DNA of 64,000 bases from Steroidobacteraceae bacterium (GCA_032127975.1 JAQBHG010000036.1:475-64474), one strand, 5' to 3'. Numbered from the stretch's first letter, positions 1 through 64,000 are shown. Program-made: numbers and translations. The notes: generated by a model not told the origin, from the sequence alone.

Positions 1-2
1 CG

Positions 3-584
3 CGGATGCTGCTCGAAGAATCCTGTCCCGACGAATTTGATGCGCTGTGGGATGCCTGGGTTGCCGCGCGCGCGGCACCCGCCGTCCCCGGAGCCGCGGC
101 TTTCATCCGCGCCGCGCGCGAGTTGAAGGATCCGGCGGAGCGGCAGGTGCGCGTGTTCCTGATCACGAATCGCGAGTGCAAGCAGCGCACCGGCGTTGAG
201 TCGAGCTGCCCGCAGCAAGACGACACTCTTTCGAACCTGCGCGCCCTGGGGCTCGACGCCCCGACACTCGACGCCGACCTGATGCTGAAAAGCGAGCGGC
301 CCGAATGGAGCAGCGAGAAGCTGCCGCGCCGCCAGCAGGTCGCAAGGGAATATCGCATCGTGCTGAATGTGGGCGACGACCTCACCGATTTCATTGCCGA
401 CCTGCGCGGCAAGTCGTTGGCCGAGCGCGAACAGGCGCGCTGCCGCCATGACGACTGGTGGGGTGTGCGCTGGTTCGTGCTCCCGAATCCGATGTACGGT
501 TCCTGGCAACGCGCACTGGGACCGGATCCCGGCGCTGCGCTCGCACAGCCATTGACGCCATCCACCTGTGGCAAAGCAGTGTGA
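3..584 (+). CDS. HAD-superfamily class B acid phosphatase / 5'-nucleotidase, e(P4) family (5' end outside window)
   Basis: Frame is open from the window edge. C-terminal motifs VLNVGDDLTDF and LPNPMYGSWQ are typical of class B acid phosphatases. High GC3. Confidence 0.65.
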   Translation, partial: RMLLEESCPDEFDALWDAWVAARAAPAVPGAAAFIRAARELKDPAERQVRVFLITNRECKQRTGVESSCPQQDDTLSNLRALGLDAPTLDADLMLKSERPEWSSEKLPRRQQVAREYRIVLNVGDDLTDFIADLRGKSLAEREQARCRHDDWWGVRWFVLPNPMYGSWQRALGPDPGAALAQPLTPSTCGKAV

Positions 585-671
585 CGGACCTCAAAAACTG
601 CGTAGAAACCGCTGCGCGGGCTTGGTGCTTGGCTTATGTTGACTCGCAGGTCCCTGGACTGGTGACATGCG

Positions 672-1295
672 ATGACCCCGGCCGACGAACGCGTACTTCA
701 GCTGCTGCAGAAGTGGCAGAAGAGTCTCGAGCTGCATGCCGGCTACGCTGGTCTGCCCGAGGACCAGTACTGGCTGGTCCAACCCTGGCCGAAGCACCAG
801 CGGCCGACCAAGTGGGTCATCGACCTCGCGCGGCAGCGGCTGGCCGATCTGCAGAACATCGTGAAGACAAGGCTTGCCACGGGCGATCCCTCACTGTCCG
901 AGGCGCTCGAATTGATGTCATTTCTGACCAACCTGGTCGGCTCGCAGCATGTCGAACGCTTCGTGCCGGTTGCCGAGCCGGAACGCGAGCGCCAACTGGA
1001 AGGAGCCGGGCAGGCGAAGGCCAAGACAAACAGCACGTCCACCATGGTCAAGCCGCGGCCGGCCGCAAGAAAGACCAGGCCCGCCGGCAGGAGCACCAAA
1101 CCCACAAACGACACGACGACGACAGAAGTCATCAAGGACGCGGTGCGCCTGATGAGCTGGGGGCGCGCCTGGCACGAATTGCCGGAGGCCATCGCGAGAA
1201 TCGCGGATCGCCCCGACGTCGCGCAGGTCCGACAGATCCTGCGCAGCAAGCGCAGCTTCATCGAGCAGCAAGCGGGCGATCAACCAAAACACTGA
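672..1295 (+). CDS. hypothetical protein with central K/T/P/R-rich low-complexity linker
   Basis: 207-aa ORF with high GC3 in this frame; overlapping ORFs in other frames are Arg/Ala-rich junk. No recognisable motif. Confidence 0.55.
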   Translation: MTPADERVLQLLQKWQKSLELHAGYAGLPEDQYWLVQPWPKHQRPTKWVIDLARQRLADLQNIVKTRLATGDPSLSEALELMSFLTNLVGSQHVERFVPVAEPERERQLEGAGQAKAKTNSTSTMVKPRPAARKTRPAGRSTKPTNDTTTTEVIKDAVRLMSWGRAWHELPEAIARIADRPDVAQVRQILRSKRSFIEQQAGDQPKH

Positions 1296-1316
1296 GCCAT
1301 CACGATCCGCGCCCGC

Positions 1317-1853
1317 ATGGATGAACAATCCAGCGCCGGCGCGACGGCAGCGGGCCCGCTGCGCCGACTTGCCGCACTCATATATGACTGCCTGCCGTTG
1401 CTGGCCATCCTGTTCGCCGGGACACTGGCCCTGTTGCCGCTGACGGGTGGCGAGGCAATCACGCCGGCCTCACAGGGTCTCGCCATCTATCTGGCCTATC
1501 GCGGCTATCTGGCGTTGCTCGCGTTCGGATACTTCGGCCTGGCCTGGACGCGGGGCGGCCAGACGCTCGGCATGATGGCCTGGAGGCTGCGACTCTGTAT
1601 GCGGGAAAACAGCGCGCCGGCATGGTCGGTCGCAACGCGACGTTTTGCGCTCGGGCTCGCGCTGGCGGCCGCGGCCGAATATGGGTCGCGCCTGGCATTT
1701 GCGCCCGGTGGGTCGGCGCGAGTGCTGGCAGGCAGCATGCTGCTGCTGCCGCTCATCGTGAATTTCGCCTGGATCCCGTTCGACGCCAAAGGCCGCAGCC
1801 TTCAGGACCTGACATGCGGGACACGCGTGCTGCGAACCGCAAGGCGCGGCTAG
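1317..1853 (+). CDS. RDD family membrane protein
   Basis: N-terminal RRLAALIYDxLPLL and later TRGGQTLGMMAWRLRL are typical of the RDD domain. Three hydrophobic segments. Confidence 0.7.
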   Translation: MDEQSSAGATAAGPLRRLAALIYDCLPLLAILFAGTLALLPLTGGEAITPASQGLAIYLAYRGYLALLAFGYFGLAWTRGGQTLGMMAWRLRLCMRENSAPAWSVATRRFALGLALAAAAEYGSRLAFAPGGSARVLAGSMLLLPLIVNFAWIPFDAKGRSLQDLTCGTRVLRTARRG

Positions 1854-2917
1854 TGGACGCGCCGGATCCCGACGAGTGCAACCACGGTCAGTAGCAGCGT
1901 GGGTCCCCAGGCCACCAGCAGCGGATTCAGATCATAGACGAGGCCGCTGTTTTCCAGTGTCTGCGTCAACAGGATGAACAATATGCCCGCCATGATGCCG
2001 AGCACCGTGCGGGCCCCGGCGCCGGCTGCGCGCAGGGGTCCGAGCGCGAACGGCACGGCAAACACGCAGACGACGATGGCCGCAACCAGCCGCGAAATCC
2101 GCGACCAGAAAGCGATCTCCCAGGGCCGCGGGTCCAGATCATTGGCTTTCAGGTGCCGGACAAAGGCGTAGACGTCCGTCAGTGGCAGCGCCGTCGGCCT
2201 GGTGACGGCAAGACCGAGGAAGTCCGCGTTGAACCGGGCGCCGGCCTCCTCGCGGTCCTTGACGCGCACCTGGACGCGCCCGGCTTCCAGCCGGGTCTCG
2301 GCATAATTCGAAAGGATCCACCGCCCCGCCGGATCCTGCGCCGCGGTTTCCGCGCGGCCAACCAGCTGCAACCGGTGATCGTCGCCCAGCTGGTAGACGA
2401 AAACCCCGCCGAAAAGATTATTGGCCGCCTGCTGACGGACATTGAGGAACCATGATCCCTGCCGCACCCACGCGCTGCTGCTGCCACCGATTTCGAGTTC
2501 CGAGTACTTGCTGAAGATCTTGTGCTGGCGCGCGTACTGGTCCGCTGGTGGCGCCAGGTACTCTCCGAGCAGCCACATCGCCGCTGCGACAACCAGGCCC
2601 GCTAGCGCAGCCGATGCGGCCAGTCGTACGGTCGACACTCCGACGGAACGCACGATGGTCAACTCGCTGTCGCGGGCAAGCGCGCCGAGACCGAGGATCG
2701 CGCCGATCAGCGTGGCGATCGGAAGCAGCTCGTAGGCTTGCTGCGGAAGCGTCAGCGCCGTGAACAGGAAAGCGTCACCGACGCCATAACTGCCGACGCC
2801 GATGTCGTTCTGCTGGCCGATGAAGGTCACGAGCGTCATCAGCGCCATCAATACGGCCAGGACCATCAGCGTGTGGATCAGGACGGTTCGTGCGAGGTAG
2901 CGGTCGAGCAGCGTCAT
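1850..2917 (-). CDS. lptG: LPS export ABC transporter permease LptG
   Basis: YjgP/YjgQ-type N-terminus MTLLDRYLARTVL. ATGA overlap with upstream lptF. Internal ATG chosen over the longer ORF start at 3010. Confidence 0.85.
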   Translation of the reverse strand: MTLLDRYLARTVLIHTLMVLAVLMALMTLVTFIGQQNDIGVGSYGVGDAFLFTALTLPQQAYELLPIATLIGAILGLGALARDSELTIVRSVGVSTVRLAASAALAGLVVAAAMWLLGEYLAPPADQYARQHKIFSKYSELEIGGSSSAWVRQGSWFLNVRQQAANNLFGGVFVYQLGDDHRLQLVGRAETAAQDPAGRWILSNYAETRLEAGRVQVRVKDREEAGARFNADFLGLAVTRPTALPLTDVYAFVRHLKANDLDPRPWEIAFWSRISRLVAAIVVCVFAVPFALGPLRAAGAGARTVLGIMAGILFILLTQTLENSGLVYDLNPLLVAWGPTLLLTVVALVGIRRVH

Positions 2918-4008
2918 GCCCTGCTCCCGCCGGGATTCCGCCAGAATTTCAGCGGGTTCTGCCGATGCAGCAATACCAGTCCCACAATTATCACCAGCAG
3001 GTGAACCCACCAGCTGCCGATACTTGGAGCGATGCGCCCTTTTTCGATCCAGACCTGCATGGCCGAGATCAGGTTGGAATAGACGAAATAGATCAGTATC
3101 GCGATCGCAACCCGCGCGTAGCGTCCCTCACGCGGCCGCAGCGCCGCCAGCGGAACCGCGACCAGTGCCAGTACGAGCACCATGATCGGCATCGAGATGC
3201 GTTGCTGCAGCTCGGCGATATCGGCAAGCGTGGTTGAACCGATCAACTCGCTGGTCGGCTTGCGTTCCGGAGTATCCCGCCCGCTGCCAGGTTCCGGCAG
3301 GACCACCGGGATGCCGTGCTCGACAAAGCGGATACGCCGGAATTCGGGCCGGCCCGGCACACCCTCGATGCGCTCGCCATCGTGCAGCACCACGAGTTGC
3401 GTCTGGCCGCCATCCAGCACGCGCTGTTCGGCCCAGGCAGCGGTTGCGACCTCGACCCGGTCATCCACATATCGCTGCACGAACACGTTGGCGAGCCTGC
3501 CATTGGCGTCGCTGCGCTCGGCATAGAACACGGCCCTGCCGTCGCCAAATGTCCTGAACACGCCGGCTTCCAGATTCCCGAACTGAGCGTCGCGCATCGC
3601 CTTGGCACGCAGTTCCTCTGCGCTGTCGCGCGCCACCGGTCCCACCTCGAATGTGAGCCACGCGAGCCCCACCGCGAGCGGTAGCGCAAGCGCATAGACC
3701 GGCAGGTACAGCCGGGCCGGCCCGACGCCGCAGGCGCTCACGGCCGTCATCTCACTTTCGTGATACAGCCGGCCCAGCGCCAGCATCACGGCGAGCAGGA
3801 TGCCGATCGGCACCAGCAGCACCAGATTCTGCAGCGTCGTCAGGCCGATCAGCGCGAAGACGATGTCACGCGGAAATCCGTGCTCCGCAGCCAGGCCCAG
3901 AATCTTGGCCAGCTGACCGCTGACCAGTATCGCGAGCAGCACCATCGTGACGGCCAGCCACGAAACCGCGATTTCGCGCAGGACATAGCGGTCAAATGTG
4001 CGGAACAA
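2914..4008 (-). CDS. lptF: LPS export ABC transporter permease LptF
   Basis: N-terminus MFRTFDRYVLREI. Divergent from pepA, as in E. coli and Pseudomonas. Confidence 0.85.
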   Translation of the reverse strand: MFRTFDRYVLREIAVSWLAVTMVLLAILVSGQLAKILGLAAEHGFPRDIVFALIGLTTLQNLVLLVPIGILLAVMLALGRLYHESEMTAVSACGVGPARLYLPVYALALPLAVGLAWLTFEVGPVARDSAEELRAKAMRDAQFGNLEAGVFRTFGDGRAVFYAERSDANGRLANVFVQRYVDDRVEVATAAWAEQRVLDGGQTQLVVLHDGERIEGVPGRPEFRRIRFVEHGIPVVLPEPGSGRDTPERKPTSELIGSTTLADIAELQQRISMPIMVLVLALVAVPLAALRPREGRYARVAIAILIYFVYSNLISAMQVWIEKGRIAPSIGSWWVHLLVIIVGLVLLHRQNPLKFWRNPGGSRA

Positions 4009-4144
4009 GGCGGTTATCGTGCGGACCCCGGCGCGCGGATCCGTCCTTTTCGATTAAACTGGCGTGCACACGGTAAACCAGCGCCGCAGCGCACTCAACG
4101 GGCAGGACCCGCGGCGGCCCGGCGCAGCCAGGGGACGATCGAAA

Positions 4145-5629
4145 ATGCAGTTCTACGCCACCGCTTCTTCCGCAGCGCGGCAACGCTCAGCCTGCGCCAT
4201 CGTCGGCATCCACGAAAACGCCGAAATGACCGGTCCCGCGCGCGAACTCGACCGCGCGAGCGGTAAAGCGATCAGCCGGGTGCTGCGTCGCGGCGATTTC
4301 AGCGGCAAGACCGGCGAAGCGCTGCCGATCATGGGCGGCCTGCGGGGCCCAGCCGAACGAGTGCTGCTGGTCGGCCTCGGCGCGAAGAAGGGATACGGCC
4401 CAAAGGCCTATCGCCGCGCAGTGACAGTGGCGACCAGCTGGCTCGCAAAGAGTGGCGCCGCCAACGCCATGCTGTACCTGCCTGCACAGCCGATTCCCGG
4501 CCTCGACGCCTACTACGCCGCGCGCCTCGCGGCCGAGGTCGTCGGCGCAACTCTCTACCGGATACCCGATCTCAAGTCGGGCCGCAAACCACCGCGACCG
4601 AAGCTCGCAAAGTTCGGCATCGGCGTGCGATCTGCAGACCTTGCCGGTGCGCGTCGCGGCATCCGCGACGGCCGCGGCATTGGCATCGGCATGGCATTGA
4701 CCCGCGATCTCGCGAACCTGCCCGCGAATGTCTGCACGCCGTCCTACCTGGCGCGCGCCGCGCGACGGCTTGCAAAAGAGCATCGCAAGATCCGGGTGCG
4801 CGTGCTCGACGAGCGCGCGATCCGCCGGCTCCGCATGGGCTCCTTCCTGTCGGTCACGCGCGGCTCCGATGAGCCGCCGCGTCTCCTGGTGATCGAATAT
4901 CTCGGAACAAAGCGCAGCGCGGCCCCGGTCGCGCTGGTCGGCAAGGGCATTACCTTCGACACCGGCGGCATTTCATTGAAGCAGCCGACCGCGATGGACG
5001 AGATGAAATTCGACATGACCGGCGCCGCCAGCGTGTTCGGAGCGATCAAGGCGCTTGCGACGATCGGCGCCGCCGTCAATGTCGTCGGCATCGTGCCGAC
5101 CTGCGAGAACATGCCGAACGGCCGCGCGACCAAGCCCGGCGACATCGTCAAGTCGATGGCCGGCAAGACCATAGAAGTGCTGAATACCGACGCGGAAGGA
5201 CGGCTGATCCTCTGCGACGGCATCACCTATGCGCGCCGCTTCAAGCCGCGCGCCGTGGTTGACATCGCAACGCTGACGGGCGCCTGCGTGATCGCCCTTG
5301 GCGGGCACTATTGCGGCCTGTTCTCTCCGGACGACAAGCTCGCCGCAGCGCTGGCGGCGGCCGGCGAGCGATCCGGTGACCGCGCCTGGCGCATGCCGGT
5401 TGCAGAAGAGTACTCGGAGCTTCTGAAGAGCAATTTCGCCGATTTCGCCAATGTCGCTGGCCGCGAGGCCGGCGCCATCACGGCGGCGTGCTTCCTCTGG
5501 AAATTCACCGAGGGCCTGCGCTGGGCGCACCTGGACATCGCGGGCACCGCCTATCTGACCGGCAGCCAGAAAGGCAGCACCGGCCGACCGGTGCCGCTGC
5601 TGGTGGACTGGCTGCTGCACGGAGATTGA
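4145..5629 (+). CDS. pepA: leucyl aminopeptidase (M17)
   Basis: NTDAEGRLILCD and GKGITFDTGGISLK motifs. Conserved pepA-holC-valS order. Internal ATG at 4145 gives a normal length. Confidence 0.9.
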   Translation: MQFYATASSAARQRSACAIVGIHENAEMTGPARELDRASGKAISRVLRRGDFSGKTGEALPIMGGLRGPAERVLLVGLGAKKGYGPKAYRRAVTVATSWLAKSGAANAMLYLPAQPIPGLDAYYAARLAAEVVGATLYRIPDLKSGRKPPRPKLAKFGIGVRSADLAGARRGIRDGRGIGIGMALTRDLANLPANVCTPSYLARAARRLAKEHRKIRVRVLDERAIRRLRMGSFLSVTRGSDEPPRLLVIEYLGTKRSAAPVALVGKGITFDTGGISLKQPTAMDEMKFDMTGAASVFGAIKALATIGAAVNVVGIVPTCENMPNGRATKPGDIVKSMAGKTIEVLNTDAEGRLILCDGITYARRFKPRAVVDIATLTGACVIALGGHYCGLFSPDDKLAAALAAAGERSGDRAWRMPVAEEYSELLKSNFADFANVAGREAGAITAACFLWKFTEGLRWAHLDIAGTAYLTGSQKGSTGRPVPLLVDWLLHGD

Positions 5630-5633
5630 GGCC

Positions 5634-6086
5634 ATGGCGATGCCACGCGTGGACTTCTACGTGCTGGCGAGCGCAGACCCGGCAGCGCGGCTGCGATTCG
5701 CTTGCCGGCTGGTCGAAAAAGCCTGGTTACACGAGCACCGCGTCCGGGTGGAGCTCGAGCCCGGCGGTGGGGCAGCCTTCGACGACCTGCTGTGGACATT
5801 TGCCGATCGCAGTTTCGTACCGCACGAACGGCTGGCCGCAGATGGCGTGCCGCGCGGATCGGCTGCGCCGGTCGTCATCGCCGAGGGCAATGCCAGCGGG
5901 CCTGACGACCGGGACATGCTGGTCAACCTGGCGGCCTGCGTGCCTGCGCAGATTCAGAGTTATGCGCGCATCGCCGAAGTCGTCGACGCCGATGAAGAGT
6001 GCCGCAGGCTGGGCCGCGAACGCTTCCGCTATTACCGTGAGCAGGGCATCGAGCCCCAGACGCACGAAATGGGTGACGACTCGTGA
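5634..6086 (+). CDS. holC: DNA polymerase III chi subunit
   Basis: 150 aa. Has VDFYVL, DDLLWTF and SFVPH, the pattern of HolC. Sits between pepA and valS. Confidence 0.8.
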   Translation: MAMPRVDFYVLASADPAARLRFACRLVEKAWLHEHRVRVELEPGGGAAFDDLLWTFADRSFVPHERLAADGVPRGSAAPVVIAEGNASGPDDRDMLVNLAACVPAQIQSYARIAEVVDADEECRRLGRERFRYYREQGIEPQTHEMGDDS

Positions 6087-6403
6087 GCCGCGACGCAATC
6101 GATGAGCTGCCGATCCTGACCGACATCGTCGAATTGCATGCGACCGGCAGCTTTCCCCGCCCCGACCCTGAAGGTGACGCAAGCAGTCCCTACGCCTCCG
6201 GCCTGCTGTCGCCGGACGACATCTCCGCGCTGCAGGCGGCCTTGGTCAGCCGCATGATGAACCTGACCGACGAACTGCTGCACGCTGCGGCGCGCGATAT
6301 TGAGGCCGTCATGTTCGAGCGCGTCATCGACCGTTTGCGTGCTGCATTGCCCGAACTCGTCGCAGCCGCCCTGCGTGAACATCTCGCCACGAACGAGGAC
6401 TGA
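6083..6403 (+). CDS. small acidic hypothetical protein
   Basis: GTG start overlaps the holC stop (GTGA). High GC3. 106 aa with no known motif. Confidence 0.5.
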
Positions 6404-6419
6404 CGCGGCCGCCGGGTTC

Positions 6420-9175
<2,756 letters not shown>

Positions 9176-9179
<4 letters not shown>

Positions 9180-10123
9180 AAGCGCTGGCCGAGGCCCCGG
9201 ACCGCGAACGCACGCTGCTGATGGCAGCGCTCGCGAGCCTCAATCAGGTCGTGCTGGGCAAGGATCGCGAGATCCGGCTCGCGATCTGCTGCCTGCTGGC
9301 CCGGGGTCACCTGCTGATCGAGGACATACCGGGGGTCGGCAAGACGACACTCGCGCACGCACTCGCGCGCGTGCTCGGGCTTTCGTTCCAGCGCATCCAG
9401 TTCACCAGCGACCTGCTGCCTGCCGATGTGATCGGCGTTTCGGTCTACGACCGCGGCAGCGGTCGATTCGTGTTCCACCGCGGCCCCGTCTTCGCACAGC
9501 TCGTGATGGCCGACGAAGTCAATCGCGCGACGCCGAAGGCCCAGAGTGCGCTGCTCGAGGCCATGGAGGAGCGCCAGGTCACGGTCGACGGCGAGACCCA
9601 CCTCTTGCCGGAGCCGTTCTTCGTCGTCGCCACGCAGAATCCGTCATTCCAGGTCGGCACGTTCCCGCTGCCCGAATCGCAGATTGACCGCTTCCTGATG
9701 CGCATCGAGCTCGGTTATCCCGCAGCCGGTCATGAGCGCCAATTGCTGCGTGGCCGCGACCGACGCGACCTGCTCGCCGACTTGCCCGCCGTGCTCGATC
9801 CCGCCGTCATCCTGTCATTGCAGCGCCGCATACCCGAGCTGCACGCAAGCGATGCGCTGCTCGACTATGTGCAGGCGCTGGCGCGCGCATCACGCGACAG
9901 TGGCCAGCATCAGGCGGGGCTGTCGCCGCGCGCGGTGATCTCGCTGTTGCGCGCCGCCCAGGCCTGGTCATTCCTGCATGGCCACGCCGGTGTGCTGCCG
10001 GATGACCTGCAGGCAGTGCTTGCCGCCGTGGTCGGGCATCGGCTTCGGCCGCGCGACGCGCAGGATGCGCGCCGTCCGCTGGAGATGGCCGCTGCACTGC
10101 TCAAATCCGTACCGATACCCTGA
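9176..10123 (+). CDS. MoxR-family AAA+ ATPase
   Basis: Walker [10 protein letters not shown], Walker [16 protein letters not shown] motif. The ATG overlaps the valS TGA (ATGA). Confidence 0.9.
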
Positions 10124-10145
10124 GCCGATGCCGCGGGCATAGCGC

Positions 10146-11117
10146 ATGCGCTTGACCGGATTCCTCAGGCAGCGGGTGCGGAACTGGATCCGGCGCCGCC
10201 AGGGTCCGGACCGCGGCCCGGTGACCTTGCGGCGTGGCCGCATCTATATCCTGCCGACCAGCCTCGGCGTCGCCTTCGGCCTGATGCTGTTCGCGATGCT
10301 ACTCGGCTCGCTCAACTACGCGAACAACCTCGGTCTCGGCCTCACATTCCTGCTCGCGTCGCTTGGCCTCGTGACGATGCAGGCCTGTCACCGCAATCTC
10401 GAGACCTTGATCGTCAGCGAGGCCGGTACTGAATCGCCATTCGCCGGCCAGGAAGCGATCTTCCAGCTGGCGTTCTCAAACCCCGGTCGTGCGGCCCGCT
10501 GCGACCTGGAGGCCGCGACGAGCGTGATGGCCGCCGACCCGGTTTCGATTGCTGCCGGCGGCGAAGCCGCCGTGAATCTTCGCGTCGCCACCAGGCGCCG
10601 CGGCTGGGTGCTGCTCGATCGCGTCGAGATCGCGACACGATTTCCCTACGGGCTGTTCCGTGCCTGGGCCGTGCTGCATCCGGACCGGCGCTGCCTGGTG
10701 TATCCGCGTCCCGCCGACACCGCGCCTCCACCGCCCCCCGCGCCCGGTGCAAGCGGTGCAGGGGCAATGCGGCGCGGTGACGACGACTTCGCCGGACTGA
10801 AAGACTATCACCCCGGCGATGCGCCGCGTCATATCGCCTGGAAGGCCTACGCAAAGGGCGGCGAACTGCTGGTCAAGGAATTCAGCGGTGCCGCGGAACC
10901 GGTGCCCATATTCGACCTGGCGCAGGTGCCTGGCCCCGATCTTGAATCGAGGTTGTCGGTGCTGGCGCGTTGGATTGTCGATGCAGAGGCGCGCGGCGAG
11001 ACATTCGGCCTGCGCCTGCCCGGTCTCGAGATTCCGCCGCAGCCCGGCCGGCAGCAGCGCCGCCGTTGCCTCGCCGCCCTCGCCGAATACCAGACCGTGG
11101 GGCCCGTCGATGCTTGA
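10146..11117 (+). CDS. DUF58 (vWA-like) protein
   Basis: Two N-terminal TM helices and the DUF58 signature DDFAGLKDYHPGDAPRHIAWKAYAK. Follows MoxR, as in known MoxR operons. Confidence 0.85.
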   Translation: MRLTGFLRQRVRNWIRRRQGPDRGPVTLRRGRIYILPTSLGVAFGLMLFAMLLGSLNYANNLGLGLTFLLASLGLVTMQACHRNLETLIVSEAGTESPFAGQEAIFQLAFSNPGRAARCDLEAATSVMAADPVSIAAGGEAAVNLRVATRRRGWVLLDRVEIATRFPYGLFRAWAVLHPDRRCLVYPRPADTAPPPPPAPGASGAGAMRRGDDDFAGLKDYHPGDAPRHIAWKAYAKGGELLVKEFSGAAEPVPIFDLAQVPGPDLESRLSVLARWIVDAEARGETFGLRLPGLEIPPQPGRQQRRRCLAALAEYQTVGPVDA

Positions 11118-13059
11118 GCCCGGCGAACAGTTCCGGCGGCTCTCCTGGACGACGGCCGGCCTGGTCGCAGCGCTCGTGCCGCATATGGCGCATCTGCGCA
11201 TCTGGGTCACCGGGTTCGTGCTCGCGGCCTGCGTCTGGCGGCTGCTTGCCGAGCGTCGCGGCTGGCGCCTGCCCGGTGTCGCGCTGCGCACGGCGATCGC
11301 ACTCGGCGCCACGGCTGGCGTGATTACAAGCTACTCGACCATCACCGGTCTTGACGGTGGCACGGCACTCCTTGCCCTGATGGCCGCGCTGAAGCTGCTC
11401 GAGACGCGCGCACCTCGCGATCACGTCGTGCTCATCTTCATTGGCTGGTTCCTGTGCCTCGCTGCCTTCCTGTATGCACAGGACATCCGGACCGTCGCTT
11501 TCGTCTTGCCGACCGTCTGGCTGCTGGCAGCGGCGCTGCTCGAGGTTGCGCGCCGGGGCCACGGTCTTGCGCCTGCCCCGTTCCGGGCGACCGGCGCGAT
11601 GCTGGTGAAGGCGCTGCCGCTCGCGTTCGTGTTGTTTCTGTTCTTCCCGCGCATCGCAGGCAGTTTCTGGGGCGCCCCTTCGAGCGAGCGAGCGCTGACC
11701 GGCCTGACCGACGAGATGTCGCCGGGTGACATCTCGGACCTGACGCTGAATGACACGGTCGCGTTTCGCGTGCGCTTCAAGGGATCGCCGCCGCCGCCCT
11801 CGGAACGTTACTGGCGCGGCCCGGTGCTGAACGAGTTCGATGGCTACACCTGGTCGCGCGGCGAAATCCAGTTTCATGACCGGCCGCTCGTGCGCTATCT
11901 GGGGCAATCCATCGACTACACGGTCACGCTCGAGCCGACCGGCCAGCGGATGCTGTTCGCACTCGACATGGTCGAGGAATGGCCGGCGGCGATGGCGCAG
12001 CGATCCTGGGACTTTCAGCTGCGCACCAGGAACCCCGTCAATTCGGTGCTGCAATACGATGCCCGCTCTTATCCGCGTTACCAGGCGGGAACGCAGAATT
12101 CGCCGGCGCTTCGCAATTCGAACCTGCAACTAGCGCCGGGCCGCAACCCGCGCTCGATCCAGCTCGCGCGCAGCATGCGCAGGGCAGCGGGCAGCGAACG
12201 CGAGTTCGCGCGGTCGGTGCTCGCCATGTTCCGCGAGCAGGACTTCTACTACACGCTGGCCCCGCCGGGTCTCGAGCGCGACTCGGTCGACGACTTCCTG
12301 TTCAACACGCGCCAGGGCTTCTGCGGGCACTTTGCATCCGCATTCACGATGATGATGCGCGCGGGCGGTGTGCCGGCCAGGGTCGTCGGCGGCTACCAGG
12401 GAGGCGACTGGAACCCGATCGGCGGTTATCTGATCCTTCGCCAGTCGCATGCGCATGCCTGGTCGGAGGTCTGGCTGCCCGATTCCGGCTGGACGCGGAT
12501 CGATCCCACGGCTGCAGTCGCCCCGGAACGCATCGAGCGCGGGCTGACGGCCGAAATTTCCGGAGACGGATTGAGAGAGGGCGGCCTGACGCGCGACGGC
12601 GGGCTCTATTGGCAGGCGGGCATGATCTGGGACAGCGTCAATGCGCATTGGAACGACTGGGTCGTGCAGTTCAACCGCTTGCAGCAGGAAGAACTGCTGC
12701 GCGAAATCGGTTTCGACGACCCGGACTGGCAGGATCTGGCGCTGGTGCTGGGTGTCGGGCTCGGCGCGGCGCTGGCACTGCTGTCCGGCTGGCTGGCCTG
12801 GGAATTCAGGCCACGGCGCCCGGATCCCGTGACCGCGAACTACCGGCGCTTCGTGCAGAGACTTGCACGCCGGGGCGTCGAGAAATCACCACACGAGGCG
12901 CCGCGCGACTTTGCGGCGCGCGTGCGTCATCTTCGTCCCGACCTGGCTCCAGCGGCATCCGCGATCACCGAGTTGTACCTGCAGCTGCGCTACCTGCCGG
13001 TCCACGGCGCGCGCGACCTTATGCTGCTGCGCGCCCTGGTCCGGCGCTTCAATCCTTGA
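11110..13059 (+). CDS. transglutaminase-like membrane protein (DUF3488/TGase core/DUF4129 architecture)
   Basis: Multi-TM N-terminus. Cys-His-Asp core: GFCGHFASAF, HAWSEVW, RIDPT. The ATG at 11110 overlaps the DUF58 end by 8 nt. Confidence 0.85.
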   Translation: MLEPGEQFRRLSWTTAGLVAALVPHMAHLRIWVTGFVLAACVWRLLAERRGWRLPGVALRTAIALGATAGVITSYSTITGLDGGTALLALMAALKLLETRAPRDHVVLIFIGWFLCLAAFLYAQDIRTVAFVLPTVWLLAAALLEVARRGHGLAPAPFRATGAMLVKALPLAFVLFLFFPRIAGSFWGAPSSERALTGLTDEMSPGDISDLTLNDTVAFRVRFKGSPPPPSERYWRGPVLNEFDGYTWSRGEIQFHDRPLVRYLGQSIDYTVTLEPTGQRMLFALDMVEEWPAAMAQRSWDFQLRTRNPVNSVLQYDARSYPRYQAGTQNSPALRNSNLQLAPGRNPRSIQLARSMRRAAGSEREFARSVLAMFREQDFYYTLAPPGLERDSVDDFLFNTRQGFCGHFASAFTMMMRAGGVPARVVGGYQGGDWNPIGGYLILRQSHAHAWSEVWLPDSGWTRIDPTAAVAPERIERGLTAEISGDGLREGGLTRDGGLYWQAGMIWDSVNAHWNDWVVQFNRLQQEELLREIGFDDPDWQDLALVLGVGLGAALALLSGWLAWEFRPRRPDPVTANYRRFVQRLARRGVEKSPHEAPRDFAARVRHLRPDLAPAASAITELYLQLRYLPVHGARDLMLLRALVRRFNP

Positions 13060-14320
13060 GCCCGCGGGCTCCAGTCTGGCTGCGCGATTTCCACAGCAGC
13101 AACGCGCCGCCCGCGAACAGCACGATGACCGAGAGGATCCCGGCGCGCGAGCTGCCGGTCGCAAGTGCGGTGATGCCCACCAGCACCGGGCCGAGCACGG
13201 CCGCGAATTTTCCCATCATGTTGTAGAAACCGAAGAACTCGCCCTGCTTGCCCGTCGGCACCAGCGAGGCAAAGTAGGAGCGCGACAGCGACTGGATTCC
13301 ACCCTGTACCAGCCCGATGAGAACGGCGAGCAGGTAGAAATCGCCGATGCTGTCCATCCAGTAGGCGGCAACCGTGCCGCCGGAATACGCAGCGATCGCG
13401 ATGAAGATTCCATTGCGGGCACCGATGCGCGCGCCCAGCCAGCCAAAGCCGAGTGCGGCGGGAAATGCCACGAACTGCGTGACCAGCAGCGCCGTGATAA
13501 GGCTTTGCTGCGGGAAGCCCAGCGACAGGCCGAAGTCCACGGCCATCTTGATGATGGTGTTGACCCCGTCGATGTACAGCCAGTAGGCCAGCAGGAACCA
13601 CACGAGCGGTCGCAACTGGCGGATTGCGCCGATGGTCGCGCGCAATTCGCTCCAGCCCGCGCGGGCCGCGGCCAGCAGCGGCAGCGGCCGCGCCGGCTTC
13701 TGCTCGCGCACCCATAGCAGGCACGGGATCGAGAACAGCAGCCACCAGCCGGCCACCAGCGGATACGACAGCCGCACCGCCTCGGCGGGACCAGCGAGCC
13801 CGAACGCGCCTGGACTCGAGACCATCGCGGCATTCAACAGCAGCATCAGCCCGCCGCCGGCATATCCCAGCGAGTAGCCGTAGGACGAAACGAGGTCGTA
13901 CTCCGGCGCTTCCGCAACGTCCACGAGCAGGGCGTCGTTAAATGTCACGCCCCCGGCAAACCCGATTCCGGCAGCTGCATACACGAGCGCAGCCGCGACC
14001 CAGTCGCCCTGCTGGACCCAGTAGAGACCGGCGGTCATTGCAGCACCCACCAGGGTGAAGAATGCGAGCATGCGCAGCCGCGCCCCGCCGCGATCGGCCA
14101 TCGCGCCGAGCAGCGGGGCCAGCAGCGCGATCAGGAAGCTGCCAATGCCATTGGCGAGACCGAGGCGAAATGTGCTGACCGTGGCCTCGACATCCACGCT
14201 CCAGTACTGCTTGAAGTATATCGGGAAGAATGCCGCCATCACGGTCGTCGCGAACGCCGAGTTGGCCCAGTCGTACAGTGCCCAGGCCACCACCGGGCGT
14301 CTTGTGAGCACGCGGCTCAC
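13049..14320 (-). CDS. MFS transporter, UMF1 family
   Basis: N-terminus [17 protein letters not shown] is typical of UMF1. About 12 hydrophobic segments. Confidence 0.8.
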
Positions 14321-15912
14321 GCAGCAGCCGCCAGGTGCTCGCGCGTCTCGCGGAATGAAACATCGGGCCAGCGCTCGACGGTCAGCTCGAGATTGATGCG
14401 GGTCGGCGCCAGATAGACCAGCAGGCCCGCGTGATCGATCGCCAGGTGCTCATGGCAGCGTTCCTGGAACAGCTTTTCCTTGCCGGGATCCTGGAAGTCG
14501 ATCCAGCGTGCGGTCGCGACATTGACCGGCTCGAATGTGCAGTTCACGCCGTATTCGTCGGCGAGCCGGAAAGCGACCACGTCGAATTGCAGCGGCCCGA
14601 TCGCGCCCAGGATCATGTCGTTGTTTCGCATCGGCCGGAACAGCTGGGTCGCGCCCTCCTCGCACAGCTGGTCGAGCCCTTTCTGCAACGCCTTCACACG
14701 CAGCGGATCCTTCAGCACGGCGCGGCGGAATATCTCGGGCGCAAAATTCGGGATGCCCGTGAATGTGAGCGGTTCGCCCTCGGTGAATGTGTCGCCGATA
14801 TTGATCGTGCCGTGGTTATGCAGGCCGATGATGTCGCCGGCCCAGGCCTCATCGGCCTGCTGCCTGTCAGCCGCCATGAAGGTCATCGCATCGCCGATGC
14901 GGACTTCCTTGCCGAGGCGCACGTGATGCAGCCGCATGCCGCGCTGGTAGCGCCCCGAGCAGATGCGCATGAAGGCGATGCGATCGCGATGGGCCGGATC
15001 CATGTTGGCCTGGATCTTGAAGACGAATCCAGTGAGCGCCGCTTCGTCGCCTTGCACCACGCGTGTCGTCGTCCGGCGCGCCCTGGGCGCAGGCGCATTC
15101 TCGACAAATGAGCCGAGCAGCTCCTCCACCCCGAAATTGCTGATCGCAGATCCGAAATGCACGGGTGTCTGCCTGCCGGCCAGGTACTCGGCGACCTCGA
15201 AGTGCGGCATTGCGCCGCGCACCAGCGCCGCCTCCTCCCGGTACGCCTGCGCGGAATCCCCGAGCAGCTCGCCCGCTTCGGCGCTCGCGAGCTCCTCGAT
15301 GGTCAGGTTCTTCCCGACGCGCCCGCTGCGCGCACCGCCATAGACATAGATCCTGTCCTGCGGGAAATGATAGATCCCGCGCAAATCGCGGCCCATTCCG
15401 ATCGGCCAGGTCACCGGCGCGCAGGTGATGCCGAGCACGCGCTCTATTTCGTCCAGGAGCTCGACCGGCGATCGCCCGTCGCGATCAAGCTTGTTGATGA
15501 ATGTCATGATCGGCGTGTCGCGCAGCCTGCAGACCTCCATCAGCTTGATCGTGCGTTCCTCGACGCCCTTGGCGCAGTCGATGACCATCAGCGCCGAATC
15601 GACCGCCGTCAGCGTTCGATAGGTGTCCTCGGAGAAATCCTCGTGCCCCGGCGTATCGAGCAGGTTGATGATGCGATCGCGGTACGGGAATTGCATGACG
15701 GACGAGGTGACCGAGATGCCGCGCTGCTGCTCCAGGCGCATCCAGTCGGATGTCGCATGCCGCGCCGCCTTGCGTCCCTTGACCGTACCGGCCATCTGGA
15801 TCGCGCCGCCGAACAGCAGCAGTTTTTCCGTCAGCGTGGTCTTGCCCGCATCCGGATGCGAGATAATCGCGAATGTGCGGCGGCGTGAAATCTCGTCGGA
15901 CAGGTCTGTCAT
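14317..15912 (-). CDS. prfC: peptide chain release factor 3
   Basis: [22 protein letters not shown] and DTPGHEDF GTPase motifs. 531 aa. Confidence 0.95.
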
Positions 15913-16403
15913 CAGGGGTCGCGCAAGGCGCCGAGTTCGAGCCGGTAGACCATCGCGTCTTCGCGACCTTCATGCGCCTGGTAGTAGCCGCGCCTCTGGC
16001 CCACGCACTCGAATCCGATTTCGTGATACAGCGAAATGGCAGCCTTGTTCGAACGCCGCACCTCGAGGAATGCCTCGCGAATACCGCAATCACGCGCATG
16101 GCAGAGCACGTCCAGCAACAGCTCGCGCCCGATGCCGCGCCGGCGTATTGCCTGCTCCACGCAGAGATTCAGGACATGTGCCTCGCCGGCGCCCATCGAC
16201 AGCACCGAGTAACCGGCAACGCCGGCCGGCGTGTCGACGACCATGCAGTGGTAGCCGACCCGCAGGCAGTCGCTGAATATCTGGTCGCTCCACGGGAATG
16301 CATAGGACGCGCGCTCGAGAGCCGCGACCTGCACGAGGTCCGACTGTGTCATCGGCCGGAATCGCCACGCGAGCGCGGCGACCGAATCACGTGCCGTCGC
16401 CAC
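15912..16403 (-). CDS. rimI: ribosomal-protein-alanine N-acetyltransferase
   Basis: GNAT motif [13 protein letters not shown] and ERASYAFPW. The start could instead be the ATG at 16352. Confidence 0.75.
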
Positions 16404-17082
16404 CGGCCATCACTCCCATTGCGAGCTTGAGGTCTTCCCAGGACTTGCGCTTCTCCGTCGGCGAGCGCAGCAGGTAGGCCGGATGATAGGTCACGACCAC
16501 CGGGATGCGGCCCAGCCGGTGGATCCGGCCGCGCAGGCGGCCAAGCGTGTCATCGCGTTCGAGCAGGCGCTGGGCTGCGATGCGGCCGACGCAAAGTATG
16601 ACCGCAGGGTCAATCAGCTCGATCTGGCGCCGCAGGTATGGCAGGCACTGCGCGACTTCATCGGCAGCGGGATCGCGATTATTCGGCGGGCGGCATTTCA
16701 GGACATTCGCGATGTAGACCTGCGGACGATCGAATCCTGCCGCCTTCAGCATCGAATTCAGGAGCTGGCCAGCGCGACCGACGAAGGGTTCGCCCTGGCG
16801 GTCCTCTTCCGCGCCTGGCGCCTCGCCAATGACCATCAGGCGCGCCTGCACATCACCGATTCCGAAAACAGTCTGCGTCCGTGTCGCGCAAAGCCCGCAC
16901 AGAGTGCACTCGCGCACCGTCGCGGCCAGCATTGCCCAGTCCATCGCGGCCGGGCCGGGCGCCGTGCGCTGAGCGGGTGCGCCGTCCGCATTGCGGCCGC
17001 GCGGCACGTAGGTGGTGACACCGAGGGCGTCCAGCAACGAGCTCCGCCTCGCATCCATCAGCTCAGCTTCCCCCGCCGGCAC
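16387..17082 (-). CDS. uracil-DNA glycosylase, family 4
   Basis: CxLC cluster ligands and the GEAPGAEEDRQGEPFVGRAGQLL motif. Confidence 0.85.
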   Translation of the reverse strand: MPAGEAELMDARRSSLLDALGVTTYVPRGRNADGAPAQRTAPGPAAMDWAMLAATVRECTLCGLCATRTQTVFGIGDVQARLMVIGEAPGAEEDRQGEPFVGRAGQLLNSMLKAAGFDRPQVYIANVLKCRPPNNRDPAADEVAQCLPYLRRQIELIDPAVILCVGRIAAQRLLERDDTLGRLRGRIHRLGRIPVVVTYHPAYLLRSPTEKRKSWEDLKLAMGVMAGGDGT

Positions 17083-17869
17083 CGCCGATGTTGCGCGGCC
17101 GCTTGCGGATCTTCAGCCATGTCCAGCCGATCGGGCCGGAGAGTGCGAAGCCACCGAACAGCACGAACAACACGACTGGCGGATCGATCGCGATCAACGC
17201 GATCACGAGTGGCACGAGCAGGAACCGGGAATAGCGGACCCGCTCGCCGGCCGCCCGGTCCTTGAAACTGCGATATGGGAACCGGCTGACCATCAGGATC
17301 GCCGCCAGCGCCGTGATGCTGAATGCGAGTATCAGACCGGGCTGGCCGGTCACGTCGAAGCCAAGCAGCCCGGTCGCCTCGTACTTCTGCGCGAGCCCGA
17401 CGAATGCCGCAACGACCGCCGCGGCGGACGGGCTCGGAAGGCCCTCGAAGTAGCGCTTGTCCTGCACCGCAGCGCGCGCGTTGAAGCGCGCGAGACGCAT
17501 CGCCGTGGCGGCGGCGAAAAAGAACGCGGCGATCCAGCCGAACCTGCCCCAGGCGGCGCCGTACTCCGAGATGCGGGCGACGCCCCACTGGTAGCAGACA
17601 ATCGAGGGCGCCACCCCGAATGCGACCATGTCGGCAAGGCTGTCGAACTCCTTGCCGAATACCGTCTCGGTGCCGGTCAGCCGCGCAACGCGCCCGTCCA
17701 GCCCGTCGAAGATCATCGCCACGAATATGGCGATCGCCGCACGCTCGAAGTTGCCGTCGATCGCAGCGACGATCGCGTAGAAGCCGCCGAACAGGCAAAG
17801 TGTCGTCAGCAGGTTCGGCAGCAGGTAAATGCCGCGCCGTGAGCGTATGTCGTTGAGGTCCACTTTCAT
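17063..17869 (-). CDS. pssA: CDP-diacylglycerol--serine O-phosphatidyltransferase
   Basis: CDP-alcohol phosphatidyltransferase motif DGLDGRVARLTGTETVFGKEFDSLAD. Start taken at MKVDLND; the longer ORF continues antisense into proS. Confidence 0.8.
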   Translation of the reverse strand: MKVDLNDIRSRRGIYLLPNLLTTLCLFGGFYAIVAAIDGNFERAAIAIFVAMIFDGLDGRVARLTGTETVFGKEFDSLADMVAFGVAPSIVCYQWGVARISEYGAAWGRFGWIAAFFFAAATAMRLARFNARAAVQDKRYFEGLPSPSAAAVVAAFVGLAQKYEATGLLGFDVTGQPGLILAFSITALAAILMVSRFPYRSFKDRAAGERVRYSRFLLVPLVIALIAIDPPVVLFVLFGGFALSGPIGWTWLKIRKRPRNIGGAGGGS

Positions 17870-17953
17870 GCTGATGCCGTGGCAAGGCTGGGGTTCAGCG
17901 CCTAAGATACCGCGCTTTGAGGCCGGCGACACTGGCCGCGCCAAGGGAGATTC

Positions 17954-19669
17954 ATGCGACTGTCCGCGTATCCGATCCAGAACCTGAAGGAAGTGCCGGC
18001 TGACGCCGAGGTGGTGAGCCACCAGCTGATGCTTCGTGCCGGGCTGATCCGGCGCGTCGCGGGCGGCCTGTACACATGGCTGCCCATGGGCCTGCGGGTT
18101 CTGCGCAAGGTCGAGCGCATCATCCGCGAGGAGATGGACCGTGCCGGCGCGTTCGAATTGTCGATGCCGGTCACCCAGCCCGCCGAGCTGTGGGTCGAGT
18201 CGGGACGCTGGGACGAGTTCGGTCCCGAGCTGTTGCGATTCAAGGATCGTCACGATCGCGACATGGTGCTCGGCCCCACGCACGAGGAAGTCATCACTGA
18301 CCACGCGCGCCGCGAGCTGAAGAGCTACCGGCAGCTGCCGGTCAACTTTTACCAGATCCAGACCAAGTTCCGCGATGAGATCCGCCCGCGTTTCGGTGTC
18401 ATGCGTGCGCGTGAATTCATCATGAAGGATGCCTACAGCTTCCACGCCGACGAGGCTTCGCTTGCCGACGGCTACCGCCGGATGTACGACGCCTATAGCG
18501 CGATCTTCACGCGCCTGAAACTGCGCTACCGCGCGGTTCACGCCGATACCGGTGCGATCGGTGGCAGCGCTTCGCAGGAATTCCACGTGCTGGCGGATTC
18601 CGGCGAGGATGCGATCGTGTTTTCGGATACGGGCGACTACGCGGCGAATCTCGAGCTCGCCGAGGCCCCGGCGCCACGCGAGCCACGCCCCGCTGCAGCG
18701 GCGAAGCTGGCGGAGGTAGCGACCCCGGGTGCGCGCACGATTGCCGAAGTGTCGAGGCTCCTGGGTGTGGCGCCGGCGCGCATGGTCAAGACGCTCGTGG
18801 TCGACGGTTCGGACGGCGGTCTCGTCGCCCTGCTGCTGCGCGGCGATCACGACCTGAACGCGCTCAAGGCGCAGAAACAGGAAGGTGTCGCGGCACCGCT
18901 CAGGATGGCCGATGCCGCGCGCATTGCATCACTCGCGGGTTGCGAGGCGGGCTTCCTGGGTCCCGTGGGCCTGCGCCTGCCGGTCATCGCGGACCATTCC
19001 GCCGTGACGCTCGCGGATTTTGTCTGCGGCGCCAACCGCGCGGATTCGCACCTGACCGGTGTCAACTGGGGCCGCGACCTGCCGGAGCCGGCGGTTGCGG
19101 ACCTGCGCAATGTCGTCGACGGCGATGCGGCCCCGGGCGGTCGCGGGCGGCTTTCGGTCGCGCGCGGCATCGAAGTCGGTCACATTTTCCAGCTCGGGTG
19201 CAAGTACAGCAAGGCGATGGGCGCTACCGTACTCGATGAACAGGGCAGGAACATTACCATGCACATGGGCTGCTACGGGATTGGCGTCACGCGCATAGTC
19301 GCGGCGGCGATCGAGCAGAATCACGACGAGCTGGGCATCGTCTGGCCTGCGCCGCTCGCGCCGTTTCAGGTCGTCCTCGTCGCACTCAACTGGCTGAAGT
19401 CGGAGCGCGTACGAGACGCAAGCGAACTCCTGTACCGGGACTTGATGCGGGCAGGCATCGAGGTGCTTCTCGACGACCGCGACGCACGCCCCGGGGTCAA
19501 GTTCGCCGATGCTGAACTGGCCGGCATTCCGCATCGCGTCGTCGTTTCCGAGCGCGGTCTCGACGCCGGCCGCCTCGAATACCGGCACCGGCGCGCGACC
19601 GAGAACGAGGAGATCCCGATGCCACAGGCCGTGGAATTCATCAGCTCCCGGATCGCGGCGGATCGCTGA
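17954..19669 (+). CDS. proS: proline--tRNA ligase
   Basis: 571 aa. Class II motifs and an editing-domain insertion. N-terminus [30 protein letters not shown]. Confidence 0.95.
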
Positions 19670-19683
19670 GGCGCAGCCCGGCC

Positions 19684-20295
19684 ATGGCGCGGATCGCATT
19701 CCTGGCACCGCTCGCAATCGCCTGCATGGCGATCGCGCAGCCGTCGGTCGCGGACGGCCAGCGCGACCCGGGCCTGCGCCAGGTCATCGCCGCGGCGATC
19801 AGCGACAAGCCCTGTTTCGAGGACAAATACGACGACGTCGTCTGGTTCGCGGTGATGCAGCCGCGCGTCGAAAAGCGCCTGCGCCAGAAACCCGCAGACC
19901 TGCGTCTCGGCGACGACGTCGGCGCGGCCGCCCAGCGGATCCTGCGCTCCGTGCATTGTGAGTCGAGCAGGCAGTCAATGCTTCGCGACCGGCCGCAACT
20001 CGTGCTCGCGGTGATCGATGTCGAAAGTGCTTTCGATCCGTTTGCCGTTTCCTCCGCCGGCGCGGTCGGGATGATGCAGGTCATGCCGTTCTGGCCGCAG
20101 GAGCTCGGACTCACGAGACGCGACCTGCTGGATGTCGAGATGAACATCCGAATGGGCACGAGCATCCTCGCCTACTACCTCGAGCGCGAACGCGGCGACT
20201 ACCGGCGTGCGCTCGCGCGTTACAACGGCAGCCTGGGACGCCGGACCTATCCGGACCTCGTGCTGAGCCGCCTGAACTCGCGCTGGCAACGCTAG
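19684..20295 (+). CDS. lytic transglycosylase (SLT domain), secreted
   Basis: Signal peptide, catalytic VIDVESAFDP and GAVGMMQVMP. Confidence 0.8.
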   Translation: MARIAFLAPLAIACMAIAQPSVADGQRDPGLRQVIAAAISDKPCFEDKYDDVVWFAVMQPRVEKRLRQKPADLRLGDDVGAAAQRILRSVHCESSRQSMLRDRPQLVLAVIDVESAFDPFAVSSAGAVGMMQVMPFWPQELGLTRRDLLDVEMNIRMGTSILAYYLERERGDYRRALARYNGSLGRRTYPDLVLSRLNSRWQR

Positions 20296-20588
20296 CGTGT
20301 CGAGAATCCTGGCGGCCAATCCATTGTCGCCGGATTGATGATTTCGACCTCGACTGAAATGACCTGCGCCATCGGCGGGCCGGTATGCAGCCATTCGACC
20401 AGTTGATCGAGCGCGGCGATTTCACCTGCCGCGAGCACCAGCACACTGCCATCGGGCTCGTTACGCACCTGCCCGCGGATCGCGAGCAATCGCGAGCGCT
20501 CGGCCGCACTCGCGCGGAAGTACACTCCCTGCACGCGTCCCCTGACCCTGATGCGTCGCGCAGCCAGCGGAGTCGAGCTAGAATTCAC
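20292..20588 (-). CDS. acyP: acylphosphatase
   Basis: VRGRVQGVYFR motif. 98 aa. Confidence 0.85.
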   Translation of the reverse strand: MNSSSTPLAARRIRVRGRVQGVYFRASAAERSRLLAIRGQVRNEPDGSVLVLAAGEIAALDQLVEWLHTGPPMAQVISVEVEIINPATMDWPPGFSTR

Positions 20589-20634
20589 TGGTTGAACCGT
20601 CTGTAAGTATCTAAGACCGTTGATAAAAGTCTAG

Positions 20635-21592
<958 letters not shown>

Positions 21593-21596
<4 letters not shown>

Positions 21597-22315
21597 TCCG
21601 CGCGTTCGAGCACCTGCCGCACGAACGGAACAGTCAGCCGCCGCTGGGCAGCCAGCGCCTCTGTGTCGAGTTCATCGAGCAACCGGCACAGCGCGGCGAA
21701 GTCGCGCGGGGCCCTGCGCGTCAGGTATGAGAGCGTATCGTCCGGCAACTCGAGGCCACGGTGTGCGGCGCGGCGCCGCAAGGCAAGACCCTGGTCACTC
21801 TCCGCGAGCGGCTGCAGCGGGTGAACGACGCAGGCCGACATTCGCGAAGCCAGATCGGCGAGCGCAAAACCAACGCCCGCCGGCGGCAACTGCGCCGAGC
21901 AGGCAAGCCGGCCACCCGTTTCCAGGATTTCATTGTGGAGCGTGAAGAGCGCCTGCTCCCAGGCAGGCTGGCCTGCGATCGCATCGAGGTCGTCGAGCAC
22001 GACGAGATCCAGTTGCTCCAGGCCAGCCAGCAGGCCGGGAACCAGGTCCCCTGGCGTAGCCAGCGGCAGGTAGGCAGACGTCAGGCCGCGCTCTCCGGCG
22101 AAAGCGCAGCTCGCCTGCAGCAGGTGGGTCTTGCCGACGCCGGCGGGCCCCAGAATCCACAATGGCGCATGGCCTTTTTCCGCGACGAGCTCTGTGAGAG
22201 CGGCTACGACGGCACCATTCGGGCCTTCGTGGTAGGTCCCGAAGCGCATCGAAACGCCGAGCTGGACACCCAGTGGCAGTTGCCGCACGCGATCACACGG
22301 CGGGGCGGCGCGCAT
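21593..22315 (-). CDS. hda: DnaA regulatory inactivator Hda
   Basis: QLPLGV clamp-binding-like N-terminus and Walker A GPAGVGKTHLLQA. Start chosen at MRAAPP (22315); the ORF could extend to 22366. Confidence 0.75.
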
Positions 22316-22859
22316 GGCTGACCGCAATCGCCTTGCGCACGTAAATGCGGATGTAATCCACGCCACTGACGACGGTGGTCACGAAAACCATGACGCCCAG
22401 CGCGATGATCAGCCACTCCGGAACGGCGGGATAGGCCGCACGCCCGACGACTGCAATCACAAACAGCAGCTGGATCAGCGTATTCAGCTTGCTCGGCATG
22501 GTCGGGCGTCCCTCCACGGGTCCGAACATCTCCTTGTACACCCAGGCGCCGACTCCGATGATCACGTCGCGCCCGACCGCGACCGCGGCGAGCCACAGGG
22601 GAATGAGTCCAAGCCACGTCAGCGTGATGAATACGCTGACCAGCAGCAGCTTGTCCGCGACAGGGTCGAGCACCTTGCCGAGCTCCGTGGCCCAGTTGAA
22701 TGTCTTTGCCAGGTAACCGTCGAGCATGTCCGACACGGCGGCGATTCCGAACAGGACCAATGTCGCCCCGTAATGGCCCTCGGCGAGCAGCCACACGATT
22801 GGCACGGCGAGCGCCATGCGCATCACGCACAGGACATTCGGGACCGCGGCCAGGCTCAT
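22293..22859 (-). CDS. CDP-alcohol phosphatidyltransferase family protein
   Basis: Motif DMLDGYLAKTFNWATELGKVLDPVADK. Multi-TM. Confidence 0.8.
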   Translation of the reverse strand: MSLAAVPNVLCVMRMALAVPIVWLLAEGHYGATLVLFGIAAVSDMLDGYLAKTFNWATELGKVLDPVADKLLLVSVFITLTWLGLIPLWLAAVAVGRDVIIGVGAWVYKEMFGPVEGRPTMPSKLNTLIQLLFVIAVVGRAAYPAVPEWLIIALGVMVFVTTVVSGVDYIRIYVRKAIAVSHARRPAV

Positions 22860-23845
22860 GGTGCCAGCGCGAAGATCATCCGCGACTCGTCGACCGGCAC
22901 GAACCGGCTTTCGCGGCGGATCGCCTGCCGCAGCGCATCCGGATCACCGCGGACCGTCAACAGGAATGACACCGCGTCCGGCGCCACTTCGTCAACGGCA
23001 ACGCCGCGCACTAGCGGCAGCCGCCCCAGCGCGTTCAGCGCCGTCGCGTATGAATTAAGCGTGTCAATGCCGGTGACCGTCACGAGCTGCTCGATGCGCT
23101 GGCCGGCATTGCGCGACGCGTAGGCACTCGCATAACGGTCGGCCGCCAGATTCGCTCCTGATTCCAGGTCGCCTCTTGTCTCTGCGGACAGGCCGGCCGA
23201 CGAAAAGGTCCACTCGACATTCTGCTGTCCGGCCGCCGTCGTTACAGCACGCCCGATCAGCACTCCGTCCGCGCCGTAACGACGCGCCGCATTCACCAGC
23301 GATGCATGGTCACCCGACCAGGTCTGCTGCAGGCCGCGCCCGAGATCGTCGCCGGCACCCGGCCAGGCCAGCGGTATGCCGCGCCTGGCGGCGGCTCGCT
23401 CGACGCGTTGCTTGTCATCGCCGCTGGTTGAGGAAGAAATCAGGTTTCGCCTGCCGCCGCGATCGATCGCAAGCCAGACCAGCGTCAGCGGCCGGTCCGG
23501 CCCCCAGAATGCCAGGCCCGCGGCGTCTATCGAATTTTCGATCGTCGATCCGTCGAAGGACACGGCAAGCTGGTTGCCGGCCGCACGCCGGAAGCTCACG
23601 ACATGCCTGCCGGCGCTCGCGACCAGCGGTGCCAGGCTCTCGAGATCGGCGGCATCACCGCGGCCGGTGGCGCGGATCAGGATGTCGCGCATGGCGTCGC
23701 GAAATGCGGCCTGCTGCGCGGATTCGCCCTGGCCCGTGACCGGCACCGTCACGGTGTACATGTCGCCAATGGATGCCGCGTCGGCATGGGACGCAAGCGC
23801 GCCAATTGCCAGTGCAGCGAGCCAACTTCGCGTCCGGTTCATCAT
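22856..23845 (-). CDS. secreted DUF2066-like protein
   Basis: Signal peptide MMNRTRSWLAALAIGALASHADA. Conserved position divergent from purM. Confidence 0.6.
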   Translation of the reverse strand: MMNRTRSWLAALAIGALASHADAASIGDMYTVTVPVTGQGESAQQAAFRDAMRDILIRATGRGDAADLESLAPLVASAGRHVVSFRRAAGNQLAVSFDGSTIENSIDAAGLAFWGPDRPLTLVWLAIDRGGRRNLISSSTSGDDKQRVERAAARRGIPLAWPGAGDDLGRGLQQTWSGDHASLVNAARRYGADGVLIGRAVTTAAGQQNVEWTFSSAGLSAETRGDLESGANLAADRYASAYASRNAGQRIEQLVTVTGIDTLNSYATALNALGRLPLVRGVAVDEVAPDAVSFLLTVRGDPDALRQAIRRESRFVPVDESRMIFALAP

Positions 23846-23901
23846 TACAATAGTACACTGCCCGGCATACGGGCCCTCCCCTGCATGGCCCATCCGGACA
23901 G

Positions 23902-24930
23902 ATGACCTCACGCCCACCGCTGACATACCGGGACGCCGGCGTCGACATAGATGCCGGCGCGGCGCTGGTCGACAGGATCAAGCCCCACGTTGCGCGAACG
24001 CACCGGCCCGAAGTTCTCGCGGGTGTCGGCGGTTTTGGCGCAATGATCGAGTTGCCTGTCGGCCGCTGGCGGCAGCCTGTTCTCGTTGCCGGCACGGACG
24101 GTGTCGGCACCAAGCTGAGGCTCGCGATCGATACCGGCCGCCATGACGGAATCGGCCAGGACCTCGTCGCGATGTGCGCCAACGACGTCGTGGTGCAGGG
24201 CGCCGAGCCGCTGTTCTTCCTCGACTACTATGCGACCGGCCGCCTGTCCGTCGATGCCGCAGCGCGCGTCATCGCGGGCATTGCGTCGGGCTGCCAGCTG
24301 GCGGGCTGCGCCCTGGTCGGCGGCGAGACGGCGGAGATGCCCGGCATGTACGACGGCGAGGATTATGACCTCGCCGGCTTTTGCGTCGGTGTCGTGGAGA
24401 AAGACAGCATCCTGGACGGCAAGCGGACTCGGGCCGGAGATGCGGTCATCGGTCTCGCGTCTTCCGGGCCGCATTCCAACGGTTACTCACTGATCCGCCG
24501 GCTCATCGGGGAAACCGGGGCCGATGCCGATACCCGCATCGGCGGTGCGCGTCTCTTCGACCTGCTGCTGGAGCCGACCCGGATCTATGTGAAATCTCTG
24601 CTGCAACTGCTGCAGGCGGCCGACGTGCATGGGATCGCCCATATTACCGGTGGCGGCCTGACGGACAACATCCCGCGGGTGCTGCCGCAGGGTATCGGCG
24701 TGCGTCTCGATCCGCGCGCATGGCAGCGCGACGCGATCTGGCAATGGATCCAGCAGAGCGGCGCGATTGCCGACGCCGAAATGCACAGGACCTTCAATTG
24801 CGGCATCGGCATGGTCGTGCTTGTGCCGCCCGCGGCCGCCGATGCAGCCATCGCGCTCCTGAAGTCCTGCGGCGAGCACGCCGCGATCATCGGCGAAGCC
24901 ATTCCCGGTGAGGGCGTGCGGATCGGTTGA
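23902..24930 (+). CDS. purM: phosphoribosylformylglycinamidine cyclo-ligase
   Basis: [12 protein letters not shown]-terminus and DGVGTKL motif. Confidence 0.95.
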
Positions 24931-25580
24931 TGCAAGGCGCGCTGCCATTCGCCGTGCTGATCTCCGGACGCGGCTCGAACATGCTTGCGCTGGCCAGGGC
25001 GGTGGACGAGGGCCTGATCGCGGGACGCGTGGCCGTCGTCATCAGCGACCAGCCGCAAGCCGCGGGGCTGGCTGAGGCACGCCGCCGGGGTCTCGCCGCA
25101 GAAGTCGTCGAAACCGCAGGCGGCACCGATCGAGCGGCACTCGGCCGCGCCCTGACTGCGATCCTGGAGCGGCACGACGCGAAACTCGTGGCGCTCGCAG
25201 GGTTCATGCGCATCCTCGATGCCGGATTCGTGCGGCACTGGCAGGGCCGGCTGTTGAATATCCACCCTTCCCTGCTGCCCGCCCACCGCGGCCTGCATAC
25301 GCACCGCAGGGTACTTGCGGCAGGCGACGCCCTGCACGGCTGTACCGTCCATTTTGTCATCGAGGAACTCGACGCCGGACCCGCGGTCATCCAGGGGCGG
25401 CTTGCCGTGAAGCCAGGCGACACCGAGGATTCCCTTTCAGCGCGCGTTCAGCAACTGGAACACATCATCTATCCGCGCGCGGTAGGCTGGTTCGCCGGCG
25501 GCCGCCTGGGCTGGAAAGATGGCGCGGCAATGCTCGACGGCCGGCCGCTCGCGACACCCGTCATCGAGGAATTGCAATGA
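24927..25580 (+). CDS. purN: phosphoribosylglycinamide formyltransferase
   Basis: [16 protein letters not shown] and HFV motifs. ATGA-type overlap with purM. Confidence 0.9.
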
Positions 25581-26302
25581 AGCATGGCGTGATCCTGATG
25601 CTGGCGGCAATTGCCGCACTCAATGCGTTTTCCGCCCACGCGGAAGACACGGCATTGTCGCCATTCATCGCCGAGTACGACGTCAAGTACGGCAGCTTTT
25701 CGGTCGGCAGCAGCCGTACCGAGCTGCGCCGCGATTCCATGCCTGGCCAGTGGCTGATCGAATCGCGCACGACGGCGAGCGGTCTTGCAAGGCTGATCGC
25801 CGGCGGCACGCTCGTCCAGCGCTCGACCTTCCAGCTGGAAGCTGGCGACCTGCGGCCCTACAGCTACCGCTTCGACGACGGCACGAAGCGAACCGACCGC
25901 GATGTTTCGCTCGACTTCGACTGGATGGCGCAGCGCGTAAAAGGCAGTTCCGAGGGTTCGCCCGTCGATATCGAAGCCGAGGCCGGCCTGCAGGATGCAG
26001 CGTCCATGCAGGCATTCGTGCTGTTGCGCCTGAATGGCGGCCTGGAGCCCGGCGTGGTCGCGATGATCGAGAAGAATCGGATCAAGCATTACCGCTACAC
26101 GCTGCTGCGTCGCGAGCGCCTGAAAACTGCGCTCGGTGAACTGGATACCCTCGTCTATCGCAGTGCCCGCGACGGCAAGTCGCGCGAGACCCTGATTTGG
26201 TACGCACCCGCGCTCGGCAACGTGACCGTGAAGGCCGAGCAGCGCGAGGACGGCAAGCGCCTGTTCCAGACTTACATCAAGGGCTACCGCCCGGGTGCCT
26301 GA
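25577..26302 (+). CDS. secreted DUF3108-like protein
   Basis: Signal peptide. Conserved position after purN. Beta-rich sequence. Confidence 0.6.
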   Translation: MKHGVILMLAAIAALNAFSAHAEDTALSPFIAEYDVKYGSFSVGSSRTELRRDSMPGQWLIESRTTASGLARLIAGGTLVQRSTFQLEAGDLRPYSYRFDDGTKRTDRDVSLDFDWMAQRVKGSSEGSPVDIEAEAGLQDAASMQAFVLLRLNGGLEPGVVAMIEKNRIKHYRYTLLRRERLKTALGELDTLVYRSARDGKSRETLIWYAPALGNVTVKAEQREDGKRLFQTYIKGYRPGA

Positions 26303-26307
26303 CCGGT

Positions 26308-26874
26308 TCAGGTGCGCGGCAGCGTGACCCCGGTTTGCCCCTGGTATTTCCCCCCGCGGTCCCGGTACGAGGTCTCGCAGGTTTCGTCGGACTCGAAGAA
26401 CAACATCTGCGCAACACCTTCATTGGCGTAGATCCTGGCGGGGAGCGGCGTGGTGTTGGAAAACTCGAGTGTCACATGACCCTCCCACTCGGGCTCGAGC
26501 GGCGTGACATTCACGATGATTCCGCAGCGCGCGTAGGTGCTCTTGCCGAGGCAGATCACCATGGTGCTGCGCGGGATCCGGAAGTATTCGACGGTCCGTG
26601 CGAGCGCAAATGAATTCGGCGGCACGATGCAGACATCCGAACGCAGGTCAACGAAATTGTTTGTGTCAAAATTCTTCGGGTCCACGATCGTCGAATTGAT
26701 GTTCGTGAAGATCTTGAATTCACCGGCGCAGCGCACGTCATAGCCGTAACTCGAAGTGCCGTAGGAAATTATCTTGCGGTCGCCCGCGACCCGGACCTGG
26801 CCGGGCTCGAATGGCTCGATCATCCCCTGTGCCGCCATGCGCCGGATCCACCGGTCTGACTTGATGCTCATCAT
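26308..26874 (-). CDS. dcd: dCTP deaminase
   Basis: [14 protein letters not shown]-terminus. 188 aa. Confidence 0.95.
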
Positions 26875-27965
26875 TCATCCTCGATGCTGATTGCCGGCAT
26901 GGCGGTGGCGCCCTGCATGGCGCTGGCCGCCAGCCTTCCGGCCGCCCGCCTTGCGATCAAGTGAAAGATTCCCGCAGCCTGCGACGACGGATCGGCGACC
27001 ACGGTGGGCGTGCCGCCGTCCACCTGCTCGCGGATGCTTGCCTCCAGCGGCAGCTGGCCGAGCAGCGTTGTGTCGTAGCGGCGCGCAAGCTCCGCGCCGC
27101 CGCCGGCGTCGAAGATGTGCGACTCGTGCCCGCAGGCCGGGCAGCGATGCATACCCATGTTCTCGACGATGCCGAGCACCGGGACGCCGACCTTGCGAAA
27201 CATCTGCAGGCCCTTGCGCGCGTCGAGCAGCGCGATTTCCTGGGGCGTCGTCACGATCACGGCGCCGCTGACCGGGACGCGCTGGGTCAATGTCAGCTGG
27301 ATGTCGCCGGTGCCGGGTGGCATGTCGACGACCAGGTAATCGAGCGCGCCCCAGCGCGTGTCGGAGAGCATCTGCACCAGCGCCTGGGTCACCATGGGGC
27401 CGCGCCACACCATCGGCTGGTCGGAATCGATCAGGAATCCGATGGACATGACCGGGATGCCGTGGCCGCGCGGCGGATCAAAGGTCTTGCCGTCGGTCGT
27501 GGTCGGGCGCTCCCCCGCCAGGCCCATCATGCGGGGCTGGCTCGGTCCGTAGATGTCGGCGTCAAGCAGGCCGACTCGGGCGCCCTGGGCCGCGAGCGCC
27601 AGCGCGAGATTGGCCGCAACCGTCGACTTGCCGACACCGCCCTTGCCGGAGGCGACGGCTATCACATTCGCAATTTCGGGCAGCGGACGCGTGCGCTGGT
27701 CGGCGACGAACGCCGGTATCCGGGCGCGCAACTCCACCGCGAATCGTTCCTTGATGCCGGCCGCAGCCGCCCGGTCCGCAAGGGCGCTCGCAAATTCGCC
27801 CTGGTACCCCTCGACCGGAAAACCGAGCACGATTCTTGCTACCAGCCCGGCAGGCGTCATTTCAACCGATTCGAGCGCCCCGGCGGCACCGAGCGTCAGG
27901 CCGGTATTGGGCTCGACATACTGTTCGAGCGCAGCTCGCAGGCGGCTCTCGGGGCCGGAGGACAT
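26871..27965 (-). CDS. apbC: Fe-S cluster carrier ATPase ApbC/Mrp
   Basis: [16 protein letters not shown] deviant Walker A and CPACGHES. Internal ATG at 27965 chosen. Confidence 0.9.
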
Positions 27966-28088
27966 CGGGAATATTCCGCTGATCGGGGGCCGGCATTGTA
28001 GCCCAGGCGCCAATCCGTAAATGAGGCCGGGGGTGGGTATGGCATACTTTCCAATTGGCAGATTGGTCCCAACTAGAGCCAGAATCGG

Positions 28089-30488
28089 ATGGGTTTATTC
28101 AGTGCGTATCGCGCCGATCGCCTGATCGCCGAGGTGCGTGAAAGTGGCGACCCGGGCAGCCCCAAGGCGCAGCAGGCGCTCGCCAGGCTGCAGGGGCTGG
28201 GCGCCACCGCCATCAAGCCGATCGTCGAGGCGCTGTCCACGGCGGACAAGCGCGAGACAGTTGCCTTTGTCGAGGCATTGTCCGAGCTGATCGACGACAA
28301 GACATTCCCGCTGCTGGCAAAGGCGCTTGCGGAGGAAAACCCGCGCGCGGTCGCGGGCGTTGCCTGGGCGCTTTCCACGTCGCGGGCCTACTCACCTGCC
28401 CTGCTGCTCGAGCTGTTGAGCGAGCCTGGAGTCTCGCGGCCGGCCGTGCTGGACGTCATTGCCGCGCACAAGACCCGCTTCCAGCTGCGCGACCTTCTGA
28501 ATGCCGCCTACCTGCAGGATCCGAACGAAAAAGCGGCCTTGTTTCGCATCGCCGGACAGATCGTGGATGAGACCTCGGTCGACGAACTGGTCGCCAGGGT
28601 CGAGGGCAAGGATTCGATCGCCCGCATGCATATCATCGCGCTGCTCGCGCGGTTCAATACACCCAAGGTCCGTGCGGCCCTGATGTCGACGCTAAAGGAC
28701 CCGAACAAGCTGGTGCGTTCGGCCGCACTGCAGGCGATCGCCGCCATGGAGGGGCCCGTTGACCCGGCCCAGGTCGCCCCGCTGCTGCGCGATACCGATC
28801 TCGATGTCCAGAACAAGGCAGTCGACCTGCTGTGCCGCAGTAAGCACCCGGATACTGCGAAACACCTGGTCGAGGCGCTGAAGGACGAGTCGGAGTACAC
28901 GCGCCGGGCGGCGGTCGAAGTGCTGAATGTCGTCGGCAACGACAACTCTGTGAGGCACCTGCTGCAGGCCATCAAGGACGCCGACTGGTGGGTGCGCAGC
29001 CGCGCCGCAGATGCGCTCGGCAAGATCGGCGGCCCGCAGGTCATCAATGCGGCGATCGCGCTGGTCTCCGACCGCGATGAGGAAGTCCGCCGCACGGCGG
29101 TCGAGATCCTCAACCAGACCAAGGACGAGCGCGCGGTCAGCCACCTGCTCGAGGCGACCAAGGACTCCGATTGGTGGGTCAGCGAAAGGGCGGTCGACGC
29201 ACTGGGGGCGATCGGCAGCCGCAAGTCCGTGGCCCGGCTCCTTCAGATGATGGAGTCGAACCCGAAATCTGTCCCCACGATTGTGCGTGCGCTCGGCAAG
29301 ATCGGGGACAATGCCGCGACCGACAGCGTCATGCGGTCCCTTGACCGACCGGAAACCGACATCCGCGTCGAGGCCCTGGCCGCACTCGTTCGCCTCGCCG
29401 ATGACCGCACCGTCGACCCTGTTCGCGCCCGCATTGCGCCGCTGATGTCGGTGACGGAGCAGACGGTGGCCGGCGCCGCGCTGCGTGCATTGACCGAGCT
29501 GGAAGCGAAATTCGGCGGCACGACCCTGGCGGGGAAACCGGCACCAGGAGCCAGCCTGGCGGCCCGTCCGGGGGCGGATGTCGCGCGCACCTTGCTGATG
29601 GAGTCGGCAGACGTCTCGGCGATCATGAAAGCAGCCGAAGCCCAGGGCCGGCTCGATATCGCGACCCTGCAGCCAGGCGACGTGCTGGAAGGCCGCTACA
29701 AGTACGTGGAACGCATCGGCAAGGGCGCATTCGGCACGGTGCTGCTGATGGAGGACACCGTCGTCGACGAGAACCTGATACTCAAGTTCCTGAATCCGGC
29801 GATTTCGCAGGACGAAGAGATGATGCAACGCTTCGTCCACGAGCTTCGTTACAGCCGCAAGATCACCCATCCGAACGTGATCCGTATTTACGACTTCCTC
29901 CACATCCAGGGAAATTACGCGATCTCGATGGAGTACTTTCCGTCGCACACGCTGGGCGGCGAGGTCGCCGACGGCAAGCCTGTGGCGCTGCGCCGGGCGC
30001 TGAAATTCGGAATGGACATCGCCAAGGGGATGTCCGTCGCCCACGGCGTCGGCATCGTGCACCGCGACCTCAAGCCGGCCAACGTACTGATCAATGACGA
30101 AGGCCTGCTGAAAATCGTCGATTTCGGCGTCGCGGCAGCGCAGCACCAGGGCGATACGCAGCTGACCAAGACCGGCTACGTGATCGGTTCGCCGAAGTAC
30201 ATGGCGCCGGAACAGATCCTCGGCAAGAAAGTCGACGAGCGCGCTGATATCTATTCGCTCGGGGTGATGATCTACGAGATGATGACCGGCGCACCGCCGT
30301 ATCATCGCGGCGACCACATGTCGGTGATGTACCAGCACGTCCAGGGCCGGGCCCGCCCGCCGATTGAGCTGAATCCGGCGCTGCCACCGGCCCTGTCGGA
30401 GTTCATCATGAAGACCATGTCCGTCGACAAGGAAAAGCGACCAGCCTCGATGGATGAAATGCATGTGGCGCTGGAACGCTTCTTGTGA
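28089..30488 (+). CDS. HEAT-repeat protein fused to a C-terminal Hanks-type Ser/Thr protein kinase
   Basis: Residues ~167-445 form nine tandem 31-residue HEAT/PBS-lyase-type repeats (for example KDADWWVRSRAADALGKIGG). Residues ~535-795 carry GKGAFGTV, the LILKF Lys, HRDLKPANV, DFG and APE. No TM segment. Confidence 0.85.
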   Translation: MGLFSAYRADRLIAEVRESGDPGSPKAQQALARLQGLGATAIKPIVEALSTADKRETVAFVEALSELIDDKTFPLLAKALAEENPRAVAGVAWALSTSRAYSPALLLELLSEPGVSRPAVLDVIAAHKTRFQLRDLLNAAYLQDPNEKAALFRIAGQIVDETSVDELVARVEGKDSIARMHIIALLARFNTPKVRAALMSTLKDPNKLVRSAALQAIAAMEGPVDPAQVAPLLRDTDLDVQNKAVDLLCRSKHPDTAKHLVEALKDESEYTRRAAVEVLNVVGNDNSVRHLLQAIKDADWWVRSRAADALGKIGGPQVINAAIALVSDRDEEVRRTAVEILNQTKDERAVSHLLEATKDSDWWVSERAVDALGAIGSRKSVARLLQMMESNPKSVPTIVRALGKIGDNAATDSVMRSLDRPETDIRVEALAALVRLADDRTVDPVRARIAPLMSVTEQTVAGAALRALTELEAKFGGTTLAGKPAPGASLAARPGADVARTLLMESADVSAIMKAAEAQGRLDIATLQPGDVLEGRYKYVERIGKGAFGTVLLMEDTVVDENLILKFLNPAISQDEEMMQRFVHELRYSRKITHPNVIRIYDFLHIQGNYAISMEYFPSHTLGGEVADGKPVALRRALKFGMDIAKGMSVAHGVGIVHRDLKPANVLINDEGLLKIVDFGVAAAQHQGDTQLTKTGYVIGSPKYMAPEQILGKKVDERADIYSLGVMIYEMMTGAPPYHRGDHMSVMYQHVQGRARPPIELNPALPPALSEFIMKTMSVDKEKRPASMDEMHVALERFL

Positions 30489-30503
30489 TCCACTCGCGCG
30501 CTA

Positions 30504-31595
30504 ATGCCGCGCATTGATGCATTCCTGAAGCTTGGCACGACCCAGGCATGCTCCGACGTCCATCTGGCCGTCGGGGTTCCTCCGATGCTCCGGCTGAATG
30601 GCGAGCTGACAGCCATCCGCTTCCGGGACCTCGCCGAAGCCGAACTCGAGAGCTATGTCACCGAAATCCTTTCCCGCAACCTCAGCGAGCGGTTTCGCGC
30701 CGGGCACGATGTCGATTTTTCCTACGTGTCGGAGGAAGGCGCGCGCTTCCGGGTCAATGTGTTCCGCAAGGACTCCGGCGTCGGGGCGGTATTCCGGTCG
30801 ATCCCGAACGAAATTCCGACGCTCGACTCGCTGCAGCTGCCACCGATCGTCAGGAAGCTCTGCGATTTTCACCAGGGCATGATCCTGGTTACGGGCTCGA
30901 CCGGCACGGGCAAGTCGACCACGCTCGCGGCGATGATCGATTTGTTGAACACCACGCGGAATCTCAACATCATCAGCCTGGAGGATCCGATCGAGTTCGT
31001 GCATCGCAGCAAGAAGTGCCAGGTTGTGCAACGCGAGCTCGGCACGCACCTGCCCTCATTCGCAGAAGGCGTGCGTGCCGCGATGCGCGAGGATCCCGAC
31101 GTGATCCTGGTTGGTGAAATGCGCGACGCCGAGACCATTTCGATGGCCATGACCGCGGCGGAAACGGGCCACCTCGTGCTCGGCACGCTGCATACGACCA
31201 GCGCCGTCAAGACCATCGACCGGATGATCGACGCGCTGCCGGCCGACCAGCGTGAACAGACCAAGAGCTTTCTCGGGCAGAGCCTGCTCGCCGTGATCAC
31301 GCAGGTGCTGGTCCGCAAGCCGGAGAATCGGGGGCGCAGGGCAATCTGCGAGGTCATGATCATGAATCGCGCGATCGCCAAGCTCATCCAGACCGACCAG
31401 ACGCACCAGATTCCGGCACAGGTGCAGACCGGCCGGGACCTCGGCATGCAGCTGATGGACCAGTCGCTGCTTACAGCGATCCAGGCCAAGGAGATCGATC
31501 CAGACGATGCCTTCGCCTATTCGAATGACAAGCGCCTGTTTGCGAAACACGTCGTGGACCGCAGCCTGCTGCCACGCATCGAAACCCTGGAATGA
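30504..31595 (+). CDS. PilT-family secretion ATPase, divergent paralogue 1
   Basis: Walker A GSTGTGKST, EDPIEF, Walker B DVILVGEMRD, His box GTLHTTSA. The AIRNLIRE position reads AIAKLIQT. Sits 15 nt after the kinase. Confidence 0.85.
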   Translation: MPRIDAFLKLGTTQACSDVHLAVGVPPMLRLNGELTAIRFRDLAEAELESYVTEILSRNLSERFRAGHDVDFSYVSEEGARFRVNVFRKDSGVGAVFRSIPNEIPTLDSLQLPPIVRKLCDFHQGMILVTGSTGTGKSTTLAAMIDLLNTTRNLNIISLEDPIEFVHRSKKCQVVQRELGTHLPSFAEGVRAAMREDPDVILVGEMRDAETISMAMTAAETGHLVLGTLHTTSAVKTIDRMIDALPADQREQTKSFLGQSLLAVITQVLVRKPENRGRRAICEVMIMNRAIAKLIQTDQTHQIPAQVQTGRDLGMQLMDQSLLTAIQAKEIDPDDAFAYSNDKRLFAKHVVDRSLLPRIETLE

Positions 31596-31607
31596 GGCTG
31601 CCTTAGC

Positions 31608-32669
31608 GTGGCGCGCGTCGACGAATACCTCGAGGAGATCCTCAAACGGGACGGCTCCGACCTGCATTTCATGGCGGGCGATCCGCCGCGCATCCGGCAA
31701 TACGGGAAGCTGTCCAATTTGAGGGCCGAAGCGCTTGCGGCCGATTTCGTGCGCGAGTCGCTCTACGAAATCATGCCGCGCAAGGCGCTCGAACGATTCG
31801 AGTCCCGCGATGGCACGGATTTCGCGTATTCCCTCGGCACGATTGCGCGGTTTCGCGTCAACATCCTGCGCCAGCTGAATGGCATGGGCGGTGTGTTCCG
31901 CGCCATACCGTCCAAGGCGCAGACCCTCGAGCAGCTCAAGATGCCAGAAGCCGTGCGCAATCTCTGCAAGGCTTCGAGCGGCCTGATCCTGATGACCGGC
32001 AAGACGGGTTCCGGCAAGTCGACGACGCTCGCGGCGATGATCGACGACCTCAACCTGCGCCTGAAGGGTCACATACTGACGATTGAGGACCCGATCGAGT
32101 TCGTGCATCCCCGCAAGAACTGCCTGATCAGCCAGCGTGAGGTCGGCGTCCACGCCGAATCCTTTGCGACCGCGCTGCTGTCGGCATTGCGCGAAGACCC
32201 TGACGTCATCCTGGTCGGCGAGTTGCGCGACCTCGAGACGATCAGCACCGCGATCACCGCGTCCGAGATGGGCATCCTGGTGATGGCGACCCTGCACACG
32301 AATGGTGCGGCGGCAACCGTCGACCGCATGGTCAACGCGTTTCCGTCCGACAAGCAGGCCCATGTGCGGACGATGTTGTCGACCTCCCTGCGCGGCGTCG
32401 TGTCGCAGCAATTGATTTCGCGCAAGGGCCCGCCGGGCCGCGTCGCTGCGATCGAAGTGCTGATAAACACGGCCGCGGTCTCCAACCTGATCCGCCAGGG
32501 CAAGATTGACCAGGTGGAAACCGCGATGCAGGCCGGCACCTCGCACGGCATGCGTACTATGGACGTCGCCATCCAGCAGCTGCTGGATTCCGGACAGATC
32601 AGTGGCCGATCGGCCTACGAGAAGGCCATGAACAAGGCCAAGTTCGAGGAGCTCAAGGAATTCGACTGA
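31608..32669 (+). CDS. PilT-family secretion ATPase, divergent paralogue 2
   Basis: GTG start. Walker A GKTGSGKST, EDPIEF, DVILVGELRD, ATLHTNGA. The AIRNLIRE position reads AVSNLIRQ. Sits 12 nt after paralogue 1. Confidence 0.85.
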   Translation: MARVDEYLEEILKRDGSDLHFMAGDPPRIRQYGKLSNLRAEALAADFVRESLYEIMPRKALERFESRDGTDFAYSLGTIARFRVNILRQLNGMGGVFRAIPSKAQTLEQLKMPEAVRNLCKASSGLILMTGKTGSGKSTTLAAMIDDLNLRLKGHILTIEDPIEFVHPRKNCLISQREVGVHAESFATALLSALREDPDVILVGELRDLETISTAITASEMGILVMATLHTNGAAATVDRMVNAFPSDKQAHVRTMLSTSLRGVVSQQLISRKGPPGRVAAIEVLINTAAVSNLIRQGKIDQVETAMQAGTSHGMRTMDVAIQQLLDSGQISGRSAYEKAMNKAKFEELKEFD

Positions 32670-32714
32670 CCGCGCCCTGAGGCATAATGCATGACTCATC
32701 CCCGGACCCGAGTC

Positions 32715-34685
32715 ATGACCCGCCGAATCCTCGTCACCAGTGCGCTGCCCTACGCCAACGGGCCCACCCACCTCGGACTCATGACCGAGGTCGTGCAGAC
32801 CGACATCTGGGTCCGCTGCATGAAAATGGGCGGGCACGACTGCCTGTACGTGTGCGCCGACGACACGCACGGCACGCCGATCATGCTGCAGGCCGAATCC
32901 AAAGGGATCACGCCGGAGCAGTTGATCGCAGATGTCGGCGCCGAGCGGCGCCGCGATTTCGCCGATTTCGGCATCGACTTCGACAACTATTACACCACCC
33001 ATTCGGAAGAAAACCGCCGGCTGACGGTGCGCATGTACCAGGCGCTCGCCGCCGCCGGCCACATCACGCGGCGCGTCGTCCGCCAGGCCTATGACGAAAA
33101 CGCGGGAATGTTCCTGCCTGACCGCTATGTCAAGGGCACTTGCCCGCGCTGCCAGACGCCGGACCAGTACGGCGACAGCTGTGAGAACTGCGGGGCGACC
33201 TACGCCCCGTCCGACCTGATCAACCCTGTTTCCGTCGTGTCCGGGACGACCCCGGTCCAACGCGAATCGGAGCACATCTTCTTCAAGCTCGGTGATTTCG
33301 AGGCGATGCTTCGCAAGTGGACGCGCTCCGGCAGCCTGCAGTCGGCAGTCGCCAACAAGCTCGACGAGTGGTTCGATGCGGGCCTTCGGGACTGGGACGT
33401 GTCGCGCGACGCTCCTTACTTCGGCATCGAGATTCCCGATGCGCCGGGCAAGTACTTCTATGTCTGGCTCGATGCACCGGTCGGATACATGGCGAGCTTC
33501 GAGAATCTCTGCGCGCGCAGCGGCCTCGTATTCGACGACTACTGGGGCCCGGACAGCCGGGCGGAACTCTATCATTTCATCGGCAAGGACATCCTTTACT
33601 TCCACGCACTATTCTGGCCGGCAACGCTGGAGGGCGCCGGATTCCGCAAGCCCACTGTCGTGCATGCGCACGGCTTCCTGACGATCAACGGCGAAAAGAT
33701 GTCGAAATCTCGCGGAACTTTCGTCACCGCGAGACGGTATCTCGACCACCTGCCGCCGGAGTATTTCCGCTACTTCCTGGCGGCAAAGCTGGGCCCCGGG
33801 CTCGACGACATCGACATGAACCTGGACGAGTTCGCGACCCGCATCAACGCCGAGCTGGTCGGGAAGTTCGTCAATATCGCAAGCCGCTGCGCCGGGTTCA
33901 TCCATCGCAGCCACGGCGGCCGTCTTGCCCAGGCCCTGCCCGACCCCGGCCTTTATCGCGAATTCGTCGAGGCCGCAGACTGGATCGCCGCCAGCTACGA
34001 ATCGCGCGAATACGCGGCGGCCGTGCGTGAAGTCATGGCGCTCACCGACCGCGCCAATCTCTACATCGACCAGCACAAGCCGTGGCTCGCCGCAAAGGAT
34101 CCCTCCCGCGCTGCTGAAGTCCAGGCGATCTGCACCCAGGGACTCAACCTGTTCCGCGTGCTGATGACCTGCCTCAAACCGGTGATGCCGGCCATGGCGG
34201 AACGCGCCGAGGAATTCCTCGGCAGGCCGGTGCAGCTCTGGAGCGACATCGCCGAGCCCCTGCTCGGCACGAAGATCAAGGAATACCAGCCACTTGCAAC
34301 CCGTGTCGATCCGGCGCTGGTTCGTAAGCTGGTGGAGACACCGATGACCACGATTCCGGAAATAACTGCGGAAGAATTTGCGCGAATCGACCTGCGGATC
34401 GCCCGCATCGAATCAGCGACGCTGGTCGAGGGCGCGGACCGGCTGCTGCAACTGACCGTCGATCTTGGCAGCGGGCAGCGCACGGTATTCGCCGGTATAC
34501 GCAGTTCCTACGAGCCCGCCCAACTGGTCGGCCGGCATGTGGTCGTGGTCGCGAACCTCAAGCCGCGCAAGCTGCGTTTCGGCGTCTCACAGGCGATGAT
34601 CCTGGCAGCGAGCGCCGAAGGCGCCGATGCGCTCTACCTGCTGGGACCGGACACGGGCGCGACGGCGGGCATGAAGGTCAGCTAG
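32715..34685 (+). CDS. metG: methionine--tRNA ligase
   Basis: MTRRILVTSALPYANGPTHLG matches the usual MetG N-terminus (an upstream ATG at 32691 is also possible). KMSKSRG motif and C-terminal tRNA-binding domain. Confidence 0.95.
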   Translation: MTRRILVTSALPYANGPTHLGLMTEVVQTDIWVRCMKMGGHDCLYVCADDTHGTPIMLQAESKGITPEQLIADVGAERRRDFADFGIDFDNYYTTHSEENRRLTVRMYQALAAAGHITRRVVRQAYDENAGMFLPDRYVKGTCPRCQTPDQYGDSCENCGATYAPSDLINPVSVVSGTTPVQRESEHIFFKLGDFEAMLRKWTRSGSLQSAVANKLDEWFDAGLRDWDVSRDAPYFGIEIPDAPGKYFYVWLDAPVGYMASFENLCARSGLVFDDYWGPDSRAELYHFIGKDILYFHALFWPATLEGAGFRKPTVVHAHGFLTINGEKMSKSRGTFVTARRYLDHLPPEYFRYFLAAKLGPGLDDIDMNLDEFATRINAELVGKFVNIASRCAGFIHRSHGGRLAQALPDPGLYREFVEAADWIAASYESREYAAAVREVMALTDRANLYIDQHKPWLAAKDPSRAAEVQAICTQGLNLFRVLMTCLKPVMPAMAERAEEFLGRPVQLWSDIAEPLLGTKIKEYQPLATRVDPALVRKLVETPMTTIPEITAEEFARIDLRIARIESATLVEGADRLLQLTVDLGSGQRTVFAGIRSSYEPAQLVGRHVVVVANLKPRKLRFGVSQAMILAASAEGADALYLLGPDTGATAGMKVS

Positions 34686-34687
34686 GA

Positions 34688-35239
34688 ATGCTCGCGGAGC
34701 GCATCGATGCCCTGTTGCCGCAGACCCAGTGCCGGCGCTGCGGGTTCGATGGCTGCCGTCCGTATGCCGAGGCGCTGGCGCGCGGGGAAAGCGCGCTGAA
34801 TCGCTGCCCGCCCGGCGGGCGTGCCGTGATCGCGCAACTGGCGGCACTGCTGGGGCGACCGGAACTGCCGCTCGATTCCGACTGCGGGCAGCAGGGGCCG
34901 CAGCTCATGGCCGTCATCGATGAGCAGGTGTGCATCGGTTGCGCCAGGTGCCTCGACGACTGCCCGACCGATGCAATCGTCGGCGCGCGCAAGCGCATGC
35001 ACTCGGTCATTGCCGAAGATTGTTCCGGCTGCGAGCTTTGCCTGCCCAGCTGCCCGGTCGACTGTATCCACATGGTCGCCCGGCCCACACCGCCGCCTTC
35101 GGCGCCGCAGCGCGAGTCCAGCGCGGCTCACTACCGGAGGCTTTACGATTCGCGGCGGGCGAGGCTGGCACGCGGCCAGGCCGATTGGCGCGATGCCCTG
35201 CGCGCAAGCCTGGCCCAAGATGGCGCGTCCGCGGACTGA
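34688..35239 (+). CDS. RnfB-like polyferredoxin lacking the N-terminal membrane anchor
   Basis: CRRCGFDGCRPY...NRCPPGG cluster, plus the two ferredoxin motifs CIGCARCLDDCP and CSGCELCLPSCP. Confidence 0.8.
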   Translation: MLAERIDALLPQTQCRRCGFDGCRPYAEALARGESALNRCPPGGRAVIAQLAALLGRPELPLDSDCGQQGPQLMAVIDEQVCIGCARCLDDCPTDAIVGARKRMHSVIAEDCSGCELCLPSCPVDCIHMVARPTPPPSAPQRESSAAHYRRLYDSRRARLARGQADWRDALRASLAQDGASAD

Positions 35240-35885
35240 ATCGAAGCTGGACGCGGTCGCACGGCGGCAGCTGTTCGAGCGGCTGCGCGCGTCCAATCCG
35301 CGGCCTGCGACCGAACTGGTCTACCGTTCGCCGTTCCAGTTGCTGGTCTCGGTCATGCTGTCGGCACAGGCCACGGACCGAAGCGTCAATAGAGCGACGA
35401 AGCAATTGTTCCGCGTCGCCGCGACGCCAGGAGCCATGCTGGCGCTCGGAGAAGGCGGCGTGGCCGGCTACATCAGGACAATCGGGCTCTGGCGCGTCAA
35501 GGCGCGCCATGTCATCGCCGCGAGCCGGCTCCTGGTCGAGCGCCACCGCGGCCGCGTGCCGCGCGAAAGGAAAGCGCTCGAGGCCTTGCCCGGTGTCGGG
35601 CGCAAGACCGCGAATGTCGTGCTGAACACCGCCTTCGGCGTGCCGACGATCGCAGTGGACACGCACATCTTCCGCGTAGCCAATCGCACCGGTCTGGCGC
35701 CGGGCCGCAATGTCCGCGAGGTGGAGGACCGGCTGATGAATGTCGTGCCGGAGGAATTCCGCGCGGATGCGCATCATTGGCTGATCCTGCACGGCCGCTA
35801 TGTCTGCAAGGCCCGCCGGCCGGCCTGCCCGGACTGCGTGATCGCGGATCTGTGCCGTTACAGCGACAAGACGGTGTCGCGATGA
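35220..35885 (+). CDS. nth: endonuclease III
   Basis: HhH-GPD motif LPGVGRKTANVVL and CKARRPACPDCVIADLC cluster. Start at MARPRT overlaps the upstream gene by 20 nt. Confidence 0.9.
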   Translation: MARPRTESKLDAVARRQLFERLRASNPRPATELVYRSPFQLLVSVMLSAQATDRSVNRATKQLFRVAATPGAMLALGEGGVAGYIRTIGLWRVKARHVIAASRLLVERHRGRVPRERKALEALPGVGRKTANVVLNTAFGVPTIAVDTHIFRVANRTGLAPGRNVREVEDRLMNVVPEEFRADAHHWLILHGRYVCKARRPACPDCVIADLCRYSDKTVSR

Positions 35886-36322
35886 TCATGCTCCCGTCGG
35901 GAAGCACGAAACGCGCAGATCTCAGGCGCGTGTGGCTGCTGGCCTGGCAGAAGGAACGCGAACGACTGGCGCTGACGCCGCTGGAAGCGATGCTGGCCGA
36001 CGTGCTGCGCCTGCACCCCGAATATCTGAAGCTGCTGGAGGATCCGGATGCGCTTGCGCGTGACTGGACGCCCGAGGGAGGCCAGGCCAACCCGTTCCTG
36101 CACATGGGACTGCACGTGGCGCTTCGCGAAGGCGTCGCTGCCGACCGGCCCGCGGGGCTGCGCGAACTGTACAAGCACATGCACAGATCCAGGGATCCGC
36201 ATGCGGCCGATCACGCATTGATGGATTGCCTGGCGGAAACGCTGTGGGAAGCGGAGCGCACGGGCCTGCCACCCGATGAAGCAGTGTTTCTTGCGCGCGC
36301 CCAGCGCGTGGCCGGTCGCTGA
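35882..36322 (+). CDS. DUF1841-like protein
   Basis: NPFLHMGLHVALREGVAADRPAGL signature. ATGA overlap with the nth stop. Confidence 0.65.
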   Translation: MIMLPSGSTKRADLRRVWLLAWQKERERLALTPLEAMLADVLRLHPEYLKLLEDPDALARDWTPEGGQANPFLHMGLHVALREGVAADRPAGLRELYKHMHRSRDPHAADHALMDCLAETLWEAERTGLPPDEAVFLARAQRVAGR

Positions 36323-36346
36323 CACCGGGCCACCGGCACCCGCGAA

Positions 36347-38134
36347 TCAGGATTTCTTCGGCATGTAGAGATCGGTCAGGGTCCCGTCAAATGCTTCCGC
36401 GGCAAATGCCACCGTCTCGGAAAGGGTCGGGTGCGGGTGGATCGTCAGGCCGATGTCGGCCGCATCGGCACCCATCTCGATGGCAAGCGCAACCTCGGAG
36501 ATCAGGTCCCCGGCATTGCTGCCCACGATGCCGCCGCCGACGATGCGGTTTGTCGCCTCGTCGAACAGCAGTTTCGTGAATCCCTCGTCGCGATTGAGCG
36601 TCAGCGAGCGGCCACTCGCCATCCAGGGAAACAAGCCCTTTCCGAGCTTGCGGCCCGCGGCATGGGCTTCCGTTTCGGTGATCCCGGCCCAGGCGATTTC
36701 CGGGTCCGTGTAGGCGACCGAAGGAATCACCAGCGCGTCGAATGCGCGCTTGTGACCGGCGACTACCTCGGCCGCCACCTTTCCTTCGTGGGTCGCCTTG
36801 TGCGCCAGCATCGGCTGGCCGACGATGTCTCCGATCGCGAAAATATGGCGGACATTGGTTCGCTGCTGACGGTCCACGGCGATGTAGCCGCGTCCGTCGA
36901 CTTCGACACCCGCCGCTTCTGCGTTCAGCACGCGGCCATTCGGCACGCGGCCGACCGCACACAGCACGCGATCGTAGATTTGCGGCTGTGGCGCATCCTT
37001 CGAGTCAAAGCTGACCTTGAGGCCGGTGTCCTCGGCCTCGACACCCATCACGCGCGTACCGGTCATGATGGACGCGTAGCGAGAACGAAGGCGCTTCTCC
37101 AGCGGGCGTACCAGGTCGCGATCGCAACCTGGCATCAGCGTGTCCGTCAGTTCGACGACGCTGACCCTGGAACCGAGAGCATCGTAGACGCAGGCCATCT
37201 CGAGACCGATGATGCCGCCACCGATAACCAGCAATTGCGCGGGGATATCCTTCAGGTCGAGTGCAGCGGTCGAATCCATGACCCTCGGGTCATCCGGCAA
37301 ACCCGGGATGCGCGCAGGCTCCGATCCCGCGGCGATGATGCAGTGCTCGAATCCAATGACGCGGGTGGCGCCGTCAGCCACGCGCAACTTGACGCGATGC
37401 GGTGAGATAAATTGCGCGAATCCCCGCAACACATCGACTTTTCGCTGCTTGGCCAGGATCGTAAGACCGGCAGTCAGCTTGCCAACGATCTTGTTCTTCC
37501 ATAGCTTCAGCGCCTCCGTGTCAATCGCAGGCCTGCCGAAGCGGATGCCATGCGCGGCCATCGCTTTCGCATCCTCGATCACGCGCGCCGCATGCAACAG
37601 GGCCTTCGACGGAATGCAGCCGACATTCAGGCAGACGCCGCCGAGCTGCGGCCACCGGTCCACCAGTATCACGCCAATACCGAGATCAGCGGCACGAAAG
37701 GCCGCCGTGTAACCGCCGGGCCCGGCGCCGATCACGAGTAATGTTGTCGTCAGGTCGGCCGCCGGCTCCCCGGCGTCGACCAAAGGTTCGTCCCTGGCCT
37801 GCGATCCCAGCCTGGCGGGCAGCACGACCGTCCGGCCCTCGCCCGCCATGACGACCGTCTCGGTCAGCGCCGGCAGGCGCACGGTGTCGCCGCCTGCGGC
37901 CGCGACCACGGCGATCAGGCTGTCCTTCGACACCCGATCGCCCTTCACGACGCGGACTTCCTGGACCACACCACCCGCGGTCGCGGGCACATCCATGGTC
38001 GCCTTGTCGGTCTCGAGCGTAATCAGCGGGGTTTCCGGCTCGACGACGTCGCCGGGCTTCACCAGCACTTCGATGACCTCGACATCCCGGAAATCGCCCA
38101 GGTCCGGTACGCGCTGCTCGATGATCCGGCTCAC
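36347..38134 (-). CDS. lpdA: dihydrolipoyl dehydrogenase (E3) with N-terminal lipoyl domain
   Basis: N-terminal LITLETDKATMDVP lipoyl domain, then GAGPGGYTAA and the GGVCLNVGCIPSK redox disulfide. Confidence 0.9.
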   Translation of the reverse strand: MSRIIEQRVPDLGDFRDVEVIEVLVKPGDVVEPETPLITLETDKATMDVPATAGGVVQEVRVVKGDRVSKDSLIAVVAAAGGDTVRLPALTETVVMAGEGRTVVLPARLGSQARDEPLVDAGEPAADLTTTLLVIGAGPGGYTAAFRAADLGIGVILVDRWPQLGGVCLNVGCIPSKALLHAARVIEDAKAMAAHGIRFGRPAIDTEALKLWKNKIVGKLTAGLTILAKQRKVDVLRGFAQFISPHRVKLRVADGATRVIGFEHCIIAAGSEPARIPGLPDDPRVMDSTAALDLKDIPAQLLVIGGGIIGLEMACVYDALGSRVSVVELTDTLMPGCDRDLVRPLEKRLRSRYASIMTGTRVMGVEAEDTGLKVSFDSKDAPQPQIYDRVLCAVGRVPNGRVLNAEAAGVEVDGRGYIAVDRQQRTNVRHIFAIGDIVGQPMLAHKATHEGKVAAEVVAGHKRAFDALVIPSVAYTDPEIAWAGITETEAHAAGRKLGKGLFPWMASGRSLTLNRDEGFTKLLFDEATNRIVGGGIVGSNAGDLISEVALAIEMGADAADIGLTIHPHPTLSETVAFAAEAFDGTLTDLYMPKKS

Positions 38135-39725
38135 GGCACGGCCTCGACGAGGCTGTCCGGATGGGTGAGCTCTTCGGTGAGCGCGACGACGAAGCGCACG
38201 GCCTCGGCGCCGTCGACGACCCGGTGATCATAGGAAAGCGACAGAGGCAGGAGCAGGCGGGGCCGGAACTGACCATCTTTCCAGACCGGCCGGGTCTGCG
38301 AACGCGAGACGCCCAGGATCGCGACCTCCGGCGCATTGATGATCGGCGTGAATGCAGTGCCGCCGATGCCGCCGAGACTCGAGATCGTGAAGCAGCCGCC
38401 CTGCATCTCGGCGGCCGTCAGCTTGCCCGCGCGCGCGCGCGCGGCGAACTCCGCCAGGTCGCGGGCAAGTTCGTAGATGTCCTTGCGATTCGCGTCGCGG
38501 ATCACCGGTACCACGAGCCCATTCGGCGTGTCGGCCGCGAAACCCAGATGCAGATACTGCTTGAACACCTGGTTCTGGCCGGTAGCGTCGAGCGAGCTGT
38601 TGAAATTCGGGAACTGCGCGATGACCCGGACGCAGGCACGCGCGACGAATGCGAGCGGGGTCAGCTTGATGCCAAGGCTGGCGGCGCGTTCCTTCAGCGA
38701 TACGCGCAGCGCTTCGAGTTCCGTGATGTCCGCTTCGTCGTGCTGCGTGACATGCGGGATGTTCACCCAGCTGGCCTGCAGACGGGCGCTGGAAATCTTC
38801 TGGATGCGGCCGAGCGGGCGCGTCTCGACCGGTCCGAACGCGCTGAAATCGACGACCGGAACCTGCGGCAACGCGGCCGATGTCGCGGGCGCGGCAGTCA
38901 TCACCCGCTTCACGAAATTCTTGACGTCGTCCTGCGTAACCCGTCCCTTCACGCCCGAACCCCTGACTCTCGTCAGGTCGACACCGAGTTCGCGCGCAAG
39001 CTGCCGCACCGCAGGACCGGCATGGGCACGCGAAGAGCCCGCCTCGACCGCTGCCGCAGGCGCCGGTCCTCTGCCGTCGGTCGCCGCCCCCGTCGGCGCG
39101 GGCGCCTGCACGTCAGCGGGCGCCGCTGAAGCCGCATGAGTGGGCGACACGGCCGTGCCCAGCACCGTCGCCACGAGATCCCCGGCGCTGACGCGCGCGC
39201 CCTTGGCAACATGCAGCTTGACGATCGTGCCGGCAGCGGATGAAGGCACGTCCATCGTGGCTTTTTCGGTTTCCAGGGTGATGAGCGGCGACTCGAGCCC
39301 CACGCTGTCACCCGGCCCGACCAGCACCTCGATGATCTCGACGTCGTGGAAATCTCCGAGGTCCGGCACGCGGATATCGACCGTCCCGCCTGCCGCGGAT
39401 GGCGCGGGCTTTGCCGTCGCCGCCCGCCCGGACCGCGCCGCGGGTTTTTGCCGGCCAGCCGCACCGGACGCCTGGTCCGAAGATTCGAGCACCAAAACCG
39501 GGTCACCCTTGGAAACCCGGTCACCCTTTTTCACAAGCATTTCGACGATGCGACCGGCCGCGGTCGCCGGAACGTCCATGGTCGCCTTGTCGGTTTCGAG
39601 CGTGATCAGCGGGCTTTCCAGCGCGATCTCGGTACCTGGGGCGACCAGCACGTCGATGATCTCGACATCCTGGAAGTCGCCGAGATCCGGCACGTTGATG
39701 GTGATGCGCCTGGCCACGGTCTTGT

Positions 39726-39729
<4 letters not shown>
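38131..39729 (-). CDS. aceF: pyruvate dehydrogenase E2 dihydrolipoamide acetyltransferase
   Basis: Two lipoyl domains (Lys48 and Lys156 in ETDKA/ETEKA), an E3-binding domain, and the catalytic motif DHRVVDGA. Confidence 0.9.
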
Positions 39730-42389
<2,660 letters not shown>

Positions 42390-42422
42390 CAGCTCATCTC
42401 CCACGCCGGCGGCCGGCCCGAT

Positions 42423-43526
42423 ATGATCCTTGCTGCAGTACCCGCGGGTCAAGGTTGCATTCCGTTGCCGAGCCAGACGAACACGTTGACGATCACTCGA
42501 CCGGATGACTGGCACCTGCACCTGCGGGACGGCGAAGCACTCGCGGCCGTGGTCGGATTCAGCGCCCGGCAATTTGGCCGCGCCGTCGTCATGCCCAATC
42601 TGAAGCCAGCCGTCACGACCGTGGAGTCAGCCAGCCGCTATCGGGACCGCATCCTGGGCGCGTTGCCGGCCGCGGCCGGATTCGAGCCGCTGATGACGCT
42701 GTACCTGACCGACGACACGCAGCCGGCGGAAGTCGACCGGGCCAAGGCAAGCAAATTCGTCTGCGGCGTCAAGTACTATCCGGCCGGCGCCACGACCCAT
42801 TCGGATGCCGGCGTCACTTCACTGGCCCGCTGTCATGCCGTGCTTGCGCGCATGGAGGAACTCGACGTCGTCCTGCAACTGCATGGCGAGGCGACTGGCG
42901 CCGGAGTCGATCCCTACGACCGTGAAGCCCTATTCATCGAGCACGAGTTGGCCAGGCTGGTGAAGCGATATCCGAAGCTCCGCATCGTGCTCGAGCATGT
43001 CACGACGGCGGCGGGCGTCGAGTTCGTGCGCGCGCAGGATCATCGTGTGGCAGCCACCATTACTCCGCAGCACCTACTGCTGAATCGTGGCGCCATGTTC
43101 GAGGGCGGCCTGCGGCCGCACCTCTATTGCCTTCCACTGCTGAAGCGCGAGCGCGACCGCGAGGCCCTCGTCGCCGCGGCGACCGGCGGTAACACGCGAT
43201 TCTTCCTTGGCACGGACAGCGCGCCCCACCCGCGTGATGGCAAGGAATCCGCCTGCGGCTGCGCGGGAATATTCTCCGCGCACGCTGCGATCGAGCTCTA
43301 CGCACAGGCATTCGAGCAGGCTGGCGCCCTCGCCCGGCTGGAGGGCTTTGCGAGCCACCATGGGGCGGACTTTTATGGCCTGCCGCGCAACAAGGGCAAG
43401 GTCACGCTCCTGCGCGAGTCCTGGAGCGTCCCTACGCGCTACCCATTCGGGTCCGCCGACCTCGTGCCATTCTTCGCCGGCGAGAAATTATCCTGGAAGC
43501 AAGCGCCTGCAGTTGGCGGCGCATGA
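42423..43526 (+). CDS. pyrC: dihydroorotase (homodimeric type)
   Basis: [11 protein letters not shown] motif. By comparison with the E. coli N-terminus the true start may be the TTG at 42465. Confidence 0.9.
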
Positions 43527-44209
43527 ACGCATCGACGATCATGATGCGCGATCGATTCCGCGGCTTCCTGCCGGTCGTGGTGGATGTCGAGACCGGCGGC
43601 TTCAATTCGGCCACGGATGCGCTGCTCGAGATAGCCGCCGTTCTGTTGCGGGTCAATGGCGAAGGCCGGCTGGTCCGCGAATTGACGATCCGCGAACATG
43701 TCCGGCCATTCGAGGGCGGCCGCCTCGACCCGGCTTCGCTCGCGGTCAATGGCATCGATCCCTGGCATCCATTGCGGATCGCCGCAACGGAGGGCGACGC
43801 ACTCGGTGCGATATTCACGGAGGTGCGCCGCTTGATCCGCGCAGAGGACTGCACTCGCGCGATCCTGGTCGGCCACAATGCTTCATTCGACCTCGGCTTC
43901 CTGAACGCCGCCGCGGCCCGCGCCGGCATCAAGCGCAACCCGTTCCATCCATTTTCGTGCTTCGATACGGCCACGCTGGCCGGTGTCGCCTACGGGCAGA
44001 CCGTGCTGTCGCGTGCAGTGCTCGCGGCGGGTCTCGACTGGAATTCGGAGGAAGCGCACTCGGCAGCGTATGACGCGGAGCGGACCGCGGAGCTCTTTTG
44101 CGCCGTCTGCAACCAGTTCCAGCCGCTCTACGAATCTGCGGTGCGGCGCCTGAAGGACACCACAGACGAGGGACCGTCGAATCCGATGCTGGAGCCTGCC
44201 CCGGAGTGA
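43523..44209 (+). CDS. rnt: ribonuclease T
   Basis: [22 protein letters not shown] exonuclease motif. Confidence 0.9.
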
Positions 44210-44225
44210 TGCGCGCAAGAAGGCT

Positions 44226-44558
44226 TCAGGTAATCGCGCCGGCTTCCTTCAGCAGCGACTGCAATTCGCCGGAGCGATACATCTCGACGACGATATCGCA
44301 GCCGCCGACCAGCTCGCCCTTGACGTAAAGCTGGGGATAAGTGGGCCAGTTCGAGTAGGCCTTCAGCGCCTCGCGCAGTTCTGGCTCCTCGAATATGTTG
44401 ACGTGGCGGTACTGGGCCTTGAGCGCGTGGAGTGCCGCCGCAGTCTGCGCGGAAAAGCCGCACTGCGGGAAGTCCGGCGTGCCTTTCATGAACAGCACCA
44501 CCGGTGCCGCGTCCAGCTGTTCCTTGATCCGCAGGGTCATGTCGGTTTCGCTCATCAT
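44226..44558 (-). CDS. grxD: monothiol glutaredoxin (Grx4 family)
   Basis: CGFS active site. 110 aa counted from MMSETD. Confidence 0.9.
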   Translation of the reverse strand: MMSETDMTLRIKEQLDAAPVVLFMKGTPDFPQCGFSAQTAAALHALKAQYRHVNIFEEPELREALKAYSNWPTYPQLYVKGELVGGCDIVVEMYRSGELQSLLKEAGAIT

Positions 44559-44746
44559 GTGCTCCGATTGGGCTCCGATTCGCCGCGGCGGTCCGCTGCT
44601 CTCCGTATCACGTCCCACTGCTCACCGGCCTTCATGCCTGTCCAGCCGGCGATTTCGGTAATCGTCCGGAAGCATCCTCGGCAGACGCCACGCTCGTCCA
44701 GCGAGCAGATATTCAGGCAGGGCGAGTTGGGGCCGCGATCGATCAT
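44555..44746 (-). CDS. DUF1289-like small Cys-rich protein
   Basis: SPCLNICSLDERGVCRGCFRTITEIAGW pattern. ATGA overlap with grxD. Confidence 0.6.
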   Translation of the reverse strand: MIDRGPNSPCLNICSLDERGVCRGCFRTITEIAGWTGMKAGEQWDVIRRAADRRGESEPNRST

Positions 44747-44810
44747 GTCTGAAAGCTGCCCTGGAGCCGGGCTGGCCAATCCCATTCACGGGCAAGCTTC
44801 CGCTAACGCG

Positions 44811-44839
44811 TTGAATTATGGGGTACGCTGCCCTATTCT
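44811..44839 (+). promoter_or_regulatory. candidate sigma70 promoter for the downstream membrane-protein gene
   Basis: TTGAAT, then a 17-nt spacer, then TATTCT, about 22 nt upstream of the ATG at 44862. Motif match only. Confidence 0.25.
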
Positions 44840-44861
44840 TCAATGACACCAGGGGGCACAG

Positions 44862-45464
44862 ATGAATCCTCTCAAGAGCGTCACGGGCACGGTAGTCACC
44901 GGTTTCGTGCTGGCGACCCTGTTTGCAGTACTTGCCGTCGAAGGCGGCTGGAACGAACTCGGCCTGGCACGCTGGCTGCACATCGTCTCCGGGATCACCT
45001 GGATCGGAATCCTCTACTACTTCAACGCGGTGCAGGTTCCGGCCCTGGCCGACGCCGCCGCCGACAAGGGCGGTCCCGGTGGTGCCGGCATCGCGAAGTA
45101 TGTCGTGCCGCGTGCGCTCCTGTGGTTCCGCTGGTCGGCGCTGGCAACCTGGCTGACCGGTGCGTGGTACCTGCTGCGGGGCGCCAATTTCGCGGGTGCA
45201 TTCTCGCTCGGGTTCGCCGGCGATGAATTCAACACCTACCAGTTCGTCATCGGAACCGGCGCCTGGCTCGGAACGATCATGCTGTTCAATGTCTGGGTGC
45301 TGATCTGGCCGAACCAGAAGAAGATTCTCGGCATCGTAGCGGCGACCGACGAACAGAAGGCCGCGGCGCGCAAGATCGCATTCACCGCGTCGCGGACAAA
45401 TACCATGCTGTCGATTCCGATGCTGATGTGCATGGCGGGCGCCACGCACGGGGTGCCTTTCTAG
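44862..45464 (+). CDS. membrane protein resembling the N-terminal membrane domain of urate hydroxylase PuuD (no cytochrome c domain)
   Basis: WLHIVSGITWIGILYYFNAVQ motif. About 5 TM segments. 200 aa. Confidence 0.55.
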   Translation: MNPLKSVTGTVVTGFVLATLFAVLAVEGGWNELGLARWLHIVSGITWIGILYYFNAVQVPALADAAADKGGPGGAGIAKYVVPRALLWFRWSALATWLTGAWYLLRGANFAGAFSLGFAGDEFNTYQFVIGTGAWLGTIMLFNVWVLIWPNQKKILGIVAATDEQKAAARKIAFTASRTNTMLSIPMLMCMAGATHGVPF

Positions 45465-45556
45465 GCAATAGCGGCGCGCTGCGCGCGCTGCGGCTGCGTG
45501 AACCCGTAGCCCTGGGCGTAGTCGACGCCCAGGCCAAGCAGCCCATTGAAGTTGCG
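45461..45556 (-). pseudogene. 31-codon relic of the C-terminus of an EAL-domain protein
   Basis: The minus-strand translation RNFNGLLGLGVDYAQGYGFTQPQRAQRAAIA* is bounded by stops on both sides. It matches the last 31 aa of the 49181-51913 gene at 22/31 residues, and 74/96 nt by my hand alignment. Confidence 0.55.
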
Positions 45557-45573
45557 CTACAGATACATTGAAA

Positions 45574-45936
45574 TCAGATCAGGCGCCCGAGCAACATCAA
45601 TGAGCCGACTGCCATCACGACGCCGGTGACTTCCGCCGTGCTCAAGCGTTCGCCGAATACCAGGTAACCGATGGCGACGAGCAACAGGCTGCTTGAAACG
45701 GCATAGAGGACTCCCGCCGTGCCGAGCTTCATGACCTGCATCAGGAAGACCCAGCCGAGCGCAAAGGAAATGGTGGTGAGCGACCCCAGAACGAACCAGA
45801 TATTAAGGAACGGCTGCGGCTGGTTACTGGCGGCCTTGAGCAATGCGTCCGCCGCGGCTCCCAGCACGCTGAGCAGGATCGCAAGCGCCACGCCGCCATA
45901 GGCGCCAAAGAATGTTTGATGAACGGCGTTGGACAT
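45574..45936 (-). CDS. small 4-TM membrane protein (SMR/DMT-like)
   Basis: 120 aa with four hydrophobic helices and high GC3. Confidence 0.55.
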   Translation of the reverse strand: MSNAVHQTFFGAYGGVALAILLSVLGAAADALLKAASNQPQPFLNIWFVLGSLTTISFALGWVFLMQVMKLGTAGVLYAVSSSLLLVAIGYLVFGERLSTAEVTGVVMAVGSLMLLGRLI

Positions 45937-46071
45937 GGGCTAACTCCTTGAAAGTGTGGCGAAAACCGCATCCCGAATCGGAGGACGCCATGCTCCGACA
46001 TGCGTCTTTACAAGTCCCGACCGTCTCCGGATCATTGGCTGACCCTTCTCTGACCTGCGGTAATTGCCCTG

Positions 46072-48474
46072 ATGAGCGACCGCGCGAACACGGACGCAGC
46101 ACGCGTTTATCGCTTCGCCGGCTGCCTGCTGGATATCGGGCGGCGCTCGCTGCATCGCGATCGGCTGTCGATCGAACTGCAGCCCAAGGCATTCGATCTG
46201 CTCGCCTACCTGGTCGAGCATCGCGATCGCGCAGTCGACAAGGACGAGTTGCAGGCCGCCATCTGGCCCAACGTCATCGTGACCGAAGCATCGCTGACGA
46301 AGGCAGTGCAACGGGCGCGTCTTGCCGTCGGCGACGACTCCGATCGTCAGTCGGTCATCCGAACGGTTCACGGCCATGGGTATCGGTTCGTCGCCGAGTT
46401 GGCGGAACCCGAGCTGCTGCCCGAGCCTGCTGCCGTGCATGCCGCAACGCAGCAACCGCTGACGGACACAACGACGGCACCAAGGAATACACTTTGGCGC
46501 TGGCCTGTCTGGATTGCCGTCGCAGCTCTGACGCTGGTGATCGGTTACGGGTCATTCCGCTTTGGCGTGCAGACCGCGGTCCCCAGCCCGGCCCGAATCG
46601 CGGTGCTCCCGATCGAGAACGGAACCGGCGATAGCGAGCTCGACTGGACGCGGCTCGGGCTCATGAGCGTGATGGCCGAAAGTCTGCGCAAGTCGAGCTT
46701 GCGTGTCGTCGACGACGGCAATGTCGCGCGACTCGCCAGCGTGCAGGCAAGCGGGGGCGAGGCGCTCGGCGCTGACTGGCTGCGCCAGACTCTTCGTCAG
46801 GCTCACGGCGCCACCCACCTGCTGTCCGCGCGCCTCGAGCGCGACGGGAACGTCTACCGGATTCGCGTGTCCGTGAGCGGCGTAGACCGCGGGCACGACG
46901 ATGCACTGTTCACGGGCCAGAACCTGCTGCAACTCGCTCGCGACGCGGCTGAGCGCATTGCATTGAAAGTCCAGAACGCACAGCCTTCGCCGCGCGCCGC
47001 CGGCGCCATATCCGACGACCCGTACGTCAATGAATCCTACGCTCGCGGCCGCGCACTCGAACTGGAAGGACGCTGCGCTGACGCACAGGCTCTTTTCGCC
47101 GCGGCGATAATCCAGCAGCCGCAACTGCTCGAACCCAAGATTGCCTACGCATCCTGCGCACGAATTCTCGGTCAAGCCGAGGAGGCGGAGCGGGTGTTGC
47201 GCGAAGTGCTCCAGGACATCGGCAAGCGAGATCCGGCAGCGCCTGCGACTCGCAACCTGAAGGCAACGGCGCTGCTGCGGCTAGGCATCGTACTGAATCG
47301 CACCGGCCGACTGGAGGAATCGGACCGCACCTACGCAGAAGCGGAAACACTTGCGCGCGAGCTGGCGGACCCGGATCTGGTGGGCCTAATCCTAGTCAAT
47401 CGCGCCTTCATTGCCGAGGACCGCAGCCAGTTCGTCCTGGCGCGCGAGCACCTGTTGCGCGCACTGAGCTATTTTCAGGAGGCCAGGCGATCGATCATTC
47501 CCGGGAATCTGTACGCGGCACTGGCGAATATCGCCATCGACGAAGGCCAGCTCGAGGACGCCGATCGCAATTATGCACGGGCGATAGAGACTTTTCGGCA
47601 GGTCGGCGACCGGCGCAACGAAGCGATGATGCTTAACAACCAGGGCCTGCTGAAGCGCGAGCAGGGGCAGCTTGGCGACGCCGAGGCGCTGCACAAGGCG
47701 TCACGCGAGATTCGCGAGCAATTGGGCGACCGGCAGGGCCTCGGACGAGTCGATGACATGCTCGGCATGGTCCACCTGGCGCGCGGCGAATTCGATGCGG
47801 CATTGCCGCGATTCGAAAGCGCGCTCGCGATTGCGCGCGAGGGCCGCGACCGGTTTTTCGAGGCGGTGACGCTCGGAGATCGTGGCGACCTTTACCTCGC
47901 GAGCGGGAAGCTGGACGCGGCGCAACGCGACCTGACGGCGGCAGTCGACATTTTCTCAGAGCTCGGCAATCGTTCGTATTACCTGCAGCTGTCGGCCAGG
48001 CTGGCCGATATCGAACGTCAACGCGGCAGATTCGACGCGGCCGAGCGCGCCGCCGGAGTGATCCTGGCGGCAGCCAGGAACGAGAAGCTGGATATCGTCG
48101 AGATTGAGGCGTTGAACCTGTCGGCGCGAATTGCCGCAGATCGCGGCGACCGGGCCATGCGTATCAAGCGCTTGCGTGAGGCGCTCGAGCGGGCGCGTGC
48201 CGTGGGACATCAGGGCGAGACGATGACCGCCTCGATCGACCTGGCGCAAGCGTATCTCGACACGAACGAAATCTTCGCGGCGGAGCCCCTGATGGGGACC
48301 CTGGTTGACGCGCCGGAGTCCTACGATCTGATGCGCCTGCGCGCCGCGTGGGCGTTCGCGCGCCAGGACGCAATCGGCGCCACCCAAGCCATGCGACGCG
48401 CGCAAGCCCTCGCGGGGCAGCGCTGGTCAAGGGCCGACGCCGCCCTGCTTGAGCGCTACCACAGCGGTGCCTGA
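46072..48474 (+). CDS. CadC/OmpR-type winged-helix DNA-binding domain, single TM helix, large TPR-repeat domain
   Basis: N-terminal LQPKAFDLLAYLVEHRDRAVDKDELQAAIWP...VHGHGYRF, a TM helix WRWPVWIAVAALTLVIGYGSF, then many TPR-like repeats. Confidence 0.8.
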   Translation: MSDRANTDAARVYRFAGCLLDIGRRSLHRDRLSIELQPKAFDLLAYLVEHRDRAVDKDELQAAIWPNVIVTEASLTKAVQRARLAVGDDSDRQSVIRTVHGHGYRFVAELAEPELLPEPAAVHAATQQPLTDTTTAPRNTLWRWPVWIAVAALTLVIGYGSFRFGVQTAVPSPARIAVLPIENGTGDSELDWTRLGLMSVMAESLRKSSLRVVDDGNVARLASVQASGGEALGADWLRQTLRQAHGATHLLSARLERDGNVYRIRVSVSGVDRGHDDALFTGQNLLQLARDAAERIALKVQNAQPSPRAAGAISDDPYVNESYARGRALELEGRCADAQALFAAAIIQQPQLLEPKIAYASCARILGQAEEAERVLREVLQDIGKRDPAAPATRNLKATALLRLGIVLNRTGRLEESDRTYAEAETLARELADPDLVGLILVNRAFIAEDRSQFVLAREHLLRALSYFQEARRSIIPGNLYAALANIAIDEGQLEDADRNYARAIETFRQVGDRRNEAMMLNNQGLLKREQGQLGDAEALHKASREIREQLGDRQGLGRVDDMLGMVHLARGEFDAALPRFESALAIAREGRDRFFEAVTLGDRGDLYLASGKLDAAQRDLTAAVDIFSELGNRSYYLQLSARLADIERQRGRFDAAERAAGVILAAARNEKLDIVEIEALNLSARIAADRGDRAMRIKRLREALERARAVGHQGETMTASIDLAQAYLDTNEIFAAEPLMGTLVDAPESYDLMRLRAAWAFARQDAIGATQAMRRAQALAGQRWSRADAALLERYHSGA

Positions 48475-48819
48475 CACCAGCCGTCATGCTCGCGTAAGTC
48501 TGCAATGAAACATCGTGAGAAGTGGCTGCCTGCACGTGGTCGCGCGCCCACGAAGCTTGCCCGCGCGGCGTGCAGAAGGAAAGGATGCGCGGTTTCAAGG
48601 CTTTCATCGTCGGCGAGAAGCCTGTACCGGGCGACGGCGCAGTTGCATGCGATCGAAAAGCCAAGGGTATTCAAGAGGAGCGGATTAGGTAGCTCCCGGC
48701 TTGCGCATCATGCATCTCAGCGAGCCGGAAAGCTTCGAGTGGCTGCCGGACGCAATGCGAACAGGACGGATAAGAAGCTTCTTTGTCAGCTTGTCTGTCA
48801 GCGCCAAGTGCCACGTAGC

Positions 48820-48840
48820 CGGCGAACCGGGGGTTCGCCG
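48820..48840. repeat. perfect 9-bp-stem inverted repeat (cggcgaacc ggg ggttcgccg)
   Basis: Read directly from the sequence. Lies in the gene-less spacer and has no following T-tract. Confidence 0.6.
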
Positions 48841-49180
48841 CCCCGATTCCCCCTTTGCCTGGATTGCGGGCGCCCTGAGTCTGCGTCGCGGACAGCGTCG
48901 GCGTGCCGTTGCGCTCCCATTTCGCTTCCCGGCCGCGCCGCGCTGCACCGAATGCCGCGTACGCCGCCGCGAGTCGCGAACGTCGAGGAGTTCGCGAATC
49001 AGAATAGCGACGCCCGCAGTCGTGCACGCGCCCCGACTGCTGAGACCGATGCAGCCCCCGCACGCCGCTTCCGCCGGTGGGCCATGATCCGCTGTAAACG
49101 GCGGATCGACGTTCTCCGAAACGGTCGCAGTAACTTTTCTGACCTTAGGAGGGAAAGGTCCGGAACTCGGCGTCGACGCG

Positions 49181-51913
49181 CTACGCGATCGCGGCCCTCT
49201 GCACCCGCTGCGGCTGCGAGATGCCGTAGCCCTGGGCATAGTCGACGCCGAGGCCGCGCAGCACCTCGACGATCTCGGCATTCTCGGCCCATTCGGCGAT
49301 CGTCTTCTTGCCGGTCAGGTGGCCGATTTCGTTGATCGAACGCACCATCTCGCGGTCGATCGGGTCGTGCAGCAGCCCCTTGACGAAGCTGCCGTCAATC
49401 TTCAGGAAATCCACCGGGAAATGCTTCAGGTAGCCGAATGAAGACAGCCCGGTGCCGAAATCGTCCAGCGCGAACTTGCAGCCGAGTTCCTTCAGCGCCT
49501 GGATGAAGCGGCTGGCCTGTGAGAAATTGGCAATCGCCGCCGTTTCCGTGATCTCGAAGCAGATCTTGCTGCCGTCAATGCCGCTCCTGTGGAACTGTTC
49601 GATCACGAATGGCAGAAACTTGTCGTCGCCGAGGCTCTGGCCGGACAGATTGATGGAGCACATCGTCAGGCGCCGGCGTTCGTCGGCTTCGGAAACCAGC
49701 CACCGGAATGCGCTGTCGATGACCCAGCGGTCGATGGAGGGCGTGATGCCATAACGCTCGGCGGCCGCGATGAACTGGTCCGGAGCGACGATCTTGCCGC
49801 TCTCGTCCCGCATCCTGAGCAGCAGCTCGAAATGCTCGCCGGCGTCCTCGACCTGCAGCGGCTGGATCGTCATGCGGAACAGCTCGAAGCGCGACTCCTC
49901 GAGCGCGTTGTTGATCCGCGCGGCCCATTGCATCTCGCGGCGGCGCCGCATCAGGTCGATGTCGTTTTCCTCGAAGCAATGCACGCGGTTACGTCCCGAT
50001 TCCTTGGCCGCTCCGCAGGCGGAGTCCGCTGCCGACAGGACCGAAGCCACGTCCTCGTTCTCGGCGGTGATCGGCACCACCCCGAGCGATGCGCCGAGGC
50101 GGAATGTGCGGTCTTCCCAGGTGTAGCGGAAGTTGCGGATCGACTCGCGCAGGGTCTCGGCAGTCCGCAGCGCTTCTTCCAGCGAGCAGCTTTCCAGCAG
50201 CACGCCGAACTCGTCGCCGCCCAGACGCGCCAGCGTGTCGCGCCAGCGCACCTTCGATTTCAGCAGCGCGCCGACCTGCCCGAGCAGCGCGTCGCCCGCG
50301 CTGTGACCGCAGGTGTCATTGACGATCTTGAACTGGTCGATGTCGATGTAGCACAGCGCGTACGAGGTCTCGCGCGCCTTGGCGCTCTTCAGCGCCCTCT
50401 CCAGCCGCGTCTCGAATTCGCGCCTGTTCACGAGGCCGGTCAGCACGTCATGACTCGCGTGATACGACAGCCGGCGGTTCAGCTCGCGCGATTCCGACAC
50501 GTCATGGAACACGAGCACGCCGCCGGTAACCGTGCCGCTGCCGTCGCGGATCGGCGAGGCAGTGCTTTCGATGTACAACTCATTACCGTCGCGGCGGATC
50601 AGCAGCATCGGCCGCACCGACTTGATGGAACGGATGCGCCGCACCGCGACCGCGAGCGGATTCTCCAGAGGCTCGCAGGTTTCCTCATGGAATGCCCTGA
50701 AGATCTCGTCGATGGTGCGGCCCAGGCTGTCCTCGAGTCGCCAGCCGGTCAGCTCCTCGGCGACAGGGTTCAGGTACTCGACCCGGCCGTGCGCGTCGCA
50801 GGTGATCACGCCGTCTCCGATCGACTGCAGCGTGATCTGGGCGCTTTCCTTTTCGCGGAACAGCGCTTCCTCATAAAGTTTTCGCTCGGTGATGTCGAGT
50901 TCGACGCCGATCAACCTGCGCAGGCGCCCCTGGTCGTCGACGCGCGCGCGGGCCCGCCCGACGACCCAGCGCCATTCGCCATCCGTGTGCTTGAGACGGT
51001 GCACGCTCTCGAACATCGGCGTCTTGCCGGCAATGTGATCGCGCATCGACGCAGAGACGCGCGCGAGATCTTCCGGGTGCACCATGCGGTGCCAGTCCGG
51101 GGACGTGATGACGTCATCTTCGGCGAAGCCGAGCATGGCTTTCCAGCGCGGCGAGAACCAGGTGCGGTTTCCCTGGGCATCGTAATCCCAGAGCCCGTCA
51201 TTCGCGCAAGGCAGCGCCATTTCCTGGCGCTCCTGCACGTCGGCCAGGCGGTCGGCCAGCGAGATCTTCTCGAGGCCGGTGGCGAGACTCGTGCCCACCA
51301 GCTTCAGCAGCAGGTGCAGATTGACGTCCCAGCCGTCGCGCGGCGTGGACGAGGCGAATGCGAGAAATCCGCGCACGGTTCCCTGTACCGCGAACGCGAT
51401 CAGGAGCAGCGAACGGATGTCGAGACCGGCAAGCCGGGCGGCGTCGCTCGCCTGCTCGGGACGCACGCCGACGGTATCGCGGATCTCGAGGATGCGGACA
51501 TGTTCGAGCCGGGAACGGATCCAGGGCAGCGCCTCCAGGTGCTCGCCCTTCAGCACTTCGGGCCGGCATTGGGCGAATGGCCCCTTGGAGGTTGCGAGCG
51601 AGTCGATGCGCTCGCCATGACCGTCGAGCAGTGCCAGGAAAACCGCGTCGGTATTGGTCGCCTCGCGCAGGACGTCGAGGTTCAGGCGGATCACCGCATC
51701 GGCATTGCCGGCGCTGATGTTCTGGAAGTCGACCGCGACCTTGGTGCAGGTGATGTCAATCCCGAGCGGCGGGCGTTCTGCCCGCTGCTGCCACAACTTC
51801 GGCGACAGGATGTCCGAAGCGGTGAACTCGGGAAACGATTCGCCTTGCACCGTAGGTACCCGGATTGGATTCCCCTGAATTCCCTGCAGTCTGTCAGCTT
51901 GGGTTTTGCCCAC
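49181..51913 (-). CDS. GAF/PAS-PAS sensor diguanylate cyclase/phosphodiesterase (GGDEF-EAL)
   Basis: RLGGDEFGVLL, plus the EAL-domain motifs EITETAAI, DDFGTGLSS and QGYGISQP. Two PAS-like segments lie upstream. Confidence 0.9.
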   Translation of the reverse strand: MGKTQADRLQGIQGNPIRVPTVQGESFPEFTASDILSPKLWQQRAERPPLGIDITCTKVAVDFQNISAGNADAVIRLNLDVLREATNTDAVFLALLDGHGERIDSLATSKGPFAQCRPEVLKGEHLEALPWIRSRLEHVRILEIRDTVGVRPEQASDAARLAGLDIRSLLLIAFAVQGTVRGFLAFASSTPRDGWDVNLHLLLKLVGTSLATGLEKISLADRLADVQERQEMALPCANDGLWDYDAQGNRTWFSPRWKAMLGFAEDDVITSPDWHRMVHPEDLARVSASMRDHIAGKTPMFESVHRLKHTDGEWRWVVGRARARVDDQGRLRRLIGVELDITERKLYEEALFREKESAQITLQSIGDGVITCDAHGRVEYLNPVAEELTGWRLEDSLGRTIDEIFRAFHEETCEPLENPLAVAVRRIRSIKSVRPMLLIRRDGNELYIESTASPIRDGSGTVTGGVLVFHDVSESRELNRRLSYHASHDVLTGLVNRREFETRLERALKSAKARETSYALCYIDIDQFKIVNDTCGHSAGDALLGQVGALLKSKVRWRDTLARLGGDEFGVLLESCSLEEALRTAETLRESIRNFRYTWEDRTFRLGASLGVVPITAENEDVASVLSAADSACGAAKESGRNRVHCFEENDIDLMRRRREMQWAARINNALEESRFELFRMTIQPLQVEDAGEHFELLLRMRDESGKIVAPDQFIAAAERYGITPSIDRWVIDSAFRWLVSEADERRRLTMCSINLSGQSLGDDKFLPFVIEQFHRSGIDGSKICFEITETAAIANFSQASRFIQALKELGCKFALDDFGTGLSSFGYLKHFPVDFLKIDGSFVKGLLHDPIDREMVRSINEIGHLTGKKTIAEWAENAEIVEVLRGLGVDYAQGYGISQPQRVQRAAIA

Positions 51914-52063
51914 CGTAGGAACCAGTTAACGGTTCAGGCCTTCCCGCCCCACAGGTACTTGCGCCGCATTTTGTCAGAAACCCTGAGGAATGCAAGGTAA
52001 GCACATGTATTTGCTATAATCTCGTCACCTCCTCGCACACTCGCACAGGCGCATTGCGGGCGA

Positions 52064-53050
52064 TCAGCCCGGGGGAACGATTTTTCCCGACTTGACGACG
52101 TGCGGGTTGCCTTGCGCGTCGCGCTGGACTTTCCAGCGCCGGTAGTTCCACAGCCATTCCGGCGGGCATTCACGGGTGAGCGCTTCGACGGCGGTTGCGT
52201 AGCGTTCGATCAGCTCACCCGGCGCCAGCTCCTCGCCGGCGGCGGCCAACGGCACAAACTCCACTCGGTAGCGGCCACGCGCCACGCGCCGCATCGCCAG
52301 ATACCAGACCGGCAGGCGGGCTCCGCGCGCAATTACCTCCGGCCCGATGAAGAACGCGGTGTCGAGCCCCATGAATCGCGTGAAGTAGCGCACCGCCGAT
52401 GACGTCGGGGCCTGATCGGCCACGATTGCGACGATGCGCGCCGGGCCGCGGTAACGCAGCACGCGCATCAAGAGCTTGCGCGCCGGAATCATTTCGGCTC
52501 CGAAGCGCGAGCGGATGGTCAGCATCAGGCGGTCACCGAACCGTCCTCTCAGCGGCTTGTAGGCGGCGTGAATCGGGTGACCCATGCCGATCGAGAGCTT
52601 GAGCAGGGTCCATTCCCAATTGCAGTTGTGAGACGTGACAACAATGATCGACTGGCCGGAATCGAGCGCTTCGCGAGCCGCCTCCGAACTGTCGAGCGTC
52701 ACGCGCCTGTCGATCTCGTTCGGCGCAATCGTCGCCGCTTTGACGATCTCTGCCGCCACGCTGCCGAAGCTCCGGTAGAAGGCGTGCCGCGTGGCCCGGA
52801 CCCAGTCGGCATCACGGTCCGGAAAACAGGCGGCGAGCTGCATGTCGATGATTTCAAGCCGGTTGCGCGCCACGTATTCCGCGAGCCATGCGCAGATTGC
52901 CGCAATGGCATACCAGACCGGCAATGGCAGCGACGACAGCGCCCACAGCCATGCGGGTAGGCGTTTGAAGGGCACGCGATACTCGGAGTCGACCGAGCGG
53001 CGCCGGGGACGTGGGCCGCGTGCCTTGTGGATCTGCGATGGTAGCGACAT
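52064..53050 (-). CDS. LpxL/HtrB-family lysophospholipid (lipid A) acyltransferase
   Basis: N-terminal TM helix, HNCNWEW (HX4E-type) motif, family-typical length. Start taken at the ATG at 53050. Confidence 0.7.
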   Translation of the reverse strand: MSLPSQIHKARGPRPRRRSVDSEYRVPFKRLPAWLWALSSLPLPVWYAIAAICAWLAEYVARNRLEIIDMQLAACFPDRDADWVRATRHAFYRSFGSVAAEIVKAATIAPNEIDRRVTLDSSEAAREALDSGQSIIVVTSHNCNWEWTLLKLSIGMGHPIHAAYKPLRGRFGDRLMLTIRSRFGAEMIPARKLLMRVLRYRGPARIVAIVADQAPTSSAVRYFTRFMGLDTAFFIGPEVIARGARLPVWYLAMRRVARGRYRVEFVPLAAAGEELAPGELIERYATAVEALTRECPPEWLWNYRRWKVQRDAQGNPHVVKSGKIVPPG

Positions 53051-53130
53051 TCCGCGGCGCAGCTTACCGGAACCGCCGCGCAGGCGGCACCGCCGGTGGA
53101 TCGGCATGCGGCCACCCGGCGACGCGTCCC

Positions 53131-54207
53131 TCAGCTGCCGGGCAGCCCGAGCGCCAATTCGATGGCCTGCCAGGATATGTACTTGAAGTCCTGGTGCTCG
53201 GAAGGATCCAGATTCAGGCCGTCCTGGACGACCAGCAGGCCGCTCGGGAATTGCGGACCCAATGGCCGGCTCGTGACGTCAATACCGTCAGTATCGGAAA
53301 CGCCATCGATGCCCCTGGCGGCATCGGCCACGATATAGAAAATGCCGACGAACGCGTTCGCGCCTTCGCGCCGGTAAATAGCGAAGTTGCTCGCGCCCTG
53401 ATTCGACAACACCACGTAGCCGCTGCCACCCGGGCCGTACCAGATCGTGACGCCTTCGAGATCCGCCTTGAGTCCATTGGCTCCGCCCACGCGGTCGATC
53501 TCCGTTCGCGTCGCGCCGCCGCCGGGCTCGGCGGAATATCGCCAGAGGGCGCCGCCCTCCTCGGCTACATACAGATACCCGAGTTCGTCGTCCGCTGCGC
53601 AGCCCTCGGCGGGGCCGCCGACGTTGAATTCACGCACCAGTTCCGCTCCGAGCTGGCCACCGTCATCGCTTAGTTGCCACTGCTGGAATGCGCCGACGCC
53701 GGAGTCGTCGACGAACACGAAAAAAGCGCCGGTCACCGCGCTCTCGTACATGCAGAGGCCGTCGGGATCCCCGAGTCCGGTCGGCACCGCTGGCCCGGCG
53801 CTGGTGAGCTGGCGCGTCGCCGGGTTCAGCAGGTAGAGCGCGATGCTGTCGTTGCTGCGATTGCTCGCGGCAATCACGGTCACGCCGAGTCCTCCCAGCA
53901 TGAAATCGTCGCGCAGATCCACATTGTTCAGGCGTCCGTCAGGCAACTCCTGCAACAGCCGCCCTTCGAGGTCATAGACGTTGAGACCCTTGTCTTTGTC
54001 TGTCCCAATGACCAGGCTCAACAAGGGATCGGTCGGGTGGACCCAGATCACGGGATCGTCCGCTGCATCGCCCGAGGATGCGACTGGCGGGGTTTCGAGA
54101 ACGGCCTGGACAGTGTGTGCATTGGCGGGCGCCATTTCCGTGGGCTCGGTCCGCGGGCAGCCGGCCGCGGCCAACAGGGCCATTAGCACAAAGACTCGCT
54201 GGAACAT
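53131..54207 (-). CDS. beta-propeller phytase (3-phytase), lipoprotein
   Basis: Lipobox LLAAAGC, DDPVIWVHP, GTDKDKGLNVYDL. Confidence 0.8.
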   Translation of the reverse strand: MFQRVFVLMALLAAAGCPRTEPTEMAPANAHTVQAVLETPPVASSGDAADDPVIWVHPTDPLLSLVIGTDKDKGLNVYDLEGRLLQELPDGRLNNVDLRDDFMLGGLGVTVIAASNRSNDSIALYLLNPATRQLTSAGPAVPTGLGDPDGLCMYESAVTGAFFVFVDDSGVGAFQQWQLSDDGGQLGAELVREFNVGGPAEGCAADDELGYLYVAEEGGALWRYSAEPGGGATRTEIDRVGGANGLKADLEGVTIWYGPGGSGYVVLSNQGASNFAIYRREGANAFVGIFYIVADAARGIDGVSDTDGIDVTSRPLGPQFPSGLLVVQDGLNLDPSEHQDFKYISWQAIELALGLPGS

Positions 54208-54302
54208 GGCTCACTCCTGCCGGGAGAACGCAATGATGTGACTATGGCGGCAGATCGCGCGACAATCCAGCGGGTATCGACGCCGAATGACGACAGTGGG
54301 CG

Positions 54303-55811
54303 GTGACCATGACAGGAAAACCGGAACAATTCGGTCATTACATTGGTGGCCGGCGCGTCGTGGGTGCCAGCGGACGCTCCGCACCCGTGTTCAATCCGGC
54401 GCTTGGCGTCGCGACGACGCAGGTTGCGCTCGCCTCGGCGGGCGAGACCCGCATTGCCGTCGCCGCCGCCCGCGCAGCGCTGCCGGATTGGTCCGATACG
54501 CCTGCGCTGCGACGCGCACGCGTGTTGTTCCGCTTCCGCGACCTGATCGAGCGGCATTCCGAGGAAATCGCCGGGATCCTGACGCGCGAGCACGGCAAGG
54601 TGCTCGCGGATGCACGTGGCGAAGTTACGCGCGGCCTGGAGATCGTCGAATTCGCCTGCGGCATCCCGCATTTGCTGAAGGGCGAATACAGCGATGCCGT
54701 CGGGCGTGGCATTGACAGCTGGTCCCTGCGCCAGCCGGTCGGAGTCTGCGCGGGCATCACGCCCTTCAACTTCCCGGCGATGGTGCCGATGTGGATGTTC
54801 CCGATCGCCATCGCCTGCGGCAACACATTCGTGCTGAAGCCCTCCGAGAAGGACCCCGGCTGCCCGCTGCGCCTGGCGGAACTCCTGACCGAGGCCGGCG
54901 CGCCACCCGGCGTGCTGAATGTCGTCAATGGGGATCGCGAGGCCGTGGACACGCTGCTGGCCGATCCGGGCGTGGATGCGATCAGCTTCGTCGGCTCGAC
55001 GCCGGTCGCCGAGCATGTGTTCCGGACCGGCTCCAATCATGGCAAGCGCGTGCAGGCGCTGGGTGGTGCGAAGAACCACATGGTCGTGATGCCGGATGCG
55101 GATCCCGCAGGTGCAGCCCATGCGCTGACAGGTGCCGCCTACGGTTCCGCCGGCGAGCGCTGCATGGCGATCTCGGTCGCGGTCGCCGTCGGCGATGCCG
55201 GAGACCGGCTTATCGAGGCGCTCAAGAAGGAACTCGCCGCGATCCGCGTGCTGCCAGGTACAGCCGAGGGCGCCGACATGGGCCCGCTGGTGACACGGGA
55301 GCATCTCGACCGCGTGCTCGGATATGTGACGACCGGCGTGCAGGAAGGCGCAAAGCTCGTCGTGGACGGCCGTACGCACAAGGTCGCCGGCCACGAGCGC
55401 GGCTTCTTCATGGGACCCGTCCTGTTCGACGCGGTGACCCCAGCGATGCGAATCTACCGCGAGGAGATATTTGGCCCGGTGCTCGTGGTCGTGCGCGTGC
55501 CTGATCTCGACGCGGCGCTCGAGCTGGTGGATCGCCACGAGTACGGGAATGGCACGGCGATATTCACCCGTGATGGTGGCGCTGCCCGTGAATTTTGCCG
55601 TCGTGTTTCGGCAGGCATGGTGGGCATCAACGTCCCGATTCCCGTACCCATGGCATTTCACAGCTTTGGCGGCTGGAAACGCTCGCTGTTCGGTCCCCTG
55701 CACATGCACGGACCGGATGGCGTGCGCTTCTACACGCGGCTCAAGACCGTGACGGCGCGCTGGCCCACCGACTCCAGGGGCGCCGAATTCACGATGCCGA
55801 CGATGAAGTAA
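54303..55811 (+). CDS. mmsA: CoA-acylating methylmalonate-semialdehyde dehydrogenase
   Basis: [31 protein letters not shown] and catalytic GERCMA. Confidence 0.9.
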
Positions 55812-57427
55812 TGCTCGGTCTCATGATGCAGACGCCGCTCCTGATCACCGGGATCATGCGGCACGCAGAACGGGTCAACGGGAAGACCGAAGTCGTCTCG
55901 GTCACCGCCGAGGATCCTCGCAACCGCTGCACACTTGGCGATGTATTCCGCCGCGCCCGCAAGCTCGCAAACGCGCTGACCAGGGCCGGCGTACAGCCGG
56001 GCGACCGCATCGGGACGATCGCATGGAATGACCATCGTCACCTCGAGCTGTACTACGCCGTGTCCTGCATCGGCGCAATCCTGCACACGGTGAATCCACG
56101 CCTTTATCCGGATCAGCTCACCTACATCATCAATCACGCCGGCGACCGCATGCTGTTCGCCGACCTGACCCTCGTGCCCCTGGTCGAAAAGCTGAAGCCG
56201 TCGCTCACGACCGTCGAGCGCGTCATCGTGCTCAGCAACGACTCCTATGAGGCCTTGATCTCCGACGAGCCCGATACCTTCGACTGGCCCGAGCTCGATG
56301 AACGCACGGCGAGCGCGCTGTGCTACACCTCCGGAACCACCGGCCATCCGAAGGGCGTGCTGTTTGACCACCGTTCCACGGTGCTGCACAGCTATGGCTC
56401 GGCACTGGTGGACACGATGGGCTTCGGCCGCGCCGACACGGTGCTCGCCGTCGTGCCGATGTTCCATGCGAATGCCTGGGGCCTGCCTTACAGCGCTCCG
56501 ATGGTCGGCGCGAAGCTCGTATTCCCAGGGCCGAAGATGGGCGACGGCGAGACGCTCGCTGCGCTGATCAACGAGGAGAAGGTGACGCTGGCAGCCGGCG
56601 TACCGACTGTCTGGCAACAGCTGCTCGCCTACACGCGCGAGCACGATATCGTGCTCGAATCGCTGCAACAGGTGCTGGTCGGCGGCTCGGCCTGCCCGCT
56701 GTCCATCATGAACGAATTCCGCGACCGTCATGGCGTGTGGACCATCCATGCCTGGGGCATGACCGAGATGAGCCCGCTGGGCAGCACGAACTCGAAACCA
56801 CTGCGTTATGAGCAGATGAGCGCGGCCGAGCAGGATGCATTCCGCTCGCGGCCGGGGCGCCCTCCGTTCGGCGTCGAGATGAAGATCGTGGACGATGCGG
56901 GGCATGAACTCCCCTGGGACGGCAAGAGCTCAGGCATGCTGAAGGTCCGCGGCCCGTGGGTCTGCAGTGATTACTTCAATCTGAACGAAAAAAGCGCGGC
57001 GCATGACGAGGACGGCTGGTTCGCGACCGGCGATGTCGCCAACCTGAGCGAGGACGGCACGGTGCAGATCACGGACCGGGCCAAGGACGTCATCAAGTCC
57101 GGCGGCGAATGGATCAGCTCGATCGATCTGGAGTGCGTCGCGGCCGGCCATCCAAAATTGCTGCAGGCCGCGGTGATCGGCGTGCCGCACCCGAAGTGGG
57201 ACGAGCGGCCGCTCCTGATCGCCGTGCCGCGGCCCGGCGAATCCCCGACCCGCGAGGAATTGCTCGACTGGCTGGTTGGCCGCGTCGCCAAATGGTGGAT
57301 ACCCGACGATGTCGTATTCGTCGGGAAGATTCCGCTAACCGCGACTGGCAAGATTTCGAAGCTGGAACTGCGCCAGCAGTTCAAGGACTACCGCTTCGGT
57401 GCCGGGTCGCAGGTTCGTGGTTCTTAG
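55811..57427 (+). CDS. AMP-dependent acyl-CoA synthetase/ligase
   Basis: YTSGTTGHPKGV AMP-binding motif. TAATG overlap with mmsA. Confidence 0.85.
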   Translation: MLGLMMQTPLLITGIMRHAERVNGKTEVVSVTAEDPRNRCTLGDVFRRARKLANALTRAGVQPGDRIGTIAWNDHRHLELYYAVSCIGAILHTVNPRLYPDQLTYIINHAGDRMLFADLTLVPLVEKLKPSLTTVERVIVLSNDSYEALISDEPDTFDWPELDERTASALCYTSGTTGHPKGVLFDHRSTVLHSYGSALVDTMGFGRADTVLAVVPMFHANAWGLPYSAPMVGAKLVFPGPKMGDGETLAALINEEKVTLAAGVPTVWQQLLAYTREHDIVLESLQQVLVGGSACPLSIMNEFRDRHGVWTIHAWGMTEMSPLGSTNSKPLRYEQMSAAEQDAFRSRPGRPPFGVEMKIVDDAGHELPWDGKSSGMLKVRGPWVCSDYFNLNEKSAAHDEDGWFATGDVANLSEDGTVQITDRAKDVIKSGGEWISSIDLECVAAGHPKLLQAAVIGVPHPKWDERPLLIAVPRPGESPTREELLDWLVGRVAKWWIPDDVVFVGKIPLTATGKISKLELRQQFKDYRFGAGSQVRGS

Positions 57428-57463
57428 GCACGAACCTGCGACCCAAGATGGAAATGAGACGCC

Positions 57464-58183
57464 CTAGGAGCGGCTCAGGAATCGCATGACTCCCTTGAAC
57501 GCCAGGTAGGCACTGGCCGCGATGACCACCCAGGCTCCGATGCCCAGATCCCCGATACCGCCGCCGCCACCGCCACCGCCCATCTGCTGGGCCATCTGGC
57601 CCATCATCTGTCCGAACTCGCCCATGGCCTCCATCTGCTTCTGTTGCTGCTGGTGTTGTTCCCACAGCGGGTAGAACGCCATCAGCGTGACGAGCAGAGG
57701 CCCCAGGAACGCGAGTGGCGCGAACTTGTGCTTCCAGAAATACGGCACGGCAATCGTCGCCGTGGCGAGCAGGACCAGGAAGGTCCCCTTGCCATTGCCC
57801 ATCATTCCCATGTTGTCGCTCAGCAGATTGGTCAGCTTGAAACTTATGCCGATGATTCCACCCGCGCTGATGACATTCAGGAACAGCGCCGCGACCAGGA
57901 ACACGCCGTAGGCTATTGCGACGTCCTTGCCGACATTTTCGAATACGGCCTTGGCGACCTTGCTTCCCTGCCCTGTCAGCGCCGCCATTTTTTCCTTCGC
58001 CAGATCCGCTTCATTGACTGGCGCCACGGATGACAGCCTGCCATTGGTGACGACAACATCGACTGTCAGGTTCGCCGCCGGTGCCGTGTTGCCTTGCCAT
58101 TCATTGATGCCGAAGTCGTAGCGTTGCCCTTCGGCCGACACGACGCCCTTGTCGCCACTCCACATCAGGATGGTTCCGCGCAT
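57464..58183 (-). CDS. hypothetical multi-TM protein with Q/M/G low-complexity tail
   Basis: Start at MRGTILMWSGDKG. About 4 TM helices. Contains HQQQQKQMEAMGEFGQMMGQMAQQMGGGGGGGG followed by a final TM. High GC3. Confidence 0.55.
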   Translation of the reverse strand: MRGTILMWSGDKGVVSAEGQRYDFGINEWQGNTAPAANLTVDVVVTNGRLSSVAPVNEADLAKEKMAALTGQGSKVAKAVFENVGKDVAIAYGVFLVAALFLNVISAGGIIGISFKLTNLLSDNMGMMGNGKGTFLVLLATATIAVPYFWKHKFAPLAFLGPLLVTLMAFYPLWEQHQQQQKQMEAMGEFGQMMGQMAQQMGGGGGGGGIGDLGIGAWVVIAASAYLAFKGVMRFLSRS

Positions 58184-58351
58184 TGATCTCCCCTTACGAA
58201 TTGCTGTTTTTTGCTTGTAATTGGCGGGCCTTGGGGGCCGCCCCACGGCATTTAACCTGCCTTGGCCCGGCAAGGCAAGAATTCGGCCTGACAGCGCCCC
58301 CGGGGGCTTATGTCGCTATGTGTCCGCTGGCCAGCCCCGGCAGGCGGGGCA

Positions 58352-59719
58352 CTAAGGGCCTCTCTGCGAAACGGCCGCCAGCGACCAACCGACACTTCTC
58401 AGCCGGGCAGCATTCATCGTGGCCGGCCCGAACAAGGCGTCATGCGCCTGCCAGCTATCGACGTCTTCGACATCACGCCAGTTCGATGTCAGCACACCGA
58501 GCGAAGCACTCTTTGTCAGTGATCCATGGGTGCCTGCGCGGCCGCGCAGCAACGCGAATGCGCGAACCCATCCGTAGCCGGCCTCGCGACCGTCGCTCAG
58601 CGAGAGCAGGATCGGACTGGGTTCACGCACGGCGCCGTGGAAAGCGCGCCAGATGCGATGCAGCGAATCCGGATAGTCGCTATCCAGGCTGGCGCGAAAT
58701 AACGCCGCTTGGTCGAAACTCTGCGTCGCCGGCGCATTTGTGCCGCCAAGCAGGCCCAGCGGGTCGCCGCGCAGATTCTGGTAGGTAAACGCTTCGCTGG
58801 AACCACCCATGGTCGGCCAGATCTCCGCTTCGCCACCGGCTGCCGACAGAATCGCCACCCGATCGCCGCGATTGACAGCCACCAAGTCCACGCCATCGAC
58901 CCGGGCCAGGCAACGCGCGACGTCATCGATGCGCTCGGGCCTGGCGGTGACTGCGACCGAGCCGATGATGCCAGCCAGCGAATACGCGACTTGATCGGCG
59001 CGTTCGATCTGTCGGCTTCGCTGGTAACCGCAGCTGCGCAGTTGCTTGTCGAGTGCGACATTGCGGCCCTTGACCAGCGTCGACCCATGGTCGGAGACGA
59101 TGTCCACCAGCAGCTCCCTGCCCGTGCGCTCATGCACCTGAATCTGCAGGTCAGCCAGGAATTGTTCGAGCTGGAGCAGGAACTTGATCGCGCCTTTGCG
59201 GCCTTCCACATGGAGCACCGCATCGCTTTGTTCCAGATAGGCGACGAATGTCGCCTTGTGGCTGCCGAGCACCTCGTCGCCGATCCTGCGCATATCGGTG
59301 AGCGCGACATGGTAGGCAGCGACGTAGCCGACCATGCGATGCCAACTCGAATGGTTGCTGGAATCTGCTGGCAGGTTGGGATGCGCCTTGCTGGAAAGCG
59401 AAAACAGCGTGTTGCCGACCACCCGGTTCTGCGACGGGTCGAAGCGCATCACCTGATAACCCTCGGGCGGCTCGCTGCCACCGATGGCGGCAAAAGACAC
59501 ATCCGAGAGCGAAGGAAACGGCGCAACCATGCGCGCCACTGGGCGGAAGCTTGCGAAATGGCCTTGCGACTGCAATTCCGCCAACAGCCCATAGGGAATG
59601 CCATCCACGGCCAGCACCAGGCGCTGTGGAACGCCGTCGGGAGAGAGCCTTGGATCGGGCCCGGCGGCCTGGCTGGTACCGGCGAGCATCGCCACGACCA
59701 AGGCAAGGAGAGCGGACAA
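58352..59719 (-). CDS. alkaline-phosphatase-superfamily (nucleotide pyrophosphatase/phosphodiesterase-like) secreted protein
   Basis: VLAVDGIPYG and IVSDHGS metal-ligand-type motifs. Hydrophobic N-terminus LSALLALVVAMLAGTSQAAG. The start is uncertain: TTG 59719, TTG 59701, GTG 59695 or ATG 59689. Confidence 0.6.
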   Translation of the reverse strand: MSALLALVVAMLAGTSQAAGPDPRLSPDGVPQRLVLAVDGIPYGLLAELQSQGHFASFRPVARMVAPFPSLSDVSFAAIGGSEPPEGYQVMRFDPSQNRVVGNTLFSLSSKAHPNLPADSSNHSSWHRMVGYVAAYHVALTDMRRIGDEVLGSHKATFVAYLEQSDAVLHVEGRKGAIKFLLQLEQFLADLQIQVHERTGRELLVDIVSDHGSTLVKGRNVALDKQLRSCGYQRSRQIERADQVAYSLAGIIGSVAVTARPERIDDVARCLARVDGVDLVAVNRGDRVAILSAAGGEAEIWPTMGGSSEAFTYQNLRGDPLGLLGGTNAPATQSFDQAALFRASLDSDYPDSLHRIWRAFHGAVREPSPILLSLSDGREAGYGWVRAFALLRGRAGTHGSLTKSASLGVLTSNWRDVEDVDSWQAHDALFGPATMNAARLRSVGWSLAAVSQRGP

Positions 59720-59727
59720 GCGGAATG

Positions 59728-59803
59728 TGGTGCCGGTGGAGGGAATCGAACCCCCGACCTCTCGCTTACGAAGCGACTGCTCTACCAGCTGAGCTACACC
59801 GGC
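59728..59803 (-). tRNA. tRNA-Thr (anticodon CGU)
   Basis: The 76-nt sequence folds by hand into a cloverleaf: 7-bp acceptor stem, GTTCGATTC T-loop, anticodon loop TTCGTAA, encoded CCA. Confidence 0.9.
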
Positions 59804-59854
59804 GTTGGGGGCGCGAAGTATAGGCAAGGCTTTGGCCGCGGGCAACGCCGCGGG

Positions 59855-60295
59855 TCAGCGCCGGCGCCGAACCCGGATGACGACTTCGACCCCGACCGGC
59901 TCCGTGCCTGGCGGCAGGACCGGAAGCTTTCCAAACTCGATCGCGCCCAGAGGCACGTCGATCAGCTCGCCGCTGCCCTCGATGTGAAAGTGATGATGCG
60001 GCTGCGTATTGGTATCGAAGACCCCGCGCTCCCGTTCGAACGAGAGCGCCTTCAGAAGGCCCTTGTCCGCAAACAGATTCAGCGTGTTGTAGACCGTTGC
60101 CTTCGACACGCGCGGCCCATCCCTGGCGAGCAGGCGGATCACCTGTTCGGCGCTCAGGTGCTGCTCGCGCGAAAACAGCACGTCTGCAATGCGGATGCGT
60201 TGCGCGGTCGGGTGTATTCCGTGGCTCGTGAGCAGCGCTGCCGTGCGCCTGCGGTCGGAATGGGGTATCGGGCTGGCGGCGTCCATGAGGCACAA
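59855..60295 (-). CDS. Fur-family transcriptional regulator, Irr-like (HHH motif, no CxxC zinc sites)
   Basis: ATVYNTLNLF wHTH, then FDTNTQPHHHFHIE...LIDVP, and an RVRRRR tail. No Cys pairs. Confidence 0.7.
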   Translation of the reverse strand: MCLMDAASPIPHSDRRRTAALLTSHGIHPTAQRIRIADVLFSREQHLSAEQVIRLLARDGPRVSKATVYNTLNLFADKGLLKALSFERERGVFDTNTQPHHHFHIEGSGELIDVPLGAIEFGKLPVLPPGTEPVGVEVVIRVRRRR

Positions 60296-60376
60296 ATATA
60301 CGCTCCGGCAGAAATCCGCTCAAACACAGCGCAATTGCAGCAAGGAGCGCGCGCAGAACCGCGCTAGCCTCGATGC

Positions 60377-60871
60377 ATGCCACGTGGCTACACACTGCTC
60401 GAACTGCTGGCCGCCCTCGCGCTGGTGGCGGTCCTCGCGACCCTGGCCTATCCGGGCTTTGGTGCATGGCTGCTCGACAGCCGGCGTGACGCGATTGTCA
60501 CGACCGCCATGCATGCGGTGCAAGCCGCGCGCCAGTTCGCCGCCACGCGCGGCGAGTCTACCGAGCTTTGTGGCACGATCGATGCGCTGCATTGCTCCGG
60601 TGGCGACGACTGGTCCAGGGGCCTGCTGGTTGTCGGCGCCGACGGCACTGTCCACCGCAGCCTTCCGTCATCGAAACCCGACCATGGGCCGACGATCAGG
60701 TCCAATCGAGCGGTCATTTACTTTGAGCCCGGCACGAGTTTCGCAAGTCCGGCAACGCTGACGATCTGCGACAGGCGCGGCGGTCGCGCCGCGCGCGCGG
60801 TGATCGTGAGCCGCAGCGGTCGCCCGCGCATCAGCGAACGCGACGCCACGAACCGGCAACTCAAATGCTGA
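60377..60871 (+). CDS. GspH/FimT-family type IV minor pilin
   Basis: Prepilin leader MPRG/YTLLELL with Glu at +5. Confidence 0.7.
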   Translation: MPRGYTLLELLAALALVAVLATLAYPGFGAWLLDSRRDAIVTTAMHAVQAARQFAATRGESTELCGTIDALHCSGGDDWSRGLLVVGADGTVHRSLPSSKPDHGPTIRSNRAVIYFEPGTSFASPATLTICDRRGGRAARAVIVSRSGRPRISERDATNRQLKC

Positions 60872-61320
60872 CCGAGCGACCGGCACGGGGATTCACGCTG
60901 CCCGAGGCGCTCGTTGCGATCGCCGTCATGGTGGCGGGCCTCGCGGGCTCGACCGCAATGCTTCTGCAAGCGGTCAGGCAGGAACGCGAATCTGCCAATC
61001 GCCGCGCGGCAATCCGGATTGCCGCGTCCATCGCGGACCAGTTGCGCGCGATTCGCAGGCCGGACGAACTCCCGGTCCTGGCGATCGCAGGCACCGATCC
61101 GGACGCAGCCTGCGCCGGCCACCCCGTCAGTTGCGCGCCGGAGCGAGCCGCAGAACGACTGCGCATCACCTGGGCGGCGGAAGCCGTGCTGACCTTGCCC
61201 CAAGGCTCTACGGTCACCGTAAGCGTTCCGGATCCCCGGGTGTCCGCATACCTGATTTCGGTCCGCTGGCCAGCGGCCATTGGCGGATCCGAGCGGTTCC
61301 AGCTTCCGGTAACCACGTGA
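60865..61320 (+). CDS. pilV: type IV pilus minor pilin PilV
   Basis: Leader RG/FTLPEALVAIAV. Position in the operon. Confidence 0.65.
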   Translation: MLTERPARGFTLPEALVAIAVMVAGLAGSTAMLLQAVRQERESANRRAAIRIAASIADQLRAIRRPDELPVLAIAGTDPDAACAGHPVSCAPERAAERLRITWAAEAVLTLPQGSTVTVSVPDPRVSAYLISVRWPAAIGGSERFQLPVTT

Positions 61321-62270
61321 TGCCAAACAAGGGCCTCACTCTCGTCGAAATGATGATTGCGATGGCGCTCGCGTTGATTGCGATCGCAGGGGCGCTGGCG
61401 CTTGTTGCGCGTGGCCGGGCAATGCATCGCAGCAGCGAGGCCGTGGCCAGGCTCGAGGAAACCACCGATGCCGCATTCGCGATTTTGGCCGAAGAGCTGC
61501 AGCTGGCGGGTTACCTCGGGTTGGCCAAGCCCGGCAGTCCGGTCGATGGTTCGAGCGCGGCCGGTGTCGCGGAAGCGCCCGGCTTGGCCGTGGGCGGTGG
61601 TTGCGGTGATTCGCTGGCTCTCGATCTCAACTCGGTGATCACGGCGGCCGACGGCGCCTACCGTATCGATGCAACCGCTCCACTGCGCTGTGCTGCGGGA
61701 CCAAATGCGCGGGTCGTCGCGGGCTCGGACACACTGGCATTGAGGCACGTGTCTTCGTCCGCTGCGCTGCCGGAAGCAGGTCGCTTGCAGGTCGAATCCA
61801 ATATTCGTGCGGCTCGCCTGATGGCGGATGGCAACATGCGTCTTGGCGGCGCTGCACGCGTGCACGATCTCGAAGTCAGCGTTTTCTATGTCAGTGCCGA
61901 CTCAAGTGCGCAGCGTGGCTGGCCTTCACTTAGACGCAAGCGGCTGGTCGGCGGCGGTCGGCCCGCATTTCAGGATGAAGAACTCGTCACGGGCGTCGAA
62001 GACATGCAGGTGGAATTCGGGCTCGACGATCCGGAAGACCAGGATGATGCCATCGATCGCTGGGTCACCCCGGCTGAAATACCGACGCCGGAAACACCGC
62101 GCGCCGTGCGCATCTGGATCCGCGTGCGCAGCGATATCGCGGAGAGCCCGGCCATCAAACGGCCCGCACTGGCCTATTCGAATCGCACGGAGCCATCCGT
62201 ATCGAGCCGCCATCGCCAAAAACTGTCCAGCCGCGCATTCGAACTGCGCAACCTGCGGGGCTGGCCGTGA
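61320..62270 (+). CDS. pilW: type IV pilus assembly protein PilW
   Basis: Leader MPNKG/LTLVEMMIAMAL. GTGATG overlap with pilV. About 316 aa. Confidence 0.65.
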   Translation: MPNKGLTLVEMMIAMALALIAIAGALALVARGRAMHRSSEAVARLEETTDAAFAILAEELQLAGYLGLAKPGSPVDGSSAAGVAEAPGLAVGGGCGDSLALDLNSVITAADGAYRIDATAPLRCAAGPNARVVAGSDTLALRHVSSSAALPEAGRLQVESNIRAARLMADGNMRLGGAARVHDLEVSVFYVSADSSAQRGWPSLRRKRLVGGGRPAFQDEELVTGVEDMQVEFGLDDPEDQDDAIDRWVTPAEIPTPETPRAVRIWIRVRSDIAESPAIKRPALAYSNRTEPSVSSRHRQKLSSRAFELRNLRGWP

Positions 62271-62701
62271 TGCCTGCATCCAGGGGTGCCGCACTCGCCA
62301 TCGCGCTCGTGTTGCTGGCCGGACTCTCCGCGCTGGCCCTTGCGGCGGCCGCCGCGGCGGTCACCGCACTTGCGTTGACCGGGCATCAGCAAGGCGCTGC
62401 CCATGCCCTCGAAGCGGCAGAGGCGGGAATTACCCATGCCCTGCAGGTGGCACGAGGACACGCGGGCGCGAGTTCCGCCGGACCAATTTCGCACGGCGTC
62501 GGCGAGGCGACCCTGGCGCACTTTGAAACGCGAACCACGGAAATAGAAAGCGATGGCGCGACTCCCCCTGGATTCAGCATCGGATCACCGGATTCCGCAC
62601 TTCGGGCGCAGCACTACCTGATCGTGTCAACGGGTCAGGCGACGCGGAATGCACAGCTGCGGCTTGAGCAGGGTTTCTATGTCGTGGTGCCGTACCAATG
62701 A
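62270..62701 (+). CDS. pilX: PilX-like minor pilin
   Basis: N-terminus RGAALAIALVLLAGLSALAL is typical of the PilX N-terminal domain. Overlaps the pilW stop. Confidence 0.55.
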   Translation: MPASRGAALAIALVLLAGLSALALAAAAAAVTALALTGHQQGAAHALEAAEAGITHALQVARGHAGASSAGPISHGVGEATLAHFETRTTEIESDGATPPGFSIGSPDSALRAQHYLIVSTGQATRNAQLRLEQGFYVVVPYQ

Positions 62702-64000
62702 AATGCCTCGGCCTGTCACGATTCCTGCTGAAGTCAGCGGCGATCCTGATTCTCGGATTCGCAGGCCTTGCCGGTGCGGATCCGGATGAAGCCTGGCTCA
62801 GCCGGGCGCCATTGCCGGCGAGCATCAGGCCACTGCTGGTCATCGCGATCGATACTTCCGCCTCGATGGGCGAGCGGATAAGGCTCGCCGAGCCATACGA
62901 TCCGCTGACTGACTACGCGGCCGGCGCAGCACGGCAATGCGATTCACGGCGTGTGTACTGGCGCCGCGGACCAGGCGGGGCGCCCGACTGCCTGGCGATG
63001 GCCGGCCTTGCCCTGAGTGCCACACCTGGAGAAAGCGGTTTGCAATGCGACGCCGCGCGCGCCGCGCTCGCGCGCTACGGATACTTCGTGTCCTCACGGG
63101 CAGCTCAATGGCTTCCGTCGGGAAGTCATTGGCGTACGTTGAGCGTGGAAAGCTCGGATGCCGTCGAATGCCGGAGTGACCGCGGTCATCACGGCCGCGA
63201 AGCTGGTCCATGGTTCGCCACCGACGGTCCAACCGGCCCCTGGAGCCAGAGTCCGGATTCGGAAATAGACTGGGATGCCACCCCGCTTGGCGACCCATAC
63301 ATATTCTATGCGGGCAATTTCCTGAACTACCTGGCGGCAGTGGGTCTGACCACGGAAACGACACGCATGACAGCGGTCGCCGCAGAAATCATCGCCGCGG
63401 TCTCCGCGACGGATGAACTGGACGTCGCAGTGGTCCGCTACTCTGATCGCGTGCCCGATGCCGAAGGTGGATTTATCCTGCTGGCTCCGCTATCCGCAGC
63501 GCTGGCGGTATCGCGACTGCCACCCTTGTTGAGCGGCATATCTGCATCCGGGGGTGCGCCGCTCGCCGAAACGATGGCCGAAATCGTTTCATGGCTGTCC
63601 GGTGGACTCGTGCGCTACGGCGGCGACGCGCGCGCGGATATTGCTGCCAGAGATCCGCGGGATATTGCGCACTATATTTCTCCTTTCTCGAGTCCCTGTC
63701 GGCCCGTGACCGTTGCCGTAGTGACAAGCGGCACATCATCACAGGATGCTGGAGCGGCATTCATCGCGGAGAGCCAACCCGGGTTTACGGAACTGACCGG
63801 TGGCTGCGACTCGAGTTGCCTGCCCGCAATCGGGCAGTGGTTGACGCAGTCCGACCTGCGAGAAGACCTGCCGGGGCGCCAGTTCGCGCAACTGACATGG
63901 GTCGCTCCATCGCCCCTGCCGTCTCTCGTGGCTGAATCCCTGGACCGGGCTGGCGGCAGGGTAGAAATTCTGGGAAGCCCGCTTGGCTTCGCGAATGTCG
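62698..64000 (+). CDS. pilY1: PilY1-like pilus tip adhesin, N-terminal vWA-type region (3' end outside window)
   Basis: My own translation from the ATG at 62698 is open to the window end (about 434 codons). Signal peptide, MIDAS-like LLVIAIDTSASMG, operon position after pilX. Absent from the ORF track because there is no stop in the window. Confidence 0.6.
   Translation, partial: MKCLGLSRFLLKSAAILILGFAGLAGADPDEAWLSRAPLPASIRPLLVIAIDTSASMGERIRLAEPYDPLTDYAAGAARQCDSRRVYWRRGPGGAPDCLAMAGLALSATPGESGLQCDAARAALARYGYFVSSRAAQWLPSGSHWRTLSVESSDAVECRSDRGHHGREAGPWFATDGPTGPWSQSPDSEIDWDATPLGDPYIFYAGNFLNYLAAVGLTTETTRMTAVAAEIIAAVSATDELDVAVVRYSDRVPDAEGGFILLAPLSAALAVSRLPPLLSGISASGGAPLAETMAEIVSWLSGGLVRYGGDARADIAARDPRDIAHYISPFSSPCRPVTVAVVTSGTSSQDAGAAFIAESQPGFTELTGGCDSSCLPAIGQWLTQSDLREDLPGRQFAQLTWVAPSPLPSLVAESLDRAGGRVEILGSPLGFANV

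What the first reader, a model, noticed from the sequence alone, without database searches (positions are those of the whole stretch)
28089..32669. Three-gene module (HEAT-repeat Hanks kinase plus two divergent PilT-like ATPases) inserted into the conserved apbC/metG junction
Seen in sequence: three co-directional ORFs are separated by only 15 and 12 nt. ORF1 has an N-terminal HEAT/PBS-type repeat array and a C-terminal kinase with every catalytic motif intact (GKGAFGTV, LILKF Lys, HRDLKPANV, DFG, APE). ORF2 and ORF3 are PilT-fold hexameric ATPases with intact Walker A/B, Asp box and His box. Established knowledge: apbC (mrp) and metG are immediate divergent neighbours in E. coli and pseudomonads. 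The flanks here (dcd-apbC on one side, metG then nth on the other) keep that order, so the 4.6 kb block interrupts a conserved junction. GC3 and codon usage look host-like, so it is not a recent arrival. Inference: the kinase and the two retraction-type ATPases form one functional unit. It could be a phospho-regulated pilus motor, or PilT-fold ATPases recruited to a non-pilus role with the HEAT array as scaffold. I know of no described system with this composition.
Basis: partly seen in the sequence, partly recalled or inferred. Interest (0 to 1): 0.8.

Follow-up and report, generated by a model that had tools for sequence, protein, structure and literature searches.

The report
Kinase plus two PilT-like motor operon
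Three tightly packed genes (a soluble HEAT-repeat Ser/Thr kinase and two unusual PilT-family motor ATPases) are the constant core of an apparently undescribed operon found in several bacterial phyla, and it probably couples phospho-signalling to a dedicated pair of pilus-type motors.

Summary
ORF1 (28089-30488) is a soluble HEAT solenoid fused to an intact Hanks kinase. ORF2 (30504-31595) and ORF3 (31608-32669) are PilT/PilU-family ATPases. The gaps are 15 and 12 nt, and the block sits between apbC and metG in a Steroidobacteraceae genome, with host-like GC3.

One correction: ORF3 lacks the first His-box histidine (I223). This holds for 72 of 73 proteins at that position.

The triad is an obligate unit. 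In 80 metagenome loci chosen only by ATPase-A peptides, the kinase lay directly upstream in 66/66 testable cases. The HEAT part was upstream in 52/52, and a B-type ATPase directly downstream in 64/64. The same order occurs in contigs labelled Eisenbacteria and Methylomirabilis, in other chromosomal contexts. There it often comes with FHA proteins, a PP2C/HD fusion, cyclases or an EAL protein.

In an NJ tree, A and B are sister clades (94.5%), separate from the canonical PilT and PilU clades.

Databases call both ATPases "PilT", and I found no paper on the combination.

The mechanism is inferred: Thr phosphorylation controls a paired motor, probably acting on type IV pili. A minor-pilin operon lies 28 kb away. 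A non-pilus role is not excluded.

The parts
28014..28088 (.). 75-nt divergent intergenic region between apbC (- strand) and ORF1 (+ strand). It is the presumed promoter region of the operon.
   Evidence: Sequence read. No sigma-70 consensus match was found, so the promoter is inferred, not shown.
28089..29513 (+). ORF1 N-terminal domain (aa 1-475): an all-alpha HEAT/PBS-type solenoid of about 30 helices, with no membrane segment.
   Evidence: HEAT_2 E 5.8e-67 with 7 stretches, plus HEAT_PBS and HEAT. The AlphaFold2 model has pLDDT about 85-95 over residues 1-475 and is helices only. The repeat motifs 'DxDWWVRxRAADAL' and 'DESExxRRAAVEVLN' are conserved family-wide.
29520..29606 (+). ORF1 flexible linker (aa 478-506) between the solenoid and the kinase.
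   Evidence: pLDDT is below 50 for residues 478-506. These columns are not conserved in alignments A1 and A3.
29676..30488 (+). ORF1 C-terminal Hanks-type Ser/Thr kinase domain (aa about 530-799), with a complete catalytic motif set.
   Evidence: Pkinase E 2.3e-50. Catalytic residues are invariant in 40 homologues down to 26% identity. The motifs are kept in 61-65 of 65 metagenome homologues. The model superposes on PknB/Stk1 kinase domains with target-normalised TM about 0.9 at 30-32% identity.
30504..31595 (+). ATPase A (ORF2), a member of a distinct PilT-clade subfamily. Walker A is GSTGTGKST. The Asp box, Walker B Glu and both His-box histidines are present. The N-terminus 'MPRIDAFLKLG' is a signature of the subfamily.
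   Evidence: TIGR01420 at 419.5 bits against a cut-off of 319.1. Best solved relative is P. aeruginosa PilT 3jvu, E 4.9e-93. The A clade has 100% bootstrap support. Motifs.
31608..32669 (+). ATPase B (ORF3), a member of the sister subfamily. The Walker A Lys, Asp box, Walker B Glu and second His are kept. The first His-box histidine is replaced by Ile223 (codon 32274-32276), and PaPilT D242 is Asn.
   Evidence: TIGR01420 at 428.4 bits. It is 43% identical to ORF2. The B clade has 73.5% support and A+B together 94.5%. The His is I, V or L in 9/9 and 63/64 relatives. D242N is 99% conserved in B.
26871..28013 (-). apbC/mrp, the upstream boundary of the insertion site. It is not part of the module.
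   Evidence: Pfam ParA/NUBPL E 2e-101. E. coli mrp is the divergent neighbour of metG.
32691..34685 (+). metG, the downstream boundary. It starts 21 nt after the ORF3 stop (45 nt if the second Met is used), so read-through transcription from the module is possible.
   Evidence: tRNA-synt_1g E 2.5e-148. Junction sequence. No + strand terminator-like site.

Best explanation
The three genes are the invariant core of a conserved operon. They encode a cytoplasmic Hanks Ser/Thr kinase carrying a long HEAT solenoid, followed by two dedicated PilT-clade hexameric ATPases in fixed order. A is catalytically canonical. B has a family-wide substitution of the first His-box histidine.

Shown: the three genes are inherited together across distant bacteria and in different chromosomal sites. 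A and B are ancient sister paralogues, distinct from canonical PilT and PilU. The kinase catalytic residues are under strong conservation. Fuller versions of the operon add FHA phospho-threonine readers, a PP2C/HD fusion protein and cyclic-nucleotide enzymes.

Inferred: the kinase is active and autophosphorylates or phosphorylates partners. FHA proteins read the mark and PP2C erases it. The output is control of the activity, assembly or placement of the A/B motors, with the HEAT solenoid acting as the docking platform.

Most likely role: A and B work as a primary and accessory pair, analogous to PilT and PilU, on the type IVa pilus machine, as a signal-gated retraction motor. B would be a slower or A-dependent partner. 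In Steroidobacteraceae the operon is reduced to the bare triad. It lies between the apbC/metG divergent promoter region and metG, so it is probably expressed together with, or just ahead of, metG.
For: Unit. The kinase-A-B order is kept in L001, L011 and L013 (same apbC/metG site) and in L010 and L012 (thiL-pgpA/gltX site). It is also kept in L093, L094 (labelled Eisenbacteria), L095 (labelled Methylomirabilis) and L098. L096 (labelled Tectomicrobia) and L097 are cut after the start of A. In 80 loci found with A-specific peptides, the kinase domain was upstream in 66/66, the HEAT part in 52/52 and a B-type ATPase downstream in 64/64. Gaps run from -4 to 81 nt in the nine annotated loci. Pairwise identities of kinase, A and B are correlated (r 0.91-0.97), and the A and B subtrees are largely congruent.

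Distinct paralogues. A+B are monophyletic at 94.5%, the A clade has 100% support, the canonical PilT clade 100% and the PilU clade 96%. A and B are 41-52% identical to PilT, while canonical proteobacterial PilTs are 65-84% identical to each other.

Active kinase. Catalytic residues are invariant and the fold is PknB-like.

Phospho-signalling partners. A small FHA protein lies directly upstream in L093, L094 and L098. An HD_5+PP2C fusion lies directly downstream in L094 and L098. FHA-cyclase, FHA-EAL and FHA-GAF-HD proteins occur in L010, L012, L095, L096 and L109. Two further FHA proteins lie after B in L109. An FHA protein lies downstream in 14/50 metagenome loci.

B variant. The His is I, V or L in 9/9 and 63/64 relatives. 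PaPilT H222A lowers twitching and retraction speed without abolishing function (PMC10187167).

Pilus link. Both ATPases pass the PilT/PilU family model. The same window carries a FimU-PilV-PilW-PilX-PilY1-like minor-pilin operon at 60377-64000.
Against: There is no direct evidence that the kinase phosphorylates A, B or anything else, or that the HEAT domain binds them.

No PilC or PilD homologue, and no match to this window's own minor pilins, was detected in about 916 kb of DNA flanking 91 cassette loci. The pilus link therefore rests on family membership and on one pilin operon 28 kb away.

I could not check whether this genome also has a canonical pilT-pilU, so 'accessory' versus 'only' retraction motor is open.

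The AIRNLIRE motif of PilT is degenerate in ORF2 (AIAKLIQT).

The window itself has none of the FHA, PP2C or HD partners, so in this organism the readers, if any, lie outside the window.

The tree is neighbour-joining on 34 sequences with few non-proteobacterial PilT references. The metagenome sample is the best 80 of at least 563 matches to A-specific peptides, so A-like genes with a divergent N-terminus were not sampled.
Confidence: 0.5

Rival explanations
1. The unit is the same, but it has a non-pilus job. The A/B PilT-fold ATPases would have been recruited to act on another substrate or machine, for example another type IV filament or secretion system, DNA or protein translocation, or a nucleotide-dependent signalling switch tied to c-di-GMP or cNMP. 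The HEAT-kinase would serve as scaffold and regulator.
For: No PilC or PilD homologue and no match to this window's minor pilins within about 916 kb of cassette flanks. The recurrent neighbours are signalling enzymes (HD_5/HD-GYP-like, EAL, Guanylate_cyc, GAF, PP2C, FHA) rather than pilus parts. A and B lie outside the canonical PilT and PilU clades. The AIRNLIRE motif is degenerate in ORF2. Other orphan PilT paralogues have been proposed to have non-pilus roles, for example Geobacter PilT1 in the recA operon (PMC5065972).
Against: Both proteins score well above the PilT/PilU family cut-off, and their best solved relatives are genuine retraction ATPases. Canonical pilT-pilU in the Xanthomonas, Acinetobacter and Legionella loci fetched here also has no other pil gene within about 4 kb, so lack of linkage says little. 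This genome has type IVa pilus genes. No alternative machine is encoded next to the cassette either.
Confidence: 0.3
2. An ordinary pilT-pilU locus that happens to lie next to an unrelated kinase gene.
For: Public annotation calls both genes 'twitching motility protein PilT' or 'PilT/PilU family type 4a pilus ATPase'. Two adjacent PilT-family genes is the usual pilT-pilU layout.
Against: Neither gene groups with PilT or PilU. Identity to PilU is only 29-41%. PilU hallmarks are absent, such as 'LHANNANQA' and 'APDVIMIGEVR'. The canonical yggS/proC context seen in the reference loci is absent here. The kinase is present in 66/66 loci chosen without regard to it, and in distant taxa and different chromosomal sites.
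Confidence: 0.03
3. An anti-phage defence or mobile-element cargo module, with a kinase-triggered ATPase effector.
For: The kinase domain matches PADLOC kinase models (PD-T4-6, mad6, PglW) at E 1e-28 to 1e-79. The cassette occupies several different chromosomal sites.
Against: The PADLOC matches cover only the generic kinase domain. The ATPases match only mad8, weakly, through the P-loop (E about 1e-5). The flanks are housekeeping genes, GC3 equals the host's, and there are no boundary repeats, integrase or tRNA target at the site. The cassette is kept at one site across relatives whose kinase is only 54-73% identical. Identity patterns fit mostly vertical descent.
Confidence: 0.05

Closest known systems
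PilT-PilU retraction ATPase pair of type IVa pili (P. aeruginosa, V. cholerae, Neisseria; PMC6762196)
   Same: Two adjacent, co-directional PilT-family hexameric ATPase genes. Both window proteins pass TIGR01420. One partner (B) carries a change expected to weaken autonomous activity, which recalls PilU's dependence on PilT.
   Different: A and B are sister paralogues of each other and are not PilT and PilU. They are 41-52% identical to PilT and 29-41% to PilU. They are always preceded by a HEAT-kinase gene. The chromosomal context differs: apbC/metG here, against yggS/proC in the canonical loci. B lacks the first His-box histidine, which both PilT and PilU keep.
Type VI secretion threonine-phosphorylation pathway (PpkA kinase, PppA PP2C phosphatase, Fha1); recalled from established knowledge, not tested here
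   Same: The logic is the same: a Hanks kinase, an FHA reader and a PP2C eraser encoded alongside a machine driven by hexameric ATPases. JGI even names the cassette's small FHA protein 'predicted component of type VI protein secretion system'.
   Different: No type VI genes lie in any cassette locus. The kinase here is soluble with an N-terminal HEAT solenoid, whereas PpkA is membrane-anchored with a periplasmic domain. The ATPases are PilT-fold, not ClpV. The FHA and PP2C genes are absent from this window.
Orphan PilT paralogues: Geobacter PilT1-3 (PMC5065972), Neisseria PilT2 (PMC10790696), M. xanthus MXAN_0415 and the adjacent MXAN_6705/6706 (PMC13584747)
   Same: Extra PilT-like ATPases encoded away from pil clusters, with unclear or auxiliary roles. 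MXAN_6705/6706 are also a tandem pair. Deleting MXAN_6706 gives a partial S-motility defect.
   Different: No kinase partner is reported for any of them. The M. xanthus paralogues are 58-66% identical to PilT, closer than A and B are.
PknB/Stk1-type bacterial Hanks kinases
   Same: The kinase domain fold and all catalytic motifs match. Target-normalised TM is about 0.9 and identity 30-32%.
   Different: There is no transmembrane helix and no PASTA domains. The score against the equivalog model NF033483 is 268.9 against a cut-off of 450. The sensor or scaffold part is an N-terminal cytoplasmic HEAT solenoid.
c-di-GMP control of pilus ATPases in Xanthomonas (HD-GYP RpfG, GGDEF proteins and a PilZ adaptor binding PilT/PilU; FimX-PilZ-PilB); recalled from established knowledge
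   Same: HD-GYP-like (HD_5), EAL and cyclase genes recur next to the cassette. This suggests second-messenger input to PilT-family motors.
   Different: No PilZ gene was found near the cassette. The link here would run through FHA/phospho-Thr modules fused to the nucleotide enzymes. Nothing of this kind lies next to the window's triad.

Membership tests
PilT/PilU family type 4a pilus ATPase (TIGR01420) | Whole-protein score above the curated cut-off (319.1 bits) | tested here: met
   ORF2 scores 419.5 bits and ORF3 428.4 bits.
PilT/PilU family type 4a pilus ATPase (TIGR01420) | Walker A Lys, Asp box, Walker B Glu and both His-box histidines | tested here: inconclusive
   ORF2 has all of them. 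ORF3 has all except the first His, which is Ile223 (EMGILVMATLHT). The same loss is seen in 9/9 and 63/64 B-family proteins.
Canonical PilT (primary retraction ATPase) orthologue group | Groups with experimentally studied PilT in a phylogeny, at about 65% identity or more among Proteobacteria | tested here: not met
   The canonical PilT clade has 100% support and excludes A and B. A is 41-49% and B 44-52% identical to PilT, against 65-84% within PilT.
Canonical PilT (primary retraction ATPase) orthologue group | AIRNLIRE motif near the C-terminus | tested here: not met
   ORF2 has AIAKLIQT and ORF3 has AVSNLIRQ. The gammaproteobacterial canonical PilTs compared (Xanthomonas, Legionella, Acinetobacter, P. 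aeruginosa) have AIRNLIRE; Neisseria has AVRNLIRE.
Canonical PilT (primary retraction ATPase) orthologue group | Powers pilus retraction (twitching, pilus-phage sensitivity) | not testable with these tools
   Needs genetics or heterologous complementation of a pilT mutant.
PilU (PilT-dependent accessory retraction ATPase) | Groups with PilU and carries PilU sequence hallmarks (LHANNANQA, APDV[IM]xIGE[VI]R[ST]RE) | tested here: not met
   The PilU clade has 96% support and excludes A and B. Identity is 29-41%, and the hallmark motifs are absent.
Hanks-type (eukaryotic-like) Ser/Thr protein kinase | Pkinase domain above threshold with the G-loop, VAIK Lys, alpha-C Glu, HRD, DFG and APE motifs | tested here: met
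   Pkinase scores 171.9 bits against a cut-off of 31.7. The residues are invariant in the family. The model has a PknB-like fold. Catalytic activity itself is not testable here.
PASTA kinase PknB/Stk1 (NF033483) | Score above the cut-off of 450, plus a transmembrane helix and extracellular PASTA repeats | tested here: not met
   The score is 268.9 bits, over the kinase domain only. The model shows no membrane helix and no PASTA domains.
HEAT / PBS-lyase-type repeat proteins | Tandem helical-hairpin repeats matching the HEAT_2, HEAT_PBS and HEAT models | tested here: met
   HEAT_2 scores 222.4 bits over 7 stretches, HEAT_PBS 47.3 and HEAT 62. The model is an all-helical solenoid over residues 1-475. 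Phycobiliprotein lyase equivalogs score far below their cut-offs.
Type VI secretion threonine-phosphorylation pathway | Kinase, FHA and PP2C genes encoded within a T6SS gene cluster | tested here: not met
   FHA and PP2C partners occur in relatives but not in this window. No T6SS families appear among the Pfam hits for genes in any cassette locus looked up. This is an analogy only.
Known anti-phage systems with kinases (PD-T4-6, MADS, BREX PglW) | Full-length match to the system's protein and presence of its partner genes | tested here: not met
   Only the kinase domain aligns, and the ATPases match mad8 only weakly through the P-loop. The neighbours are housekeeping genes.

The most novel reading that the evidence does not exclude
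The cassette encodes a previously unrecognised molecular machine spread across phyla. A HEAT-solenoid kinase would assemble and gate a heteromeric or stacked ring of two specialised PilT-fold ATPases, one catalytic (A) and one His-box-variant regulatory subunit (B). Phospho-Thr/FHA/PP2C and cyclic-nucleotide signals would feed into it. The machine would act independently of type IV pili on a substrate not yet known.
Probability: 0.25. Interest if true: 0.85.

Novelty: new variant of a known kind. Interest (0 to 1): 0.68.

Why it matters
What the many extra PilT paralogues in bacterial genomes do is an open question. So is how eukaryotic-like Ser/Thr kinases connect to motility and secretion machines.

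This finding defines two new, ancient PilT subfamilies. They are always paired with each other and with one specific soluble kinase, across at least three differently labelled phyla and in DNA ranging from 45% to 69% GC. That gives a concrete, testable regulatory module: a kinase, FHA readers, a PP2C eraser and a motor pair.

It also shows that current annotation ('twitching motility protein PilT' for both genes) hides the distinction.

If the pair acts on type IV pili, it would be a signal-gated retraction system. If it does not, it would be a new use of the PilT fold. The family-wide loss of one catalytic-site histidine in B is a ready-made handle for biochemistry.

Tried and rejected
(1) A genome-contig scan with a distant-homologue alignment of ORF1. 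The tool chose generic kinase peptides (HRDLKPxN, KIVDFG), so 78 of 80 loci were unrelated kinases. I therefore could not survey named genomes or look for canonical pilT-pilU in Steroidobacteraceae.

(2) PADLOC gave only generic kinase-domain hits, so the defence reading was rejected.

(3) Literature searches found no paper on this combination. The term sets were PilT + HEAT repeat + threonine kinase; PilT paralog + kinase; PilT + Hanks + phosphorylation + type IV pili; PilT + FHA + PP2C + HD-GYP; PilT-like ATPase + gene neighborhood + kinase; MXAN_6705/6706; and Steroidobacter + type IV pili. The library holds open-access papers only.

(4) The promoter and terminator scan found no sigma-70 match and no + strand terminator. 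It is uninformative about the promoter.

(5) A fold search with the whole ORF1 model returned only kinase domains and said nothing about the HEAT part.

(6) A search for pilus genes (PilC, PilD, PilZ, this window's minor pilins) in 916 kb of cassette flanks found none. This is weak negative evidence.

(7) A search of the window for FHA, PP2C, HD or the 155-aa partner found none. The only hit was the EAL domain of an unrelated PAS-GGDEF-EAL protein.

(8) The repeat search for mobile-element borders showed only the ORF2/ORF3 paralogy repeats.

(9) An exact look-up of the window's ORF2 contig failed.

(10) The supplement of the M. xanthus PilU paper was not held, so MXAN_6705/6706 could not be compared.

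(11) A first tree attempt with Biopython's distance calculator timed out. It was redone with a numpy implementation.

Full report
WHAT IS THERE. The three ORFs are exactly as described. ORF1 is 28089-30488 (799 aa), ORF2 is 30504-31595 (363 aa) and ORF3 is 31608-32669 (353 aa, GTG start). All are on the + strand and are separated by 15 and 12 nt. Pfam gives ORF1 seven HEAT_2 stretches (E 5.8e-67) and a Pkinase domain at residues 537-789 (E 2.3e-50). ORF2 and ORF3 both exceed the curated cut-off of the PilT/PilU family model TIGR01420, at 419.5 and 428.4 bits against 319.1. They are 43% identical to each other. Their best solved relative is P. aeruginosa PilT, with E 4.9e-93 and 5.8e-96, and PilU scores lower.

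An AlphaFold2 model of ORF1 has mean pLDDT 85. It shows an all-helical solenoid over residues 1-475, a disordered linker at 478-506, and a kinase domain with a low-confidence activation loop at 682-698. There is no membrane segment. The kinase part superposes on PknB/Stk1 with target-normalised TM about 0.9.

The flanks are dcd and apbC/mrp on the - strand, and metG, an RnfB-like ferredoxin and nth on the + strand. E. coli K-12 has mrp and metG as divergent immediate neighbours. The same arrangement in pseudomonads is established knowledge that I did not test. GC3 of the three genes (0.82-0.84) equals that of the flanking genes. There are no boundary repeats and no + strand terminator-like site inside the block. 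Named homologues place the organism in Steroidobacteraceae, Gammaproteobacteria.

ONE CORRECTION. ORF3's His box reads EMGILVMATLHT. The first histidine, equivalent to P. aeruginosa PilT H222, is Ile223 (codon 32274-32276). ORF2 keeps it as H223. This is not a local accident. All 9 B-position proteins from annotated loci have I or V there. So do 63 of 64 B-position proteins from metagenome loci: 58 I, 4 V, 1 L and one exception with H, in L160. All 80 A-position proteins from the metagenome loci, and every PilT, PilU and GspE I compared, keep the histidine. B also carries a 99%-conserved Asn at PaPilT D242. In P. aeruginosa, PilT H222A reduces twitching and retraction speed but is not a null allele (PMC10187167).

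IS THE TRIAD A UNIT? ORF1 belongs to a large family of proteins about 790-830 aa long that align end to end. It comprises dozens of 50%-identity clusters, down to 26% identity. All kinase catalytic residues are invariant, and the HEAT motifs are conserved.

I looked up the contigs of eleven family members. Every one with enough DNA shows the kinase followed by a first and then a second T2SSE-family gene:
- L001 and L011 lie at the same apbC/metG site, with kinase identity 73% and 55%. L013 is also kinase-A-B, but its contig ends within B, so its site was not checked.
- L010 and L012 have kinases about 45% identical and lie between thiL-pgpA and gltX, followed by an FHA-adenylate/guanylate cyclase gene.
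- L093, L094 (assembly labelled Candidatus Eisenbacteria) and L098 have a small FHA protein directly upstream. L094 and L098 have an HD_5+PP2C fusion directly downstream, and L093 has HD_5 genes nearby.
- L095 (labelled Candidatus Methylomirabilis) has an FHA-EAL gene and a 153-aa gene upstream.
- L096 (labelled Tectomicrobia) and L097 are cut after the start of the first ATPase.

Positional orthology is strict. First-position ATPases are 63-86% identical to ORF2 and second-position ones 57-81% to ORF3, while cross-comparisons give 39-50%.

I then ran the reverse test. A metagenome scan seeded on two peptides specific to the first ATPase (M[PA]R[IL]D[AS]FL[KQ] and GM[QH][LM]MDQ[AS]) returned 80 loci. 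Among loci with enough flanking DNA, a kinase domain lay directly upstream in 66/66 and the HEAT part in 52/52. A B-type ATPase lay directly downstream in 64/64, and B-type queries outscored A-type queries in every case. About 37 of the 80 loci are at the apbC/metG junction, 4 are at thiL-pgpA/gltX, and 39 are elsewhere or on contigs too short to tell.

In the nine annotated loci the gaps run from -4 to 81 nt, with overlapping stop and start codons in three of them. Pairwise identities of kinase, A and B are correlated at r 0.91-0.97.

ARE THEY JUST pilT-pilU? I took canonical PilT and PilU from Xanthomonas, Acinetobacter, Legionella and Neisseria loci. I added solved structures of PilT from P. 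aeruginosa, Geobacter and Aquifex, plus PilU 9n32 and entry 10my. A neighbour-joining tree was built on 345 columns with 200 bootstraps and a GspE outgroup. It gives the A clade 100% support, the B clade 73.5%, A+B together 94.5%, the canonical proteobacterial PilT clade 100% and the PilU clade 96%.

A and B are 41-52% identical to PilT and 29-41% to PilU, whereas canonical PilTs are 65-84% identical to each other. The canonical yggS/proC context is absent here. PilU hallmark motifs are absent, and AIRNLIRE is degenerate (AIAKLIQT in ORF2, AVSNLIRQ in ORF3).

So A and B are ancient sister paralogues within the PilT-like (non-PilU) part of the family, and they are neither PilT nor PilU. Public annotation nevertheless names both 'twitching motility protein PilT' or 'PilT/PilU family type 4a pilus ATPase'. 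Two caveats apply. The tree is a distance tree with limited reference sampling. I also could not inspect the rest of this genome for a canonical pilT-pilU, because the one genome-collection scan was consumed by a query that picked generic kinase motifs.

HOW IT PROBABLY WORKS. The following points are shown:
- The three genes are inherited together.
- The kinase catalytic set is conserved.
- A keeps a full catalytic motif set, while B has a family-wide change at one catalytic-site histidine.
- FHA-domain proteins recur in at least four arrangements. These are a small FHA protein upstream, one or two FHA proteins downstream, FHA fused to a cyclase, and FHA fused to EAL or GAF-HD.
- A PP2C phosphatase fused to an HD_5 domain lies directly downstream in one clade.

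FHA domains bind phospho-threonine and PP2C enzymes remove it (established knowledge). The simplest reading is therefore a Thr-phosphorylation switch written by the HEAT-kinase. FHA partners, some of which make or break cyclic nucleotides, would read it, and PP2C would reset it. The A/B motor pair would be the controlled output, and the HEAT solenoid the likely docking surface. These steps are inferred.

Two observations favour the type IVa pilus machine as the target. Both proteins are family members whose nearest characterised relatives are retraction motors. The window also carries a minor-pilin operon at 60377-64000: FimU-like and PilV-like prepilins, PilW (PF16074, E 7.5e-13), a PilX-like protein and a PilY1-like vWA protein.

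Against this, no PilC or PilD homologue and no match to this window's minor pilins was found in about 916 kb flanking 91 cassette loci. Canonical pilT-pilU, in the Xanthomonas, Acinetobacter and Legionella loci fetched here, also has no other pil gene within about 4 kb.

By analogy with PilT and PilU, and given the H222A phenotype, B may be a slower or A-dependent partner. I rate 'one functional unit' at about 0.85. I rate the full statement, including the pilus role, at about 0.5, and a non-pilus role for the same unit at about 0.3.

THE WINDOW'S VERSION. Steroidobacteraceae carry the minimal form, the bare triad. It has no FHA, PP2C or HD partner and lacks the conserved protein of about 155 aa (weak DUF6812 match) that precedes the kinase in other lineages. 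The triad sits between the apbC/metG divergent promoter region and metG. metG begins 21 nt after the ORF3 stop, or 45 nt if the second Met is used, with no + strand terminator-like site in between. Read-through into this essential gene is therefore plausible but untested. The site is kept across relatives whose kinases are only 54-73% identical.

COMPARISON WITH KNOWN SYSTEMS AND NOVELTY.
- The closest functional analogue for the ATPases is the PilT-PilU pair.
- For the signalling logic, it is the type VI secretion PpkA/PppA/Fha1 pathway.
- For 'extra PilT paralogues', the closest cases are Geobacter PilT1-3, Neisseria PilT2 and the M. xanthus tandem MXAN_6705/6706, where deleting MXAN_6706 gives a partial motility defect.

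None of these is reported with a HEAT-kinase partner. Seven literature searches in the held open-access library found no paper on this combination. All the parts belong to known families, so I class the finding as a new variant of a known kind. It comprises two new PilT subfamilies and a conserved kinase-motor operon rather than a categorically new object. Interest is 0.68. The conservation evidence is unusually clean and the finding addresses an open question about PilT paralogues, but function and mechanism remain inferred.

Noticed in passing
window 60377-64000 (+): A type IVa pilus minor-pilin operon. It has a FimT/FimU-like prepilin (60377-60871) and a PilV-like prepilin (60865-61320). 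These are followed by PilW (about 61320-62270, PF16074 E 7.5e-13) and a PilX-like protein (62267-62701). A PilY1-like vWA protein then runs from about 62730 off the window end. This shows the organism has pilus genes about 28 kb from the triad.
   Followed up: partly
window 32669-32715: metG starts only 21 nt after the ORF3 stop (45 nt if the second Met is the real start), with no + strand terminator-like site. The essential metG may be co-transcribed with the module.
   Followed up: no
L012:4546-5019, L095:7481-7942, L096:5459-5986, L097:7464-7946: A conserved protein of about 155 aa (46-59% identical across distant taxa, N-terminus 'PKxxKQVTLWVHPEGRVVG', weak DUF6812 match). It lies directly upstream of the kinase in many relatives, including 18 of 50 metagenome loci. 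It is absent from the window.
   Followed up: partly
L109:1401-10777: The fullest version of the operon seen. It starts with a divergent FHA-GAF-HD/HD_5 gene. Then come a 177-aa gene, the HEAT-kinase, A, B and two FHA proteins in a row.
   Followed up: partly
L160 (gene downstream of the A-type ATPase): The single exception among 64 B-position genes. Its His box is the PilT-like ETGHLVFGTLHT, although B-type queries still outscore A-type ones. It may be a reversion or a recombinant.
   Followed up: no
L033:7995-18749 (Acidobacteriota MAG): A PilT-family gene with an N-terminal extension of about 100 aa (13845-15128). It sits among three Hanks kinases carrying PD40, TPR or WD40 domains. This may be an independent kinase-PilT association or chance in a kinase-rich genome.
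   Followed up: partly
L097 / protein P0419: The contig comes from an assembly labelled Kaarinaea lacus, a Nostocales cyanobacterium, and has 44.6% GC. Whether it belongs to the cyanobacterium or to a co-cultured bacterium is unknown. Taxon labels of MAG-derived loci should be read with care.
   Followed up: partly
L002 (ENA contig_86358): The syntenic locus has fragmented or fused gene calls: dcd fused with apbC, and ATPase A split. This is typical of indel errors in a long-read assembly rather than real pseudogenes.
   Followed up: no
window 49181-51913 (-) and 46072-48474 (+): A 910-aa PAS-GGDEF-EAL protein and an 800-aa regulator with an OmpR-type winged helix and TPR repeats. The first is the only cyclic-di-GMP enzyme in the window.
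   Followed up: no
window 59728-59803 (-) and 59855-60295 (-): tRNA-Thr(CGU) next to a fur-family gene, just upstream of the minor-pilin operon. It is the only Rfam or tRNA hit in the window.
   Followed up: no
window 9176-13059 (+): A MoxR AAA ATPase, an unassigned 323-aa ORF and a TgpA-type transglutaminase (TgpA_N, Transglut_core, DUF4129) in a row. This is a common but poorly understood trio.
   Followed up: no
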